The position numbers and the translations under genes were made by a program. The notes under the pieces were generated by a model that saw only the letters and a list, made by a program, of their open reading frames with translations, made no database searches and was not told the DNA's origin. This document shows positions 1-64,000 of a stretch of 64,000 nt of DNA, one piece after another. Origin of the DNA: an uncultured bacterium (GTDB lineage Bacteria; Latescibacterota; MWCZ01; CAZVGZ01); the NCBI GenBank assembly GCA_964627605.1, contig CAZVGZ010000001.1, positions 47,325 to 111,324 of the forward strand, written 5' to 3'. Within the stretch, counting starts at the first letter, position 1. Each line of letters starts with the position of its first letter.

Positions 1-379
1 GGTCGCTCTTAACCGCAGCCGGTCGATCTCTTCGTTTACACTGGCGTCTTTCTCAATGTAGGTGTCGGTTCTGGGTAGGTACGCCTCAGGCTGGTAGTAG
101 TCGTAGTAGCTGATAAAATACTCAACGGCGTTGTTGGGGAAAAGCTGCTTTAGCTCGCCGTAAAGCTGTGCGGCGAGCGTCTTGTTGTGCGAAATCACCA
201 GCGCTGGTCGATTGATCTTCTCTATCGCCGCCGCGATAGTATACGTCTTACCGCTGCCTGTCACCCCCAACAGCGTCTGCCACCGTTCGTCCAGGTTGAA
301 CCCGGTGACAAGCTCATCAATCGCCATCGGCTGATCGCCCTGCGGCGTGTATTCAGATATCAGTTCGAATTTTGGCATC
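1..379 (-). CDS. uvrB: Excinuclease ABC subunit B, N-terminal part; the gene continues beyond the window start
   Basis: Reverse-complement translation from the ATG at 379 gives [100 protein letters not shown]. This is the canonical UvrB N-terminus with the Walker A motif GVTGSGKT. Confidence 0.85.
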
Positions 380-558
380 GTGTGGTTCTACTATCGACGG
401 TCGACTCACTTAGGGGCCCCAAATTCTCTGCCCGTATAGTTACGCAGGTTGCCCACCAAAGATATACGATCGGCGACTGGACGTCCACCGCTGCCTCGGT
501 GGTGTTGGATGCGTGCAGGTTGGCATCGCAGGTGGCTAGGGGTTACTGATACGCGGCG

Positions 559-933
559 TTGACTACATCCGACAATAAGGGACTGGATGTGGGAATTAAG
601 GAGTTTGTGTGGCTTGGGGTTTTTTGGGCGATGCAGACGACGGCGATGATTCTGTTTAAGTGGGGCAGCACCGAGTCGGGCCGGTGGCTATGGGGATTTG
701 CTGGCGGCCACGTTTTCGGCGTGTCGAGCATCTGGATTTTGATGGTGCTCTACAAATCTATGAACCCCAACGTGGCGATGGGTATAGCTCTGAGCGGCGG
801 TTTTCTGTGCGCGCAGTTGGGTGTTGCGTTGGTCTACCACTCGCAGTTGACGTTCGTGCAGTGGGCCGGTCTGGCAGCAATTGTCGCTGGGATGATGGCG
901 CTGTCGATGGGTGGACGAGCACACTTCGTGTGA
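559..933 (+). CDS. Small integral membrane protein of about 4 TM helices, DMT/SMR-like
   Basis: 124-aa ORF made of hydrophobic helices (FVWLGVFWAMQTTAMILF, VFGVSSIWILMVLY, GIALSGGFLCAQLGVALV, AGLAAIVAGMMALSM). It is divergent from uvrB. I recognise no specific family. Confidence 0.5.
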   Translation: MTTSDNKGLDVGIKEFVWLGVFWAMQTTAMILFKWGSTESGRWLWGFAGGHVFGVSSIWILMVLYKSMNPNVAMGIALSGGFLCAQLGVALVYHSQLTFVQWAGLAAIVAGMMALSMGGRAHFV

Positions 934-1065
934 CACTTCGGGTCTTATTTGGCACACTTCGTTTAGTTTTGGGCCTGCGTCTGCGCCGCCTATGTGGTTC
1001 GGGCTGCTTGTTCAATAGGCCCGACCCGCCGCGTAGAGATAGGTCCATAGATCACACGAAGTGTG
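920..1065. repeat. Cluster of CACAC-N3-GTGTG palindromes and half-sites between two convergent gene ends
   Basis: Full palindrome cacacTTCgtgtg at 920-932 overlaps the stop of the 559-933 gene. Half-sites acacttcg lie at 933-940 and cacacttcg at 953-961. Full palindrome cacacGAAgtgtg at 1053-1065 sits immediately before the stop (1066-1068) of the minus-strand methyltransferase gene. A further half-site gacacttcgtgcc lies at 2188-2200, upstream of that same gene. Confidence 0.5.
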
Positions 1066-2169
1066 TTAGCCGCCGTATTTTTGACCGAGTTCACGGACCA
1101 GGTCCACGAAGGCGCGGTGGTCGTCAAATGAGGTGTCAGGGGGGGTGGCGTGGTCGATGCCTGGGACATAGCCGCCTGATTCGAGCAGTGCCGGGACTTT
1201 GCGCATAACCTCTTTTTTCATGGCATCACCGCCTTCTGCGACGGCGCGTTTGTCTACGCCGCCTAAGAGCGCGAGTTTGTTGCCAAACCGCTTGCGGGCG
1301 TTTTGCGGCTCCATTCCTGCGGCTATCTCGAACGGGCAGATAGCGTCCACACCCGACCCGACGAACATATCGAGCAGGCTGTCGGCGTTGCCGTCAGTGT
1401 CGAGCCAGATGACAGGTATTCCGCACGACTTGATGTGATCGTTTAGCGGCTCGTAGTAGGGCATCATGAATCTTTTTACGAAGTCAGGGGAGATCAACGG
1501 TCCGGTCTTGTGGGCCATATCCTCCCAGAGCAAAATGAAGTCCAAACCCTCGAAGTTGTCAGTGACTCGCGTAATCAGCCGCGTATAAAAGTCCAGCCAC
1601 CAACGCATTATCTCGTGGATGAGGTCGGGGTCGTCGTAGTAGACGTAGGCCAGACGCTCCTCGCCAAAGCAGTTGCGCGGTGTTCCGTAGGCACCGCACA
1701 CAGTCATCCCCAACGGGTAGTCGCGGTCGTAGTAATCCTCGTGCATCTCCGCCCAATCGGGATACCTGGTCGATACATCAGGATCAAGCTGGTTTTTCCG
1801 CATTGTTTCGAAGTCGGCAGGTGTTTCGATGGGGAACTTGAGCCACTGCGGCATGGACCGCTCAGGATGCGTGGCGCTCTGTCGTCGGACTATCCCGTAG
1901 CGGTCCTGATATACAACGTACTTGTCGTCACGTTCGAGCTCTTTATGCTCAAAGGTAGGGTCCAGAGGCAGCATCGTAAAGCCTGAATTGACAGGCAGAT
2001 AGGCCCATTTCTCCATCTCAAAGTAGTCGTGCGCCAAAACGTCCTCTGACAGACCCTCTTTGCGCCATCTGGTTATGGTCTCGCCCCAGAAACCAAGCGT
2101 TTCCCACCTCAGTGGCCGATCGACGCGCTCAAAGCGCATCTGCCTCAAAAACCTCTCCCGCGTATCCAT
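1066..2169 (-). CDS. Uroporphyrinogen decarboxylase (UroD)/MtaA-CmuA family methyltransferase-like protein, paralog 1
   Basis: 367 aa. The N-terminus MDTRERFLRQMRFERVDRPLRWETLGFW parallels the other three paralogs in the window (MSMTDRERFNACMHFESVDHVPDEEFGYW, MTSRERFLRTLSYRDVDRPPLFDD, MTSRQRLTLAMQGKPTDRVPLHVWG). Length and layout fit the URO-D-like TIM-barrel methylcobamide methyltransferase family. Confidence 0.7.
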   Translation of the reverse strand: MDTRERFLRQMRFERVDRPLRWETLGFWGETITRWRKEGLSEDVLAHDYFEMEKWAYLPVNSGFTMLPLDPTFEHKELERDDKYVVYQDRYGIVRRQSATHPERSMPQWLKFPIETPADFETMRKNQLDPDVSTRYPDWAEMHEDYYDRDYPLGMTVCGAYGTPRNCFGEERLAYVYYDDPDLIHEIMRWWLDFYTRLITRVTDNFEGLDFILLWEDMAHKTGPLISPDFVKRFMMPYYEPLNDHIKSCGIPVIWLDTDGNADSLLDMFVGSGVDAICPFEIAAGMEPQNARKRFGNKLALLGGVDKRAVAEGGDAMKKEVMRKVPALLESGGYVPGIDHATPPDTSFDDHRAFVDLVRELGQKYGG

Positions 2170-2295
2170 ACCCTTCGGGCCCTTCTGGACACTTCGTGCC
2201 GTTTTTTTTCAGTGAATCCGAGAGTTTGGCTGGGGTAGCTCCCCTGCGGACAACAGACCCTTCGGGTCACTCTATTCATCGAAAATGTGAGTCTG

Positions 2296-5121
2296 CTAGG
2301 GCAGCGCTCCAACCGACAACAGCGCTTTTGCTGCGGTTTCATTGAGCGCTAACTCTGGTCGACAATCATCTGATTGAGCGTGTCTGAGCAACTGCGAAAG
2401 CATATATCTCGCCTCTGGCCACTTCTGTTCGAGATTTAGTGCGCAGATGATGAGCGCTCCCTGTCCGACGCGCCGCTCAACAAGATAGCCCAGCGGATGG
2501 CAGATGAGATATGAGTGCATGACGCGGATCACCGGGTCGCCATCGTTAAGCCCCAAAGGCGTCAGGTCCAGCGGTGGCGAGTCAGTTATCATCCTGAAAA
2601 ACTGAAGGTCGGTGTAGCCCTCATGGGGCATGTCGCCAAGCATTGGGTGGTCGGCGATGATAGTGCCGTCGTGGCCGTCTTCGTTGGGCGGGTAGTTCGC
2701 TGGTGGTGTAAAAAAATAGTGGCCCTCTTTCATGCCAAACAGCGGACGATATGGACGCACCAACCCCTCTGACGCCACCAGAACGGCGCGGCCACCATCG
2801 TTGAGGTATTCGAGCAGTTGAGCATCGACGCGCTCAGTGAGCAGCACGTTGCCAGGCTGCGCTTTGGACACACCCGCTTGTTCAATTCCGTCTACCGACT
2901 TCAGCCAGGTGTGTTCGGGAGTGCCATAGATACCTGTGTTGGATGGCAGTTGGATTTCGTGTGGAAAAACCCACAGGTCCCACCGGTTTGTGACGACCCG
3001 GTCGCCGTCGGTAATGCAGGCGATTAACCGCGCTGGCGTTGGTGTCATCACTTGCGGTGCAGTGAATTCCACCTGACCTGCAAGGTACGTTCGGTACGGC
3101 TGGTGTGAGGCTTTTACAGTACCAGTAGAGACCACCTCTTTTCCGACGGATAGCTCCCACCCAATAGCACCAAACGACAGCGGCGGGTGCGAGAAATCTG
3201 ACACATGGAGGTCGCAGCTGACCAAGTCGCCTGGTTCGACCACACGGTCATCGAACCCCAGACTGCACATTATCACCGCGTCGCCGTTAGTCTCAAGCCA
3301 AGATGCGGCGTCGGCGATCTTTCGCTCGTAAAACTCGTCGATCACGCCTTGGGGAGATGGGTTCCCATCCATGGCGTTGAAATGGCATATGCCAGCCAGA
3401 TTCTCATAATCCCTGCGACACGCCTCCATCTTGGCTTTGGACTCCAAAAGTTGCAGATGTTGGCTGTTTTTGGCCCCCTGGGCCAGCGTGTGGCTGATGC
3501 CCTGTTTGGCTGCGGCTTTGATGGCGATCTCGGCTGCGTAGGGCCTCATAGCGCCGGAATATCTCTCTATAAGCGCAACATCTGGGAAAGAGCTCCACCA
3601 CTTATACTCATGTTGGATTAACGGCAGCGCGGTATCGCCGTCGCGGGAGGCTTGGTCGTTTACGAAATCTTGGGGCAGATCCTCGTTTAAGCCGCCGTCA
3701 GTCCAGATAACCAGCGCCGTTGGTTTGATTTTCTTTGTGTCGTTGTAGCACTTCCATGCCGAACGCGGAAAATCGGTATCGGCGCCGTATTCATTACTCA
3801 GGCAATAGAGGTTGGCCGATGGGTGATTTACATCGCGTAGGACGACGTTGTTCCACTGTGTTGTGAGAGCGTCGCGGAATCTGGGTGTTGGCTGCGGCCA
3901 CTGGTATACGTGGTCAGGTGTGTTGCCGCCCCACGCTCCTATCGCTCCCATCTCACTCTGAATCAGCAGACCCACCTCGTCAGCGACGTCGTAGTACTCT
4001 GGGGTCTGCGCGTACGACTGTAGCCTGACATAGTTGTAGCCGTAGTCACGAAGCGTTTTCAGCCTTTTACGAAGCCGATCACGGTCGGTGTCTGGGCTGC
4101 CGGTCTCAGGGCAGGGGATAAACTCTCCGGTGCCCCTCATGTAGTACGGCTCGTCGTTGATGAGAAAATGCTTGGCGTCGGTGGACAGGCTCACGAAGCC
4201 GATCCGCTCTGAGACCGCATCCAGAATCCGCCCGTCCTGCACAATCTCTGCATCAACGCGGTAGAGGTTGGGCGAATCGGGGCTCCATGGCTGTGGCGAC
4301 GGTATCGTGATGCGACACTCGGCCAAATTGCCAACGACAGGGGCCTTCACGCTCTGCTCCTGCCTTCCGTTTACCGGCGTTACTGTCGCTCGCAGAGTCA
4401 GATCGGAGATGGTCTTTGGAGAAAGATCGAACTGGGCGGATACATCCACCGCCTGTCCATTCAGGTCAGGACGACAGCGAAGCTGTTCAATCCGTGCCGA
4501 GCCAGCGGAAACGATCTCAACACCGCGATACAGACCCGACCAGTTGCCCTGCCAACTGTAGGCCATCCCAAAAATCCGATCCGCCTCGTGTACCCTCACT
4601 ACAATGTCATTCTGGGCTTTCAAGTTGACTACGTCGGTGATCTCGAACCCGAATGGCACAAACGGCTGTCCGTGGTTGCCTAACTCCACACCGTTCAGCC
4701 AGACTTGAGCAGATGGATGCGCTCCGCCGAACATCATCCACACCCGCTCTGACTCCCACGCGTCTGGCACCTCGAAACTTGAGGCGTACCACCCCGTGCC
4801 TTTGTAAGTCGCGCGAAAAGTCCTGGCCATCAGTCGGAAATCCCACACCATCTCACTCTCGTCGCTTCCGAACCCCTGGCCCTGCCAACATCCCGGCACC
4901 TCTATCGTGTCTTGAAAAATGTCCGACTGCCCAAACCACCCCTCACCGACACCAACGTCTTCTGGATCCAGTCGAAAGCACCACCTCGGGTCCAAACTCC
5001 GTCGCCTCTCGGCTGCATGTGTCAGCACCGGGTTCACTCGCACCGGGGCCAGGACGTTTTCTGCCGCTTCACCCATCTGTCTACCGCCATTTTCCATTGG
5101 GGATTCGCATATCCGCGCCAT
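2296..5121 (-). CDS. Glycoside hydrolase family 2 protein (beta-galactosidase/beta-mannosidase/beta-glucuronidase-like)
   Basis: 941 aa with GH2 architecture: N-terminal sugar-binding beta-sandwich (WYASSFEVPDAWESERVWMMFGGAHPSAQVWLNGVELG), then a TIM-barrel region with the acid/base motif NEYG (YCLSNEYGAD). The start codon is uncertain; M at ENGGRQ or MGEAAENV are alternatives. Confidence 0.8.
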   Translation of the reverse strand: MARICESPMENGGRQMGEAAENVLAPVRVNPVLTHAAERRRSLDPRWCFRLDPEDVGVGEGWFGQSDIFQDTIEVPGCWQGQGFGSDESEMVWDFRLMARTFRATYKGTGWYASSFEVPDAWESERVWMMFGGAHPSAQVWLNGVELGNHGQPFVPFGFEITDVVNLKAQNDIVVRVHEADRIFGMAYSWQGNWSGLYRGVEIVSAGSARIEQLRCRPDLNGQAVDVSAQFDLSPKTISDLTLRATVTPVNGRQEQSVKAPVVGNLAECRITIPSPQPWSPDSPNLYRVDAEIVQDGRILDAVSERIGFVSLSTDAKHFLINDEPYYMRGTGEFIPCPETGSPDTDRDRLRKRLKTLRDYGYNYVRLQSYAQTPEYYDVADEVGLLIQSEMGAIGAWGGNTPDHVYQWPQPTPRFRDALTTQWNNVVLRDVNHPSANLYCLSNEYGADTDFPRSAWKCYNDTKKIKPTALVIWTDGGLNEDLPQDFVNDQASRDGDTALPLIQHEYKWWSSFPDVALIERYSGAMRPYAAEIAIKAAAKQGISHTLAQGAKNSQHLQLLESKAKMEACRRDYENLAGICHFNAMDGNPSPQGVIDEFYERKIADAASWLETNGDAVIMCSLGFDDRVVEPGDLVSCDLHVSDFSHPPLSFGAIGWELSVGKEVVSTGTVKASHQPYRTYLAGQVEFTAPQVMTPTPARLIACITDGDRVVTNRWDLWVFPHEIQLPSNTGIYGTPEHTWLKSVDGIEQAGVSKAQPGNVLLTERVDAQLLEYLNDGGRAVLVASEGLVRPYRPLFGMKEGHYFFTPPANYPPNEDGHDGTIIADHPMLGDMPHEGYTDLQFFRMITDSPPLDLTPLGLNDGDPVIRVMHSYLICHPLGYLVERRVGQGALIICALNLEQKWPEARYMLSQLLRHAQSDDCRPELALNETAAKALLSVGALP

Positions 5122-5273
5122 CCGATTCCAGCATTTCCAAAGCCAAGTGCGTCCAGGTCAGCCGGGTTGGTCGACGCGTCGACCGCACATGGTCGCTTTG
5201 GACACTGATCTTATCTGTAGGTGCGCCGCAAAAGGTCTTACTCTGGGCAACGATGTCCGCACCCCTGTAGTAT

Positions 5274-6074
5274 GTGTGTCGAATCCAGGGTAGCCAACCC
5301 CTGCGCATCGCTATCCTAAATGAAAGAGTTGAGCCGGTGAAAACACCACTGAAAGTCGAGATTTCGCCCAGCCATCCGCTCCTTATCCTGATGGTGGACC
5401 GAGGTCCGCTAGGAGGCGAAGACGAGGGTGCCAAGATGGTCCGGCTGTACGAGGAGTTGGACGATGACATCAGGCCGTATATCACATTACAGATCAAGGC
5501 GGTACGGTCGAGTGACTTCCAGCGGGACGAGATTCTTCTCTCCTACGCCCAAAAAACCAACCTTCCTATCACTCTCCAGATTCAAGGAGATAACGGCGAC
5601 CGGCAGGATACCATGCCGATTGAGACGGTTCGCCGTTTTATTGATGAGTACCCGTGCATTGTCGGCCTTTAGATCGTCGAGGCGAGCCAACGCACGTTCG
5701 CCGATCAACCTGCTGGTCCTGAATACACAATGGGACGTAATGCTCGATATGCCAGAGATGTCATAAAGCTCGCAGGCGAATACGGTCTGTTTATGAGTTG
5801 GCAACTCATGCGGGACAACTACGCCGCCATCGGTTGTTCTGGAGACAACGAAGCGCTGTTTGACACCATCATCGAATACAGCGACTACGTGATCCCGATG
5901 CACGAGATGAACGTCACGACAATCACGCTGGATCAGAGCCCAGGCGGGTATCAGGACTTCGACCAGGGGGCGGCGAAAAAAATATGTCATCGACCCCCAA
6001 TAATCACGTTGGGCGTCGATTCTTTTTTCCGGGGTGCAATGTGTTGGTGGTGGTCTATGCGGCTGGATGGATAA
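5274..6074 (+). pseudogene. Hypothetical protein whose reading frame is interrupted by a single in-frame TAG at 5670-5672 (called as ORFs 5274-5672 and 5730-6074 in the same frame)
   Basis: Both ORFs are in frame 0 (5274 mod 3 = 5730 mod 3 = 0). Reading runs ...FIDEYPCIVGL TAG IVEASQRTFADQPAGPEYTMGRNARYARDVIKLAGEYGLF... The 57 nt between the TAG and the second ATG contain no further stop. There is no convincing SD before the 5730 ATG. I do not recognise the family; the gene is divergent from the GH2 gene. Confidence 0.4.
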
Positions 6075-7554
6075 CGGAACGCAAGGCGGGGTAGATCAGT
6101 CTGTATTTCCCAAACTGCACGTCGTAGAAGCGCGCGCGCTCAGCATCAGGGTCGATCGGATCGCTGTGTACGACCCCACATGACGCCGCCTCTTCGATTG
6201 ACGACCACACCCCCACCCCAACCCCAGCGATGAGCGCGGCCCCGAGCCCAGCCTGCTCTGCAACGTTGGTGGTGACGACTTGACACCCAAGAATGTCAGC
6301 TTGCAGTTGACGCCATAACGGTGAGCGGGCACCTCCTCCCGAGGCAACAACCTGATTCACCTCCGCTCCTAACCCCCGCATAATCTCAAGCCCCTCACGA
6401 AGCCCGTATGTCACACCCTCCATGATCGCCCGCGTCATGTGTGCCCTACTGTGACGCAGCGTCAGCCCCACAAAACCACCACGGGCATGGGGGTCCATGT
6501 GCGGCGTTCGTTCACCAGCCAGGTAGGGGGCGAAAAACAGTCCCTCTGATCCTGCGGCGACAGCGCTAGCCTCGTCTGACAGATCGCTATATGATAGGTC
6601 GTGGCTGGCTTGAAGAACCTGCTCGCGAAACCATTTGAGCGATAGGCCTGCGCTGAGGGTGGCGGCCATCAGATACCACCGATCCGGCGCGGTATGGCAA
6701 AAGCTGTGCGTCCGCAGTTGAGAGTCAACCAAAGGCCAGTCGAGCGACAGGAAAATCTGCCCTCCGGTGCCGATGGTGGATTGAGCTGAACCGTGTTGGG
6801 TGACGCCGTTTCCCACCGCAGCTATAGGTTGGTCGGCACCACCGTACATGACCGGGATACCGCTTCGTAGGCCAACGGATTTTGCGGAGGCATCGGTTAG
6901 CTCACCTGCGATATCAGATGATTCGGCGACAGCTGGCAACCACGACTGAGGCAGATCCAGAGCCCCGAGCATATCCTTCGACCATCGCCGCCGTGCTACG
7001 TCGAACAGTAGCGTGCTCGAAGCATCTGACGCCTCGGTCCCGATCTCTCCTGTGAGTCGATATCTGACGTAGTCTTTGGGCAAAAGTACCGTGTAAATGC
7101 GGTCGGTTATTTCAGGTCTGTGTCGGACAAGCCACAGGAGTGTTGCAGCCTGAAAGCCTGTAGCGATGGGGTTGCTTGTCCAGCGAGCGAGGTTCTCCAG
7201 GCCTACGTTGTCACAGATATACTCAACCTCAGCGGCGCTTCGCTGGTCAGCCCAGATTGTGGCTGGAAGCAGCGGGTCGCCATTGGAATCGAGACAGACG
7301 GTGCCGTGCATCTGCCCTGAGAAACCTATACCTGCTATATCCTGGTCGGAGATGCCGCTCTTGGAGACGACCTTATTGATGGTATCACACGCTGCTTGCA
7401 CCCACGCATCCGGGTCCTGCTCAGCCCAGTCGTCCATCGGTGTGTCAATTCCGTAGCCGACATATGCGGTGTCCGTGACGACGCCGTCCTCGTCCACCAG
7501 CACGGTTTTTGTTCCCGATGTGCCCACATCAATGCCGAGGAGGTATCGGGGCAT
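6055..7554 (-). CDS. xylB: FGGY-family carbohydrate kinase (xylulokinase-like)
   Basis: 499 aa starting MPRYLLGIDVGTSGTKTVLVDEDG, the FGGY N-terminal phosphate-1 motif. Carries ...GFSGQMHGTV... and a C-terminal FGGY_C domain (VASGGGARSPLWRQLQADILGCQV). Confidence 0.8.
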   Translation of the reverse strand: MPRYLLGIDVGTSGTKTVLVDEDGVVTDTAYVGYGIDTPMDDWAEQDPDAWVQAACDTINKVVSKSGISDQDIAGIGFSGQMHGTVCLDSNGDPLLPATIWADQRSAAEVEYICDNVGLENLARWTSNPIATGFQAATLLWLVRHRPEITDRIYTVLLPKDYVRYRLTGEIGTEASDASSTLLFDVARRRWSKDMLGALDLPQSWLPAVAESSDIAGELTDASAKSVGLRSGIPVMYGGADQPIAAVGNGVTQHGSAQSTIGTGGQIFLSLDWPLVDSQLRTHSFCHTAPDRWYLMAATLSAGLSLKWFREQVLQASHDLSYSDLSDEASAVAAGSEGLFFAPYLAGERTPHMDPHARGGFVGLTLRHSRAHMTRAIMEGVTYGLREGLEIMRGLGAEVNQVVASGGGARSPLWRQLQADILGCQVVTTNVAEQAGLGAALIAGVGVGVWSSIEEAASCGVVHSDPIDPDAERARFYDVQFGKYRLIYPALRSVIHPAA

Positions 7555-7629
7555 TACTGGGACCGATGCGGTTGGTGTGAGAACGATTGACCGCCCTGGA
7601 CATCGCTGTGTCGATCGACCATCGGAGGT

Positions 7630-8238
7630 CTATTCGGAGGCGTCTGCGCTCTGATGGGTCAGGGCTCCATAGATGTAGGCCGCCGTGCCGACAATTATAC
7701 TGACGGCTATCAGATAGACCGGGGCACAGACGACCGCCGCCGGCAGCCGATCAAATGACACCAACAACACTGCGGCCGCCCCAAAGAGGATAATTTTAAG
7801 AGCGACCAGGCTAAAGAAAATGGTCCACTTGTGCCCAAAGGTGATCCGGTTGCTATCTGTGAGACACTCCATTGGGCTCAAACCCTTGTCCACCAAGAGG
7901 TAACACGATTGGCTCCACGCCAGAGCTATTATCACTCCGGGAATCACTACGAAAATGAACCCCACGGGCACAGCGATCGACAGTATTGCGACCAGCAGAA
8001 AATAGTCGCCCATATACTGTCTGTAGCGGGCGTTGAATATCTCGGTGGGTGAAAACTGTTCGCCACGACTCATGCTTGCCACAAGTCCGCAAGTTACCGC
8101 TATGGTAGTGCCGACATTTAGGTATGGTATCCAGATTGTCGCAAGCCAGAGAACCATCGCGCCAAGCACTGATGGGAGGTTCTTGAACCCGATGCTTATG
8201 CCACCTGTGATGATTCCGCCGATGGTCAGTTGAGCCAT
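7630..8238 (-). CDS. Polytopic membrane protein of unknown function, translationally coupled downstream of the symporter gene
   Basis: 202 aa with about 5-6 hydrophobic helices. There is a 12-nt gap after the stop of the 8251-9786 symporter. Confidence 0.55.
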   Translation of the reverse strand: MAQLTIGGIITGGISIGFKNLPSVLGAMVLWLATIWIPYLNVGTTIAVTCGLVASMSRGEQFSPTEIFNARYRQYMGDYFLLVAILSIAVPVGFIFVVIPGVIIALAWSQSCYLLVDKGLSPMECLTDSNRITFGHKWTIFFSLVALKIILFGAAAVLLVSFDRLPAAVVCAPVYLIAVSIIVGTAAYIYGALTHQSADASE

Positions 8239-8250
8239 TGCTGCCCCTCA

Positions 8251-9786
8251 TTATTCGCGCGTCCACCAGGTCATGCGGTGAAGCTGCTCTTCGCTAGGCG
8301 GTGGGAAAAAGTAGCTTGATAGGTATCCCACGCCAAAAAGAAGCACGTTTGCCACAACGCCGATAAAGAAGCGCTGGATCGGCAGCGCCATCCATTCAGG
8401 CAACGCCCCCAAAGCGCTCAGACCCGCCCAGAGCGTAAAGGTGAATGTGAGCGCAACTCCGATTAACGCGCCCTGCCAGTTGGTCCTCGTAGATACGAAG
8501 CCCAACAGGAAAAACCCGCCTAGCCCGCCGGTGAGTACCGCCCCGACGAACATCCCCAGATCAAGAATGGTGGTTTCGCCAACCAGAGAGAGTAGATAGG
8601 CGGTCACCACCATTAGCACACCCAAACCGCCTGTGATATAACGAGCGGCTTTGAGGTAGTATTCGTCGCTGCGGTCTAAGGAGATATACCGTCTAAAAAA
8701 GTCTTCAGTGATGACAGTAGCAGAACCATTCATGCTGGAGTCTATGCTGGACATCGCCGCAGCCAGAACAGCCGAAATGACCACGCCGCCAAGGAACGGC
8801 GGCATCCGTGTCAGAATGAAATGCGGATAGACCGCGTCAGCTTTAAGACCTGATACCACCGAATCTGGATGCACCTGGAAATAGACCCACAGGACGGTGC
8901 CCACGAGCATGAACATCCCCCAGATGGGGATGCAACCAAAGCCCACTGTCAGCACCGATGTGAGAGCGCCTTTGTCGTCTTTGGCGGCGGCGTAACGTTG
9001 TATTTTCGTCTGATCGGTGGAGAACTCCTGTACATTGCCCACCAGACCCATGAGGGCAAATGTCCAGAACGTCAGTTTCACCAGGCTGAAATCAAAATCG
9101 ACACTCAGGTTGAATTTGCCAGCGTCCCATGCCTGCCCCACGACCGCCGACACGCCTCCTTCTACTCCCCAAAACACTATCACTAACGTGATGACTCCGC
9201 CGAACATCAGCACAATCGTCTGAAGCACATCGGTCCAGATGACCGCCTCCAAACCCCCTACAGCGGTGTAGAGGACGATTAGCGCTCCCACCACGATCAT
9301 CACGGTCGTCATCCCCCATCCGGTCATCCCGGTGACAGCGATGGAGATCAGGAATAGGATGATACCCATCCGGTATATTGAGCCGAGTATAAACAGCGCG
9401 CTGGCGTAAGATCGCCCCCACGCTCCGAAGCGGCGGTTGAAATACTCATATGCGCTGCGAAATAGCGTCTTACGGTAGAACACGACGAAATAGCGCAGCG
9501 CGATCATCGCTGTCACCGGCAGCATCAATCCTGGAACGAGGCGACTCCAGTCACCAGCGTATGCCGATCCTGGGTATGCCAAAAAGGTGATTGAGCTGAT
9601 GGCGGTGCCCAGCATGGAGAGTCCCACCGCCCAACCCGGGATCGCCCGCCCACCGACGAAAAAGCCCTCTGTACCCTCGGCTTTGATCCGTTTGGAGCTC
9701 CACATAGCCAAAGCCACCATTGAGGCGGCGTAGAGGAAGACTGCGATTCCATCCCAGAACCTTAGGGTCGTGACGGCCTCATTCAT
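8251..9786 (-). CDS. Sodium:solute symporter (SSS family) transporter
   Basis: 511 aa with about 13 TM helices. Has the SSS family signature region (FFVGGRAIPGWAVGLSMLGTAISSITFLAYPGSAY). Confidence 0.85.
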   Translation of the reverse strand: MNEAVTTLRFWDGIAVFLYAASMVALAMWSSKRIKAEGTEGFFVGGRAIPGWAVGLSMLGTAISSITFLAYPGSAYAGDWSRLVPGLMLPVTAMIALRYFVVFYRKTLFRSAYEYFNRRFGAWGRSYASALFILGSIYRMGIILFLISIAVTGMTGWGMTTVMIVVGALIVLYTAVGGLEAVIWTDVLQTIVLMFGGVITLVIVFWGVEGGVSAVVGQAWDAGKFNLSVDFDFSLVKLTFWTFALMGLVGNVQEFSTDQTKIQRYAAAKDDKGALTSVLTVGFGCIPIWGMFMLVGTVLWVYFQVHPDSVVSGLKADAVYPHFILTRMPPFLGGVVISAVLAAAMSSIDSSMNGSATVITEDFFRRYISLDRSDEYYLKAARYITGGLGVLMVVTAYLLSLVGETTILDLGMFVGAVLTGGLGGFFLLGFVSTRTNWQGALIGVALTFTFTLWAGLSALGALPEWMALPIQRFFIGVVANVLLFGVGYLSSYFFPPPSEEQLHRMTWWTRE

Positions 9787-10214
9787 CGCTGTGTGTCCAA
9801 TCAGTTGCGGTGCGTCGGTGTACCGAGGGTTGTTCGTCTAAATGAATCTGACGTGATTGGTAAAGGATAAACGAAACGGGCGCGTCGGTCATGGATAGGC
9901 CGGAGTGTTTTTAACAGATAGCAGGATCAACATCAGGGCGATGCTGACTATGAATCAGATTGACTCTCGTCGCTGGAAAGCGCGATCCAAAGCAGCAAAC
10001 GCTGAAATTCCCGCTGAGAAAATGGTTGCATATCACTGCGGACTTTTTGGTCATCCACCACTGACCGGGGGTGGTTCAACGATCAATCACCGAAATTCAG
10101 CCTGACCGTACCCCATCTCAAGGTACTCACATCACCTCAAAAACCTCCACGCCATACCTCTATCTGTTGTGAACGGGCCAATGTCCTGCGATGCCGATCA
10201 TTGATGGGAGTTTA

Positions 10215-10613
10215 CTACTCCATTCCGTGTTTAGCTCGCCACTTCTTGGCCAGCTCTTCGCGTTTGGGATGGCCTTTCCAGTGGGCAGGCTCTGGCCACG
10301 GGTCAGGTATCTTCATCATCACGTCACCTCCATCCATCCACACCTTGAAGGTAGGTACCGGGTTTCTACCCATCATTGATAGGCCGTCGGTGATCCTCCA
10401 GACGTACTCATGCCTGGGGCATTCGACCAGACAGCCTTCTAATACGGTTCCCAGCGCCAGCGTGCTGCCCTGGTGAGGGCAGTGGTCGTCCAACGCGTAG
10501 AAGCTGCCTTCCACCCTAAACACCGCTACCCTGTGGCCGCAGACTTCCACAGGTGCGGCGTGTCCATCCTCCCACTCATCGACCGATGCTATTTTGATTG
10601 TATTAGCGGGCAT
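10215..10613 (-). CDS. Rieske [2Fe-2S] domain protein (NirD-like small Rieske ferredoxin)
   Basis: 132 aa. CPH at DDHCPHQG, then CPRH 17 residues later (CxH-X17-CxxH). Lies 18 nt downstream of the TIM-barrel gene at 10632-11576. Confidence 0.8.
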   Translation of the reverse strand: MPANTIKIASVDEWEDGHAAPVEVCGHRVAVFRVEGSFYALDDHCPHQGSTLALGTVLEGCLVECPRHEYVWRITDGLSMMGRNPVPTFKVWMDGGDVMMKIPDPWPEPAHWKGHPKREELAKKWRAKHGME

Positions 10614-10631
10614 TGCTCTTCTCCGTTCTTG

Positions 10632-11576
10632 TCATTCGGTCGTCAGCTCGCGCATAAATTCCACGCTGCTCTCAACGTGACGGGCTGCGGTTTCCAGAAC
10701 ATCTTGAGTCACCTCCTGCGATGGCAACCGGATGCCTGTGTCTTCTGGCGTCGTGATGATCTCGTACAGCGGCATATCTGGGACGCATTGCGGAGGCTTT
10801 GGCATTTTTGTCGCATATCCGTAGCACACCTGAATCATCAGACGCTCAAGATGGGGTGCAGCCGCCAATACCTCAACAATCTCAGTCAACGGTATGCGCC
10901 CAGACCCGAGCGCAACACCGGTGGACCAGACCTCTCCATCGTTGTCCCTCACCAGCACATGATCTTTGATATGAGTCGTCCTGGCGTGGGGTGCCAACAA
11001 CCGCGCCTCTTCAATTGGATCCTGGTAGAACGGTATTGAGTTGCCGCTGTCAAATACTGCACCGACCGCTGGCGAGTCCACCAGTTGGAGCAGCTCCACC
11101 AGTTCGCTGGCGGTCAGGTCCTCATGGTTTTCCACGGCCAATGAAACACCGGCGGCTTCATACTGCTCAGCCACCAAAGAGATCCGCGCGGCCTGTTGTT
11201 TGAGGGTAGCACCGATGTCATCCCCGCGTTCGTCGATAGTCGTCCTGACGACATCTGCATCGAGGTTGCGCGCCATCTCCAACACCAGGAGCATTTTTGA
11301 TGGATCGGTACCGCCTGAGGCTATCTCCAACGCGATCCCCAGTTCCGCTGCCCTCGATCCCACGCTCCGGAAATGTTCGGTGGTGCTACCGCTCAGTGCG
11401 CGGTGGTTCGGGCCGTTGATATTGATCTGCAAAGCGGTGAGATCAAGCGCTGTGACGCGGTCTAGCAGCGTGTCTATCGCCTGGTTGTCGTATCGCCAAT
11501 GGAGGTAGTAGCTAAAACTGTCCAGACCCAGCGAGAACCTTTGACCCAAGCTTGAAACCGATTGTGCGCTCATCAA
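10632..11576 (-). CDS. Sugar phosphate isomerase/epimerase (xylose isomerase-like TIM barrel)
   Basis: 314 aa. Has the xylose-isomerase-like TIM motifs (LDSFSYY..., ...LAVENHEDL..., ...HIKDH...). Confidence 0.7.
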   Translation of the reverse strand: MMSAQSVSSLGQRFSLGLDSFSYYLHWRYDNQAIDTLLDRVTALDLTALQININGPNHRALSGSTTEHFRSVGSRAAELGIALEIASGGTDPSKMLLVLEMARNLDADVVRTTIDERGDDIGATLKQQAARISLVAEQYEAAGVSLAVENHEDLTASELVELLQLVDSPAVGAVFDSGNSIPFYQDPIEEARLLAPHARTTHIKDHVLVRDNDGEVWSTGVALGSGRIPLTEIVEVLAAAPHLERLMIQVCYGYATKMPKPPQCVPDMPLYEIITTPEDTGIRLPSQEVTQDVLETAARHVESSVEFMRELTTE

Positions 11577-11621
11577 ACACCAACCTGCTCACTGACAGAT
11601 ATTGCGAGGCTATTAAACACC

Positions 11622-12000
11622 CTATTCGAGTTCACTCGACACGATCGGCGCTTCTTCGGCGCTTTGATCTGGGACATCCGGCCACCATTTATTCAGCGGC
11701 GGCGGAGTGTCTGGCTCGACCGACTCTCCTGGTCGGGGCACGGAAACAGAAACGCCCCCCCTCTTCGCAGCGACCAACAATCGCTCGACGGGTTCAGTCC
11801 AGGAGTGCAGAGCGAGATCAAATGTCCCCCAATGGACAGGTATATAAAGACCGCCTCCCAACATCAGATTGGCACGAACAGCCTGCTCTGGCCCCAGGTG
11901 CATATCAGCCCAGAGCGAGTCGTAGGCCCCTGCGTCCATTAGGGTCAGATCGAACGGCCCCAATCTTTCGCCGATCTCCGCAAAATAGGGGACATACCTG
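11622..12000 (-). pseudogene. C-terminal remnant (about 125 aa) of a NAPE-PLD-like MBL-fold metallo-hydrolase; no N-terminal half present
   Basis: Minus-strand translation gives ...[73 protein letters not shown]... This parallels the C-terminal half of the full-length gene at 58065-59156 ([49 protein letters not shown]...IHWGTFRL). A TAA stop lies immediately upstream, and the HxHxDH N-terminal part is absent. Confidence 0.6.
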
Positions 12001-12316
12001 TGTCACCGCTGTAAAACACACTCTTCCTCGTACTCAATACCTGCCGCGCAGTTTTGGCAACAACTTAAAGCCGCCACAACACGGCATTCCTGGACATGGG
12101 CTGTGATGACCGTTCAAAATGGTGTTTGAGATGATTCAACCGATGAGGTACGAGCGGTGGATTGAGACGACTTCGGTCTCAGCGTCACCTGACCTGTTGG
12201 CAACGTCGCAAGCGGGCAACCGGGTGTCCGTCAGAATCAGTCACGATCGGCAATTATCGTCACCTCACCGCCAGGACAGAAACCCACATAGAGGCCGAGG
12301 GGCGACGAAATTCGCG

Positions 12317-13147
12317 TTAACGGTCACAGTATTGAGATTGGCCAGGCCTGTCCCACCTAAAGGACCACAGTGCGTTGTCGTCGTGCTCAGTGACGTAGAC
12401 TGTCTGCCGATCCTCGCCAACAAAATGGACGTTGGATGGCCTCTCAAACGGCGTTTCTATCGACTCCTTCCAGTTTCCATCCGGGTCGAATACTTCGATG
12501 GCACCGCTGCCCCAATGCGTTGCCAAGAGGTTGCCGTCTTCGTCGAAATCCATTCCGTCTGGGCCGCCTTCCAAATCCCCCGGGAGCTTGCCCCAAAGCC
12601 GCTTGTCAACAGCCTTGCCTGGTCCTTCAATATCGTAGGCCCACAGGGATTTTGTCGGCGTCTCAGCGATTATCAGTGTCGAATCGTCGCCTGTGACAGC
12701 GATTCCGTTGCAGAACTGGTAGCCACCATCTATTCTGGTGACTTCGCCATCAAGCGCCCGGCAGAACAGTTCACCTACCGGCTTGCCTTCGCCTGAACCT
12801 CCCGGTGCTGTAATCCACAAGTTGCCATTGCCATCGAACGCACAGTCGTTACAACCTCTTATCGGTTCCCCAGCAAACGTCGCGACTTCGTGATGGACGG
12901 TGCCATCAGGCTCAACGCGAAAAACGCCGAGTCTCATGTCGGCGATCCAGATGTTGTTCTCCTTGTCGCACTGACATCCCGCTGGGATGCCACCGGTATC
13001 GGCGTGCGTGGTCACTTGGCCGCCTTCGGTTACCTGAACCAACAAGCCGTCGTTTGGGGCCACCATGAAGAACCGACCATCCAGATCAAGAACAGGTCCT
13101 TCTGCACCTGGGATGTTCTCAGCGATTTTTTTGAACTCACGCGACAT
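12317..13147 (-). CDS. SMP-30/gluconolactonase/LRE-like beta-propeller protein
   Basis: 276 aa with repeated propeller blades carrying DxxGNLW-type motifs (FDGNGNLWITAPGG, FDEDGNLLATHWGSG, ENNIWIADM). Confidence 0.7.
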   Translation of the reverse strand: MSREFKKIAENIPGAEGPVLDLDGRFFMVAPNDGLLVQVTEGGQVTTHADTGGIPAGCQCDKENNIWIADMRLGVFRVEPDGTVHHEVATFAGEPIRGCNDCAFDGNGNLWITAPGGSGEGKPVGELFCRALDGEVTRIDGGYQFCNGIAVTGDDSTLIIAETPTKSLWAYDIEGPGKAVDKRLWGKLPGDLEGGPDGMDFDEDGNLLATHWGSGAIEVFDPDGNWKESIETPFERPSNVHFVGEDRQTVYVTEHDDNALWSFRWDRPGQSQYCDR

Positions 13148-13270
13148 ACTGCACCTCCAAAAACTCTCTTCGCATTACAGCCTCAAAAAAGGGGCTTCAA
13201 ATAAAGGCAGCAAGTCTGTTGACGGTGCACCAAACGGCGCGAATCTTTACCAACACAGGGCTGATGGTTC

Positions 13271-14338
13271 TTAAATCTGATAGTGCCTGAAATTTTCACG
13301 TAACGTGCTGATTATCACCACAACTATATTCGTGACAGGAACGGCGATTATCATAGCCGCTAGACCACCTAGGCTTCCGGCGATGAGCACCACTGCGAAC
13401 ACAGCGAGCGGATGCATATTTACGCTGCGGCCGAGAATAAACGGCTGCAAGAAAATATTATCAACGATCTGGACTATGCCGAACACCGCCAAGACCCACA
13501 TGATCGATTTCCCTGTCACCACGGCAACAATCGAGCCGATGATCGCTCCGCTGGCAGGACCGACGTAAGGGATCAGGTTGGTTAGGCCAGCAACTGTTCC
13601 CACGATAACCGCGTATTCCAGTCCCACGATTTTAAGCCCTATCACGGCCAACAAGCCCACCACGAACGACTCCGTAATCTGGCCGCCGACATATCCGCCG
13701 ACTGCGTTATCAATCCGCGATATGAGGCTCAATGTCATCTCAAAATACCGGTTTGGCACCAGAGCGATGAAAGACCGCTTTATGTTGCGACCATCTTTGA
13801 GGATAAAAAACGCCACGAAAGGTACCACTACGAAATAGCTGATCACAGACAAAAGATTGGAGAAAAAGCCCTGGATCATGTCAGGTACGCGGTCGAGCAC
13901 TTCGCTTGCCGCGCTTCTAATGGTTTCGCCCAACTGGTTGCCGAGATTTGCATCGCCGAACAGGGTTTGACTCAATTCTGGGAAGCGCCCCTGGACCCAC
14001 TTTTGAATATCACCAGAACCGGTCAGGATTAGTTCGGCAAAATGTTGGATGTTCTCGCGCAAAGCCCCTATCTCTTCGATGAGTACCGGGATGAGAAATA
14101 TCAGCCCGATGACCACGCCACCGAGCATGATGAGGTACACGCCCACGATAATAGCCCAACGGGGCAGTCGCTGCCGCTCGCCGAGATCGACAATCGGACT
14201 CAGCACATAGGCGACCATGAACGCGGCAACAAAAGGAGCTAATATCGCCCCCAACCAGTAAATCGCACCGCCTGCGACCGCCAAAAATACAACCACTCCA
14301 GCTAGGCCTGCCCACCGTCTCCCTTCGTCAGACATCAT
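13271..14338 (-). CDS. AI-2E family transporter (PerM/YhhT-like)
   Basis: 355 aa with 8 predicted TM helices and typical AI-2E layout. Its start overlaps the stop of the cNMP-binding gene (ATGA overlap at 14335-14338). Confidence 0.8.
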   Translation of the reverse strand: MMSDEGRRWAGLAGVVVFLAVAGGAIYWLGAILAPFVAAFMVAYVLSPIVDLGERQRLPRWAIIVGVYLIMLGGVVIGLIFLIPVLIEEIGALRENIQHFAELILTGSGDIQKWVQGRFPELSQTLFGDANLGNQLGETIRSAASEVLDRVPDMIQGFFSNLLSVISYFVVVPFVAFFILKDGRNIKRSFIALVPNRYFEMTLSLISRIDNAVGGYVGGQITESFVVGLLAVIGLKIVGLEYAVIVGTVAGLTNLIPYVGPASGAIIGSIVAVVTGKSIMWVLAVFGIVQIVDNIFLQPFILGRSVNMHPLAVFAVVLIAGSLGGLAAMIIAVPVTNIVVVIISTLRENFRHYQI

Positions 14339-14904
14339 TCGGCCCGCTCCTCGGCGTCTTCCCTGCGCCGACCCTGATTTTGGGCTTCCGATTCTTCCAA
14401 AGAGTTGGTAATCTCGGATAGCCGCTCATTCGTAAACCGCAAACGTGTCACTATGAGCTGGGACAGCGGAATTAGCACCTTGACGCCTAGAGCGGTGTTG
14501 CGCTGCATCAATTCGAGCAGGTCTGGCCTAGAGATGGCCACAATGTTGGTTGGTCGTGAAGCGACAGCCGAAGCGGAGCGGGGCGATTCGTCCAGCAGCC
14601 CAAGTTCTCCGAAAAACTCGCCCTCGAGGATTGAAGCCAACACACGGTCATCGCCGCCTTTTTCATCGCGCTGCACGATGTTCACCTTGCCCTCCAGCAC
14701 GATATACATCGCCACACCGGGGTTATCCTGGTGGAAGATCGCTTCGCCGGACTGGTAAGTGCGAAAATGTACGATCCTCTCAACGTCATTTCGCTCCGAG
14801 CGGGAGAGGCCTTCGAATAGATGGATAGCCCCAAGTGTCTCGTCCAAGGATTCTTCTGATGGGCGGAGTCGCTGGATCACGCTTGTCCAGATACCCGAAA
14901 TCAT
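14335..14904 (-). CDS. Cyclic nucleotide-binding domain protein with no DNA-binding domain
   Basis: 189 aa. cNMP-binding fold motifs (FFGELGLL..., ...RSASAVA...) followed by a charged C-terminal helix. No HTH. Confidence 0.75.
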   Translation of the reverse strand: MISGIWTSVIQRLRPSEESLDETLGAIHLFEGLSRSERNDVERIVHFRTYQSGEAIFHQDNPGVAMYIVLEGKVNIVQRDEKGGDDRVLASILEGEFFGELGLLDESPRSASAVASRPTNIVAISRPDLLELMQRNTALGVKVLIPLSQLIVTRLRFTNERLSEITNSLEESEAQNQGRRREDAEERAE

Positions 14905-15701
14905 CGTGCTCCTCCTTGCCCTTTCCGGCCTGGGGCGAATGTAATTATGATTCTACCTGTCTGGTCAGCCGTGTTGGCACCAGACGGAAGTGGATCGAAG
15001 TGGCTCGCTCGCAAGAACGCCCTTGCGAACTCCTCCAAATCTGGGTCCTCTTTTCTAAGCGGTATGGCATCCACAACAGTTCCGTCGGCTGAGACTATGA
15101 GCGAAAACTGGAGTCTGGTGCGCGGCGGCAGGTCGATGAGGGTGCGCCCGGTTGCTGCGAAGAATTCGCGGCCCTGGAGCTGTCCTTCAATCTTGATTAC
15201 CGGCTCGACATCACCGCCAATCGCTTCGGATTCCATCGAACCTGCCGTACCGATGCCCTGATCAATGTCAATACTAGCCCCGGTATAGGCGATTTTCCTG
15301 TCCCCAAACAGGCCTCGGGGGTTGGTTTTGCGGGGGCTGGTAACCATCCGCCGGGGTTCGGTCACTTTGTCGTCTGCACTTGATACGCGGTCAGGAAGCA
15401 CGAGGCGCTCTTGATCGGTAACCCGCACCGACGGCACTTCGACCTCTGGGAGTTTACGATCCGGCGCTGCTTCCTGTCGATCGTCACTGGCGTCGGTGCC
15501 GCTAAAGGATCTGTCCAAAATCCTCGAAAGCCGCTCCGGTGATATCCGTCCTAGATTCAGTTCTACAAACTCCGTCGGCTTCTGTCTGTGGTTGACAGTA
15601 ACAGCCGCCGATAAGGCCGCCATCCCAACGAGCAGACCCACCGTAACAGCGCCGCTGCCATACTCTCTAATACGTTTCTTTGACAGACTTATCGAGATCA
15701 T
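14901..15701 (-). CDS. tonB: TonB-family energy transducer
   Basis: The preferred start is the ATG at 15701 (MISISLSKKRIREYGSGAVTVGLLVGMAALSAAV, an N-terminal TM anchor). A proline/charged linker follows, then a TonB_C-like C-terminal domain (VDAIPLRKEDPDLEEFARAFLRASHFDPLP). Overlaps the cNMP gene start by 4 nt. Confidence 0.6.
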   Translation of the reverse strand: MISISLSKKRIREYGSGAVTVGLLVGMAALSAAVTVNHRQKPTEFVELNLGRISPERLSRILDRSFSGTDASDDRQEAAPDRKLPEVEVPSVRVTDQERLVLPDRVSSADDKVTEPRRMVTSPRKTNPRGLFGDRKIAYTGASIDIDQGIGTAGSMESEAIGGDVEPVIKIEGQLQGREFFAATGRTLIDLPPRTRLQFSLIVSADGTVVDAIPLRKEDPDLEEFARAFLRASHFDPLPSGANTADQTGRIIITFAPGRKGQGGAR

Positions 15702-15799
15702 TTTTGGCTTTTTTTCTGGTGCGCCGCCCTGTGTCCAACAGCCCACCATAACATCCGTCACCCTAGAAAAAGATGTTCCAACCCACCCCTGTAATCCGA

Positions 15800-16207
15800 C
15801 TATCCGGTACTCCGCACGGATTCGGTGGCTATGAGAAATCTCTCCCACCCAGCGCTTCTGGCGAGGTCCATCACATCAACTACCGCCTCGAGCGGAAGAC
15901 GGCGATCGGCTCTCAAAACAATGATCTGATTTGGGTCTACGAGCCTCTGCCTAAGCTCCTGAATCAGCATCGGGCGGGTGAAGGACTCGTCATTGAGATA
16001 TATTGTTTGGTCGAACGCAACCGACAAGACGATGGATCTCTCCGAACTGATATCCCCGGCCACCGATTCTGGGAGTCGGACTTTGATGCCCAACTGAAGG
16101 AAAAAAGTGGACGACAGCAGAAAAAACACCAGCAGAAGGAACACGATGTCCGTCAGGGAGATCGCTGCGAACCCGGTAAGCAGCGGCTGGTTGGTGCGTA
16201 GCTTCAC
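15800..16207 (-). CDS. exbD: Biopolymer transport protein ExbD/TolR
   Basis: GTG start at 16207 overlaps the exbB stop (GTGA). The product VKLRTNQPLLTGFAAISLTDIVFLLLVFFLL... matches the ExbD N-terminal TM segment and periplasmic domain. About 136 aa. Confidence 0.75.
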   Translation of the reverse strand: MKLRTNQPLLTGFAAISLTDIVFLLLVFFLLSSTFFLQLGIKVRLPESVAGDISSERSIVLSVAFDQTIYLNDESFTRPMLIQELRQRLVDPNQIIVLRADRRLPLEAVVDVMDLARSAGWERFLIATESVRSTG

Positions 16208-16827
16208 GAAGACGACCCGCTGTCGGTGAGTATGGGGATGACCGCTCCCACTGCGGACTCCAAGTCGTTCGAGAACCGTTGGACCCGACTCACAAGATAG
16301 TTGTACGCCACCGTCGCCAAAATTCCGACAGACAGTCCAAACGCCGTGGTGACCATCGCCTCCCATATGCCACCTGCCAGTATCTTCGCTGTGACGTTCC
16401 CGATGACATACTCTATATCCTGGAAAGCTCGGATCATACCGGTCACGGTGCCCAAAAAACCGATGAGCGGTGCCACACCAGATATCGTTGCCAACACTCC
16501 GAGCTTGGCCTCAAGGGTGTAGGCAGCGCGGTTGCCCTCGTTTTCCACCGCCTCTTTTATCGTGTCGCGGTCGCGGTCTCGAACGCTGACCGCAGCCAAG
16601 ATCACCCCAGCGACCGGATCGTCCTCTACCTCCAAAATATGTTGGGCATCTTCAGGTCGCCCGCTTTTAAGAGCCTCAATCGCCTGCCCTACAGTCGAAT
16701 CGCCACTCGCCCTCAGCCTCGTATACGCCCAAGCCCTGTCTATCGTCACCCATATCGCAGTTGCTAGGCAGACGGCGATGGGGATCATGAGCCAGCCGCC
16801 CTTTGTCAGCATTGCCCACACTGTCAC
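16204..16827 (-). CDS. exbB: MotA/TolQ/ExbB proton-channel family protein
   Basis: 207 aa with 3 TM helices and the conserved ExbB C-terminal region (LATISGVAPLIGFLGTVTGMIRAF...GGIWEAMVTTAFGLSVGILATVAYNYL). Confidence 0.8.
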   Translation of the reverse strand: MTVWAMLTKGGWLMIPIAVCLATAIWVTIDRAWAYTRLRASGDSTVGQAIEALKSGRPEDAQHILEVEDDPVAGVILAAVSVRDRDRDTIKEAVENEGNRAAYTLEAKLGVLATISGVAPLIGFLGTVTGMIRAFQDIEYVIGNVTAKILAGGIWEAMVTTAFGLSVGILATVAYNYLVSRVQRFSNDLESAVGAVIPILTDSGSSS

Positions 16828-16852
16828 GTTGATGCTCCTTGTGTCATGATGT

Positions 16853-18568
16853 CTACCACTCCCTGCCGACGCCGAGAGCCAGTGTTAGGCCTGGTTCGAC
16901 AAACCCTTCCCACCGCTCGTAACGAGTATGGAAGATATTATACAACCAGAGCCGACCATAGAGGCCATGCCGCATGGGATGCTGGGCACCGATATCCATT
17001 ACCGCGTAGCTGCCCATCTTCACTCGTTTGCCCTGGGAATCTGCGTGGGGTCGGCGACCAATCCACGTCAGACGAGGCATCAGCCTTAGGTTCTCCCACA
17101 AGTCCATACTTGAGGAGACTTCGTGGTGGAAGTCAGGCACGTATGAAACTCCAGACCGTTCTTGGTAGGCTGACCAGAAGACCCTCAGCTTGCTTGCTAT
17201 GGACACCTTTGGTCCGACTCGATGTTGAATCGTAAGATATCCGGTGCGGATCGACACGTTGTCTTCATCATAGGTCAACTCGAAATCGGGCGTCGCGGCC
17301 CTGTCAGAGACCCCAGCCGTCGATCTATCCAACGCCGGAACAGCCCAGGGCTTGTCCCACACAGGGTAGTTCCTGATGAGGTTGAAGCGGAAGCCTGCGG
17401 TGATATGCCGTCCCTCGCCGCGCTGTGCGTCCACCCTGATGTCCAAGTCCGCCCTGTGGATAATCGGTTTGAGTGGTGTGTCGATGAAAAGAAACGGGTT
17501 GTCCCGGTAGGCTTCCCACAGGCCATATCGCTCAACACGCCCGCCTCCCCCGAATCGCGCCGTGAGCTTTAGCCACGACGTAACTCTCGCCCACGCATAT
17601 GCTTGAGCATACGGTTTTCTTATAGAGTCAGCGTCTGACGTAGCATCGAACGGGTTGACGCTGAAAAGTGTTACCCCCAACCCTCCGCCGTACCTTTCCT
17701 CCGGCCGGGTGAGCGCTTCGGCTCCAACGCTGGCTATCGTGGTGACACCTCCAGAGCTCTGGCCTCTCGATAGCGATGTGCGGTCGTAGCTCGCCTTGCC
17801 ACGGACGTAGAACCGCCGCCCGGCACGTTCTCCGTAGCCCTCAATAAGAACGCCGTTTTCTGTTCCACCACCGACCGGCTCCAGAGAGTCTTTGATGTTC
17901 CTACGGTCTATCTCAATCGAACCGTGCAGCTCGGTATCATCGACAGCACCGTCGCCTGCTATTTTGACAGCGATCCGGTTGAACGATCTCTCTCTATCAT
18001 CGCTCAGACTCCACACCCCGTTCATCCCCTCAATCAGCTTGAAACCGACAGCGCCAGCGGTGCGGTAGGGAAGCCGCCTGCCTGCGTCGATTGAAGCCAC
18101 GACCTTTCGGTGGGACGCTCCATCGCGATGCCCCGGGCCACCGCGTAGGCCAAATGATCCTGCAAGCTGCCACCCAGACCTCTCAGCGCGGCCACCGGCT
18201 TCAAGGGCCACGTTGCCTTGGTGGTTGATTAGCCCAGCGGCGTCAGCGGCGAAATCGCGCCCTGCTCGAACGATCCTGGGCAAAGCTATTTTGCCCCCAA
18301 CCTGCGGTAGCACCTCTAGACCTCTCATAGATGGTCGGTGGAACTCGCGGGACTGCGGCAGGGCGTAGCCGTAGGCCGATTCCAGCTTGTTTCCTTCGGT
18401 CTGAAGCTCCACCGCGCCCTGGCCGGTGATCACCAGCGAATCGGGCATGTCGAGGCGCATTCGCTGATCGGTGGGGTCGCTCTGTTGGGCCTGGATGTGT
18501 GGCGCATATATCAGAACCTGCCACACGAGAACCAGCGTCCATCTACCGCATGTTTTCAAGTCGCTCAC
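16853..18568 (-). CDS. Outer-membrane beta-barrel protein (short TonB-dependent-receptor-like)
   Basis: 571 aa. Signal peptide (WTLVLVWQVLIYAPHIQAQQ), a TonB-box-like DSLVITG near the N-terminus, Gly/aromatic-rich amphipathic beta-strands and a C-terminal aromatic residue (…LALGVGREW). At 571 aa it is shorter than typical TonB-dependent receptors. Confidence 0.55.
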   Translation of the reverse strand: MSDLKTCGRWTLVLVWQVLIYAPHIQAQQSDPTDQRMRLDMPDSLVITGQGAVELQTEGNKLESAYGYALPQSREFHRPSMRGLEVLPQVGGKIALPRIVRAGRDFAADAAGLINHQGNVALEAGGRAERSGWQLAGSFGLRGGPGHRDGASHRKVVASIDAGRRLPYRTAGAVGFKLIEGMNGVWSLSDDRERSFNRIAVKIAGDGAVDDTELHGSIEIDRRNIKDSLEPVGGGTENGVLIEGYGERAGRRFYVRGKASYDRTSLSRGQSSGGVTTIASVGAEALTRPEERYGGGLGVTLFSVNPFDATSDADSIRKPYAQAYAWARVTSWLKLTARFGGGGRVERYGLWEAYRDNPFLFIDTPLKPIIHRADLDIRVDAQRGEGRHITAGFRFNLIRNYPVWDKPWAVPALDRSTAGVSDRAATPDFELTYDEDNVSIRTGYLTIQHRVGPKVSIASKLRVFWSAYQERSGVSYVPDFHHEVSSSMDLWENLRLMPRLTWIGRRPHADSQGKRVKMGSYAVMDIGAQHPMRHGLYGRLWLYNIFHTRYERWEGFVEPGLTLALGVGREW

Positions 18569-21566
18569 GCGCCTCTACCCCCAATTCGTCGTCTTCGTGA
18601 GCGCGCATGACTTCGGTAAACAGGGTTTCAGCGCGGGACAGGTTGCCCATTCGCCTGTACACCTCACCGGCACCTAATCTGCCTCTGGCTGCCCAATGCT
18701 CGAAACTGTCGTATACGAGCGCGACTTTGAGGTAGGCATCTAACGCGCGGCCCTGGTCGCCCTGGCGTACAGAAATCTCTCCAAGGAGAAACTGTGCTTC
18801 CGCCGCGATCTCGTCGGCTCTTTCAGATATTACCGATTCAGCCTCACGGCTTGCGTCGTCATGTCGCCCGGACTCCATTATAAGCCTCACCAGCGCTATT
18901 CGGGCCGTCCCCCCGGAAAGACCTGTTCCACCAAGGCCAGCAGCCTCTCTGAACAGCGCTTCTGCCGTCTCAGAGTTGCCTGCGCTGCCATAAATGCGGC
19001 CCACTCTGATAAGGACGGCTGCACGCTTGGGGTGGGTCGGGAATTTTTTATGGTATCTGTCATATGCCGTGAAAGCTCCCACGGTGTCGCTCAGTGTCAG
19101 GTAGACCTCGCCAATCTGTTCCTGGGCGTCGGCAGCGATCTCCTGGGTCGAGTTTGCGACCTCAGCGAAAAGTGCGATCGCCGCATCGGTCCTGCCCAAC
19201 TGTACGAGACTTTTGGCCTCCCAGAACCTTGGTGATGATGGCAGCGGCGCGCTGGGAAAGTCTACCCAGACGCGGTGATACTCTACGGCGGCCTCGTCAT
19301 ACCTCTGGCCCTGGTAGAAAAGATCCGCACGCCTCAGTAGTAGCTGCGCCGACACCGGGCTTGTCGGGTTGTCGGTCACAAATCGGTCGGTCCGAGCTAT
19401 TGCCCCTTCCAAGTCGTTGAGCTGGATATAGGCCCACCAGATGCTTTTGATCGCATCGGGAACTTGGCGGACGGTGGGCCACCGGCGGAGCATCTCTTCA
19501 TACGCGTCGATCCCTTGGCGGTACTTGCCTTGGTTGTAGTACGCCTCTCCCATACCGAACTGCGCTTCTGGCGCTTTCGGGCTGCGAGGATATCTCACAA
19601 CAACGGCTCTAAAAGCACCAAGCGCCTGTTCGTACTCGTCGCGCTTAAAGTGCGCCCAGCCGATCATGAACTGCGCTTCGTCAACCTGTTTGGCATCTGG
19701 AAAGCGTTTGACGACCTCCCTATACGCCGCTACAGCCTCTGGAGCACGGTCGAGCCAGAGCAAACACTGCCCAACCTGGAACTGCGCACGGGCTGCCGCT
19801 TCGCCGGTCTCAACCGACACTACGAGCGCCCTGTACGATTCCAAAGCACGTTCGTAGTCGGCCTGGTTGAAATAGGCGTCACCGATGCGCAGGAGTGCGT
19901 CGTACTGGATTTCCGGTGATTGAGTCTTTGTCCGCGCCGATTCGAACTCGGTGATGGCTTCATTGAAGCGTCCTTGCTTGAACGCCGACCAGCCCATGCC
20001 ATAGTGCGCCTGCCCGGCGCGGTCGCTGTCAAGGTGGTTGGTTGTGACACGTTGATAGCTCTTGGAAGCTTCGCCAAAACTGCCCAGTGCGTAGAGAGCC
20101 TCTCCGATGAGAAAATGGGCGTCCGCTTCAAGAGCGTGTCCCGGCCACTCAAGTGTGACGCGGCGAAAGTCGCGCAGCGCCTCGTCGTATTCTGTGCGCT
20201 GGTAGAAGCACCAGCCCCTTTGAAACAGCGCGTTGGGCAGCATCGGCGAGATGCTGTCGGCTTTGACCACCACCGTGCTGTATGCGCCGATGGCATCAAG
20301 CAACCTCTGCTGTGCCAACCGGGTCTCCCCGAGCATGAAAAACCCACGCATCACCAACGGCCATTCCCCATATCGCGATGTCAAAATCTCAAAAGCGTCC
20401 GCAGCGGTTTCAAGCGCATTGCGATCGAACGCCAATGCGCCCCATTCAAACGCCGCGTCATCGGCAAGTGTGTCGGTGGGGAAATCGTCTACGAAGCTGC
20501 GCATCGCCTCTTCCGCCGCTTGGCGAAGCCCGATCTCTTTGTGCAGCATCGCCCTTCGAAAAACGGCCTGCGGTACCACAGGAGCATTCGGCCATCTGGA
20601 GGCAACCTGCCCAAAGGCGTCGATCGCGGAAGTCAAGTCTTTCTGCTCTGTGTAGGTCCAACCAACGCCGTATTGGGCTTGCGGGGCCAGAGGGGAGATA
20701 GGATGCTGAGAGACCACCTGTGTGTACGATGCTCGAGCGCGGTCAAACTCGCCCAACGCGAACTGACTTTCGCCCACCAGGTAGGATCCTTTTGCTCTCA
20801 CCGAGGGGTCCTCGACCACCTCTAAAACCTGTTCGAGCGCCCTGATCGCGTCGGAGTAGGCCGCCTGTTCAAACAGGCACTCGCCAAGCCCGAAACGGCT
20901 GTGGTCCACCAAAGAGTGCTCTGGGAACCTGGCGATTACCCCCTGATACGCCTCGGCGGCCTGTGTACAGTTTTGCCTCTTCTGCTGGACCCATCCAAGC
21001 GAATAGAGCGCGTAAGGCACCACATCGCCCTCACCGGTGGCGGCGATGGAGTAGTTGGATGTGGCATCTTCATGCTGTTCCAACGCCAGTTGCGCCTCGC
21101 CCAACCAGTACCTCGCCTCCCATATCAGGTCGCTATCGGGGTATTCGTCGGTGAGCTGGCCAAACGCCTGAGCGGCTTCTTGGGGTTGCTGGACACAATA
21201 GTGGCTCTGGCCGATCCTGTAGAGCGCATCGTCGTCCAGGGGTGACGCGCCATATTCGATGCGGAACTGGCCGAATCTGGTCAGGGCGGCTCTGTACCTC
21301 TCCCGGTGGAAATCGCACTCAGCAAGAAGAAAAGTGACGCTGGGTAGTAGCGGGCTGGAAGGGTGACGCCGCTGAAAATCTTTTAGTGCGGTCTCTGCGA
21401 GGTCGTAGTCGCCAGCTTCATGGAGGCGCTTGGCATATTTGTAATCTCGGGCTTCAACGCTGACGGGTTGGGCGTTGGAGGTCGCCCATCCTGACAACAG
21501 CAAAACCGATATCCACGCCATTCTTCGACGCAGGGTCATAGCGGCCAGGTTGGGAGTTGCCGACAT
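18543..21566 (-). CDS. Large secreted tetratricopeptide-repeat (TPR) protein
   Basis: 1007 aa. N-terminal signal peptide (MAWISVLLLSGWATSNAQP), then more than 20 TPR-like repeats (…A.Y..G…Y..A…F…P…). It is the first gene of the TonB-system operon. Confidence 0.8.
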   Translation of the reverse strand: MSATPNLAAMTLRRRMAWISVLLLSGWATSNAQPVSVEARDYKYAKRLHEAGDYDLAETALKDFQRRHPSSPLLPSVTFLLAECDFHRERYRAALTRFGQFRIEYGASPLDDDALYRIGQSHYCVQQPQEAAQAFGQLTDEYPDSDLIWEARYWLGEAQLALEQHEDATSNYSIAATGEGDVVPYALYSLGWVQQKRQNCTQAAEAYQGVIARFPEHSLVDHSRFGLGECLFEQAAYSDAIRALEQVLEVVEDPSVRAKGSYLVGESQFALGEFDRARASYTQVVSQHPISPLAPQAQYGVGWTYTEQKDLTSAIDAFGQVASRWPNAPVVPQAVFRRAMLHKEIGLRQAAEEAMRSFVDDFPTDTLADDAAFEWGALAFDRNALETAADAFEILTSRYGEWPLVMRGFFMLGETRLAQQRLLDAIGAYSTVVVKADSISPMLPNALFQRGWCFYQRTEYDEALRDFRRVTLEWPGHALEADAHFLIGEALYALGSFGEASKSYQRVTTNHLDSDRAGQAHYGMGWSAFKQGRFNEAITEFESARTKTQSPEIQYDALLRIGDAYFNQADYERALESYRALVVSVETGEAAARAQFQVGQCLLWLDRAPEAVAAYREVVKRFPDAKQVDEAQFMIGWAHFKRDEYEQALGAFRAVVVRYPRSPKAPEAQFGMGEAYYNQGKYRQGIDAYEEMLRRWPTVRQVPDAIKSIWWAYIQLNDLEGAIARTDRFVTDNPTSPVSAQLLLRRADLFYQGQRYDEAAVEYHRVWVDFPSAPLPSSPRFWEAKSLVQLGRTDAAIALFAEVANSTQEIAADAQEQIGEVYLTLSDTVGAFTAYDRYHKKFPTHPKRAAVLIRVGRIYGSAGNSETAEALFREAAGLGGTGLSGGTARIALVRLIMESGRHDDASREAESVISERADEIAAEAQFLLGEISVRQGDQGRALDAYLKVALVYDSFEHWAARGRLGAGEVYRRMGNLSRAETLFTEVMRAHEDDELGVEARERLENMR

Positions 21567-21789
21567 GGGTGCGTAAGGTCTTCAGTCACGTTGGAGTGAG
21601 TCGACTGTCTGCTTGCGGAGGTCCCAAGCCAATACAGTAAAATAGGCTGCGACCCTATCGGCGTCAATCCAAACCCTGGAGTTGGGCGTCACAATAATGC
21701 CGATATGTCGGCTTGATCAAGTCCCCTGTTCGCCCGGTCTGGCTGGGTCTACTATTCTTTATAGCAACGCTCTATGATCCGCATTTTCT

Positions 21790-21807
21790 TTGGTAGCATT
21801 CGCTACC
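21790..21807. promoter_or_regulatory. 18-bp perfect palindrome TGGTAGC-ATTC-GCTACCA in the divergent kamA/TPR intergenic region
   Basis: 7-bp arms with a 4-nt spacer, about 85 bp upstream of the 21893 start codon. Confidence 0.3.
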
Positions 21808-21892
21808 ATCTAGAGTTCTCTCGCGGCCTTCCTCTATCGTCAAACTAAACGCAGGCCACGGGTTTGGGGTCGCAAGGCTTTTCTTATATAGA

Positions 21893-23083
21893 TTGAGGCA
21901 CACGATGGCAGACACCGCTGACGCTCGTCTTGAGTTTATCGCTGACCTGAAACGAAGCGCCGATTGGAGCGATTGGCGTTGGCAACTGCGCAACAGGATA
22001 TCGTCGGTAGAAAAACTTTCAAAATACATCAGTCTGTCGGCTGAAGATCAGGCAGGTGTTAAGAGTGCTGGCGACGCCTTTCGCTGGACTATTACCCCTT
22101 ACTACGCCTCTTTGATGGATCAGGACGATCCGGCCTGTCCGCTGAGGCGGCAGCAGATCCCTTCACTGAGCGAGATGTCTGATGACGCCGGTGTCTCCGA
22201 TCCGCTAGGAGAGCAACGAAACTCGCCGGTGAAATCCATAGTCCACGTCTATCCTGACCGCGTAGCTCTCAAAGTGACAAACGTGTGTCCGACGTACTGC
22301 CGATACTGTTTCAGGGAGTATTTCGTCGGCGATCAACAAGCGCATCCACCTGCCGATCAGGTTGATGCAGCCATCGACTACGTGAGGCAACACACTGAGA
22401 TAAGAGATGTGCTGCTCACCGGGGGCGATCCCGCACTGCTTAGTGATGAGAGGCTTGAGGATATTTTTCGGAGGCTCAGAGCCATCTCTCATGTGGAGAT
22501 CATCCGTCTGGGTACAAGGACACCGTGTACTCTTCCTCAACGGATAACCGAGGGTTTCGCCAGCATGCTAGCCGCCTACCATCCGGTCTGGCTGAATACA
22601 CATTTCAATCATCCAGATGAGGTCACACCAGAAGCGACGCAGGCGTGCGATAGGCTGACTCGCGCAGGCGTTCCTGTGGGAAATCAATCGGTGCTTCTTA
22701 AAGGGATCAACGACGATCTTGATGTGATGCGCGATCTAGTTCATGCACTGGTGAAGATTCGCGTCCGGCCATATTACATCTTTCAGTGCCAGCTACTCAA
22801 GGGCACCGCCCATTTTCGCACTCCGATTGAACAGGGGATGTCAATCGTCGAACAACTCTGCGGTCACACTACAGGTTTTGCGGTTCCTCAATACATCCTC
22901 GATACCCCCCATGGCAAAGTGCCCATATCGTCCAACTATGTCGCTGGGCGCGATGGGGAGTTGGTCGTCCTCAAAACATGGGGCGGGCGTCTGTGGAAGG
23001 AGCCCAACGAGCAAGATGGAAATCAGGACTTGACACTACCGCAGATCAAAGCACCAGATGCCGAAACCATGGACACTTTTTAG
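21893..23083 (+). CDS. kamA: KamA/EpmB-family lysine 2,3-aminomutase-like radical SAM enzyme
   Basis: 396 aa. Radical SAM cluster motif CPTYCRYC (CxxxCxxC) and the KamA-family N-terminal region (YASLMDQDDPACPLRRQQIP). There is no C-terminal Zn Cys cluster. Confidence 0.85.
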   Translation: MRHTMADTADARLEFIADLKRSADWSDWRWQLRNRISSVEKLSKYISLSAEDQAGVKSAGDAFRWTITPYYASLMDQDDPACPLRRQQIPSLSEMSDDAGVSDPLGEQRNSPVKSIVHVYPDRVALKVTNVCPTYCRYCFREYFVGDQQAHPPADQVDAAIDYVRQHTEIRDVLLTGGDPALLSDERLEDIFRRLRAISHVEIIRLGTRTPCTLPQRITEGFASMLAAYHPVWLNTHFNHPDEVTPEATQACDRLTRAGVPVGNQSVLLKGINDDLDVMRDLVHALVKIRVRPYYIFQCQLLKGTAHFRTPIEQGMSIVEQLCGHTTGFAVPQYILDTPHGKVPISSNYVAGRDGELVVLKTWGGRLWKEPNEQDGNQDLTLPQIKAPDAETMDTF

Positions 23084-23178
23084 AAAGAGCTCGGCGGCAC
23101 CCGCTGGAAGATACTGCGACCCGGCCCAAACGCTGCGTCGCCCCAGGCTACACAATCGTTCCAGATTTGAAAGCGGTG

Positions 23179-26100
23179 TCAGGCGGCGGGTGCATCAACA
23201 TACCTATCTCTTGTCTCCGGGGTCAGGGCGCGCCAGACGAGGAACTGACGCCTGATCTCATTGAGAAGCGCCCGGCATCCGCGTCGCCACGAATCTCTTC
23301 CGCCGCTGTGCCTTAGCATCAGAATGTCCACAGCCAACATCCCCTCTTCGTCTTCGCGTGTACGCAGTGTCAGCTTCTGGCTAATTCCCAAATCAAACGG
23401 GGCTAGCCATACATCCACATTCAGAACATGCGGCATTTCCGTGTCTGGATCGGTCGACAGGGCGGCTGATTGCGTCGAAAAAGTCTCACCGATGGAACGG
23501 TCCTCGTACATCTCGAAGTACTCGCGCAGGAATGGCATTACACCGTCGGCATCGCGCCTGCTCAACATGAATGGCAACGGAGTGCGCAGGAGATCGCCCT
23601 CTGGCTCAGGCGGGGTCCACGAACGTTCAATCCCAGGCACGCACATCTGCGATGCGAGTTTTGCTGGCCAGATCGAAGATGACATGACCACGGCCATAAC
23701 CAGTACAATTGTCCCCACCGCCGATACTGATGAGTAGTTGAGTGTCAATCCCGGGAGGATGCCTGTCGCTGTGATGATTGTCGCGGCCACCTGCCCCAGC
23801 AGGTAGCCCAGTATGGCACCAATAGTCGAATAGACCGCCGCCTCAGCAACAAAAAGTCCGGCTACATGGGCAGGCGCCAACCCGATTGCGTTCAACACTC
23901 CTGTCTGTGTAGTTCGTTCGTATACTGCACCGAGCATCGTGTTGGTGACTATCAGCACCACTAGCACGATGGGAATAACGACTTCCCGCTCTCCCCGTAC
24001 GCTGGTCAACCCAACCGAGCGCATCACATATCGCGCTCCGTCTATCCCGGCGTAGATATTGATCCCTAAAGCTGGCATCCACTCATCAGCGGCCTGCGTA
24101 GTCGCTTGGCTGTCTGGCAACCTGACAGCCACCGACCTGACTGTTCCCCCCAACCTCAGCGCCCACACCGCAGGAACCACAACCAGTTCATCGCCCTTGA
24201 GGTGAACATAGATTGATGCCGACCCTGAACGCGACATCCCCACTGACGTTCTCTGCTCCACGGTCTGCTGCGCATCCGGTTCGAGAGGGGTGATCGGTTC
24301 TCCGTTCAGGTCCTGGACATCTGTGAATGCGGCAGAATCGATGATTCCCACCACGCGGAAATGACCGCCCAAAGTTGTGACCTGCGCCCTACCGACGTCT
24401 TGAGGCCCAATCTCAAGGCGGTCTGCCAACAGCTCGGACAGAATGCAACTCTGTTCATCGGGTTCATTGAACCAGCGTCCAGTGATGAGTGCTCGAGGGG
24501 GTACTGTAAGTTGGCTTTCGGTTGGCGACAGGCCCAACAAGCCTTGAATTACTGCCGACTTCGTTGGGCCGTCAGTGCGGCGCAAGACCATCGTGCTTCG
24601 TGCCCCCGCCGATGCTCGTGCCGGGCGCCATACCCTTTTGGCGGTGGTCGCACCTGGGGTGTAGCGAAACCGGTCCTCTATCCGCCGGGCTACTGGCGAC
24701 TCCAAGATGGCCCAATTGGGCAGACGAACGAGGAGGCCGTTGTAGGGGGCGTCCCTCCCGATCTCAATCTTGTTGAAACGAAGCGTCGAGCGGATAGATG
24801 TGAAGGAGAGAACAACGAATGTCAGGATCACTATTGTTCCGGCAGTCAGCCCTGTCCTCATCGGGCGGCGGCGCATCTGTCCGATCCCAAGCCTTGTGGC
24901 GGTGAAAAACACTCCTAATCGGCTCACGTCTGCGGTATGGTTCGTGACCTGTTCGCTGAGCGACTGGTGGAGTCGATGATTGAATTTTGAGACAGCGATG
25001 CCTGTCACAGCAAGGCTGAGCGCGAGGATGATGAACGAGAGGAGAAGAACCGACGGTGAGATAGCCAACGAGAATGCCGGGTGAGCCCACCTCAGGACCA
25101 GGAATGCCAGAGTAAACACGAAGGTCGCACCCAATATGCGCCCTCTTGTCCCTCTAGCGTCGATCAGAAGTCTCTCCACCATGTATGAAAACGGCAGCAA
25201 CATCGCCAGAAAGAACACCACACCGTGGACCACATCGTCGGTTGTTCCCCTCACATCGGTGTAGGCCCTCGACGTGTATCCCCACGCAGCGCGGGATGCT
25301 ACGATAAACCTCCCATACTCCCGGTTCTCAAGCGTCTCTCTGGCTTGTTCCAGAAGCTCTCCTGACCCGTAGTGCATCGATTGGAGCCGCGGATTGTCTA
25401 TCCCGTGGGACGCTAACAGGTCCAGCCGAATGCCGTTGAGCCTGTGGGTATCCGATCCAATCTGATAAGCCGATCTAGTTATCCTGCCGTTTCTGTCGGT
25501 GTCGAAACCGACCCCTGTTGGGTGTGCGTTGTCCGTATTTAGCGCTACAAGACGGCGGCCAAGGCCCAACTCTCCAAGGGTCATCACGAGTTTGAGGCGA
25601 ACGCCAGGTTGACCGAACGCAACTGCGATCGGCTCTACATCTGAGCCGAGATAGGTCTTGCGGCCACCGAATCCGAATATGCCTGCCTCCAGCGGTGTCA
25701 GTGGCAGGCTCGCACCAAACTTGACCGGTTCAGCCTCCCGGCCTGCCTCGACGACCATCATGTTGTCTAGGGTCAGCAGATACCGCGGGTCAACGATGTC
25801 GTACAGAGTTGCTGGCTGCGCTCGGAAGGCGACCACGGTCACTTTCATGTGACGACGATCCATCCTGACGCCTATCGGGTTACGCAGATCACCGTCGATC
25901 CCTAGGTCCGGGACATACTCTATAGCACCGGTTGTCGGATTGATCCCGTAGGCTTCAAAAACGAACGGCTTGTCGCTTCTGTAGATCCGGTCGTACTCCA
26001 TGCCAGGCACAACGAAACGGCCATCGCTGTCAGTGACGGTGATAAACTCCCCACGCACCGCAGACACGGATTTCATTTTCATCCGAGGGCGGACGATCGC

Positions 26101-27681
26101 CTCCACTATAGGTGTATTTGGGAACGGGCCTTCGGTGGGTTCAAATCGAACCACGCGACCCCTTACCACGCCAAGATGGTTTTTAGCCCGTTCTGTTGGA
26201 AAATCTGAGCGGGGGCCGTCAAAGGTTCTGATGAGATAGACTAGAAATCGCACCTGCTCGACCAGATTGGGGAGATTCAGCCTGTCAGGCGTGTCCAAGG
26301 GCGTGTCCATGTACTGACGGTCGTCGTTGCCGGTTACCGCAGTAACGGCGAGCCACCCATTTAGGGCGAAAGGCGCGGCATCTGTAGGAATCGCCTCAGC
26401 AGCAGTTGATCCAAGATACTGTCTCTCCTGCGACCTGCGGATTACTCCGCTTACTATCTTGAGAGTATCCAGATGGGCGAGCCTTTCATACGCCTGCGCT
26501 GTCGCCACCAGTTCTTCGGCATCATCGCCGAACTGAGTGGAGCGATGGTCGTTGGCGAGCACCGAATAGGGTGGGCCACCTTTCTGGAACCCGATGTGCT
26601 TGTCAGCCGTGGTGAGGTCTAATCCGACAAACGTCACCGGATTCAACCGCGCCACATCGTCTAACGTCAGCGTGCCCGCAGGAAGTTGCGACGGTACGAT
26701 CGTGTCGAACTCGCCCTCCCACAAACTGTCGAGGTGGGCTACGACATATCTCGCGGCGTTCTGCGCTTGAAAATGGCCTGGCATCGCCATCAGAATCACC
26801 GGGCGAGCGACGGGCCTGTGGGTCAGTGCGCGGACCATCTCCATCATACCAGCCATCCCGCAGGCGGCTTGTGCCCCTGGAGATAGGGCAGGAATTACAG
26901 ATGGTGCATCGTAGTACGCCGACAACACTATCGGCTGATCGGCTAGGTTGTCGTCGTGCCCTTCTATCAAACCGAGCAGCACGTCCGCTCGGACTCTTTG
27001 CCATTTCATGTCAGCCAAGATGTGGGCTCGGGGTGCCCGATCAGTCAAAAGCCTGAGCTGCTGAGCGGTTTCAGGCGGCGCGTAGAATCGGGGAAGGTCG
27101 GCGACGTTGGTTAGGAAAGTGTTGGACGCCTCTTTGCGATGGACATCATGTGGTGCCAGGAAAACCACCGCGTTCGCACCTAGATCAAACGCATCGGGCC
27201 ATCTCAATTGCCCAGGAAAATCAACGAGCGCTATCGATCCTTCGACAGGGAGTCCATCGAAATCGCCGTAGGACCCTGATTTGCCGTAGATCAGTGCGCC
27301 GGACAACCCTTTAGGCGGTGTCTGCGAGGTTCGCACAGCGTTAGGCCATACTGAGTGCAGCGGCCATTTCTTCCCGTCAACCTCAATTGACGCTCCCAGA
27401 TCCACTGGCATGACACTCGGCGCTGCCCAACGACCCAATCGGCCAACTCCCATTCTTCGCCATTCGCTCTCAATCCAATCTGCTACGGCCACCGCACCAG
27501 GGTAGCCTGTCGTCCGCGACCTGTGGGAGGTGAGCGCGGTGATCGTTCGCATAAGGCTGGTGGTATCCACTCTACTCGCCAGCTTGAAAAAAGGCTCGTC
27601 ATTTTCGGCCCTGGTCGTCGCCAGACTCAGCATCACAACGCCAACCACCAGCCTGAACGACGCAGGCGTAGACAACGTCAC
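23179..27681 (-). CDS. Giant fusion protein: N-terminal M28-like (PA-domain) peptidase domain, carboxypeptidase-regulatory-like Ig domain, and C-terminal MacB/FtsX-type ABC-transporter permease domains
   Basis: 1500 aa. Signal peptide at the N-terminus. The M28/transferrin-receptor-like region is (…GYPGAVAVADWIESEW…ALVDFPG…VVFLAPHD…). The C-terminal part has multiple TM helices with FtsX-like segments (VVIPIVLVVLIVTNTMLGAVYERTTQTGVLNAIGLAPAHVAGLFVAEAAVYSTIGAILGYLLGQ). No ABC ATPase gene is adjacent. Confidence 0.65.
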   Translation of the reverse strand: MTLSTPASFRLVVGVVMLSLATTRAENDEPFFKLASRVDTTSLMRTITALTSHRSRTTGYPGAVAVADWIESEWRRMGVGRLGRWAAPSVMPVDLGASIEVDGKKWPLHSVWPNAVRTSQTPPKGLSGALIYGKSGSYGDFDGLPVEGSIALVDFPGQLRWPDAFDLGANAVVFLAPHDVHRKEASNTFLTNVADLPRFYAPPETAQQLRLLTDRAPRAHILADMKWQRVRADVLLGLIEGHDDNLADQPIVLSAYYDAPSVIPALSPGAQAACGMAGMMEMVRALTHRPVARPVILMAMPGHFQAQNAARYVVAHLDSLWEGEFDTIVPSQLPAGTLTLDDVARLNPVTFVGLDLTTADKHIGFQKGGPPYSVLANDHRSTQFGDDAEELVATAQAYERLAHLDTLKIVSGVIRRSQERQYLGSTAAEAIPTDAAPFALNGWLAVTAVTGNDDRQYMDTPLDTPDRLNLPNLVEQVRFLVYLIRTFDGPRSDFPTERAKNHLGVVRGRVVRFEPTEGPFPNTPIVEAIVRPRMKMKSVSAVRGEFITVTDSDGRFVVPGMEYDRIYRSDKPFVFEAYGINPTTGAIEYVPDLGIDGDLRNPIGVRMDRRHMKVTVVAFRAQPATLYDIVDPRYLLTLDNMMVVEAGREAEPVKFGASLPLTPLEAGIFGFGGRKTYLGSDVEPIAVAFGQPGVRLKLVMTLGELGLGRRLVALNTDNAHPTGVGFDTDRNGRITRSAYQIGSDTHRLNGIRLDLLASHGIDNPRLQSMHYGSGELLEQARETLENREYGRFIVASRAAWGYTSRAYTDVRGTTDDVVHGVVFFLAMLLPFSYMVERLLIDARGTRGRILGATFVFTLAFLVLRWAHPAFSLAISPSVLLLSFIILALSLAVTGIAVSKFNHRLHQSLSEQVTNHTADVSRLGVFFTATRLGIGQMRRRPMRTGLTAGTIVILTFVVLSFTSIRSTLRFNKIEIGRDAPYNGLLVRLPNWAILESPVARRIEDRFRYTPGATTAKRVWRPARASAGARSTMVLRRTDGPTKSAVIQGLLGLSPTESQLTVPPRALITGRWFNEPDEQSCILSELLADRLEIGPQDVGRAQVTTLGGHFRVVGIIDSAAFTDVQDLNGEPITPLEPDAQQTVEQRTSVGMSRSGSASIYVHLKGDELVVVPAVWALRLGGTVRSVAVRLPDSQATTQAADEWMPALGINIYAGIDGARYVMRSVGLTSVRGEREVVIPIVLVVLIVTNTMLGAVYERTTQTGVLNAIGLAPAHVAGLFVAEAAVYSTIGAILGYLLGQVAATIITATGILPGLTLNYSSVSAVGTIVLVMAVVMSSSIWPAKLASQMCVPGIERSWTPPEPEGDLLRTPLPFMLSRRDADGVMPFLREYFEMYEDRSIGETFSTQSAALSTDPDTEMPHVLNVDVWLAPFDLGISQKLTLRTREDEEGMLAVDILMLRHSGGRDSWRRGCRALLNEIRRQFLVWRALTPETRDRYVDAPAA

Positions 27682-27888
27682 AAAATTCTCTTCCGCTGTT
27701 CGGGAGACAGTCTACCGTAGACACCAACATTCGCCAACAATAGACTCCGTGTCACGGGGTGTCAGCTTGTGCTTTGTGGCTCTACGTGTCTATCTTGCTT
27801 GGAGCCACGCCAACTCCCGCTCTCGCAAGAGCACCTCAAGATCGTCCCACAGCATCTTGGCTTCCAAAGAAAAGGTCCGCACGAATAG

Positions 27889-29088
27889 ATGACACGCCAA
27901 ACCCGGCTGGCCACTCTCACCCTGTTCGTCGCACTCCTGGCCGGATATTTTGGCGTCCTGCCACTATTCGGCCAGTCGCTTCAAACATACTTTGACATCA
28001 CCCTGAGCCAGTATGGCGTGCTGCTGAGTATCGGACTTGTGCCGTCTGCATTGGCAGCTTTGGCAGCTGGTCAGATGGTTGACCGGTTGGGCCCTCGGCG
28101 CACGCTTCGCGTGGGTTTCGCGGGAACAGCAGCGGCTCTTGTGATCGCGGCGTTGGGTTGGAACTGGAAAGTAATGCTGGCGGCGACGATGATCGCCGCG
28201 TGCTTCGCGTCGGCGATTTTTTTGGCCGTGCAGGCCTATTTAGCGCAGACGTTTCCAGGTAGGCGACGCAGAGTTATATCACTTCATTTGGTGTCACTGT
28301 CGCTGTGGGGTGTGGTGCTGCCGTTGTGGGTCGAACTGTTGACCGACCTGGAAGCGGGGTCACCTAACCTAAGCTTTTCGACAGTTCTCCACGCTCCGTT
28401 TGGAGCGATTGCGGTGTTGATGGGTTTGGCGGCGCTGCTATATCGACCGTCATCTATACCCGCCGTGGCCGCAAAAATCCCTGATGTGGGTCCAACCGAG
28501 AACTCCCGGCTGTTTGGAGGTGGAGTATTCTGGTTGGTGGCGATGATGGTTATGCACGGTACTTGCGATAGCGCAGCCCACATGTGGATGGCGCGGGTTT
28601 GGGATAGCGAACCCTTCGCCGCATCTCCGATTAGATCAGGTGTTGTTCTGGCGGCCTATAGCGCCGCGTATGCCGGTGGTCGTTCGCTCCTCAGTATTCT
28701 TCCTGAACGGTCTGGGCGCAAAACTCTACTGATCGCTCCAGGCATAGTAGGTGGAGGGTTGTTTGCCTTGGGGATGTTGCTCGAATCACCAACAGCCGCT
28801 GCCGTGGGCTATGTAGCTGGCGCAGCGATCTGGTCAGTGGAGTTTCCAGTAGCTGCGGCGATGATCGCCGAGGTGGCTCCGAGACGGATGGGGCGTCTGC
28901 TAGCGATAGCTCAGGCTGGTGAAGGGTTTGGAGCTTTCGCAGTGCTGAACGGTATGGGGTTGGTTGGGCAGTCGCTCCCAGGTGGTTCACTGTGGACGAT
29001 TCTGTTGATACCCGCCGTCGGATTCCCGGTGGTTGGCCTGTGTGGAGGATGGTGGTTGTTGAGACATGGAAACCGTAGAGTTGATTAG
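27889..29088 (+). CDS. Major facilitator superfamily (MFS) transporter
   Basis: 399 aa with about 12 TM helices and an MFS-like loop motif (GQMVDRLGPRRTLRVGF). Confidence 0.75.
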   Translation: MTRQTRLATLTLFVALLAGYFGVLPLFGQSLQTYFDITLSQYGVLLSIGLVPSALAALAAGQMVDRLGPRRTLRVGFAGTAAALVIAALGWNWKVMLAATMIAACFASAIFLAVQAYLAQTFPGRRRRVISLHLVSLSLWGVVLPLWVELLTDLEAGSPNLSFSTVLHAPFGAIAVLMGLAALLYRPSSIPAVAAKIPDVGPTENSRLFGGGVFWLVAMMVMHGTCDSAAHMWMARVWDSEPFAASPIRSGVVLAAYSAAYAGGRSLLSILPERSGRKTLLIAPGIVGGGLFALGMLLESPTAAAVGYVAGAAIWSVEFPVAAAMIAEVAPRRMGRLLAIAQAGEGFGAFAVLNGMGLVGQSLPGGSLWTILLIPAVGFPVVGLCGGWWLLRHGNRRVD

Positions 29089-29105
29089 ACGCCGGACATA
29101 TCCGT

Positions 29106-30041
29106 TTGCCAGGAGGCCCAATGACTGATGTGACAACCCGCTACCCGCAAAGCCTTCTGGCTGCGTGTCTTATCCCGTGGACCGAGTCGTACGAATTTGA
29201 CGTGCCGGTATTTGAGAGTCACGTCAATAAAGTGATTGATTTGGGCTACACAAACCTGTACATCATGGGCACCGCCGCTGAGGGTTATGCAATCACCGAC
29301 ACACGATTCAAGCAGGTGGTTGAAAGTTTTGCGTCGTTGATCGACCGCAAAGGGTTGTCGGCGCAGGTGGGAGTAATAAGCCTCTCGATGGAGCAGGTGA
29401 TCGAGCGGATCGGGTTCGCCTACGATCAAGGCATACGGTTTTTCCAGGTATCGCTCCCAAGTTGGGGAGCCCTGGACGAAGGTGAGACACTGGTTTTTTT
29501 TGAGACTGTTTGCGGCGCGTTCCCCGACTCGCGTTTCCTGCACTACAACCTGCCTCGCGCCGGACGGATAGTAGATGGCAACGAGTACCGAGCTATCGCA
29601 GACGCGGTGCCCAATCTTGTCGCCACAAAAAACAGCACCTCTGACTACGCCCGCACCGCCGACCTGATGAAACATTCACCCGATCTGCAACACTTTTTTC
29701 TTGAGAACAACTGGGCTTTGGGATGTACGTTGGGGGAGTGCTCGTTTCTCACCAGCCTCGGACTGCTTTTTCCGAACACCGCCAGAGCTCTCTACGACTC
29801 AGGGCGTAGCGGTGACCTTAATAAAGCGTTCGCTATTACAGAACGGCTTCGGACAGTGGTTCCGACGCTGTTTGGACACTGTTCGCGAAAGATGATCGAC
29901 GGCTCTTACGACAAAACATTTGCGTGGCTCAAGGACCCCAAGTTCTCATACCGCCTGCTTCCACCCTACCAGGGTTTAAATGACGAAGAAGCTGCCGAAT
30001 GCCGCCGACGGTTCGATGCCAACTACAGCGATCTGAGCTGA
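29106..30041 (+). CDS. Dihydrodipicolinate synthase/N-acetylneuraminate lyase family class I aldolase
   Basis: 311 aa with the DHDPS-family N-terminal pattern (YIMGTAAEGYAITDTRFKQVVESF…). Confidence 0.7.
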   Translation: MPGGPMTDVTTRYPQSLLAACLIPWTESYEFDVPVFESHVNKVIDLGYTNLYIMGTAAEGYAITDTRFKQVVESFASLIDRKGLSAQVGVISLSMEQVIERIGFAYDQGIRFFQVSLPSWGALDEGETLVFFETVCGAFPDSRFLHYNLPRAGRIVDGNEYRAIADAVPNLVATKNSTSDYARTADLMKHSPDLQHFFLENNWALGCTLGECSFLTSLGLLFPNTARALYDSGRSGDLNKAFAITERLRTVVPTLFGHCSRKMIDGSYDKTFAWLKDPKFSYRLLPPYQGLNDEEAAECRRRFDANYSDLS

Positions 30042-30195
30042 CAGGTTTTTGCTTTCAGGGGGTTATAGACAGGCCCGACGCATCCACGCCTGGGTGGATC
30101 AGTATTCGATCGACACGAGCCTGGTACCGCCGGGCGTTGGGTGCTCGGTCCCTCTCAAATCGATCTCTGTCTCATTTAGTCGCCAAGGTTGGCGA

Positions 30196-31194
30196 TCACC
30201 GTGTTGGTGGCGGACCTACAAGGTTTAGGCCCATTGAGCCTCTGACTTCCTCCATCGTCTCCTCTGCCACCGGTCGGCACTTTGCGGCACCAGCCTCCAG
30301 CACAACCCTCACGTCATCAGGTTTGGCCTCCAGCTCCGAATAGCGCGCCTGTATCGGCCCGAGAAGGGTGTCCATCTCTTTCGCCAGCGCTTTCTTGCAG
30401 TCTATACAGCCGATTCCAGCCGACCTGCACCCCTCATCAGCCCAGGCAACCGTTTCCGACGGCGAAATCAGCCCGTGATAGCTAAAAATATTGCAGATTT
30501 TGGGATCGCCAGGATCGGTTCGTTTGATCCGCGCCGAGTCGGTAGGTGCCGGTGCTAGCTTTTGCCAGACGGTTTCAGAGCTGTCCAGAAGCCCGATCTG
30601 GTTGCCCAGGCTCTTGCTCATCTTCCGCTCGCCGTCCAGCCCAAGGACCTTCGGTGTTTTGGTAGTATGCCCCTTCGGTTCAGGGAAGGTCTCCCCGAAT
30701 CGGGCGTTGTATTTCCTCGCAATCTCCCGTGTGAGCTCAAGATGTTGCAGTTGATCCTCCCCCACAGGCACGGCTTCAGCTTTGTAGAGCAGAATGTCAG
30801 CGGCCTGGAGTACCGGGTAGGCCAGCAGGCCTAGGTTAATGTTTTCGGCCTGATCCTGCGACTTCTCCTTGAACTGCGTCATGTTGGTTAAGCGACCCAT
30901 CTGGGCGACCGTTGAGTAGACCCAGGCGAGCTCGGTGTGCTGAGGGATGTGCGACTGGACGAAAAGTGTGCACTTGTCGGGGTTTATCTCGCATGACAGA
31001 AGTATCGCCGCCAGTTCCCACACCATCTGAGGCATCACATCGGTGTCGTAATCCTGTGTGATGGCGTGATAGTCAACGATGCAGTAGATCGCGTCGTACT
31101 GCTCCTGCAGCGCCACCCAGTTGATGAACGCTCCAAAATAGTTTCCAAGATGCGGCTCGCCGGTCGGTTGTATCCCGCTAAATAGACGTGGCAT
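30196..31194 (-). CDS. trpS: Tryptophan--tRNA ligase
   Basis: Start at the ATG at 31194 (MPRLFSGIQPTGEPHLGNYFGA, HIGH-type motif region). Class I KMSKS motif present (KMSKSLGN). Confidence 0.9.
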   Translation of the reverse strand: MPRLFSGIQPTGEPHLGNYFGAFINWVALQEQYDAIYCIVDYHAITQDYDTDVMPQMVWELAAILLSCEINPDKCTLFVQSHIPQHTELAWVYSTVAQMGRLTNMTQFKEKSQDQAENINLGLLAYPVLQAADILLYKAEAVPVGEDQLQHLELTREIARKYNARFGETFPEPKGHTTKTPKVLGLDGERKMSKSLGNQIGLLDSSETVWQKLAPAPTDSARIKRTDPGDPKICNIFSYHGLISPSETVAWADEGCRSAGIGCIDCKKALAKEMDTLLGPIQARYSELEAKPDDVRVVLEAGAAKCRPVAEETMEEVRGSMGLNLVGPPPTR

Positions 31195-31424
31195 GGGTTT
31201 TCGCCTCCAAAATATGTCGGTACAAAGAAAAGCCGTGAGCGTTGGTTTTGAGCCGCCCACGGCCAGATAGGTCTGCGTATACCTGCGTGATTCAATGCAT
31301 ACGTACGCCAGAGGGCGGCGGCGTTAACCGCCATCGCCACACCCAAGAGCACCTTGTCGGTCTTTGTGTACGTACCTGTCGTTCGATCATTGCGCAACCC
31401 TGTCAGATTCCGCCGATATGGATT

Positions 31425-32144
31425 TCAACCCGAAGCAGCCATCAGTGCGCCGTTGAGCTCATTCATGAGCACGCCGCTGCGCTGCGACTCCGCGGATTTG
31501 GGGAACTCCCTGAGTAGACGGTCCAACACTTTCTTGGCCCTGTCGAACTCGTCTGCATCGATGAAAGACAGCGCGGCCTGCTCCAACGCTATCGGGGCCC
31601 AACCTGATTCAGCGCGGCCGCTCTCAGCGTATTTTTCGAGAAGAATACCTGAGCGGCGCGGCTGGTTCTGCTGCCTCAAAGCAGCGGCAAATCCTAAATA
31701 CGCATGAAAAAGGTCCATCGGCGGGCCATCAAAGTCATCAATCCATATCTCGAAGTAGTAGCTCGCCGGGCGTGTGCCCGATTGATCGACGCTGTCGCCG
31801 AACTCCATCATCAAGTCGCCCTTGCCCAGAATGGCCAGCCGCTCTGCAATCCCATCGTACTCCGTGCGAATCCGGTCCATCTCTTTGATCGCGCCTTTGG
31901 GATCGCCAAACGCCGCCTGTTGGTAGGCCGAAACTATGTCGGCGGTGCCTCTCCAGTCGGTCTTGTCAACGCCTGTAAACCGGTCCACAAAAAATGAACC
32001 TGCCAGCATAAGCGCCACCACACCAGCCGCCACTTTGGGCCATTCGACCTTCAGCCAGGCGCGCGCTTCGTTGATAAAGACCAGGAAAGGGTCCTGTTTT
32101 TCCGATTGACGTTTCTTGATTCGTGCTACCGGTTTCATCTGCAT
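31425..32144 (-). CDS. Membrane-anchored TPR-like protein (YfgM-like)
   Basis: 239 aa with a single N-terminal TM helix (VAAGVVALMLAGSFFV) followed by a helical-repeat periplasmic domain. Confidence 0.45.
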   Translation of the reverse strand: MQMKPVARIKKRQSEKQDPFLVFINEARAWLKVEWPKVAAGVVALMLAGSFFVDRFTGVDKTDWRGTADIVSAYQQAAFGDPKGAIKEMDRIRTEYDGIAERLAILGKGDLMMEFGDSVDQSGTRPASYYFEIWIDDFDGPPMDLFHAYLGFAAALRQQNQPRRSGILLEKYAESGRAESGWAPIALEQAALSFIDADEFDRAKKVLDRLLREFPKSAESQRSGVLMNELNGALMAASG

Positions 32145-32223
32145 TTTTTGTTTCCTTATGTCGTCTTCGACGATATTGTCAGATCAATCTCTGCCGCCGC
32201 CAAACTCTCTCAAATGCACCTAC

Positions 32224-33765
32224 TTACCCGTGATGGCGGGCCACGACCTCAGATGCGTTGGCAAAAGGTTTTTTTAGTGCCGGGTATAGTTCGCGAAACA
32301 GCCCATACCCGTCATCGTAAGCGTTTCTTACAGCCGGATTCGGCTCGGCCGTGGTTACAACCGAAACAAACTCGTCTGCCGCTTCGGCCAAGTCGTCAAA
32401 AACACCACCAGCGACACCACCCATGAGCGCCGCTCCCATCGCCGGTCCCTCTCCGCTGTTCACGGTCACAACAGGGGCATTGTAGATATCGGCCTGCATC
32501 TGGAGCCAGAAATCGCTCTTGGCTCCTCCTCCGGTGCACCTGATCTGATCTATGGGGATCCCCAAATCGCGGATGATCTCCATGGAGTCGTGCAGCGCGT
32601 AGGTGATTCCTTCAAACGTCGCCCGGATTAGATGTGACCTGCCGTGGCGTAGAGTCAGTCCCACATATGCTCCCTTGGCCGAAGCGTCCTTATGGGGGGT
32701 CCTTTCACCAGCCAAGTAAGGCAGAAAACTCAGACCCTCACTTCCCGCTGCCACATCGCCAGCGCGATCTGCCAGAACGTCGTAAGGGTCCTGGCCAACG
32801 GTTGCCACAGCGGCCCTCTCGCCGTCGGCTACCACATCTCTAAACCATCTCAGCGATCCCCCGGCGCTCAGGACCACGCCCATCAGATACCACTGATCAG
32901 GAACGCTGTGGCAAAACGTGTGAACTCTCATATCGGGGTCAACCGCCACACTGGTCGTCGGGGCGAACACAACGCCTGACGTTCCCAGGCTGGAAAGAAC
33001 CCGCCCTGGTGTCACCACGCCGCAACCTGTCGCGCCGCAAGTGTTGTCAGCGCCACCTCCGGCGACCACCGTCCCAGCTTTGAGCCCCGTCGCTGTTGCT
33101 GCCTTTTTGGTTATCTGTCCGCAATCGTCCACCGATTCTCTGACCTGAGGCAAAATGGATGGATCGACACCTATTTTTGAGAGCAGTTCGTCGGACCACC
33201 TGCGCTGGATAACGTCGAACATCGCAGTGCCCGCCGCGTCGGAGACCTCCATCAGTTTTTCGCCGGTCAGCTGAAAACGGATATAGTCTTTCGCCAGCAG
33301 GAGTGTCTTTAGTTTGGCGTACTCCTCGGGTTCTTCATCTCTTAGCCAGATCACTTTGGGGACAGTGAAACCTTCGAGCGCCGGGTTGGCGACCATATCC
33401 CTCAAAGCGTTTTTACCACCTGCGGCGTCGGTTATCCACTCGCGTTGGGCGGTCGTCCTGCCGTCGCACCATAGGAGTGCCGGGCGGATCACTTCGTCGG
33501 CTTCGTCAAGGAACACGCTGCTATGCATCTGCCCAGATAGCCCAACGCCGGCGATATCTTCAGCGCTCACCCCTTCAGCCAAAACGGCCTGAATCGTTTC
33601 GACTGTAGCATCCCACCAGTGGGCAGGCTCCTGCTCGGCCCAACCAGGGTGCGGTGTCGACATCGGGTACTCAGACGTGTGCGCGGCGACAGTCCGGCCA
33701 TTTTGATCTATAAGCAGCGCTTTCGTGCCGGTCGTTCCAATGTCCAGCCCGAGCAGATATGCCAT
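32224..33765 (-). CDS. FGGY-family carbohydrate kinase (second xylulokinase-like paralog)
   Basis: 513 aa starting MAYLLGLDIGTTGTKALLIDQNG. Same FGGY motifs as the 6055-7554 gene (GLSGQMHSSVFLD; C-terminal TGGGAKSDFWLQMQADIYNAPV). Confidence 0.8.
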   Translation of the reverse strand: MAYLLGLDIGTTGTKALLIDQNGRTVAAHTSEYPMSTPHPGWAEQEPAHWWDATVETIQAVLAEGVSAEDIAGVGLSGQMHSSVFLDEADEVIRPALLWCDGRTTAQREWITDAAGGKNALRDMVANPALEGFTVPKVIWLRDEEPEEYAKLKTLLLAKDYIRFQLTGEKLMEVSDAAGTAMFDVIQRRWSDELLSKIGVDPSILPQVRESVDDCGQITKKAATATGLKAGTVVAGGGADNTCGATGCGVVTPGRVLSSLGTSGVVFAPTTSVAVDPDMRVHTFCHSVPDQWYLMGVVLSAGGSLRWFRDVVADGERAAVATVGQDPYDVLADRAGDVAAGSEGLSFLPYLAGERTPHKDASAKGAYVGLTLRHGRSHLIRATFEGITYALHDSMEIIRDLGIPIDQIRCTGGGAKSDFWLQMQADIYNAPVVTVNSGEGPAMGAALMGGVAGGVFDDLAEAADEFVSVVTTAEPNPAVRNAYDDGYGLFRELYPALKKPFANASEVVARHHG

Positions 33766-34126
33766 GCTTTGTTCCAGCCAGATAGGGTGGGGAGTGCTGT
33801 TGAGACAACGCAGTCGAACGTAGTAATTTATGTCGCCCCTGGTGTCGGGTCAATCAAAGTGCAGCCACGGCAAACGTGACAGACTCCGATGTCGCTCACC
33901 GTATCACTAGTAGAAGGCGAATTGATCGGGCTCGCAACATCTCCATCGACTACAGAGCTGGCGCGACTACGAAACAGCGGTTGGCCAACTGTGATCTCCG
34001 AACCCGCGTCTTGCAGCCCTGGCAGTCACTGGCTGCGATGGGACATAGGGCGTACGGAGCACATCACGCACCTATATTTTCTTGGTTGCCCACATACTTA
34101 CTCGACCAGAAAAAGGAAACTCATTG

Positions 34127-35794
34127 ATGTTGTCGGACTTGGACATTGCACAGCAAGCAACGCTCGCACCTGTAGAAGAGTGCGCCTCGAAACTCAACCT
34201 TGGCGTTGATGATCTGGAGTTTTACGGCCCATACAAAGCCAAGATATCTCAGCAGACAGTCGCCCGTGCGCAGTCGAACCCCACTGGCAAACTTGTCTTG
34301 GTCACCGCCATGAACCCGACCCCAGCCGGTGAGGGCAAAACGACTGTCGCCATCGGTCTGGCGCAAGCGCTGGACCATCTCGACAAAAAGACCGTCGTGG
34401 CTCTAAGGGAGCCGTCACTTGGGCCGGTTTTTGGCCGTAAAGGCGGCGCGACTGGTGGTGGTTACTCCCAGGTGCTGCCCATGGAGGACATCAATCTTCA
34501 TTTCACCGGCGACCTTCACGCCGTCACCGCCGCGCAAGATCTGTTGGTGTCGATGTTGGACAACCATCTTCATCACGGAAACGATCTGGGTATAGACTCG
34601 AGGACGGTCACACTCAAACGAGCGATGGACATCAACGACCGTGCGCTTAGAAACATCAAGGTTGGTTTGGGTGGTACCGCGAACGGCGTGCCCCGCGAGA
34701 CCGGCTTTGAGATCACCGCAGCGTCAGAAGTCATGGCGTGTGTCGCACTTGCAAGAGACATCTCTGACCTCAAGGAGCGACTCAGCAGGATCAGGGTCGC
34801 ATACACCACATCGGGTCGCCCTGTCGCCGCAAAAGACCTGGATGCCACCGGCGGGATGGCTGCGCTGCTCAAAGATGCTGTCAAACCCAACATCGTTCAG
34901 ACGATTGAGGGCACTCCAGCGTTGGTGCATATGGGGCCGTTCGGGAATGTGTCCACCGGCTGCAACAGCATTATCGCCACCAAACTTGGGATGCGGCTGG
35001 CTGACTATACCGTCACAGAGGCGGGCTTTGGCTCGGATCTAGGTGGGCAGAAGTTTATGGACATCATCTGCCGTGCTGGCAACTTTATGCCTGACGCTAT
35101 TGTGCTCGCCGCAACGGTCCGAGCGCTCAAGATGCACGGTGGCTGTGCCCAGCAGAAGCTTCATATCACCGAATGTGATCGCGTAGAACAGGGATTGCCA
35201 AACCTTCTTCAACACATCGACCACGTTAGTCAGTATGGCATCCCGGTGGTGGTAGCCATCAACCGTTTTACCAACGATAGCGACGAGGAGTTGGAGATCA
35301 TTCGAAAGGCTTGCGCCGAGATGGGCAAGCCGGTCGCTGAGGCGACTATCTGGGCTGACGGCGGCAAGGGCGGCGTCGAGCTGGCGAATGAGGTCCTCGC
35401 AGTCTGCGACCAGCCCTCGGAAGGCAAATATCTTTACAACATCGATCTACCGCTGCGCGAGAAGATAGAAACGATCTGTAAGAGAGTCTACGGTGCTGAC
35501 GGTGCCAATTTCTCAGCCAAGGCCGCAAAGAAGATCGACGCGGTGGAAGCTGAGGGGCTTGGTCGGATGCCGGTCTGCATCGCAAAGACGCAGGATTCGC
35601 TTTCCGACAAAAAGACTCTTCTCGGGCGACCAAAAGGGTTTACTGTACAGATAGCGGATGTTCGTGCTGCGACAGGGGCTGGCTATCTGATCGCGTATGC
35701 AGGCAGCATTATGACTATGTTCGGCTTTAGCAAAAGTCCTGCTGCCGTCAAAATAGATCTGAACGACGACGGCGAGATTGTAGGGCTGTTCTAG
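34127..35794 (+). CDS. fhs: Formate--tetrahydrofolate ligase
   Basis: ATG at 34127 preceded by an aaggaa SD. Product MLSDLDIAQQATLAPVEECASKLNLGVDDLEFYGPYKAKIS… with the P-loop TPAGEGKTT. Full-length FTHFS of about 555 aa. Confidence 0.9.
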   Translation: MLSDLDIAQQATLAPVEECASKLNLGVDDLEFYGPYKAKISQQTVARAQSNPTGKLVLVTAMNPTPAGEGKTTVAIGLAQALDHLDKKTVVALREPSLGPVFGRKGGATGGGYSQVLPMEDINLHFTGDLHAVTAAQDLLVSMLDNHLHHGNDLGIDSRTVTLKRAMDINDRALRNIKVGLGGTANGVPRETGFEITAASEVMACVALARDISDLKERLSRIRVAYTTSGRPVAAKDLDATGGMAALLKDAVKPNIVQTIEGTPALVHMGPFGNVSTGCNSIIATKLGMRLADYTVTEAGFGSDLGGQKFMDIICRAGNFMPDAIVLAATVRALKMHGGCAQQKLHITECDRVEQGLPNLLQHIDHVSQYGIPVVVAINRFTNDSDEELEIIRKACAEMGKPVAEATIWADGGKGGVELANEVLAVCDQPSEGKYLYNIDLPLREKIETICKRVYGADGANFSAKAAKKIDAVEAEGLGRMPVCIAKTQDSLSDKKTLLGRPKGFTVQIADVRAATGAGYLIAYAGSIMTMFGFSKSPAAVKIDLNDDGEIVGLF

Positions 35795-35930
35795 GGCACC
35801 CCTACCGATCAACGTCAGGGACGGATATACTTCGTCCTTCTTTACAGCACTGGCCTCACTCTCTAGTGGATTTTAGGCCATATCACTGTTATGGGGCATC
35901 ACGCCCCGTTCTTCATCTGGAGCGAAAAAC

Positions 35931-37073
35931 ATGTCAATGACCGACAGGGAGCGATTCAACGCCTGTATGCATTTTGAATCTGTGGATCACGTCCCTGACG
36001 AAGAGTTCGGCTACTGGGAAGAGGTGTTCCCGATCTGGCACGAGCAGGGCTTGCCAGAGTGGGTAACCGACAACGGCAAAGCCGATCAGTATTTCGGGTT
36101 CGCCACGAAAGGCGGGCTGCCGGGGAATATCGGCATCATGCCGGGATACAAGACGCGGGTGATCGAAGAGGATGATCGACGCATCTTGCTCGAAGACGGT
36201 GACGGAGCACTCAAAGAGGTAGCCAAAGACGGACACTCGACCATCCCGCGCTATCTCAGATTTCCCATCGAGACCAAGGACGACTGGAAGCGGTTTCGGG
36301 ACGAGCGGTTTGATTCTTCAAATCCCGATCGTCGCGACATCGATTGGGATTCTGTCATCAAACAGCATGAGGGGCACGACTATCCTCTGGGCCTCAACTG
36401 CGGAAGCCTGTTCGGATGGATACGCAACTGGATGGGTTTTGAAAATGTGAGCATCGCCTGCGTAGAAGACCCGGACTGGATAGAGGAGATGATGGACGCC
36501 ATCACCGACATGGTGCTGACGATGCTAGACGACACGATCTCCCACGCAGGTCACCTTGGCCTCGATTACGCCAGTTTTTGGGAGGATATGGCCTTCAACC
36601 ACGGCCCGATCATCTCCCCGGCGATGTTTGAGAGGTGGCTTACACCTCGCTACAAGAAGATTACGGACAGACTAAGGGAAGCTGGTGTCGATGTTTGCAT
36701 CGTTGACTGCGACGGGAACATCAATGTCGTAGTCGAACACTGGCTGGCTGGCGGGGTCAATGTCATGTTTCCGCTGGAAATCAGAGGTGGAACCGATCCT
36801 GTGACCATTCGTGAGAAATACGGCCACGATGTTCTCTTGGCTGGTGGAGTGGACAAGACTCAGCTCATTGAAGGCAAAGAGGCGATCCGTAAAGAGCTAA
36901 ACCGCATTGAGAGCACCATTGCCGACGGTGGATTCATCCCCCATGTCGATCACAGATGCCCACCGGACGTGACATACGACGACTACCTCTACTACGTAAA
37001 AACCAAGCGCGAGATGTTGGGCATTCCAGAGCCAGTCTCTTACGAAGATCGGAAAGCAGCGGGGTTGGTTTGA
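35931..37073 (+). CDS. UroD/MtaA-CmuA family methyltransferase-like protein, paralog 2
   Basis: 380 aa. The N-terminus MSMTDRERFNACMHFESVDHVPDEEFGYW is paralogous to the 1066-2169, 37165-38139 and 62050-63162 genes. Confidence 0.7.
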   Translation: MSMTDRERFNACMHFESVDHVPDEEFGYWEEVFPIWHEQGLPEWVTDNGKADQYFGFATKGGLPGNIGIMPGYKTRVIEEDDRRILLEDGDGALKEVAKDGHSTIPRYLRFPIETKDDWKRFRDERFDSSNPDRRDIDWDSVIKQHEGHDYPLGLNCGSLFGWIRNWMGFENVSIACVEDPDWIEEMMDAITDMVLTMLDDTISHAGHLGLDYASFWEDMAFNHGPIISPAMFERWLTPRYKKITDRLREAGVDVCIVDCDGNINVVVEHWLAGGVNVMFPLEIRGGTDPVTIREKYGHDVLLAGGVDKTQLIEGKEAIRKELNRIESTIADGGFIPHVDHRCPPDVTYDDYLYYVKTKREMLGIPEPVSYEDRKAAGLV

Positions 37074-37164
37074 GAGACAGTCGCTACTTGCCGAAACTGG
37101 GTTCCCTCGGCTGGAACAGTGGAGCCCAGCCAGGCTTTCCGCACAGTTTGACAGGTGAGATATC

Positions 37165-38139
37165 GTGACCAGCCGCGAGCGGTTCCTAAGGACACTATCC
37201 TACAGAGATGTGGATCGCCCACCCCTGTTCGACGACGGACTACGCGAAGATGTCTTGGAGCGCTGGAGCAATGAAGGGCTCCCTCAGGGCACCGATCTCG
37301 ACAGCCTTTTCGCCATCGACCGAAGGGAGGAGATTCAGCCAAACCTCCATCCTGCCAAATCTTTCTCCCCGCTATCCGAACCAGGGCAGCTAGATCGTTT
37401 TGAGGAGTTTTTTGTCTCTGACGGTCGTCAGCCTGAAGATTGGTCCCAGCGGGTCGAAGAGTTAAACGATCGCTCATGGACAGCAGGTCTGGTTGTTTGG
37501 CGAGGGTTGCTTCAGATGTTGGGGATCGGCGACTGGACGACTCTGGTTGATGTCCTCACCGGCATAAAAACCCAACCAGAGGTGGCTGAGTGCGCTCTGG
37601 GCAAGATAACCGATGTCATACTGGAGACTATCGAGCCGATGCTCCGGCAGGTGAGATTCGACTACGTCGTGTTCAGCGAGCCGATAGCAGGCAGCGATGG
37701 GACGGTGGTTAGTCCAGAGATGTATCGCCACTTCTGTGTTCACCATTGTCGTCGGCTTTCAGAGCTCGCCAAAAGGTGTGGTGTCTCGGTGATCGTTTTC
37801 AGGTCGTGGGGACGGTCTACGTCGCTACTGCCAGCGGCGATGGATGCCGGGATGAACGCTTTTTGGTGCGGTGAGACGGGTTTGGCCGGGGTGGACTACT
37901 CCCGGCTCAGGAGGCAGCACGGTCGCCGACTCAGGCTTATCGGCGGCGTGGATGTGCACTCTTTGGTTGAGAGCGAGAAGAAAACGGGCAGAGCTTTGGG
38001 CGATCTATTGCCGGAACTGTTGGCGGATGGCGGTTACATCCCGCTGGCCGACGGTAGAATTCGCGCCGAGGTGGGTTTCTCTGCCTACAGCCACTATAGG
38101 CAGCAACTCGAAAAGCTGTGCAACGCCGGAAAGAAGTAG
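37165..38139 (+). CDS. UroD/MtaA-CmuA family methyltransferase-like protein, paralog 3
   Basis: 324 aa starting MTSRERFLRTLSYRDVDRPPLFDD. Its stop lies 9 nt before the PTPS-like gene start. Confidence 0.7.
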   Translation: MTSRERFLRTLSYRDVDRPPLFDDGLREDVLERWSNEGLPQGTDLDSLFAIDRREEIQPNLHPAKSFSPLSEPGQLDRFEEFFVSDGRQPEDWSQRVEELNDRSWTAGLVVWRGLLQMLGIGDWTTLVDVLTGIKTQPEVAECALGKITDVILETIEPMLRQVRFDYVVFSEPIAGSDGTVVSPEMYRHFCVHHCRRLSELAKRCGVSVIVFRSWGRSTSLLPAAMDAGMNAFWCGETGLAGVDYSRLRRQHGRRLRLIGGVDVHSLVESEKKTGRALGDLLPELLADGGYIPLADGRIRAEVGFSAYSHYRQQLEKLCNAGKK

Positions 38140-38148
38140 TGAGGCGTA

Positions 38149-38562
38149 ATGCCAACCACCATCACCAAAAGTTTTCGCTTTGAGGCGGCGCACCGTCTGT
38201 ATGATCCGACTCTAAGCGACGACGAAAACACAGAGCTTTACGGCCCCTGTGCGCGGCTGCATGGTCATAGTTATGAGGTCCGGGTGACAGTCGGCTCCAA
38301 CGAGCTGCAACACGGCATGGTCATCGACTTCACTCATGTATCGGCGCTGGTAAATGAAGAGATCATAGGGAAATTCGATCATCAGGTCCTGAGCGATTTG
38401 CCGATACTCTCTGGTATTATTACGACCGCCGAGGAATTGGCGTCGTGGATATGGGACCAGCTAGCTCAAAAGTTCGACGATCGTGGTGTATTTTTGCGTA
38501 GAGTCGAAGTGTGTGAAACCGTCGATGCCTGGGCTACAGTGACAGCAATTACGGAACATTAG
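38149..38562 (+). CDS. 6-pyruvoyl-tetrahydropterin synthase / QueD-family protein
   Basis: 137 aa with the CxxxHGH zinc/catalytic motif (CARLHGHSYEV) and a PTPS-fold layout. The SD gagg lies 6 nt upstream; the gene is coupled to the preceding methyltransferase. Confidence 0.8.
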   Translation: MPTTITKSFRFEAAHRLYDPTLSDDENTELYGPCARLHGHSYEVRVTVGSNELQHGMVIDFTHVSALVNEEIIGKFDHQVLSDLPILSGIITTAEELASWIWDQLAQKFDDRGVFLRRVEVCETVDAWATVTAITEH

Positions 38563-38621
38563 GCACAGAAGGCGTCTAAGGTGTTGGCGTACTGCTGAGG
38601 GTGGGCGTACGCTTGACGTAT

Positions 38622-38641
38622 GGGTATTTGTTATTCGAAAG
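38622..38641. promoter_or_regulatory. AT-rich imperfect palindrome TTGTTA-ttcgaaag-TAACAA upstream of the corrinoid protein gene
   Basis: 6-bp inverted arms flanking a TTCGAA core, in an otherwise GC-rich spacer about 90 bp upstream of the 38729 ATG. Confidence 0.35.
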
Positions 38642-38728
38642 TAACAATGTTCGTGCCCAGGCCGGATTGTGGAGGTTTCCCGCTGGCTGGAAGGGCGTAA
38701 GCGCGCGCACGGCAAGGAGGTAACTCGC

Positions 38729-39367
38729 ATGGCCGATTATCAGGCGATTGCGGATGAAATCATCGTAGGCAACCGAACAAAAGTAGTTGAACTGGTAGAC
38801 GCCGCACTCGACGAAGGGGCGCCGGCCAAAGATATCTTGGATCATGGCATGATCACGGGAATGTCCGTGGTCGGCGAGAAGTTCAAGAACTGCGAGTTTT
38901 ATGTCCCCGAAGTGTTGGTGGCCGCCCGTGCGATGCACGCAGCGCTCGACGTACTTCGACCGCTACTCGCCGACTCCGATGTCCAGCCCGAAGGCACAGT
39001 GGCCATCGCCACCGTCAGAGGCGATCTCCATGACATTGGCAAAAACCTTGTGGCGATGATGCTTGAAGGCGCTGGCTTTGAGGTCGTTGACCTTGGTGTC
39101 GATGTCTCGCCTGAAGGTTTTGTCAATGCGGTCAAGGAGCAGGGCATTAACGCGATCTGCCTCTCGGCGCTTTTGACAACGACTATGCCCGCTATGCAGG
39201 ATACAGTGACTGCACTCGAAGCCGCTGGAATACGCGACACTGTCGCCGTGGTTATCGGCGGTGCTCCAGTGACGCAGAAATATGCCGACCAGATCGGTGC
39301 CGATGGCTACGCCGCCGATGCCGCCAGCGCAGTGGACGTAGTCAGAGAGGTCATGGTTAAGGCCTAA
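38729..39367 (+). CDS. Cobalamin-binding corrinoid protein of a methyltransferase system (MtaC/MtbC/MttC-like)
   Basis: ATG at 38729 with an aaggagg SD. N-terminal helical B12-binding-2 domain, then a Rossmann B12-binding domain with the DxHxxG motif (GDLHDIGKN) and …LSALLTTTMP…GGAP…. Confidence 0.85.
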   Translation: MADYQAIADEIIVGNRTKVVELVDAALDEGAPAKDILDHGMITGMSVVGEKFKNCEFYVPEVLVAARAMHAALDVLRPLLADSDVQPEGTVAIATVRGDLHDIGKNLVAMMLEGAGFEVVDLGVDVSPEGFVNAVKEQGINAICLSALLTTTMPAMQDTVTALEAAGIRDTVAVVIGGAPVTQKYADQIGADGYAADAASAVDVVREVMVKA

Positions 39368-39483
39368 CTCCACTTGAGCCAAATGGTCGCTGATTCCATC
39401 GATGAATGGGGTGCTCTCCAAAAAGGGGTGGCATCCCATTTCTCTTTGCTGTCGGTGGGTCCGCAGCGAAACCTGAGAGGGAG

Positions 39484-40539
39484 ATGAAAATGAGTGAGAC
39501 GGAGTACACGGTACATCCTCATTTAAGAAGTCGATGGGATGCGGTGGGGCGAAAGTTGAGATTTATCGCCACCACTAAAGGTGAATGGGAGACATGGCGA
39601 GAGGCGACTAGCGCGAAGCTTAAGGAACTGACCGGCTACAACACGATGGTCGGCAGTGAGTTGCAGCCCAAAATCACCGATGAAGTGGTATTCGACGACT
39701 ACATCCGTCAGCGTGTTGAGATAAACACAGAACCCGATGTGGTAATGACGCTCTATGTCATGATTCCAACCACGGGCACCCCGCCATTCCCAGCCGTCTT
39801 GGCCCCCCACGGCCACGGCAGCGGAGGGAAGTACTCCGTCGCAGGGATAACCGATCACGGCGACGACATCGCAAACGCCGTCAAACACTACAACTACGAC
39901 TACGGAATCCAATTCGCCCGTGCTGGTTTTATCACTTTCTGCCCAGACGCCCGAGGGTTCGGAGAGCGGCAGGAGGAGGGTGCTAAAAACAGCATTCTCA
40001 ACTCATCATGTCAGCTGATAAACAACATGGCGCTTCCATTGGGACAGACGGTAACGGGCATGTGGGCGTGGGACCTGCATCGACTGATCGACTATGTAGA
40101 GATGCGTGACGACGCCAGGTCGGAGGGCGTCGGGTGCGGCGGTCTATCCGGGGGAGGGCTCCAGACGCTATGGGCGTCAGCACTTGATGAGCGGATTACG
40201 TGCTCGGTCGTCAGTGGTTATATGTACGGCTATCGCGAGTCGCTTCTGGACCTTCACGGCAACTGCTCATGCAACTATGTGCCTCATCTCTATGAATACG
40301 TTGACATGGGCGACATCGCCGCTCTGATCGCCCCGAGACCGCTCCTTGTGGAGACAGGCGACCAGGACCCGCTCAATGGTGCCAGCGGAGTCGCCAACAC
40401 CGAATCGCAAGTAGACATCGCCTGTCGCGCCTTCCGCCTCTTGGGCACAGAGGATTCACTATCACACGACATATTTGAAGGCGAACACCGCTGGAATGGC
40501 GTTGAGGCGATCCCGTGGATGGTCAAACATCTTCAGTAG
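39484..40539 (+). CDS. Alpha/beta-hydrolase fold esterase (acetyl-xylan-esterase/dienelactone-hydrolase-like)
   Basis: ATG at 39484 (MKMSETEY) with a gagggag SD. Nucleophile elbow GLSGGG (GxSxG). About 350 aa. Confidence 0.65.
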   Translation: MKMSETEYTVHPHLRSRWDAVGRKLRFIATTKGEWETWREATSAKLKELTGYNTMVGSELQPKITDEVVFDDYIRQRVEINTEPDVVMTLYVMIPTTGTPPFPAVLAPHGHGSGGKYSVAGITDHGDDIANAVKHYNYDYGIQFARAGFITFCPDARGFGERQEEGAKNSILNSSCQLINNMALPLGQTVTGMWAWDLHRLIDYVEMRDDARSEGVGCGGLSGGGLQTLWASALDERITCSVVSGYMYGYRESLLDLHGNCSCNYVPHLYEYVDMGDIAALIAPRPLLVETGDQDPLNGASGVANTESQVDIACRAFRLLGTEDSLSHDIFEGEHRWNGVEAIPWMVKHLQ

Positions 40540-40743
40540 GTGACAGATTGATCGCTTACATAAGATCGCTTGTGTGCCAGTTGGAACCCCATCAACCGCA
40601 GAACACTAGTCGAAGGGCTCGATGGGTTAGGCGGCCACCTCTACCTCGGAATTACGAGAGGTCGCCGCTGCATAGTCGGCTGCAGGCTGGACATGAGGCA
40701 CATCAACCACTAGCTTTTGGTCGATCGATTTATAAAGAAAGCC

Positions 40744-42492
40744 ATGCCGGGAAACCAGAGCGCTATGTCAAACGAAGGGTCAGCTATCAGCAGCATAGAA
40801 TCCCCTCATATAGATCGTGCGAGCATCCCTACGGAAAGCTCATCTTCGGCTGCCACAAGGGTTCTGTTTGTCTACCCGCCAGTGCGTCTAAATCAGCCTC
40901 CCAGGTTTCCGCCGTTTGGGATGATGTATCTCGGCGCTGCGCTCGAAGAGGCCGGGATACATGTGGAGTTGATAGACATCAACCTGCTGCGAGTGCCGTT
41001 TGAAGAGGTGATGGCGATCATCGAAAGTCGCCAGTTCGACGTGATCGGCATCGGTGGCATGACGACTGTCTACTACTATATAAAGGCGCTCTCGCTACAT
41101 CTGAAAAAACGTTTCCCAAATATACCCATTATGGGCGGCGGGAGCGCTGTGTCCGCTTCTCCCGATCTGGTTTTGACAAATACCGGTATTGATGTGGCGT
41201 GTATAGGGGAAGGCGAGCCGATAATTGTTCAACTCGTTCGCCACCTTTCAGAAGGCCAAGACCTCGACGACATTCCAGGAATCGCCTATCGACTTGCTGA
41301 CGGATCGATCCGCCACACCGCTCCGCGACCTCGCTTTCTTGATATCGACAGTCTACCCTTTCCGGCCTACCATCTTGTGGACCTGGAACCCTATATCAGC
41401 AACAACATTAAAGTGAACGGGCGAAGCCCACAGATCCAAGCGCGTGTAGAGCAGCTGGGGATCGACCCAGTGAAAGCAAGCAGGCCGATACCACTCTTCA
41501 GCAAACGAGGCTGCCCTTTCGGGTGCAACTTCTGCTACCGCAATTTCGGGAGGAAGACAGCCCAGGCGTCGGTCGATTCCGTGCTCGACCACATGAGCAT
41601 GTTGGAGGAGAACTACAACACGGTGTTCTTCGTCTTTTCTGATGAGATATTCAACGTCAGCAAGCGATGGGTGACGGAATTTTGCGAGCGGATAATAGCT
41701 GAAGACCGCAAATACATCCTCGCTACCAATAACGCCATGCGTGCGAATACGGTCGACAGAGAGATGTTGGTGATAATGAAAAAGGCCGGATTTTGCCAGA
41801 TAGCGATCGGAGTCGAATCTTTCTACGATCCTACCCTCAAAGCCATGGAAAAGAACCAGACGGCTGAGACGGTGGCAAACGCCCTTCGATTGGCGCGCGA
41901 GTGCGACATGTTTACAAATGGGGCACAGCTCCTGTTCGGGTACGAAACCGACGGACGCGAGTCGATGGAAGCCAACGTCAAAGCGCTGACAGAGTTGGGA
42001 TTCTCGTCGGTTGGGTTCGCAATCCCATGCCCCTACCCGGGCACAGCCCTGTACGATATAGCCCAAAAGCGCGGTCTGCTCGGAGACGAAGAGGGGTGGT
42101 TGCTTGAGCTGGCGGATCGGGACATCTCAGACCGGATGGTGAACCTCTCTAAAATGTCCGATGGTGAGATCCTTCGGCACATCGAGTGGGGAAACGATCA
42201 GCTGGAGATCAACCTGATCCGCAAGAAGCACCCCATCGTAGCATGGATTTTGGACTACCTTCAACCTGCGCTAAGGAGGCTTGGCGGTCTAAACGTCACC
42301 GCCCTCTGGACTCAGGTGTGGTCCATTTTGCGTTACCAGCGGCGGCTTGTAAGGCCCGAAAGCGTCTATTTTGACACAGGCCACGACCGTACAGCGCTTC
42401 GCGATGAGGTATTCGACCTCCTTGAGGAGTTGGACAGGGAGAAAAACGAGACTCAGTCACAAGAAGTGCGTCGGTTGGAACCGCTCACCTAG
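40744..42492 (+). CDS. B12-binding domain-containing radical SAM protein
   Basis: N-terminal B12-binding Rossmann region (RVLFVYPP…FGMMYLGAALEEAGIHVELIDIN…DVIGIGGMTT), then a radical SAM motif CPFGCNFC (CxxxCxxC) and elp3-type core. The start codon is uncertain; 40717 and 40765 are alternatives. Confidence 0.8.
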   Translation: MPGNQSAMSNEGSAISSIESPHIDRASIPTESSSSAATRVLFVYPPVRLNQPPRFPPFGMMYLGAALEEAGIHVELIDINLLRVPFEEVMAIIESRQFDVIGIGGMTTVYYYIKALSLHLKKRFPNIPIMGGGSAVSASPDLVLTNTGIDVACIGEGEPIIVQLVRHLSEGQDLDDIPGIAYRLADGSIRHTAPRPRFLDIDSLPFPAYHLVDLEPYISNNIKVNGRSPQIQARVEQLGIDPVKASRPIPLFSKRGCPFGCNFCYRNFGRKTAQASVDSVLDHMSMLEENYNTVFFVFSDEIFNVSKRWVTEFCERIIAEDRKYILATNNAMRANTVDREMLVIMKKAGFCQIAIGVESFYDPTLKAMEKNQTAETVANALRLARECDMFTNGAQLLFGYETDGRESMEANVKALTELGFSSVGFAIPCPYPGTALYDIAQKRGLLGDEEGWLLELADRDISDRMVNLSKMSDGEILRHIEWGNDQLEINLIRKKHPIVAWILDYLQPALRRLGGLNVTALWTQVWSILRYQRRLVRPESVYFDTGHDRTALRDEVFDLLEELDREKNETQSQEVRRLEPLT

Positions 42493-42744
42493 CCTATTGG
42501 CGAACGGGGTATTTAGCACACCTGCGCTACCGAATCTGTATTCGGGGCAGGGAGGCCCGGTGGCAGTGCCTGGACCGGTCAACTGGCATGGTGCGAATGG
42601 TAGAAGTCGCCTGAGCTAGAGCGACTGATTTCGTCGGTGGGCCACCATTGCGCCTGAAAACTCTGTTCGTCGCCACGTGTCCGCTCATCACGACTGGGGG
42701 TCAGAAGCTGCTCAGCGGTCAAGGAGATCGCCGAGTACACCCTG

Positions 42745-42954
42745 GTGGTCGATTCGTTGGAACTGAGATACCGCGTAGGAAGCGCCACCGGTGAGGTGAT
42801 AATCACTACAATCGGACACCCGACATTCGCACAGGATGACATCTTCGGCGAACCGGTCGACTTGGCGTTCCAGATGCTGGGACGCGCCAAGTGCGTTGAT
42901 GCTGGCTACTGCCTATGTCCCACAACTCTGGCCGAGACAGGACAGCGCGTGTAG
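42745..42954 (+). pseudogene. Remnant of a class III adenylate/guanylate cyclase catalytic domain (C-terminal about 60 aa only)
   Basis: Product …RYRVGSATGEVIITTIGHPTFAQDDIFGEPVDLAFQMLGRAKC… matches the cyclase pattern vGihtGevv.G.iG....ytvfGdtVNlAaRle. An upstream in-frame stop lies at 42655-42657, with no N-terminal cyclase sequence before it. It sits inside a 630-bp non-coding stretch. Confidence 0.45.
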
Positions 42955-43119
42955 ACCGGCTCAGCGGGATGTATTTTAGACAGGCGACTTCTGTACGCCG
43001 TTTGCTCGTAGCGGCCAAACCTGCCATATGGCTCCCGCCAACGCCCACCCGTAATCCAACCGAGACCTGCCGCCGACATTCAAGTGACTCAGTCTGGTGT
43101 ATGAGGGTTGTTGTTGTTT

Positions 43120-43995
43120 CTAACCCCGCAACCCCAACTCCTTGAGAATCACCAACCAGTTGTCAAGGCAGAGGCGCGTGGCGAATTCGCCGGATTCGGA
43201 GAAAGCAGCGCCGCCAGGGCGGTTGAGCTGGTCCTCAGAGAGCGATTGAGGCCGCCAGTGGGTCTCTAGGGAGACATAACCCTCGTAGCCGTCGTGGATC
43301 AGCGCTTGGAGTTGACCAGGCATGTCCACCGCGCCATCGCCGATGGGGGTGCACTCCGGTTCGCCGGTTTCGGCGTTTAGATGGGCGTCTTTGAGGTGCA
43401 TGTGCGGCATTCGGTCCTTAATCGCCTCGTAGCCGTCAGGATAGGGTATCTCTCCAGCAGTGTCGAAAATGTCATTGGCTGGGTCCCACATTGCGCCTAC
43501 GCGGTCGCTGTCGAGGTCTGACAAGAACCGGGCCAACACCCGGCCGTTGCCAACCATAGTGCTGGCTTCGTTTTCAATCGCCAGCGTCTTGTTATAGCGC
43601 TCCAAGATTTCCAATGGCTCATCAAATGCCGACAGAATCTCGCCCCACCGGTCGTCAGGGTTGCCTTTGAGCCAAAAGGTGAATCCGCGTATGATGTCGC
43701 AGTCGAAAACATCGGCCAGCTTGCAGCAGCTCTCAAGAATTGCGAGATGTTCGGCACGCTCGGCTGGGGAATCTATGTCGCACTTGTAGAACGGTGCCGC
43801 GATGCTGCATATCGCCAGCTTGGAGCCTTTGAGCATCTCCCGCATGTCGCGGATATCACGGTTTTCCAACTCGTGCGGCGGCTTGTCCCACGCCGAGCGC
43901 ACCTCCAACCCGTCTAACCCATACTCCTGAGCCAACTCCACCGCTGCACCAAAATCTTGCGAAACCTCGTCGGTGAATACACCCAATTTGAACAT
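43120..43995 (-). CDS. Sugar phosphate isomerase/epimerase (xylose isomerase-like TIM barrel), second paralog
   Basis: Start at the ATG at 43995 (MFKLGVFTDEVSQDFGAAVELAQEYGLDGLEV) with an aggag SD. Carries …LAIENE… and …HLKD… motifs. Confidence 0.75.
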   Translation of the reverse strand: MFKLGVFTDEVSQDFGAAVELAQEYGLDGLEVRSAWDKPPHELENRDIRDMREMLKGSKLAICSIAAPFYKCDIDSPAERAEHLAILESCCKLADVFDCDIIRGFTFWLKGNPDDRWGEILSAFDEPLEILERYNKTLAIENEASTMVGNGRVLARFLSDLDSDRVGAMWDPANDIFDTAGEIPYPDGYEAIKDRMPHMHLKDAHLNAETGEPECTPIGDGAVDMPGQLQALIHDGYEGYVSLETHWRPQSLSEDQLNRPGGAAFSESGEFATRLCLDNWLVILKELGLRG

Positions 43996-44153
43996 GAAAC
44001 AACTCCTGCGTGTGATGGGGAACACATACATGAAATTGTACGGGCGCGAAGGTTAGACTAGCAAGTCGAAGCTTCCTTGACCCGCCGCTGGGTTTTGGAT
44101 ACACTACGTCACGTAAATCCAAAGAGGCTCCCATCGGCTGTTATCCGGGTCCA

Positions 44154-46862
44154 TTGATGCTTGACGAGTCGTTCGCAACCGCCCTGTCGCACCTACCTGT
44201 GGCGGTGCTGACTGATCCCGCCGAATGTTTGGTCTACTCAGGCGACGCCTCCCTCTGTCAGGGGCTTCCCGCCGCAGTCATTCTGCCTGAAAACCTCGAA
44301 GAGATCTCCGCCGCGATGAAACTGGCGGCTGAGCATGGCGTCTGCATTGTCCCCCGTGGCGCTGGCACCGGCTTGGTTGGTGGCGCGGCACCGAGCGATC
44401 AGGACGTTATAATCGCCCTCAATCGAATGCGCTCAATTGATGACAGCCACATTGCTGATGGGTTGCTCTTGGCCTCCCCTGGCGCAACCGTTCAGGAGTT
44501 GGAGACCACAGCAGCGCAGAGCATGTGGCATTACGCACCGGACCCAGGCAGCGGACAGACTTGTACCGTTGGCGGCACGGTCTCTACTAACGCCGGTGGC
44601 CCCCACGCCTGGACGGGCTATTCGACTAGGGATGCGGTTTCCCAGATCACGATGGTGTTGGCGGACGGCAGCAGTACGAGGCTCGGCGGCCTGACGAGCG
44701 AATGGCCGGGAGTCGATCTTGCGGGGTTGGTGTCAGGGAGTGAGGGCACTCTGGGAATCATCGCAGGTGCTGCCTTGCGGTTGTCGAGGCCGCAGCAGGC
44801 GTGTGCAGGGCTCGTGGCAGTTTTTGATGAGCTAGTGGACGCGGTAAGTGCAGGAGTGGCGCTGAGCGGCGACGGCGTGGATATCGATGCGATCGAAGTG
44901 GTGGACGCGCTCTTGGTAGACACGGTCAACCCTGAGAGGCGAGGGCTTCCTTCATCTGGTAGTCACGCTGTACTGCTCGCTCAAGTGTGCGGCAGCAGTG
45001 ATAGCCTCACTGGTGCCCTTGACCGCATTGCGCTTCTCTGTGGGCGTGAAGGAGCGCTCAATATGGGCAGGCACACCGGGGAAGACGGTGGGCGTCAGAT
45101 GTGGGATGGTTGGCGTAAGACGATAGGATCGGTCGGTCGGCTGGCCGCGCCCACAAGGTGGGTGGGTTTGGCGACGAAACCGAGCAAGCTCGTGGAGACT
45201 ATAGAGGGGTTGCAGAAGCTGGCGCGCGATCATCAGCGGGAGGTGGGTTGGCTCATCCACGCTGGCGACGGAGGGATTCAGGCCGCAGTGCCTACGACAC
45301 TTGATGCGGCCAGCGCCGACCCCTTTGTGGAGCAGATGTGGCGCCTATGCAGTTCGTTTGGCGGCGTTCCCACCGGTGAGCACGGGGTTGGCAGGCTCAA
45401 TAAGGCTGCGCCAGCCATTGTGCTTTCAGAAGCAACCTTCGAAGCAAAGCGGGGAATAAAGCGGATTTTTGATGACCGGGTGTGCCTAAATCGTGGTACT
45501 TGGCCTCCAGAGCGGGCCGACCGGCGGGTTGATAGGTCTGACGAGGCGGTTGAGTACCGCACGGTGGTACACCTCACTGAGTTGATTAGCTCGGTCGCGG
45601 CGTCCAGCGAGGCAACCGCAGTAAAGCCGAATTCAGCGAAGGAGGTCGCCAGAACGCTGAGAGCCGCAGCATCCGACGGCGTTTCACTCGCTGTGCATGG
45701 TACCCCGAGCGACCGCGTGGTGGACATACAGTTAGATCGACTCTCAGAGATCGGCCCATGGAACCCAGAAGATCGTGCGATAACTGTGGGGCCTGGCGTC
45801 AAAGTTTGTGACCTTGATAAACTCGTCAGGTCGCTGGGTTGGAGGTGGCCTGTAGATCCTCCAGCTGTGATGGGGGAAACCGTTGGGCAGGCCCTGGCGT
45901 ACAGGCGCACCGGCCCGCAGAAACTTGGTTGGGGTGACATACGTGAGCATGTTTTGGGTGTTGAGCTCGCAACCACGCGCGGCGACCTGATCCGATGTGG
46001 TGGCCCAACGATACGCCACAGGGCTGGCTATGACCTGAGAGCGCTCGCTGTGGGAGCACGCCACAGTTTGGGCGTAATTACCGAAGCGACACTGCGATTG
46101 AGGCCACGGCCAGATGCCCAAGGGGCGCTAATCGCTGTGTTCGACACGGTGGATGGTTGTGGGCTCGCAGCCAAGACGTGGCTGAAGTTGGGTGGAGGCA
46201 CCGCTTCTTTGCACCCGACAGCGGTTGTGGTGATGTCGGTCTCAGGTGAACTCACACTTGACAGAGATTGGCAGATGGTGCTTGATGCCGACCGATATAC
46301 CGCAGTCGTGGGGTTTGAAGGTACTGAGGAGTCTGTCAAAACTCAGCTAAACTCCGCCGCCGCTGTGGGGCGAACATTCGAAATGACAGACCAGGTGCTC
46401 CTTAAGGAGAGTCGTGCCGACAATGTGTGGACCGCGATATCGATGATGCGCGGGACCGAAGGTGTCGATTGGCGTACGAATACGCGGGCGCGGTTCCATA
46501 TACCGACCTCCCTCGGCGTCTGGCTCTTGGAAGTTCTCCAGAATCGGCTGCCTGACAACAGCGAGGCCGAGATTGTCGGGGATGTCGGTTGCGGAGTCGT
46601 CGAGCTGGTTATAGGTCATGACGACGACGGCTGGTTGGCGGGTTGGCTCTACGATCAGGGCGAACTGGTGGTTGAGGATGGTGGCTGGTTGGAAGTTGTA
46701 GATGGCCCCTATTTAGGAACTGTAATCGCCGACGAAGACCCTGTAGCTACGCGTTTGGCATGTGACCTCAAAAGTGAGATGGACCCATCGGGTACTCTTC
46801 CTGAATGGAAACACACCGCCCCCAGTCTGCCTGCTTCTGACAGCTCTTCAGACACCGAATGA
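44154..46862 (+). CDS. FAD-linked oxidase with two tandem FAD-binding (PCMH-type) halves (GlcD/GlcE-like fusion)
   Basis: 902 aa. The N-terminal half has the FAD-binding domain (VCIVPRGAGTGLVGGAAP…). The second half repeats a FAD-binding domain (SLAVHGTPSDRVVDIQLD…). A BBE/GlcD-like cap follows each half. Confidence 0.7.
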   Translation: MMLDESFATALSHLPVAVLTDPAECLVYSGDASLCQGLPAAVILPENLEEISAAMKLAAEHGVCIVPRGAGTGLVGGAAPSDQDVIIALNRMRSIDDSHIADGLLLASPGATVQELETTAAQSMWHYAPDPGSGQTCTVGGTVSTNAGGPHAWTGYSTRDAVSQITMVLADGSSTRLGGLTSEWPGVDLAGLVSGSEGTLGIIAGAALRLSRPQQACAGLVAVFDELVDAVSAGVALSGDGVDIDAIEVVDALLVDTVNPERRGLPSSGSHAVLLAQVCGSSDSLTGALDRIALLCGREGALNMGRHTGEDGGRQMWDGWRKTIGSVGRLAAPTRWVGLATKPSKLVETIEGLQKLARDHQREVGWLIHAGDGGIQAAVPTTLDAASADPFVEQMWRLCSSFGGVPTGEHGVGRLNKAAPAIVLSEATFEAKRGIKRIFDDRVCLNRGTWPPERADRRVDRSDEAVEYRTVVHLTELISSVAASSEATAVKPNSAKEVARTLRAAASDGVSLAVHGTPSDRVVDIQLDRLSEIGPWNPEDRAITVGPGVKVCDLDKLVRSLGWRWPVDPPAVMGETVGQALAYRRTGPQKLGWGDIREHVLGVELATTRGDLIRCGGPTIRHRAGYDLRALAVGARHSLGVITEATLRLRPRPDAQGALIAVFDTVDGCGLAAKTWLKLGGGTASLHPTAVVVMSVSGELTLDRDWQMVLDADRYTAVVGFEGTEESVKTQLNSAAAVGRTFEMTDQVLLKESRADNVWTAISMMRGTEGVDWRTNTRARFHIPTSLGVWLLEVLQNRLPDNSEAEIVGDVGCGVVELVIGHDDDGWLAGWLYDQGELVVEDGGWLEVVDGPYLGTVIADEDPVATRLACDLKSEMDPSGTLPEWKHTAPSLPASDSSSDTE

Positions 46863-47299
46863 ATCACGACACTATGGAATCCAATCGACCAGATTATGGC
46901 CAGCAGTTTGGGCCTCTAACCGCAGAAGTCAGGCTTGAGCCTCTAGGTCCGGGCAAACCGAACGAAAAGGCCGCCGAGGTCTTTGGGAGAATCAGCGTCA
47001 AAACGGCGTTTGATGGAGTAGCGGTGGCCGACAATGCGATGGCGCAGGCGGGTGTTTGGCTCTACCACGGCTATCTCGATGAATCCCATCGGCTATGCCA
47101 GAGTATTGACACCCCCACTGGAAGCTACTGGTACGGTATCATGCACCGCCGCGAGCCGGATGCATCCAACGCCGCCTACTGGTTTGGCCGGGTAGGGGAT
47201 CACCAAATATTCGGCGCACTCACGACGAGCTCCGCATCTTTAGCAGCAGAGATGGGCACCGACGACGAACCAAATTTTCTTCGAGATCAGGTCCATTGA
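46859..47299 (+). CDS. Hypothetical protein, translationally coupled to the FAD oxidase
   Basis: 146 aa. Its ATG overlaps the oxidase stop (ATGA at 46859-46862). No recognised motifs and no Cys cluster. Confidence 0.45.
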   Translation: MNHDTMESNRPDYGQQFGPLTAEVRLEPLGPGKPNEKAAEVFGRISVKTAFDGVAVADNAMAQAGVWLYHGYLDESHRLCQSIDTPTGSYWYGIMHRREPDASNAAYWFGRVGDHQIFGALTTSSASLAAEMGTDDEPNFLRDQVH

Positions 47300-47488
47300 G
47301 ATCCCTTCGAGATCATCTCTCTGTGCGAGGCGGCCCGTGTCGGCACGAACTCGGCGAACGAAGGGCTCTGTGTCAGGGTGCCGCAGTTGGAGTGGGAACT
47401 TCTTTTCGATCACTGCTACAGCGCGACTGTAGGGCGATAGTGGAGTCCCCGACAGCTAAACAGATAGCTACACGATAGGAGACGAACT

Positions 47489-48493
47489 GTGGACAGAGTC
47501 CGAGCGGGACTGATTGGGTGCGGGCCCATGGGCCGAGATTTGATTTCGCAGGCGAAAAGCTTGTCAGATATCGCCGAAGTGGTCGCCGTCTGTGACATCG
47601 ACGCGGCTCTTGCGAAGAAAACCGCGTTCGAGCTTGGCAGTGAGGCTATGACCAGCTCTGCCGAACTCATCGCCAGGGACGACGTGAATGCCCTTTTTGT
47701 GGCGACTCCGGGATACCTGCACGCCGAACCGGTTTTGGCGGCGGCTGGAGCGGGCAAACATGTATTTGTCGAAAAGCCGATGGCGCTTCGTGTTGAGGAT
47801 TGCCAGGCTATGATCGATGCTGCCGATTCCAACGGTGTTAAACTGATGGTGGGCCAAGTGCTTAGGTACACCGACGTGTTTCAGTTCGCCAGAGACCACA
47901 TAGCAGCAGGTGATTTGGGAGAGGTATTCGCTGCACGGATAACAAGGACCGGCAGTGGCTGGGGAAGTTGGGGCCGCTCCTGGCGCACGAAAAAAGAGCA
48001 GAGCGGTGGGGTACTGTTTGAGTTCAGCGTCCACGAGTTGGACTTCATGCGGTGCTGTCTAGGCGACGCCGAGAGCGTTTATGCCGTGGAGAGTCATCGC
48101 GTCCACCACGATCTCGACTACGCCGACACCTGTTTTCTAACGATCAGATTCCGCAGTGGCGGCCTTGGTCAGTTGGCAGCAGGATTGGCGGATCATGTAG
48201 GAACATATCGTGGTGAGATTCTGGGCACCGATGGCGCGATCCATTTCGACAAATCAGCCGGGAGTGTGCGCTACCGGTTTGGAGATCAAGAGACCCAGAG
48301 TATGGATATCAACGCCCTGGAAACGCCGTCAGCCGTGAATCGAGAGGTCAGGGAGTTCATAGAAGCGGTTGGAGGCGACGGAGCGGTGACTATTCCAGGA
48401 AAAGAAGGTATGGCTGTTGTGGAGATCGCGTCAGGCGCTGGCGTCTCGGCGCAGACCGGCGAGGTGGTGCCGCTGACAGTGAAGACCAGGTGA
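47489..48493 (+). CDS. Gfo/Idh/MocA family NAD(P)-dependent oxidoreductase
   Basis: 334 aa. N-terminal Rossmann motif (RAGLIGCGPMGRD) and …EKPMA… motif. Confidence 0.85.
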   Translation: MDRVRAGLIGCGPMGRDLISQAKSLSDIAEVVAVCDIDAALAKKTAFELGSEAMTSSAELIARDDVNALFVATPGYLHAEPVLAAAGAGKHVFVEKPMALRVEDCQAMIDAADSNGVKLMVGQVLRYTDVFQFARDHIAAGDLGEVFAARITRTGSGWGSWGRSWRTKKEQSGGVLFEFSVHELDFMRCCLGDAESVYAVESHRVHHDLDYADTCFLTIRFRSGGLGQLAAGLADHVGTYRGEILGTDGAIHFDKSAGSVRYRFGDQETQSMDINALETPSAVNREVREFIEAVGGDGAVTIPGKEGMAVVEIASGAGVSAQTGEVVPLTVKTR

Positions 48494-49162
48494 CCGGCTG
48501 GCGAAGCAGCTGATTCACTACCCTGGCATGATCGACGTGGGACTGAATTACCCCTTTGATGGATATTCTCAGGCATAAACGAGATCATTGCCGTAATCTT
48601 CCACTGAGTGCCGCAGCAGGAGGCATCTTGCGGCTAGTCAGGCGATGATCTTGGTCGTTGCGATCGTATCTCATGACCAAACGTCGCAGTCGCCAAGAAA
48701 CCCTAGCTGTTTTCGGCAGGGCGTTTGGGACCGGTTCAAAGGGATCATACCGGAGCGCGTTTCGCCTGCGATTAGTCGATGAGTGGCGCTAGCTGGAAGT
48801 CTATGTGATGCTAGCCACGGTCAGCGCTGGGGCGATCAGTTTGATTACTCCTGCGTCTATCATCGCTCGTACTGGCTGGTTTGCTCTGGATGGCACATCG
48901 GTTGCATTTGGAGGGCCACTTCGACGATGTGACATGAATGAACCAGATAGCCCATCGGTGTCAGGTGACGCTGTCCCATGCCCGGTAGCTAGAGGTCGGT
49001 TCGGAGGGGTCGATGCGATGTAGGCCCGTTAGGCGCGAGCACATCACAATGAACATATTTGTGGCCCGCCGTCCGATAGAGTCTCGTTAGATTCCGCTAG
49101 CTCCTCGGTTTTCCCGACTTGAGAACACGCACGATCCTCCCTGCCTGACCAGCTAGTCGATC

Positions 49163-49208
49163 GATAGCATCATCGTATGGTAGCCATTGCACCCTTGACG
49201 ATGCTATC
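49163..49208. promoter_or_regulatory. 9-bp inverted repeat GATAGCATC / GATGCTATC with a 28-nt spacer, upstream of the 49265 gene
   Basis: Arms lie at 49163-49171 and 49200-49208. An adjacent TCGATCGA palindrome and three GCTAGC palindromes occur elsewhere in the same spacer. Confidence 0.3.
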
Positions 49209-49264
49209 CATAGTGTCGAGCCTCGCAGAATTCACTACAACAGAACGCCTAGACGGAGAGATTC

Positions 49265-51253
49265 ATGCCCTGGACCACGACGCTGCCCTATTCGTACGCA
49301 ATCGATTACGGACAGAAACATCTTGGCAACACCGAGTATCTGAAGCAGATCGAGGAGGGCAGGCCGCAACTGCTCCACGTTTTTCAGGACACTCCGCTCA
49401 ATTCATGGACCGGTAACTCGATACATACCGGTGGTGAGGAGTTTCGTCGGATAACCGCCGATGAGGTGCCTGCACATGTCGATGCGATTAAGAAGTTCGT
49501 CCAAGACGCGCACGAATCTGGTGCCGCCAAACTGATTCCCTACATCTGCACGATGATAATGGTTGGAAACGCTGAGACTCGCGACGGCTTCTGGAACCTC
49601 TATGACAACTGGGAAGATTTCGAGCATTTGGGCATCGGGCCCAAACCGGAAGACGACCCGATTGAATGGCTCCAAAAAGGCGCAACACCTCTGGGTAATC
49701 CACGCCTCAACCACCACGAACCATCAATCCATCACCCAGGGTGGCGGCAGTTCCTGAGGGCATGCGCCAATCTTGTTGCAGAGTGCGGATACGACGGCGC
49801 GTTTCTGGACGTGAACTCGCTTGCGAGCTATCTCGAATGCGACCGCATCGTGTTTGCCGAATATCTCGCCGACCGCTTTTCACCCAATGAGCTGAGTGGG
49901 CTACTGAACTTCTCATCCGTTGACGATGTGGTATTGGGAGAGCCCGGTGACGGGCTATTATGGTTTGAGACTGCGCGGTTCAGATCGTGCGCAATGGGCA
50001 AGCTTTTTGAGGAACTGAGAGACATCGGGCGTCAGCATGTCGAGGATTTCTTCGTCATCGTCAACAACTCGCCGATGAGCGCTCTCGAAGGGTTTTGGGA
50101 TCGTCGTAGGTATGGCCTCGGCGTCGGCCCACTGCACGAATACACTGCGGCAGTGATGTTCGAAGAGATGCAGCAGGCTGGTCGGTTTGGGATGGACTAC
50201 ATCAACGACAACATTCTTCAGTTCAAGTACTCGCTCGCCCACGGTGCCAAAGGGGTGACACTTCTCTACTTCGCCGGGCATACCGACGCGTGCAATCTGG
50301 CGAACGCTGAGGCCGCTTCAGGCGGCGGCGGAGCGTTTGTCCATCCAGGATTCGTCGGAATCCCTGAGATGCGGGCGTGGGGCGACTGGTTCACCGACCA
50401 CGCCGCTATGTACGACGGCAAGGAAGCGGTCCACGATGTCGGCGTGCTGTTCTTCGCCGAGCAGATGTACTGGGAGAACCACGACCACATCGACGCGGTC
50501 TACAGAATTAGGATGTCGTTGTCCGACAACCATATCCTTTTCAATTTTCTTGTCGAACCGCATTTCACACTTGAAGCGCTGAAGACTTTTGAGGTCGTGA
50601 TCGTCCCTGATGTGAGCCACATGAGTCAGGATCAGATTGATGTCCTGGTGGCGTACGCTGAAGGGGGCGGAAAAGTTCTCATAGTCGGCGAATGTGGATT
50701 GTTTGACGACCGCGGAATCGCCCACGCCACACCGCTGTCCGATCTGCTGGCGAAGCATTCAGACAACGTAACCTTTTGCGACAAGCTGGATTCTGCGGTT
50801 CCCGCTCGCGGCCAGGAGATATACGACTTGCCCCATGGCGAACTCAATACATTCGAATATTTCCCAGAGATGACCGACCGGGTTGCGTCGATAGAAGAGG
50901 CGCAAGCTGCGCGAAACCATCCGCTGATCGCTGTTCTTGATGAGATGGCAGGCAGGCGGCTGTCCTGTCTGAACGACGATGCGCCCTACACTTTGCGGGT
51001 GGACGCCTACAAAGATCCAGACGACGAAACCAAAACGCTAGTCCATCTGGTGAACTACGATTTATTGGTGACGGAGCGAGGCAAAACCGAGCCGCTGATC
51101 CCAGCGACTGACGTTCTTGTCAAGATACCGGCCAAGTCCGCTCGTATCTGGATGTCGGGGGGCACCGAGGGCGAGCCGCTCAACGCTGGTGTCGACGGCG
51201 TTCAAATCCCAGCGGTAGACTGCTACGCTATCGTCGAGATGACCAACGCGTAG
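49265..51253 (+). CDS. Hypothetical protein, possibly glycoside-hydrolase-like
   Basis: 662-aa uninterrupted ORF with an aromatic/acidic-rich sequence. I do not recognise the family with confidence. Confidence 0.5.
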   Translation: MPWTTTLPYSYAIDYGQKHLGNTEYLKQIEEGRPQLLHVFQDTPLNSWTGNSIHTGGEEFRRITADEVPAHVDAIKKFVQDAHESGAAKLIPYICTMIMVGNAETRDGFWNLYDNWEDFEHLGIGPKPEDDPIEWLQKGATPLGNPRLNHHEPSIHHPGWRQFLRACANLVAECGYDGAFLDVNSLASYLECDRIVFAEYLADRFSPNELSGLLNFSSVDDVVLGEPGDGLLWFETARFRSCAMGKLFEELRDIGRQHVEDFFVIVNNSPMSALEGFWDRRRYGLGVGPLHEYTAAVMFEEMQQAGRFGMDYINDNILQFKYSLAHGAKGVTLLYFAGHTDACNLANAEAASGGGGAFVHPGFVGIPEMRAWGDWFTDHAAMYDGKEAVHDVGVLFFAEQMYWENHDHIDAVYRIRMSLSDNHILFNFLVEPHFTLEALKTFEVVIVPDVSHMSQDQIDVLVAYAEGGGKVLIVGECGLFDDRGIAHATPLSDLLAKHSDNVTFCDKLDSAVPARGQEIYDLPHGELNTFEYFPEMTDRVASIEEAQAARNHPLIAVLDEMAGRRLSCLNDDAPYTLRVDAYKDPDDETKTLVHLVNYDLLVTERGKTEPLIPATDVLVKIPAKSARIWMSGGTEGEPLNAGVDGVQIPAVDCYAIVEMTNA

Positions 51254-51287
51254 GTAGCTTTTGCGCGGAAACCAAAAACTTCTGATG

Positions 51288-51319
51288 TGGGCGGCTATTC
51301 AGTCTGAATAAGCCGCCCA
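51288..51319 (+). terminator. GC-rich near-perfect hairpin immediately after the 49265-51253 gene
   Basis: tGGGCGGCTATTCAG-t-CTGAATAaGCCGCCCa forms a 14-bp stem with a 1-nt bulge, 35 nt after the stop. The following T-tract is weak (gattt). Confidence 0.4.
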
Positions 51320-51510
51320 TCCAGTCGGATTTGAGTGTTCTAGTCGATCTGCTAATCGCCCATTGGATCATTCTCCCAAACAGAGTTCCGGTAGTAAATT
51401 CCAAAAAAACATTACAACTGTTCCACTGAGCAACCGACTATCTCCAAATTTGGCGCGATATGGTGGGCATTCATTATGTCAACCACGCTCTCCAACATAC
51501 CTAGAGGACT

Positions 51511-52050
51511 GTGACAACAGACCTGATCTATCGCGACGACTCTGAACGTGGACAGCTCGACGTGATGCTGCCTGAAAGAGGCGATGCACCGTTCCCGATG
51601 GTTGGTGCTATCCATGGCGGCGGATGGATGGGTGGTGAGAAGGAGGCGATGCACCTCTACGGCCATCGCCTCACCGATATGAGGATAGCATGTGTGCTGC
51701 CCAACTACCGCCTGACAGGTACACACAACCATCCAGCGCAGCAGGACGATATTTTTTCGGTCCTCGATTGGGTGGCGGCCAACTGGGACAGATGCGGCTC
51801 CCCGATCTCCCATATCCATCCCCAAGCGCCGCCCTGTCTTATGACCCACGGCGCGGCGGACTCTCTGGTGCCAGCAAACCAGTCCACGATCTTAGTCGAA
51901 GCCCTGACCGCAATCGGTGTGGAGGCTGAGGCGATCTTGGTGCCAGGCGTAGACCACGCTGCAACAATGCCAGATATCTCCCCAGAAGAGCCGTTGGGCG
52001 GAATCGCTTCGTTCCAAACATTTTGGCGTCGCCACCTCCTGTCCGACTGA
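51511..52050 (+). pseudogene. Alpha/beta-hydrolase (HGGG-type esterase) with an apparent internal deletion of the nucleophile region
   Basis: 179 aa. The oxyanion HGGGW motif is present (AIHGGGWMGG), as is the C-terminal …HGAADSLVP… region. No GxSxG nucleophile elbow, and the protein is about 100 aa shorter than HGGG-type esterases. Confidence 0.4.
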
Positions 52051-52059
52051 CCTAGAACG

Positions 52060-53406
52060 ATGCCGCCGAACATCTTGTGGTTGATGACCGACGAACAGCG
52101 TACCGACTCGATGGGCTGTTATGGCAGCCCGTGGGCTCAGACCCCGTGTCTTGACCGGTTGGCAGGCCAGGGCGCGCTGTTCAAGAACGCTGTGACGCAA
52201 GCTCCCGTCTGTGGTCCGGCCAGGGCTGCCATTCTGACCGGCGAGTATCCCTCAAAGAGTGATGTTTGGTACAACAGCCCAGCGACAACGTTTCAGAGTC
52301 ACCTCACCGACGTATTTCGCAGCGCGGGATACCAGACCGCGTCATTCGGCAAACAGCACTATGTCGCGACCAATCAGGCGTTCGACGACGAAGGGCACTT
52401 CGTGCTCAGCGATCAGGTCTCCTACTTCAAGTACAACGACCAGTTCAATCCCGACGATTTCGGTGCGGTGACATATCCGCCTGAGCCGTACGGATGGATA
52501 TTCGGCGGTCGATTTCCAGGCGGTGCAGATCAGACGTCCGAAGCGAAATCGGTAGCTGCCGCAAAAAGCTGGCTCGAAGACAGGTCAGGCGAAGAGCCGT
52601 TCCTCCTCCGTGTGTCGTTCAACGGCCCCCACACCCCTGCAGTACCGCCAGAGCCGTTCGACACAATCATCAACGGGGATCATATCGTTTTTCCGCCTGA
52701 AGTCGAATCGATCACGCAAGGCGAGTCAGACTGGATAGCCTCATCACTCAGGCCGATGGCGGACTTAAATCGGCTCACCCAGACCCAGATCAGCGCGATG
52801 CGGCGCTACTACTACGGCGAGGTCGCCTACCTCGATTCGCTGATAGAAGAGCTTACCGACTGGATGGGCGTGTGCGGATTTTTGGACAACACAATAGTCA
52901 TGTTCGTATCGGACCACGGTGCTCACTTAGGCGATCATTTGCTCGTTCAGAAGCAGACTTTCTATGAGCCTTCGGTCACGGTACCGTGTTTCATCACCCA
53001 TACTCAGACAGTCAACGGCGGGCAGGTCGTTGAGACGCCGGTGGAGACGCGGTGGCTTCTGCCTACCCTGTTGGAGTTGTCGGGTCTATCAGCGCCGGAC
53101 CATCTGTCCAATTGCAGCATGTCCATACCACTTGCCGGCGGTGTGGAACCACCCAGCGTACCGGTATTCAGCGAGTTCACATTGGGATCGTTTGGTATCC
53201 GCCACGATGACAGGTTGGTCATGGTCAGGGACGGCAACTGGAAGCTTTCCATGTGTTTGGACCCCACGCCGCATGATTCGGCACTCTACAACCTGGGAAC
53301 CGATCCTTTTGAGTTGACGAATCTGGCCGGACTAGCGGAATCCCACCACATCGAATCCAGGCTTTCAGGCTTGATAGAGAACCATATCAGCGAGTCCTCG
53401 ACATAA
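52060..53406 (+). CDS. Formylglycine-dependent sulfatase (arylsulfatase family)
   Basis: 448 aa. N-terminal NILWLMTDEQRTD, and the sulfatase signature CGPAR within APVCGPARAAILTGEYP (C-x-P-x-R). Confidence 0.85.
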   Translation: MPPNILWLMTDEQRTDSMGCYGSPWAQTPCLDRLAGQGALFKNAVTQAPVCGPARAAILTGEYPSKSDVWYNSPATTFQSHLTDVFRSAGYQTASFGKQHYVATNQAFDDEGHFVLSDQVSYFKYNDQFNPDDFGAVTYPPEPYGWIFGGRFPGGADQTSEAKSVAAAKSWLEDRSGEEPFLLRVSFNGPHTPAVPPEPFDTIINGDHIVFPPEVESITQGESDWIASSLRPMADLNRLTQTQISAMRRYYYGEVAYLDSLIEELTDWMGVCGFLDNTIVMFVSDHGAHLGDHLLVQKQTFYEPSVTVPCFITHTQTVNGGQVVETPVETRWLLPTLLELSGLSAPDHLSNCSMSIPLAGGVEPPSVPVFSEFTLGSFGIRHDDRLVMVRDGNWKLSMCLDPTPHDSALYNLGTDPFELTNLAGLAESHHIESRLSGLIENHISESST

Positions 53407-53437
53407 ACTTCAATTTGCGGCATATGGAGGTAGTCCA

Positions 53438-54808
53438 GTGCACCTCACAGTAACAAACCCCTTCGACGGACAGACGGTATGCGAACTGCCATACGACACC
53501 CAAGAGACGATTGACACAAAACTCACGCAGGCTCGCCAAGCCTTCGATGTGTGGCGAAAAATGTCTCTCTCTCAGCGTATAACGAAAATTGAGAGCAGTT
53601 TGGCAAGTTTCGCTCAGAATATCAATATCGCTCGCGATGTGACTCTCCAGATGGGCAAGCCGATCGCGCAGTCCCGAGGCGAGATCGACGGGTTTTTCCT
53701 TCGCGCTGAGAAGATGATTTCCATCGCCGAAGAGGCGCTGTCGCCTGATGTTCTACCCCAAAAACCCGGGTTTGTGAGGCGTGTTGAGCATGCTCCTCTG
53801 GGTGTGGTATTCAACATCGCAGCCTGGAACTATCCGCTGTTGACCCCTGTAAACGTCGTGATTCCGGCGCTGCTTGCAGGGAACGTCGTTCTTCTTAAGC
53901 ACAGCGCAAAGACACCGCTCTGTGGTCGTCATATCGCCGCTGCGTTTGAGGGCATCGGTCCTCCAGGCTTGGTTTCCGATCTGATTGTCACCCACAAACA
54001 GACCGACCAGATCATCGCGGACCCACGAGTAGATCATCTGTCCTTCACCGGCTCGGTTGACGGAGGTCGCCAACTCTACTTGGGTGCCGCAGAACGTCTT
54101 ATAGATGTCGGGCTTGAGCTTGGCGGCAACGACCCAGCCTATGTCTGCCAGGACGCTGATCTTGAGTTCACAGTGGAAAATGTCGTTGACGGCGCCTGTT
54201 ACAACGCCGGGCAGTCGTGCTGTGCTGTGGAGAGGGCTTACGTCCACACCTCAGTCTATGACGGGTTTCTAAGCCGTGCTCAGCAAACTATGGCGGCCTA
54301 CTGCCTTGGCGACCCGATGGACGACGCGACTACGATAGGGCCGTTGGCAACCCGTTCAGCGGTAGACCTGCTCCAACGGCACGTTGACGACGCGGTCAAC
54401 CGGGGCGCGCGACTTCTGTGTGGGGGCAAACACCGATCAGGTACCCAGTTCTACGAGCCGACACTTCTGGCAGATGTGCCCCAGGAAGCGGCGATAATGC
54501 GCGAGGAGTCCTTCGGCCCGATTCTGCCGGTCCAGTGCGTGAGCGACGACGAAGAAGCTGTGTTGCGCATGAACGACAGTGATCTTGGGCTGACCGCGTC
54601 GATCTGGACCACCGACAGTGCGCGGGCCGAACGCATCGCGGCGCAGCTCGACGCAGGCACTATCTACCAGAACCGCTGCGACTATCTCGATCCTGCACTG
54701 CCCTGGACCGGATGGAAAGACAGCGGCTCAGGCTCCACCCTCTCCCCCTACGGCTTTCACCACCTCACCCGCCGCAAATCGGTCCATTTTCGCACGAGCG
54801 TGGTATAA
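53438..54808 (+). CDS. NAD(P)-dependent aldehyde dehydrogenase family protein
   Basis: 456 aa (GTG start). ALDH glutamate site ELGGN (GLELGGNDP) and catalytic Cys region (NAGQSCCAVER). Confidence 0.85.
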   Translation: MHLTVTNPFDGQTVCELPYDTQETIDTKLTQARQAFDVWRKMSLSQRITKIESSLASFAQNINIARDVTLQMGKPIAQSRGEIDGFFLRAEKMISIAEEALSPDVLPQKPGFVRRVEHAPLGVVFNIAAWNYPLLTPVNVVIPALLAGNVVLLKHSAKTPLCGRHIAAAFEGIGPPGLVSDLIVTHKQTDQIIADPRVDHLSFTGSVDGGRQLYLGAAERLIDVGLELGGNDPAYVCQDADLEFTVENVVDGACYNAGQSCCAVERAYVHTSVYDGFLSRAQQTMAAYCLGDPMDDATTIGPLATRSAVDLLQRHVDDAVNRGARLLCGGKHRSGTQFYEPTLLADVPQEAAIMREESFGPILPVQCVSDDEEAVLRMNDSDLGLTASIWTTDSARAERIAAQLDAGTIYQNRCDYLDPALPWTGWKDSGSGSTLSPYGFHHLTRRKSVHFRTSVV

Positions 54809-54837
54809 GCCTATCGCAAGAGGCTGAGGGCATGGAG

Positions 54838-55694
54838 TCACGTCGGGAGCTGGTGCAGTACTGCTCCCACAGCATCGTTTCGGGCCAACGAAGTCTTGAT
54901 GCAACTCGAAAATGCAGGCCAGTTGCAGACAACTTCCCCCAAGTCGCTGCCGCCTGAGAACAATGATCCTAAAACCCACGCGCCTGCGTTCAAGTCGCCG
55001 CCGCGCACATCTGCGGCCCGTGCCAGATTAACGAATACTGAAGCGATGTCGTCATCGTCATCAACCGAGCGCCCAATGAACGCAGCCCAACTTTCGGCGA
55101 TGCGCCGAATCCACAGATCGACAGGCTGTAAAAACCGGGGTGGCTCCTCATCCAACGCGCAGTACCATGCTACATCTCGCAGGTAGAACGCCGCGATTTT
55201 CGGCCCAATACCCCTGATTTTGAGCAGTTCCGATGTGGCTTCTTCGGCTCTGCCATGCCTCACCATGTCGGCAGCCCACAGCAGAATGTTGCAATTGTGT
55301 TCTTGGTGGGCAAGCACAAACTGGGTTGACGAAACCGTAGCGTTGCCTCTGGACCACTTCAGCGGATTGCAGTTCGGGTTGGTCCCGATCCCCTTGGCTT
55401 TCGCCAGCATATCAAACTCATTCCAAGTGTCATAGGGGAGTTGTTGGGAGGGACGCGGCTGGCCTTTTCCACTTGTTTCGAGCGCCTGTGTGGCGAATAT
55501 CCGGTATTGCGGGGCGGCCCCCTGCCGTTCACTAGCGTAGTTGGTGTGAAATAGGACGAGTGCATGTAGCCAGCCGTTCTCAGCTTGTGCGAACTCTTTT
55601 TTTTTGGGTAACAGTCTTCACTCCAGTAGATATTGGACAGCTGCGCAATAGCACTTACGATCTTGAGAATGTCATTGGGATACTCGTGGGGCAT
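54838..55694 (-). pseudogene. HhH-GPD superfamily DNA-glycosylase-like gene split by a frameshift at an A9 homopolymer (called as ORFs 55359-55694 and 54838-55410)
   Basis: The upstream ORF ends …SEDCYPKKK at the poly-A (plus-strand T9 at 55597-55605). The downstream frame is open directly from that same tract (PKKKEFAQAENGWLHALVLFHTNYASERQ…MLAKAKGIG…). Downstream motifs are the helix-hairpin-helix LLKIRGIGPKIAAFYL and a catalytic-Asp-like VDLWIRRIA. Confidence 0.5.
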
Positions 55695-55793
55695 CGGGTC
55701 TCTTCCCTTCCTAGTAGACTCAGACCTCAGTGAGGCTGGCGTGCTGACCGATCAAAACCGTTGTTTGGACGGTGTCTTTTTCCGGACCAGTAG

Positions 55794-56567
55794 TCACTCC
55801 GGCGTCACGTACGCCGCTGTGATCCCCCCATCGGCTGTAAATGTCGCACCGGTGACATAGCTGGATTCGTCGGATGCCAGGAACAGCGCCGCTTTAGCCA
55901 TCTCCGAGGCTTCACCGAACCGACCCATGGGCACATGGACCAGCCGCCGCTGCTTCTTCTCTTCGGTGTCGAGGAACGCCATCAGAAGCTCTGTCTTGAG
56001 CGGGCCTGGGCAGAGGGCGTTGACGCGGATGTTTTCGCGGGCATGTATCACCGCAAGTTCGCGGCTCATGGCAAGCACGCCGCCCTTGCTGGTGGTATAG
56101 GCCAACTGTGGTGTCGCCGCTCCTACAATAGCAACGAACGACGCGGTGTTGACGATAGAACCGCCTCCTGCCCGGCGAATAGCTGGTATCCCATATTTAC
56201 ACCCTAAATAGACACCCTTGAGGTTGACGCTCATAGTCAGATCCCAAACGTCTTCCTCAGTCGCTTGCGAGTCGCCATCATCGCCGTGCATGATGCCAGC
56301 GTTGTTTAACAGCACCGACAGCGATCCGAACCTTTTTTCGGCGACATCCACCATCTTCTCGCATTCGTCGGCCTTAGAGACATCCGCATGCGCGAAAACA
56401 GCACTACCACCCTGGCTCTCAACGAGCTCGACCGTCTCCTCTCCTGCGTCATCGTTCACATCTACCACCACCACCCGCGCTCCCTCTCTCGAAAAAAGCA
56501 GCGCTGACTCCCGCCCGATACCGCTGCCTGCGCCGGTAATGAGAGCCACTCTCTCCTCTAACCGCAT
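55794..56567 (-). CDS. Short-chain dehydrogenase/reductase (SDR)
   Basis: 257 aa. TGAGSGIGR cofactor motif, NNAG, and catalytic YTTSK (YxxxK). Confidence 0.85.
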   Translation of the reverse strand: MRLEERVALITGAGSGIGRESALLFSREGARVVVVDVNDDAGEETVELVESQGGSAVFAHADVSKADECEKMVDVAEKRFGSLSVLLNNAGIMHGDDGDSQATEEDVWDLTMSVNLKGVYLGCKYGIPAIRRAGGGSIVNTASFVAIVGAATPQLAYTTSKGGVLAMSRELAVIHARENIRVNALCPGPLKTELLMAFLDTEEKKQRRLVHVPMGRFGEASEMAKAALFLASDESSYVTGATFTADGGITAAYVTPE

Positions 56568-57307
56568 TACGATGCCTCCTGCGAAATGCCCCTGAATTCA
56601 ACCGCTGCCCTTGCGAGTCCATCGAACAGCCTTTGCTGGGCCGGGTCGTCAGCCGCCGTCAACTCTGGATGCCACTGAACCGCCAGAAACCAGCTTTGAC
56701 CAGGCATCTCAAACCCCTCAATCATCCCATCCGCCGCACGGGCCACCACCTCAAGCCCTGGTGCAGTGTTCTTCAAAGCCTGATGGTGCCACGATTGAGA
56801 TGTCGTTTCCGTGCATCCCATGACTCGCGCCAGCATCGAACCAGGCTCAATCGACATCGGATGAGGAGTCGGCTCTCTCGGCGGCAATCGATGCGCAACC
56901 TGCGTGCCAAATTTTTCGGGCAGATGCTCGAAAAGGTCTCCCCCCAGCGCGACATTCACTACCTGCGCCCCTCGGCAGATCGCCAAAATCGGCATGTCTA
57001 TTTCGAGCGCTTTCAAAGCTAGCTTGAATTCCAGATCATCCCGTTCAGTGTCCACCATGTAGGTTCTTTCATGCCCAACACCACCGAACCGTTGTGGCTC
57101 AATATCCCCGCCACCTACCAGCACCAATCCGTCGATGGGCCCCAGCATCTCGTCGGAATACTCTCCGCACGACGGCAGAACCACCGGCAGCGCGCCTGAT
57201 CTTCGCACCGAATCGACATACTCCGATGGAAGCGTCAAGACATTTTTTCTATCACGACCGTACGTGGTTATTCCGATCACTGGCGATCTTTTTCCCATTC
57301 TATTCAT
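56567..57307 (-). CDS. Class I glutamine amidotransferase-like / peptidase C26 (gamma-glutamyl-GABA hydrolase PuuD-like)
   Basis: 246 aa. The IGIT N-terminus, the catalytic Cys motif AICRGAQ, and the WHPE His region. Confidence 0.75.
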   Translation of the reverse strand: MNRMGKRSPVIGITTYGRDRKNVLTLPSEYVDSVRRSGALPVVLPSCGEYSDEMLGPIDGLVLVGGGDIEPQRFGGVGHERTYMVDTERDDLEFKLALKALEIDMPILAICRGAQVVNVALGGDLFEHLPEKFGTQVAHRLPPREPTPHPMSIEPGSMLARVMGCTETTSQSWHHQALKNTAPGLEVVARAADGMIEGFEMPGQSWFLAVQWHPELTAADDPAQQRLFDGLARAAVEFRGISQEAS

Positions 57308-57598
57308 TGACTCCTTACCGGCCCTTCAGGCTCTTCGAGGCCCTTCGGGTTCCTGCCGTCCCTGCTTGTACCACGGATTTCAGAGGGCACATCCGCAGCA
57401 TATCCCTAGAGTACGCGGGTCCGGCGAGGCGCACGGGCTACCAATCAGCGCAATGTGCTATTGCAGTTCTCCGCTAACGACGTGCCTGGATGGAACAACT
57501 TACGCACAGATGAGCGTTGAAAGCCACTGTGGCTTGACCGCAGAGAGCACTGCGGCATACTCTCATCTGCCGCTCAACCAACCAAACGACTTACACGC

Positions 57599-57616
57599 AA
57601 AAAAATCGGGGGGGGG
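57599..57616 (+). repeat. Homopolymeric A7-tc-G9 tract ending 4 nt upstream of the 57620 start codon
   Basis: Sequence gcAAAAAAAtcGGGGGGGGGaacATG. The G9 run lies at 57608-57616 and occupies the Shine-Dalgarno position of the PTPS-like gene. Confidence 0.6.
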
Positions 57617-57619
57617 AAC

Positions 57620-58057
57620 ATGGAGACACTAAGAGCTCAGGCCTACTTTCACGCGGCGCATCGGCAGATCGGATACCCAGGCAAATGCCGACACGTCCAC
57701 GGCCACACCTGGCGCGGCGTGATTGTCGTCAGCGCAGAGAGGCTCCCACGCAACGATCTGGACATGGCGGTAGATTTCGGCGACCTCAAAGACATCCTGC
57801 GGTCGCTCGACCATAAGATGATGGTCTCTCAGACCGATTCAGTGTTTCTGGATGAATCGCTGTTCGACCAGGATGGCGTGGTACTGATTCCAGGCAACGG
57901 CCCGTCGGTGGAAAATATCTCCAACTACGTCTATGACAGAGTCGCCGACGTGATCAGACGGCAATACCCCGATCTTGGCATATCCTACCACATCTTTGTG
58001 GAGATTCAGGAGACGGACAACAACTTCATGGTAGTTGAAGGCGACGCGGTTATCTAG
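57620..58057 (+). CDS. 6-pyruvoyl-tetrahydropterin synthase / QueD-family protein, second paralog
   Basis: 145 aa with the CxxxHGH motif (CRHVHGHTW). Its stop lies 8 nt before the MBL-hydrolase start. Confidence 0.75.
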   Translation: METLRAQAYFHAAHRQIGYPGKCRHVHGHTWRGVIVVSAERLPRNDLDMAVDFGDLKDILRSLDHKMMVSQTDSVFLDESLFDQDGVVLIPGNGPSVENISNYVYDRVADVIRRQYPDLGISYHIFVEIQETDNNFMVVEGDAVI

Positions 58058-58064
58058 GTCAAAA

Positions 58065-59156
58065 ATGCGCAAACGCACCTTGTTTTGGCCCATCCCAGCG
58101 CTTTCGGTCGTCTGGTTGATCACAGCAATGGCAGGCGACGAAACCCCAAAAACAGCCGTGAGGCGACCGGCCCACCATACGGATGGTGGGTTCAGAATCC
58201 CCTGGGACGCATCCACTGACAAAAGCTTCTCCCAACTGATGCGCTGGCGATGGGACGTATGGACAAAAGGCAGACCCGACACCCCACCCGCAGCAAGCTT
58301 CCCCCTCGCCAAGATCAACCACGCCCTCATCGACACAAACCCTACGCAGTTTACAGCGACGTGGATCGGTCACGCCACGCTTTTGGTGCAGATGGACGGC
58401 CTAAACATCCTTACCGATCCGATCTTTTCGGACAGAGCGTCGCCTATATCGTGGTTTGGGCCCAAACGGGTATCCGATCTGCCGGTCGATTTAGACAGCC
58501 TTCCACCGATTGATGTGGTGATAATCTCTCACGACCACTACGATCATCTTGACGCGCCGACTATCGACCGTCTAGGTGACAGACCCCACTATCTGGTTCC
58601 GCTGGGCTTCAAAGAGTGGCTAGCTGATCGCGGGATCATCAGGAAAGTGACCGAACTCGACTGGTGGGAAGGCGTGGAGATTAGAGGCGTGCGGTTCGTC
58701 GCGACGCCGTCGCAGCACTGGTGCGCGCGTTCCCACATTGACCGCAACGAGCGGCTGTGAGCGTCGTGGGCGGCCATCGGCCCAACAGCAAAGCTCTTTT
58801 TCGGCGGTGATACTGGCTACTTTGGTGGGTTTGAAGAGATTGGCCGTAGGTTCGGTCCGTTTGATCTAGTGGCGCTGCCGATCGGTGACTACGAGCCGCG
58901 CTGGTTCATGAAAAACTCCCACATGAACCCCAATGAGGCGGTTAGGGCGTTCCAAACCCTGGGGGGCAGAACGCTAGTCGGTATACATTGGGGAACGTTT
59001 CGTCTCACCGATGAGGATATGCTTGAACCGCCGGTTCGCACTCGTGCCGCGTGGGATTCGGTCGGCCTGCCTCCTGAGCGGCTGTGGGTTCTGAAGCATG
59101 GTGAGTCGAGGGTAGTGCCCACGACGGGTGAAAGTCCAGACGTGACTCTGCAATGA
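58065..59156 (+). pseudogene. NAPE-PLD-like MBL-fold metallo-hydrolase with an in-frame TGA at 58758-58760 replacing a conserved Trp (called as ORFs 58035-58760 and 58869-59156 in the same frame)
   Basis: Signal-peptide-like N-terminus (MRKRTLFWPIPALSVVWLITAMAG). Has the HxHxDH motif (ISHDHYDHLD). Reading runs …[72 protein letters not shown]… Eukaryotic NAPE-PLD has …[24 protein letters not shown]… at this position, so the TGA sits exactly at the conserved W. Confidence 0.6.
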
Positions 59157-59200
59157 CGACTCGTGGTGGACTGCACTTAGCACAGGTAGTTGCTGCGTCT

Positions 59201-61429
59201 TCACCTCCCGCTGGGCTCGGGTTCCCCGACTGACCTCTGAGGTTGGAGGCCTAGCTGGGAGTACATCTCTTTCACTTCGGTCACAGGCAGTTGGCAGGCG
59301 TAGTTGCGGCAGACATAGGCGGTTGGCAATCCGCCTAACATGGGGCGGCCTGCGGTCATCGGCGAAATCGCTTCGACTTTGGGGTCGCCTGCCAGAGCAA
59401 CAACCTTGTGCGGTACGAACGGTTCGCCCAGACCCTCCACTAGCTCGGCGAACCCTTCACTATTCGGTTCGCCAGCGAGCACAATCTCAAACAGCCCCGC
59501 CAGCATGAGTTCCAGATTACTTAACATCTGCGCGTGCCCCGGTGGATAGGAGGCGATCTGATCGGCGAATGCCGCGAACACCGAATCTGCCCGCTCACGC
59601 CACATGGTGTCACCGGTGATCTCCCCCAACTTAAGCAGGACTTCGCTTGCCGCAGCGTTGCCTGAGGGCATCACTCCGTCATAGATCTCTTTGGGCCTAA
59701 TCGGTACATCGGCCTGGTCGGTAAAGAAATACCCGCCATTCTCCTGGTCCCAGAATCTTTTTCCCATCTGCGACGCCAGCTCAGTCGCCCACAGAAGCCA
59801 GTTCGCATCGAAAGTGATCTCATAGAGATCGATCGCAGCCGAGGCCATGAGGGCATAGTCGTCCAGAAATCCGGGACCAGAGAGCCCATCGTCCATCCAA
59901 CGCCTGTAGAGCGCCTTGTCCTTCCACATTCGCCCTTTGACGAATCTGCCAGCGTTGGTCGCCGCTTCCCGATACCTCTCGTCGTGGAGCACCGAATAAC
60001 CTTTGGCGAACGCCGAGATCATGAGAGCGTTCCAGGACGCGAGCCTCTTTTCATCGCGCAGGGGCGGTTCGCGCAGCCTGCGGGCCGCCAGAAGAGCAGC
60101 ACGGCCCCGATTGAGTGTTTCCCCAACGTCGTCAACCGTGCGATCCATACTCTGGGCGAACTGCTCCTCAGTCATCGCGACATACAGGACGCTGCTGCCG
60201 CCCTCAAAGCTGCCGATATCGTCAACGTGATAGTACAGGCAAAGAAGCTCACCATCATCGTCGCCGAGGATTTTCTTTATCTCTTCGGGGCGCCAAACGA
60301 AAAATGTGCCCTCCTCCCCCTCGCTGTCAGCGTCGGTCGCTGTGTAAAAGCCGCCGCCAGGGCCTGTCATTCCGGCCAGGACATATTCGAGAGTTTTTGT
60401 CGCGATCTGGGAGTAGAACTGGTCGCCGGTTACCTGGAAAGTCTCCAGATACAGCTCTGAAAGCTGAGCATTGTCATAGAGCATTTTTTCAAAGTGCGGC
60501 ACCCTCCAGTATCTATCTATGGAATACCGGTGAAACCCGCCTTCCAGATGGTCGTGGAGGCCGCCTTGCGCCATCAACGTCAGCGTCTTTTCCACCATTT
60601 CAAGCGCTTTGGGTTCCTTCGTGCGGTACCAGTGCCGAAGCAGGAACGCCATGGTCGGTGGAGACGGGAATTTGGGAGCATTGCCAAACCCTCCCCACCT
60701 CTCGTCAAATTGATTCTGAAGGGTTCGGAACGCTGTATCGACCGTCGAACTGTCGAGTACTGTTTCGCCAGATGCAACGCTGATAGCGTGTTTGGAGGTG
60801 GCGTCCATCAACTGCTTGGCGACGCTCAAAATGTTCGATCTGTCGGTCCGCCATGCCCGTTCAATCCCGGTGAGAACGTCCATCAGGCCAGGCAGCCCGC
60901 CTCGCGCAGTTGGCGGAAAATATGTACCGCCAAAAAACGGCTCCTTGTCCGGTGTGATAACAACGGTAAGCGGCCAGCCGCCACGCCCTCCCATGATCTG
61001 GACGGCTGTCATGTATACGTTGTCAATGTCGGGTCTCTCTTCCCTGTCCACTTTGACCGATATAAAATGCTCATTGAGGAACCTGGCGACCTCCTCATTC
61101 TCGAACGACTCCTCCTCCATCACATGACACCAGTGGCATGTCGAATATCCTATGGACAGAAAAATCGGGCGATCCAATGCTTTCGCTTCCGCAAAAGCTT
61201 CTTCGCCCCAGGGATACCAGTTGACCGGGTTGCCTGCGTGCTGCTGGAGATAGGGGCTGGCCTCGCCGCCTAGGTGGTTGCGAGATACCGCGCCATCTGC
61301 GGAGTTGGTCGTTCCCGCCAGAGTGGTAGCCATCAACGGCCAGTACTCTGACCCATAGACAGCGAGAAATGCCGCCAGAGCCGCAGCGATTACCAACGCA
61401 ACGATTGTCAACTGCGACGAAAAGGACAT
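59201..61429 (-). CDS. Thioredoxin-domain protein of the DUF255/YyaL family (N-terminal thioredoxin-like domain plus C-terminal six-hairpin glycosidase-like domain)
   Basis: 742 aa with an N-terminal TM/signal segment. Thioredoxin-like motif ([18 protein letters not shown]), and …GGWPLTV…FFGGTYFP… typical of the family. Confidence 0.8.
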
Positions 61430-61604
61430 GTTTCGGGCCTTGGAAAACCGGGAGAAAGGTAATCACGCCTACGTTTGGTACCAACGTCAAGTCGGTACAC
61501 AGGGTTCCAACTGGCTCCGAGTGAAACAGAGGATGGGCTCTAGGGTCATGCGCCAACACCAGACGCCTGATGCGTCTCGCCGGTCAACCTTTTCCAAAGA
61601 GTGC

Positions 61605-62069
61605 CTAGGGAATGATTGTTGTTGCGACACCGAAGGGCACCCGCTTTAATTCGCTGCCCTGGCACACCCAAACTACCGCGTATGTTCCGTAGCTCTCAAA
61701 TGACATCGAGTGGACGTCGATCGTCAGTGCGATGGCACTATCCATCCTACCCGCTGGTGGATCGGCGACATTTATGACCCCTGCGAACGGTGAAGCAATT
61801 TTGCCACCGTGGTCATCGATGACCTGGAGCGAGATATCTTTGGATCCGGTCTCGACACTGGAGAATCGCAGTCGCATGACAGCAAAAAAACGGGCGGTGG
61901 TGTAGGGAAGCTCAGGCGAATAGATCGTGTCAAAACCGATCCCCAACGCCTGGAGTTTTCCCGAACTGTCAGCGTGGTCACACAAAAACGCAAAGTCGAT
62001 TTCCATATTAACTCTCCAGAGGGACCTTCGCCCCGTATTCGATTCCGGCTCAATAGTGCCCGTACTCAA
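61605..62069 (-). CDS. Hypothetical small protein
   Basis: 154-aa ORF; the likely start is the internal MEIDFAFL… M. Overlaps the start region of the 62050-63162 gene by 20 nt. No recognised motif. Confidence 0.35.
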   Translation of the reverse strand: MSTGTIEPESNTGRRSLWRVNMEIDFAFLCDHADSSGKLQALGIGFDTIYSPELPYTTARFFAVMRLRFSSVETGSKDISLQVIDDHGGKIASPFAGVINVADPPAGRMDSAIALTIDVHSMSFESYGTYAVVWVCQGSELKRVPFGVATTIIP

Positions 62070-63162
62070 GTGCCGTGTCGATCATCGCCATGTAGTTGTC
62101 CACTACCAAGGGCGAGAGTTTCGGGTTGTAGGGAGAGGCCGTGGGGCAGAGGATAAACCTTCCGCCTCCACCAGCGTCATCTATCGCGGCTTTTACCATT
62201 CCCCGTATTACGTCCGGGGTCTCTGCGAAAAGATCGCCTACCTGAATATTGCCGTGGAGGCATACTTGGCCGCCAACCCTCTGTTTTGCTTCAGCCAGTG
62301 GTGTATCGCCTAGTGGTGGCGCTTCGATGGGATGCAGGCAGTCCGCACCAAGCTCAACCATGTCCTCCAAAATCTCCTGCATCGGACCGTGGCAGTGGAC
62401 ATGCACCAAGCTACCTGCGTCGTGAACCACTTTGGCGATCTTTGTCATCGGCTCAGTGACAAACTCACGGAAATCTTTTGGGCGTTGGAGTGGCGGTCCG
62501 GCGTACTCCGCGCCTAAAAACGCGAAAACGCCTTTGACGCCGCCAGATATGAGGTACTCAACAAATTCCAGAATCCGCTCCTCAAACAGCCGCACGAGGC
62601 CTATCACTGCATCTCGCCGCTCGACACTCCAGATCGCCATCGTCTCAGAGCCCAACAGCGAATGGACGTTCATCACAGGGTCGTCCAGGGAGATAAACAC
62701 CACCCCGCTCTCACCTATCTCCTCATCATACGCCGTAAAACCGCCAAGGTCCGGCTTTGGCGGGACATACGGCACCGACAGAAAGGCTTCTAAGTCGTCA
62801 GCGGTTTTGACTGGAAACTCCTGCTGAAGGCTTGGATAGTCGCTATGGCTTATCTGATCCACCAGTGTCAACTCGCCTTTGGGAGTGCTCCAGGTTGTGG
62901 TGACCAGGTCCCAATCGTCTATAGGGCTCACGCTTTGTCGGGCCTCCACTTCGTCGCTGTCGGTGAGAAACCAGCCGCTAGGCACCCCCCACCCGCAGCA
63001 GTGGTCGCCATGCTCCCTCACAGCGTCTATTAGCGGTTCCCAGCTCTCGTGACGGTCGTTAACCCACGATTCGTCATAGGGCCGCACGCCCCAAACATGG
63101 AGCGGCACTCGGTCGGTCGGTTTTCCTTGCATGGCAAGGGTGAGCCGTTGGCGCGATGTCAT
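62050..63162 (-). CDS. UroD/MtaA-CmuA family methyltransferase-like protein, paralog 4
   Basis: 370 aa starting MTSRQRLTLAMQGKPTDRVPLHVWG; same family layout as the other three paralogs. Confidence 0.7.
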   Translation of the reverse strand: MTSRQRLTLAMQGKPTDRVPLHVWGVRPYDESWVNDRHESWEPLIDAVREHGDHCCGWGVPSGWFLTDSDEVEARQSVSPIDDWDLVTTTWSTPKGELTLVDQISHSDYPSLQQEFPVKTADDLEAFLSVPYVPPKPDLGGFTAYDEEIGESGVVFISLDDPVMNVHSLLGSETMAIWSVERRDAVIGLVRLFEERILEFVEYLISGGVKGVFAFLGAEYAGPPLQRPKDFREFVTEPMTKIAKVVHDAGSLVHVHCHGPMQEILEDMVELGADCLHPIEAPPLGDTPLAEAKQRVGGQVCLHGNIQVGDLFAETPDVIRGMVKAAIDDAGGGGRFILCPTASPYNPKLSPLVVDNYMAMIDTALEYGHY

Positions 63163-63446
63163 CAGATTATCTCGGCTGACCTATTTTGACGTTAGTTTGA
63201 CCGGAACGCTCTTCTAAAAAAAGCCACGGCAATATCGTGGGGCAAGCGCTCCGTCCACCGGCGTGGATCGCAAGAACTGGAGGGGTGCTACACCCACACA
63301 AAGATCGTCAGTACGTATAGGCGGATCAATCATCAACCGGGTTTGGTGGAGTCGAAAAGAACAGGGCGAGAGGCGAATTTTGCCACCTCGCGCCCGAATG
63401 TTTTCCTGGAAATCAATAAATCTTTGCTGGTGCTTCAAGCTGGAAC

Positions 63447-63773
63447 TTAGCGATCTGACCTTCTAAGTCCTGAACCAGTTCGTTCAGCCCGTCGGCGGTC
63501 TTGACAGCTGAGTGGACAACGTCTGAGATCTGCTCCAAGCCAGCGTTGACCTCGCCTTTGTAGTACCTGTGCCCTTGAAAAGGATACGTCCTGAGTACCG
63601 GTGTGCATTGCCCGCCTGAACGGCAGTGTGGGAAGCGATTCGGGGTAGGCGTTTGTGAACCTTACCGACTCCCTGGCGAACGCGTCTAGGCGCGGTGTAA
63701 AGACAACGTCGCTGCCGTACGCCCCAAGATGATCCTGTCTAAGCGAGTCGAAAATAACGAGGACAATGTTCAT
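63447..63773 (-). pseudogene. N-terminal fragment of a sulfatase-like (alkaline-phosphatase-superfamily) hydrolase that loses frame after about 75 aa
   Basis: Product MNIVLVIFDSLRQDHLGAYGSDVVFTPRLDAFARESVRFTNAYPESLPTLPFRRAMHTGT carries Thr, not Cys, at the CxPxR position, as in T-L-P-F-R. Downstream residues in this frame are low-complexity. The +1 frame shows RTYPFQG (RYP.R.G-like), suggesting a frameshift, but that frame ends after about 45 more residues. Confidence 0.4.
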
Positions 63774-63841
63774 CGAGTACCTACAAAGAAGTTCGCCTTC
63801 GACCCCCTGCCTAATGCGCGGCTGGATCAATCCGGCGGACA

Positions 63842-64000
<159 letters not shown>

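Follow-up and report, generated by a model that had tools for sequence, protein, structure and literature searches.

A PTPS/QueD-family gene as a conserved member of a corrinoid/tetrahydrofolate methyl-transfer cluster in uncultured Latescibacterota-like bacteria

Introduction

COG0720, the PTPS/QueD family, is a textbook example of a family of mis-annotated paralogues, and the functions of its members have been worked out from gene context. PTPS chemistry is a zinc-assisted enolisation of a vicinal diol or ketone. The COG0720 subfamilies cluster with the pterin pathway that each serves (PMC5041015), and several carry a short signature: Cx3HGH in QueD (PMC5041015, PMC9894224), and Cx5HGH in PTPS-II and ExxHGH or CExxHGH in PTPS-III and PTPS-I/III (PMC5041015). 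The low-zinc paralogue QueD2 has Cx4HGH, a C-terminal extension and a length of 190-300 residues (PMC9894224). PTPS-III and PTPS-I/III, the FolB-bypass members, cluster with folate-related genes and are a precedent for paralogues that serve folate, and PTPS-V is still listed with unclear function (PMC5041015). The motif comparison made here covers QueD/PTPS-I, PTPS-II, PTPS-III and QueD2; the published signature of PTPS-IV is FGPAQ.

Corrinoid-dependent methyl transfer is described by a canonical scheme of MT-I, corrinoid protein, MT-II and activase. The described systems closest to the locus reported here are the three-component ones that use tetrahydrofolate as acceptor: the O-demethylases Odm/Mtv/Mto, MtgBCA for glycine betaine, and the MtgC/MtgD/MetF2 hub of Ruegeria pomeroyi. 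Methyltransferases of the UroD superfamily normally rely on zinc or on a good leaving group (PMC10418091). A PTPS/QueD-family gene occurs in none of the described three-component systems that our literature search covered, and the search, which included PTPS neighbourhood surveys, found no paper linking the two families. An earlier sequence-only reading, which had called such an arrangement undescribed, is borne out to that extent.

In this study, we examine a PTPS/QueD-family gene, PTPS1, and its neighbours in a 64-kb stretch of DNA from an uncultured bacterium (the window; Table 1). The gene was characterized by profile searches, structure prediction and comparison with the known subfamilies, and its surroundings were compared across metagenomic lineages. 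We find the PTPS1-type gene to be fixed and co-inherited within a corrinoid/tetrahydrofolate methyl-transfer cluster of uncultured Latescibacterota-like bacteria, and we weigh what its role there may be.

Results

Features of the window

Table 1. Genes of the window discussed in the text, with the matches that identify them.
Feature	Position	Strand	Basis
Fourth URO-D-superfamily paralogue, beside GH2, FGGY kinase and SSF transporter	1066..2169	-	Pfam URO-D E 1.1e-14
Formate-tetrahydrofolate ligase (FTHFS), opening the + strand cluster	34082..35794	+	Pfam PF01268 E 5.6e-244
URODa, URO-D superfamily, 380 aa, candidate corrinoid methyltransferase	35931..37073	+	Pfam URO-D E 3.1e-12
URODb, URO-D superfamily, 324 aa, directly 5' of PTPS1	37165..38139	+	Pfam URO-D E 1.1e-8 (weak)
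PTPS1, PTPS/QueD-family T-fold zinc enzyme, 137 aa	38149..38562	+	ATG start; Pfam PF01242
Corrinoid protein, B12-binding_2 + B12-binding	38729..39367 (ORF open from GTG 38669)	+	Pfam PF02607, PF02310
Alpha/beta hydrolase, CE15 (glucuronoyl-esterase)-like	39406..40539	+	Abhydrolase_7 E 3.6e-14; GCE_fung E 7.7e-11
B12-binding radical SAM protein	40717..42492	+	Pfam B12-binding and Radical_SAM
GFO/IDH/MocA oxidoreductase	47489..48493	+	Pfam
PTPS2, divergent Cx3HGH PTPS-family paralogue, 145 aa	57620..58057	+	Pfam PF01242 E 2.3e-22
MBL gene adjoining PTPS2, two frames	58035..58760 and 58869..59156
URODc, URO-D-superfamily paralogue	62050..63162	-	Pfam URO-D E 3.3e-19

PTPS1 has the fold and active site of a QueD-lineage enzyme

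The open reading frame that had been read as a CxxxHGH protein of the PTPS/QueD family is one: it matches PF01242 over profile positions 1-119 of 121 (E 8.5e-37, 126 bits, cut-off 22.4), and its motif is C34-A-R-L-H38-G-H40. In Foldseek, the AF2 model (a monomer model; pLDDT 96.6) matched mammalian PTPS (rat/human, 1GTQ/3I2B) over its full length with a TM score of 0.88 and E. coli QueD (4NTK) with scores of 0.79/0.90, the second being target-normalised. The three histidine zinc ligands (H15, H38, H40), the catalytic C34, the D77-H78 dyad, E95 and the anchoring E123 all align with the known residues. Across an alignment of 42 sequences that includes the whole PTPS1 clade, no variation is seen at H15, C34, H38, G39, H40, H78, T93, E95 or E123, and almost none at D77. 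Judged by these residues and by its modelled fold, PTPS1 is a catalytically intact T-fold zinc enzyme of the QueD lineage.

Comparison with the individual subfamilies places PTPS1 close to QueD, with some departures. It has the T-fold, Cx3HGH motif, three histidines, Asp-His dyad and glutamate anchor of E. coli QueD (4NTK/4NTM), but its score against the NCBIfam QueD equivalog TIGR03367 (80.3 bits) is under the cut-off of 89.25, and it carries an 8-10-residue "LSDxEN" loop, also present in animal PTPS, as well as clade-specific residues such as His55. The top PDB match, in sequence and in structure, is to PTPS-II (animal/cyanobacterial; 1B66, 3I2B; E 1.2e-18), with which PTPS1 shares the N-terminal loop; in contrast to PTPS-II, three residues rather than five separate the cysteine from HGH. 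The diagnostic glutamate of PTPS-III is missing from the clade, the position being occupied by Ala35 in the window and by A, S, N, Q or G in the clade. The motif is therefore of QueD type, and neither the Cx5HGH of PTPS-II nor the ExxHGH of PTPS-III. Since Cx3HGH without that glutamate denotes QueD and not PTPS-III (PMC5041015), a FolB-bypass role is disfavoured. The neighbours of PTPS1 use folate rather than make it, as folK/folP would. With Cx3HGH motifs and lengths of 137 and 145 residues, both PTPS paralogues of the window fall outside the QueD2 definition. The GC content of PTPS1 is slightly lower than that of its neighbours (0.51 against 0.54-0.57; GC3 0.57 against 0.63-0.66), an offset too small to be informative about horizontal transfer.

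The PTPS1 clade is distinct and under purifying selection

A profile search recovered about 23 clusters of the PTPS1 clade at 176-225 bits, after which scores fell to 146 bits or less, and the clade is monophyletic in neighbour-joining trees. Its specific residues include D19, P33, W100 and the segment L53-x-H55-G-M, where other QueD/PTPS proteins have Thr; His55 lies beside the pocket-lining Met57. The trees thus place PTPS1 in a clade of its own, and the sister clade holds the genuine QueD of Desulfomicrobium, encoded in a queD-rSAM(queE)-queC-queF operon. A related Planctomycetes clade adjoins GTP cyclohydrolase I and an SDR gene, and human PTPS groups with another bacterial clade, whose neighbours include folE and SDR. 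The named members of the PTPS1 clade, for example the MAG proteins HPC45429.1, HPU85262.1 and OQB39444.1, encoded on contigs of up to 807 kb, are all from Candidatus Latescibacterota, and the NCBI name for the cluster members is "6-carboxytetrahydropterin synthase". Comparison of lineages L024 and L025 gave dN/dS values of 0.076 (PTPS), 0.015 (corrinoid protein) and 0.17 (URODb); the PTPS gene is under purifying selection.

The URODb-PTPS1 junction and the nature of URODb

URODb is the third of four URO-D-family open reading frames in the window. Its TAG stop occupies positions 38137-38139 and the ATG of PTPS1 begins at 38149, leaving the gap of 9 nt that the sequence-only reading had given. 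That reading had also set the Shine-Dalgarno sequence of PTPS1 inside the upstream gene. The strongest match, GAGG at 38141-38144, instead lies in the 9-nt spacer just past the stop, and what the 3' end of URODb holds is a weaker purine run, GGAAAGAAG at 38128-38136.

The naming of the upstream gene as a corrinoid methyltransferase fared similarly, in that membership of the URO-D superfamily stands and the catalytic role is less firm. The AF2 model of URODb (pLDDT 92.7) had UroD and MtaA as its top Foldseek matches (TM 0.6-0.7 for UroD, about 0.6 for MtaA), and the closest PDB sequence match had an E value of 0.085, leaving the protein without a near characterised relative. URODa and URODb scored 23-33 bits against NCBIfam cut-offs of 235-244 for MtaA/CmuA, and fold by itself does not separate a methyltransferase from a decarboxylase. 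Alignments show that the positions of the MtaA zinc ligands hold no conserved His/Cys in URODb or its family, and that many arginines are conserved. From fold and gene context we infer that URODb may be a corrinoid methyltransferase. URODb is not a general partner of PTPS, as its homologues from Anaerolineaceae, Deltaproteobacteria and Poribacteria lie near neither PTPS nor a corrinoid protein. One URODb cluster includes Poribacteria proteins, and a Poribacteria origin of one lineage was considered; it was dropped because the gene stands alone in those MAGs. By comparison with characterised URO-D proteins, those of the PTPS loci are very remote.

The corrinoid protein and the spacer that precedes it

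The corrinoid protein matched PF02607 (E 4.3e-18) and PF02310 (E 4.5e-28), resembled MtgC/MtbC-like corrinoid proteins in NCBIfam at scores under the cut-offs, and shares the DxHxxG motif with the three-component systems; the motif reads D-L-H-D-I-G in the window and unchanged in L001. The ATG at 38729 is preceded by AAGGAGG, and orthologues start with MAQL/MADY at that point; it is most likely the start, rather than the GTG at 38669, and a start at 38729 leaves a spacer of 166 nt 3' of PTPS1. The corresponding spacer measures 166-350 nt in most loci, and in L020/L030 a URODa-like gene (25% identical to URODa) takes its place. A structured RNA or riboswitch in the spacer was rejected, as neither the window nor L001 gave an Rfam match that reached the gathering thresholds. 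Apart from the Shine-Dalgarno sequence, no conservation of the spacer between lineages was found; its folding energy was no better than that of shuffled sequences (z = -0.75), and promoter- and terminator-like sites occurred at chance level only.

PTPS is a fixed member of the corrinoid gene cluster

Synteny was surveyed by a metagenome scan anchored on the corrinoid protein and by tblastn. PTPS lay directly upstream in 7/7 independent lineages that had upstream DNA present and a corrinoid protein at least 70% identical to that of the window (L001, L019, L020/30, L022, L023, L024/25 and the window itself), and it was missing from all 13 loci whose corrinoid protein was further removed (at most 57% identical). 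For the association with corrinoid-protein identity, the Fisher p is about 1e-5, computed on collapsed lineages that lack phylogenetic independence. Across the PTPS-bearing loci the corrinoid protein is 70-73% identical to that of the window, and in the seven lineages the PTPS homologues are 38-51% identical to PTPS1. With two more lineages from look-ups on the PTPS side, the adjacency is seen in at least nine diverged lineages, usually with a URO-D/PTPS start/stop overlap. This upholds a link of the gene to the corrinoid system, as opposed to a chance neighbourhood. The three loci P0130, P0137 and P0138 are arranged alike, their URO-D and PTPS genes overlapping by 4 nt, and a TARA relative, 67% identical, also overlaps a URODb-like gene. 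A search of genome contigs with PTPS1 found only two relatives (41-42% identical; Leptonemataceae and Bacteroidales), neither with corrinoid genes. These genes are carried by uncultured Latescibacterota-like bacteria that degrade polysaccharides and live in low-oxygen ocean water, in sediments and in digesters. Samples from oxygen-deficient zones (ERZ234911xx) contain the population of the window.

The order that recurs begins with a GFO/IDH/MocA oxidoreductase and continues with a URO-D-like protein, PTPS (joined by a start/stop overlap), the corrinoid protein, MetV, MetF and a pterin-binding methyltransferase. Orthologues of URODb stand directly 5' of PTPS in L016, L020, L022, L024, L025, L030, L044 and P0130/P0137/P0138, and are 37-40% identical to that of the window (80% over the C-terminus in L016); in L001 and L019, no URODb adjoins PTPS. 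The GFO/IDH/MocA gene of the window is 51-52% identical, over its full length, to those directly 5' of URODb/PTPS in L019 and L030, and the same Pfam family heads the operon in P0130/P0137/P0138. A Pterin_bind methyltransferase (MT-II) is present in L001, L024, L029 and P0130/P0137/P0138, and FTHFS adjoins the conserved operon in P0130. The constant neighbours thus have four tetrahydrofolate-dependent functions: MetF, MetV, Pterin_bind methyltransferase and FTHFS. In their candidate URO-D methyltransferases, Pterin_bind methyltransferase and dedicated MetF, the PTPS loci resemble the three-component systems; several paralogous methyltransferases apparently work on one highly conserved corrinoid protein, as in the Ruegeria pomeroyi hub (PMC12478193). 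They differ in that the annotated neighbours, both in the window and at every related locus, include no reductive activase domain (RamA/RACE type); such a gene may lie elsewhere in the genome.

Other genes of the window

No MT-II gene was found in the window itself, where URO-D paralogues and FTHFS are nearby. In the alignment, URODc carries His/Cys where MtaA has its zinc ligands (motifs HVHCHG and ILCP) and is possibly a further methyltransferase acting on the same corrinoid protein; a URODc-like gene lies 3' of the corrinoid protein in L019/L020. The CE15-like hydrolase, found only in contigs of the window population, is a lineage-specific addition, as is the B12-binding radical SAM protein, which was not found at the loci of the other lineages and whose top NCBIfam match, BchE-like, is far under the cut-off. 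Sugar genes abound both in the window and at related loci, and include a DHDPS-type aldolase, xylose-isomerase-like barrels, a CE15-like esterase, GH2 and kinases.

The second paralogue, PTPS2, has the CxxxHGH motif expected of it (C-R-H-V-H-G-H), is 22% identical to PTPS1 and lies outside the corrinoid cluster. Its supposed coupling to an MBL hydrolase is doubtful because the MBL gene, which has a signal/TM-like segment at its start, is frameshifted. An apparent loss of the catalytic histidine from PTPS2 was a MAFFT artefact; the HMMER alignment to QueD2 gives LDHK, with the Asp-His dyad present. Genes for queC, queE, queF or folE were found neither in the window nor within about 10 kb at any related locus; in contrast to QueD, as in the queD-queE-queC-queF arrangement of Desulfomicrobium norvegicum, the PTPS1 type lies beside a corrinoid protein and folate enzymes.

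Discussion

Our best guess, to which we give a probability of roughly 40%, is that PTPS1 is a pterin enzyme dedicated to this pathway and a fixed part of the corrinoid/tetrahydrofolate methyl-transfer module. It rests on the intact active site of the family, the synteny with one corrinoid orthogroup, the distinct clade, selection and the folate-dependent neighbours. PTPS1 would bind a 2-amino-4-oxo-pterin and carry out PTPS/QueD chemistry, with zinc holding the side-chain diol or ketone, Cys34 acting as the base, and Glu95 and Glu123 protonating C6 and anchoring the ring. It would turn 7,8-dihydroneopterin triphosphate into a 6-substituted tetrahydropterin, and would supply or tailor the tetrahydropterin/folate co-substrate for methyl transfer rather than serve housekeeping queuosine synthesis. 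Against this reading, it is unusual for a cofactor-supply gene to be coupled to an apparently high-flux catabolic methyltransferase, and the PTPS1 clade could be the simple QueD orthologue of its lineage, given the QueD-containing sister clade.

That last point leads to an unlikely but substantial alternative, in which PTPS1 is a housekeeping QueD for queuosine/preQ0, placed here in an ancestor, kept by vertical inheritance and functionally unlinked to methyl transfer. The Cx3HGH motif with its complete catalytic set, the operon-borne QueD of the sister clade and the NCBI name all agree with it. The named members come from one candidate phylum, so the synteny may reflect vertical inheritance there, and the length of the spacer in most loci means that PTPS and the corrinoid protein need not form one translational unit. 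Yet the position is kept down to 38% PTPS identity, across lineages and with the URO-D start/stop overlap, and it follows one corrinoid-protein orthogroup exactly. The sub-threshold QueD score and His55 also speak against a plain QueD, as do the lack of que genes near any locus and the second Cx3HGH paralogue in the same window, and a tRNA-modification gene would be odd inside an apparently substrate-specific operon. Recurrent synteny, a separate clade and purifying selection together make simple hitchhiking unlikely.

It is quite improbable that PTPS1 is instead a substrate-activating partner of URODb, with its zinc site binding an oxidised methylated substrate and not a pterin. The GFO/IDH/MocA enzyme would oxidise a methylated sugar or inositol to, for instance, an alpha-keto methyl ether, the zinc of PTPS1 would stabilise the enediolate leaving group, the Co(I) of the corrinoid protein would take the methyl group, and the zinc-less URODb would provide corrinoid docking. 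The apparent translational coupling of URODb and PTPS in nearly all loci, the missing His/Cys zinc ligands of the URODb family, the conserved oxidoreductase and the abundance of sugar genes are consistent with such a partnership, and PTPS-type enolisation would suit it. The pterin-recognition residues E123, T93 and E95, however, are all invariant, which is unexpected after a change of substrate; in L001 and L019 the partner does not adjoin PTPS, and the solitary URODb homologues of other phyla have neither PTPS nor a corrinoid protein. The fuller form of this proposal, which we consider more doubtful still, is that a T-fold zinc protein now serves as the subunit that activates the substrate in a novel type of corrinoid demethylase for methylated sugars or inositols: the oxidoreductase would act next to the methoxy carbon, PTPS1 zinc would bind the resulting alpha-keto methyl ether and stabilise its enediolate, and the zinc-less URODb would hand the methyl group to Co(I) and then to tetrahydrofolate.

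The pterin-type methyl acceptor raised in the sequence-only reading is not needed to explain the cluster, because MetV/MetF, the Pterin_bind methyltransferase and FTHFS are ordinary tetrahydrofolate enzymes. A related proposal is that PTPS1 makes a separate non-folate tetrahydropterin (6-pyruvoyl- or 6-carboxy-tetrahydropterin) used in methyl transfer, with the GFO/IDH/MocA enzyme perhaps reducing the pterin side chain and URODb shuttling methyl groups between the pterin and the corrinoid protein, as MtoA would with tetrahydromethanopterin. Kurth et al. in 2021 reportedly found that MtoA, a URO-D-type enzyme, methylates a tetrahydropterin, a precedent in its favour, and an intact PTPS site beside a conserved oxidoreductase mirrors the PTPS-plus-reductase logic of biopterin synthesis, as does the related Planctomycetes clade with GTP cyclohydrolase I and SDR. 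We regard it as the least credible reading, since the operon already has enzymes that need true folate (a standard Pterin_bind methyltransferase, MetF/MetV and FTHFS), the motif is Cx3HGH and not the Cx5HGH of PTPS-II, folE is not nearby, and URODb homologues are common without PTPS.

The published neighbourhood surveys searched make no mention of a PTPS subfamily bound firmly to a corrinoid protein and to enzymes of tetrahydrofolate, and both the motif rule and NCBI annotation would label this subfamily QueD or 6-carboxytetrahydropterin synthase. For the Latescibacterota-like carriers, the finding bears on their methyl-group metabolism. A conserved fourth component points to a step outside the canonical scheme of MT-I, corrinoid protein, MT-II and activase, and this extra step might supply a pterin, bring in a new acceptor or activate the substrate. 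To our knowledge, no corrinoid-dependent mechanism is known for demethylating aliphatic (carbohydrate) methyl ethers, and our literature search for one found none. If the demethylase proposal were true, the cluster would provide an anaerobic demethylation route for such ethers, and PTPS1 would have the first non-pterin function within COG0720.

The PTPS1 gene and its surroundings

PTPS1, a QueD-lineage T-fold protein, is encoded by an ATG-initiated frame of 137 residues, as the sequence-only reading had recognized from its CxxxHGH motif, and it covers nearly the full Pfam PTPS profile (PF01242, E 8.5e-37). The 9-nt distance to the upstream gene was likewise correct, since the TAG stop codon of URODb, a candidate corrinoid methyltransferase of the URO-D superfamily, occupies 38137-38139. 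The Shine-Dalgarno sequence claimed inside the 3' end of that gene was borne out only in part: the clearest match, GAGG (38141-38144), lies in the spacer, and a weaker purine run is intragenic.

The remaining window is devoted to carbohydrate metabolism, with genes for GH2, two FGGY kinases, sulfatases, gluconolactonase, and both SSF and MFS transporters. None of queC, queE, queF and folE occurs within its 64 kb, and no Rfam family reached threshold there. The CE15-like hydrolase and radical SAM genes follow the corrinoid protein in the window population only, and the former hints at 4-O-methyl-glucuronate-type substrates. In every contig of this population the 902-aa FAD gene lies beside the cluster; a 146-aa open reading frame that overlaps its end has no family match.

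Features of the window discussed in the text
Feature	Position	Strand	Remarks
URO-D paralogue	1066-2169	-	
FTHFS	34082-35794	+	first in cluster order
URODa	35931-37073	+	second
URODb	37165-38139	+	third; directly 5' of PTPS1
PTPS1	38149-38562	+	fourth
Corrinoid protein	likely ATG 38729	+	B12-binding_2, B12-binding, DxHxxG; 166-nt spacer after PTPS1
CE15 (glucuronoyl-esterase)-like alpha/beta hydrolase	39406-40539	+	directly 3' of corrinoid protein
B12-binding radical SAM protein	40717-42492	+	best match BchE, far below cut-off
Xylose-isomerase-like barrel	downstream of radical SAM gene	-	
Large FAD oxidase, 902 aa	44154-46862	+	two FAD_binding_4 stretches, FAD-oxidase_C domain
GFO/IDH/MocA oxidoreductase	47489-48493	+	
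Peptidase_C26 (gamma-glutamyl-hydrolase-type amidotransferase) gene and SDR	55794-57307	-	divergent to PTPS2
PTPS2	57620-58057	+	second paralogue
MBL-fold gene	58035-59156	+	split over two frames
URODc	62050-63162	-	URO-D paralogue

Conserved synteny

PTPS1 is under strong constraint and is strictly co-inherited with one corrinoid-protein orthogroup and with tetrahydrofolate enzymes. Proteins like it are rare: an initial search returned an identical copy and two relatives, at 67% and 50%, with the rest at 45% identity or less. On TARA contigs, the gene for the 67% relative overlaps another gene at the latter's stop codon; the C-terminus of this second gene product shares 80% identity with URODb. 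The 50% relative (locus L001) lies directly upstream of a corrinoid protein 71% identical to that of the window; MetV (DUF5981), MTHFR and a Pterin_bind methyltransferase come next. A metagenome scan was anchored on the window corrinoid protein, and 26 loci were then searched by tblastn. At every locus with a corrinoid protein at least 70% identical and with upstream DNA (L001, L019, L020/L030, L022, L023 and L024/L025), a PTPS homologue of 38-51% identity stood directly upstream, versus 0 of 13 loci with a corrinoid protein at most 57% identical (Fisher p ~1e-5, for collapsed lineages that are not phylogenetically independent). A profile made from the locus PTPS sequences recovered about 23 clusters at 176-225 bits, with the next matches at no more than 146 bits. 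Three more members, on long contigs, share an identical order of GFO/IDH/MocA, URO-D, PTPS, corrinoid protein, MetV, MTHFR and Pterin_bind, with a 4-nt URO-D/PTPS overlap; one of the three extends into FTHFS, another URO-D gene and a xylose-isomerase-like barrel. A comparison of the diverged copies L024 and L025 gave a dN/dS of 0.076 for PTPS, against 0.17 for URODb and 0.015 for the corrinoid protein. The related loci are all metagenomic, with taxonomy known for one sub-lineage only; one 15-member cluster of the clade is annotated Candidatus Latescibacterota.

A GFO/IDH/MocA gene likewise heads the operon in L019 (1163-2335) and L030 (5312-6298). The window GFO gene lies 9 kb downstream of PTPS1 and shares 51-52% identity with these two, which places it in their orthogroup; the window therefore holds the same system in rearranged form, and the functional cluster there probably spans about 34082-48493.

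Individual loci carry peculiarities of their own. The 352-nt spacer between PTPS and corrinoid protein in L001 contains a 58-nt direct repeat (10527-10584 and 10640-10697; 79% identical, 113 nt apart) that is absent from the window and the other lineages. In L019, the PTPS homologue (~2482-3114) runs out of frame after about residue 88, owing to a frameshift or an error of assembly; its neighbors (the GFO, corrinoid protein, MetV and MTHFR genes) are intact. One lineage has an unexpected operon member, an aminoglycoside-3-N-acetyltransferase-family (PF02522) gene (L020 3846-4874, L029 1517-2662), between the URO-D paralogue and MetV/MTHFR.

Active site and relatives of PTPS1

Profile, fold and catalytic residues all make PTPS1 a member of the PTPS/QueD superfamily. 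Its catalytic motif is C34-A-R-L-H-G-H, the zinc ligands H15, H38 and H40 are all retained, and Cys34, the Asp77-His78 dyad, Thr93/Glu95 and the ring-anchoring Glu123 are present. Among solved structures, mammalian PTPS come closest in both sequence (E 1.2e-18) and fold (TM 0.88, predicted structure), owing to a common 'LSDxEN..(Y/F)G.C' loop, with E. coli QueD a close second. The distinction between QueD- and PTPS-specific active-site residues, raised by the sequence-only reading, falls on the QueD side as judged by published signatures (Cx3HGH for QueD/PTPS-I, Cx5HGH for PTPS-II, ExxHGH for PTPS-III, CExxHGH for I/III, Cx4HGH for QueD2; PMC5041015; PMC9894224). On this basis it is not PTPS-II, PTPS-III or QueD2.

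PTPS1 and its relatives in corrinoid loci could be this lineage's housekeeping QueD, frozen in an operon, although we consider this doubtful. As to membership of QueD proper, the indications are mixed: the motif is that of QueD, the NCBIfam QueD (TIGR03367) score of 80.3 bits is below the cut-off of 89.25, and association with que genes is absent at all loci. In neighbour-joining trees of these short proteins the clade is monophyletic, and its sister group holds a genuine QueD, from a queD-radical SAM-queC-queF operon of Desulfomicrobium. Human PTPS clusters with a Planctomycetota-rich clade whose members adjoin GTP cyclohydrolase I and SDR genes. The PTPS1 clade may equal 'PTPS-V'. Its specific residues include D19, P33, W100 and L53-x-H55-G-M, position 55 being His in the clade versus Thr in other QueD/PTPS. 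In the structure of rat PTPS, the pterin pocket is presumably lined by the Met that follows two positions later, which probably puts His55 close to the active site.

The second paralogue

PTPS2 is real, as had been claimed, and overlaps the MBL-fold gene; the proposed coupling of the two carries little weight, because the MBL gene is frame-split and has a signal/TM-like start. Its first part (58035-58760) comprises this N-terminus and roughly profile positions 1-120 of Lactamase_B_2, and the C-terminal part lies in another frame (58869-59156), making it a pseudogene or an assembly frameshift. PTPS2 aligns weakly with QueD2 (E 0.0065); its spacing is nevertheless Cx3HGH. PTPS2 and the divergent Peptidase_C26 gene could form a separate pterin/folate-related pair.

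The URO-D proteins

Within the URO-D superfamily URODb is a remote member (Pfam URO-D, E 1.1e-8). With MtaA/CmuA models it reaches 23-26 bits, where the cut-offs are ~240, the best PDB sequence match has an E of 0.085, and the AF2 model (pLDDT 92.7) reaches TM 0.6-0.7 to UroD and MtaA; for all window URO-D proteins, we infer the 'methyltransferase' label. The URODb family (at least 498 matches, broad taxonomy) is far larger than the PTPS clade, and homologues in the Anaerolineaceae, Deltaproteobacteria and Poribacteria loci examined stand alone, without PTPS or corrinoid protein. In the family alignment about 12 Arg and no Cys or His are conserved, which suggests that the substrate is anionic and that a zinc site is lacking, in contrast to thiol-methylating UroD-type enzymes (PMC10418091). 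Four superfamily paralogues lie within 64 kb of otherwise carbohydrate-catabolic DNA. Among them only URODc carries His/Cys where MtaA has its zinc ligands (HVHCHG, ILCP) and may thus be a thiol methyltransferase; URODb has none. PTPS1 might serve as a zinc/enediolate substrate-activating partner of zinc-less URODb, acting once the conserved GFO oxidoreductase has oxidized a methylated sugar, but we regard this as unlikely.

Possible function and comparison with known systems

We favor, at a confidence of 0.40, the reading of PTPS1 as a pathway-dedicated pterin enzyme. Since every pterin-recognition residue is retained, it is best read as still making a 6-substituted tetrahydropterin; it would convert dihydroneopterin triphosphate to this product, which would feed the pterin side of the corrinoid methyl-transfer pathway. 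A FolB-bypass role is disfavored because the PTPS-III motif Glu is missing, and such a pterin has no other known use in methyl transfer. That PTPS1 makes a separate tetrahydropterin methyl acceptor, as first suggested, is improbable.

The module resembles known corrinoid systems such as the MtgC/MtgD/MetF2 hub (PMC12478193): one conserved corrinoid protein is paired with several paralogous methyltransferases and also with a pterin-binding methyltransferase that works in both directions and has a MetF of its own. The claim that a PTPS in a corrinoid operon had not been described agrees with our full-text literature searches, which found no link between PTPS/QueD and a corrinoid protein or methyltransferase. 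B12-binding, URO-D, MTHFR and Pterin_bind are absent from the neighbor lists of two published PTPS neighborhood studies, and the mlp-cluster (PMC10418091) and MtgBCD (PMC12478193) descriptions mention no pterin synthase. The enzyme family of PTPS1 and the type of methyl-transfer system around it are each known; what is new to the literature searched is their conserved combination.
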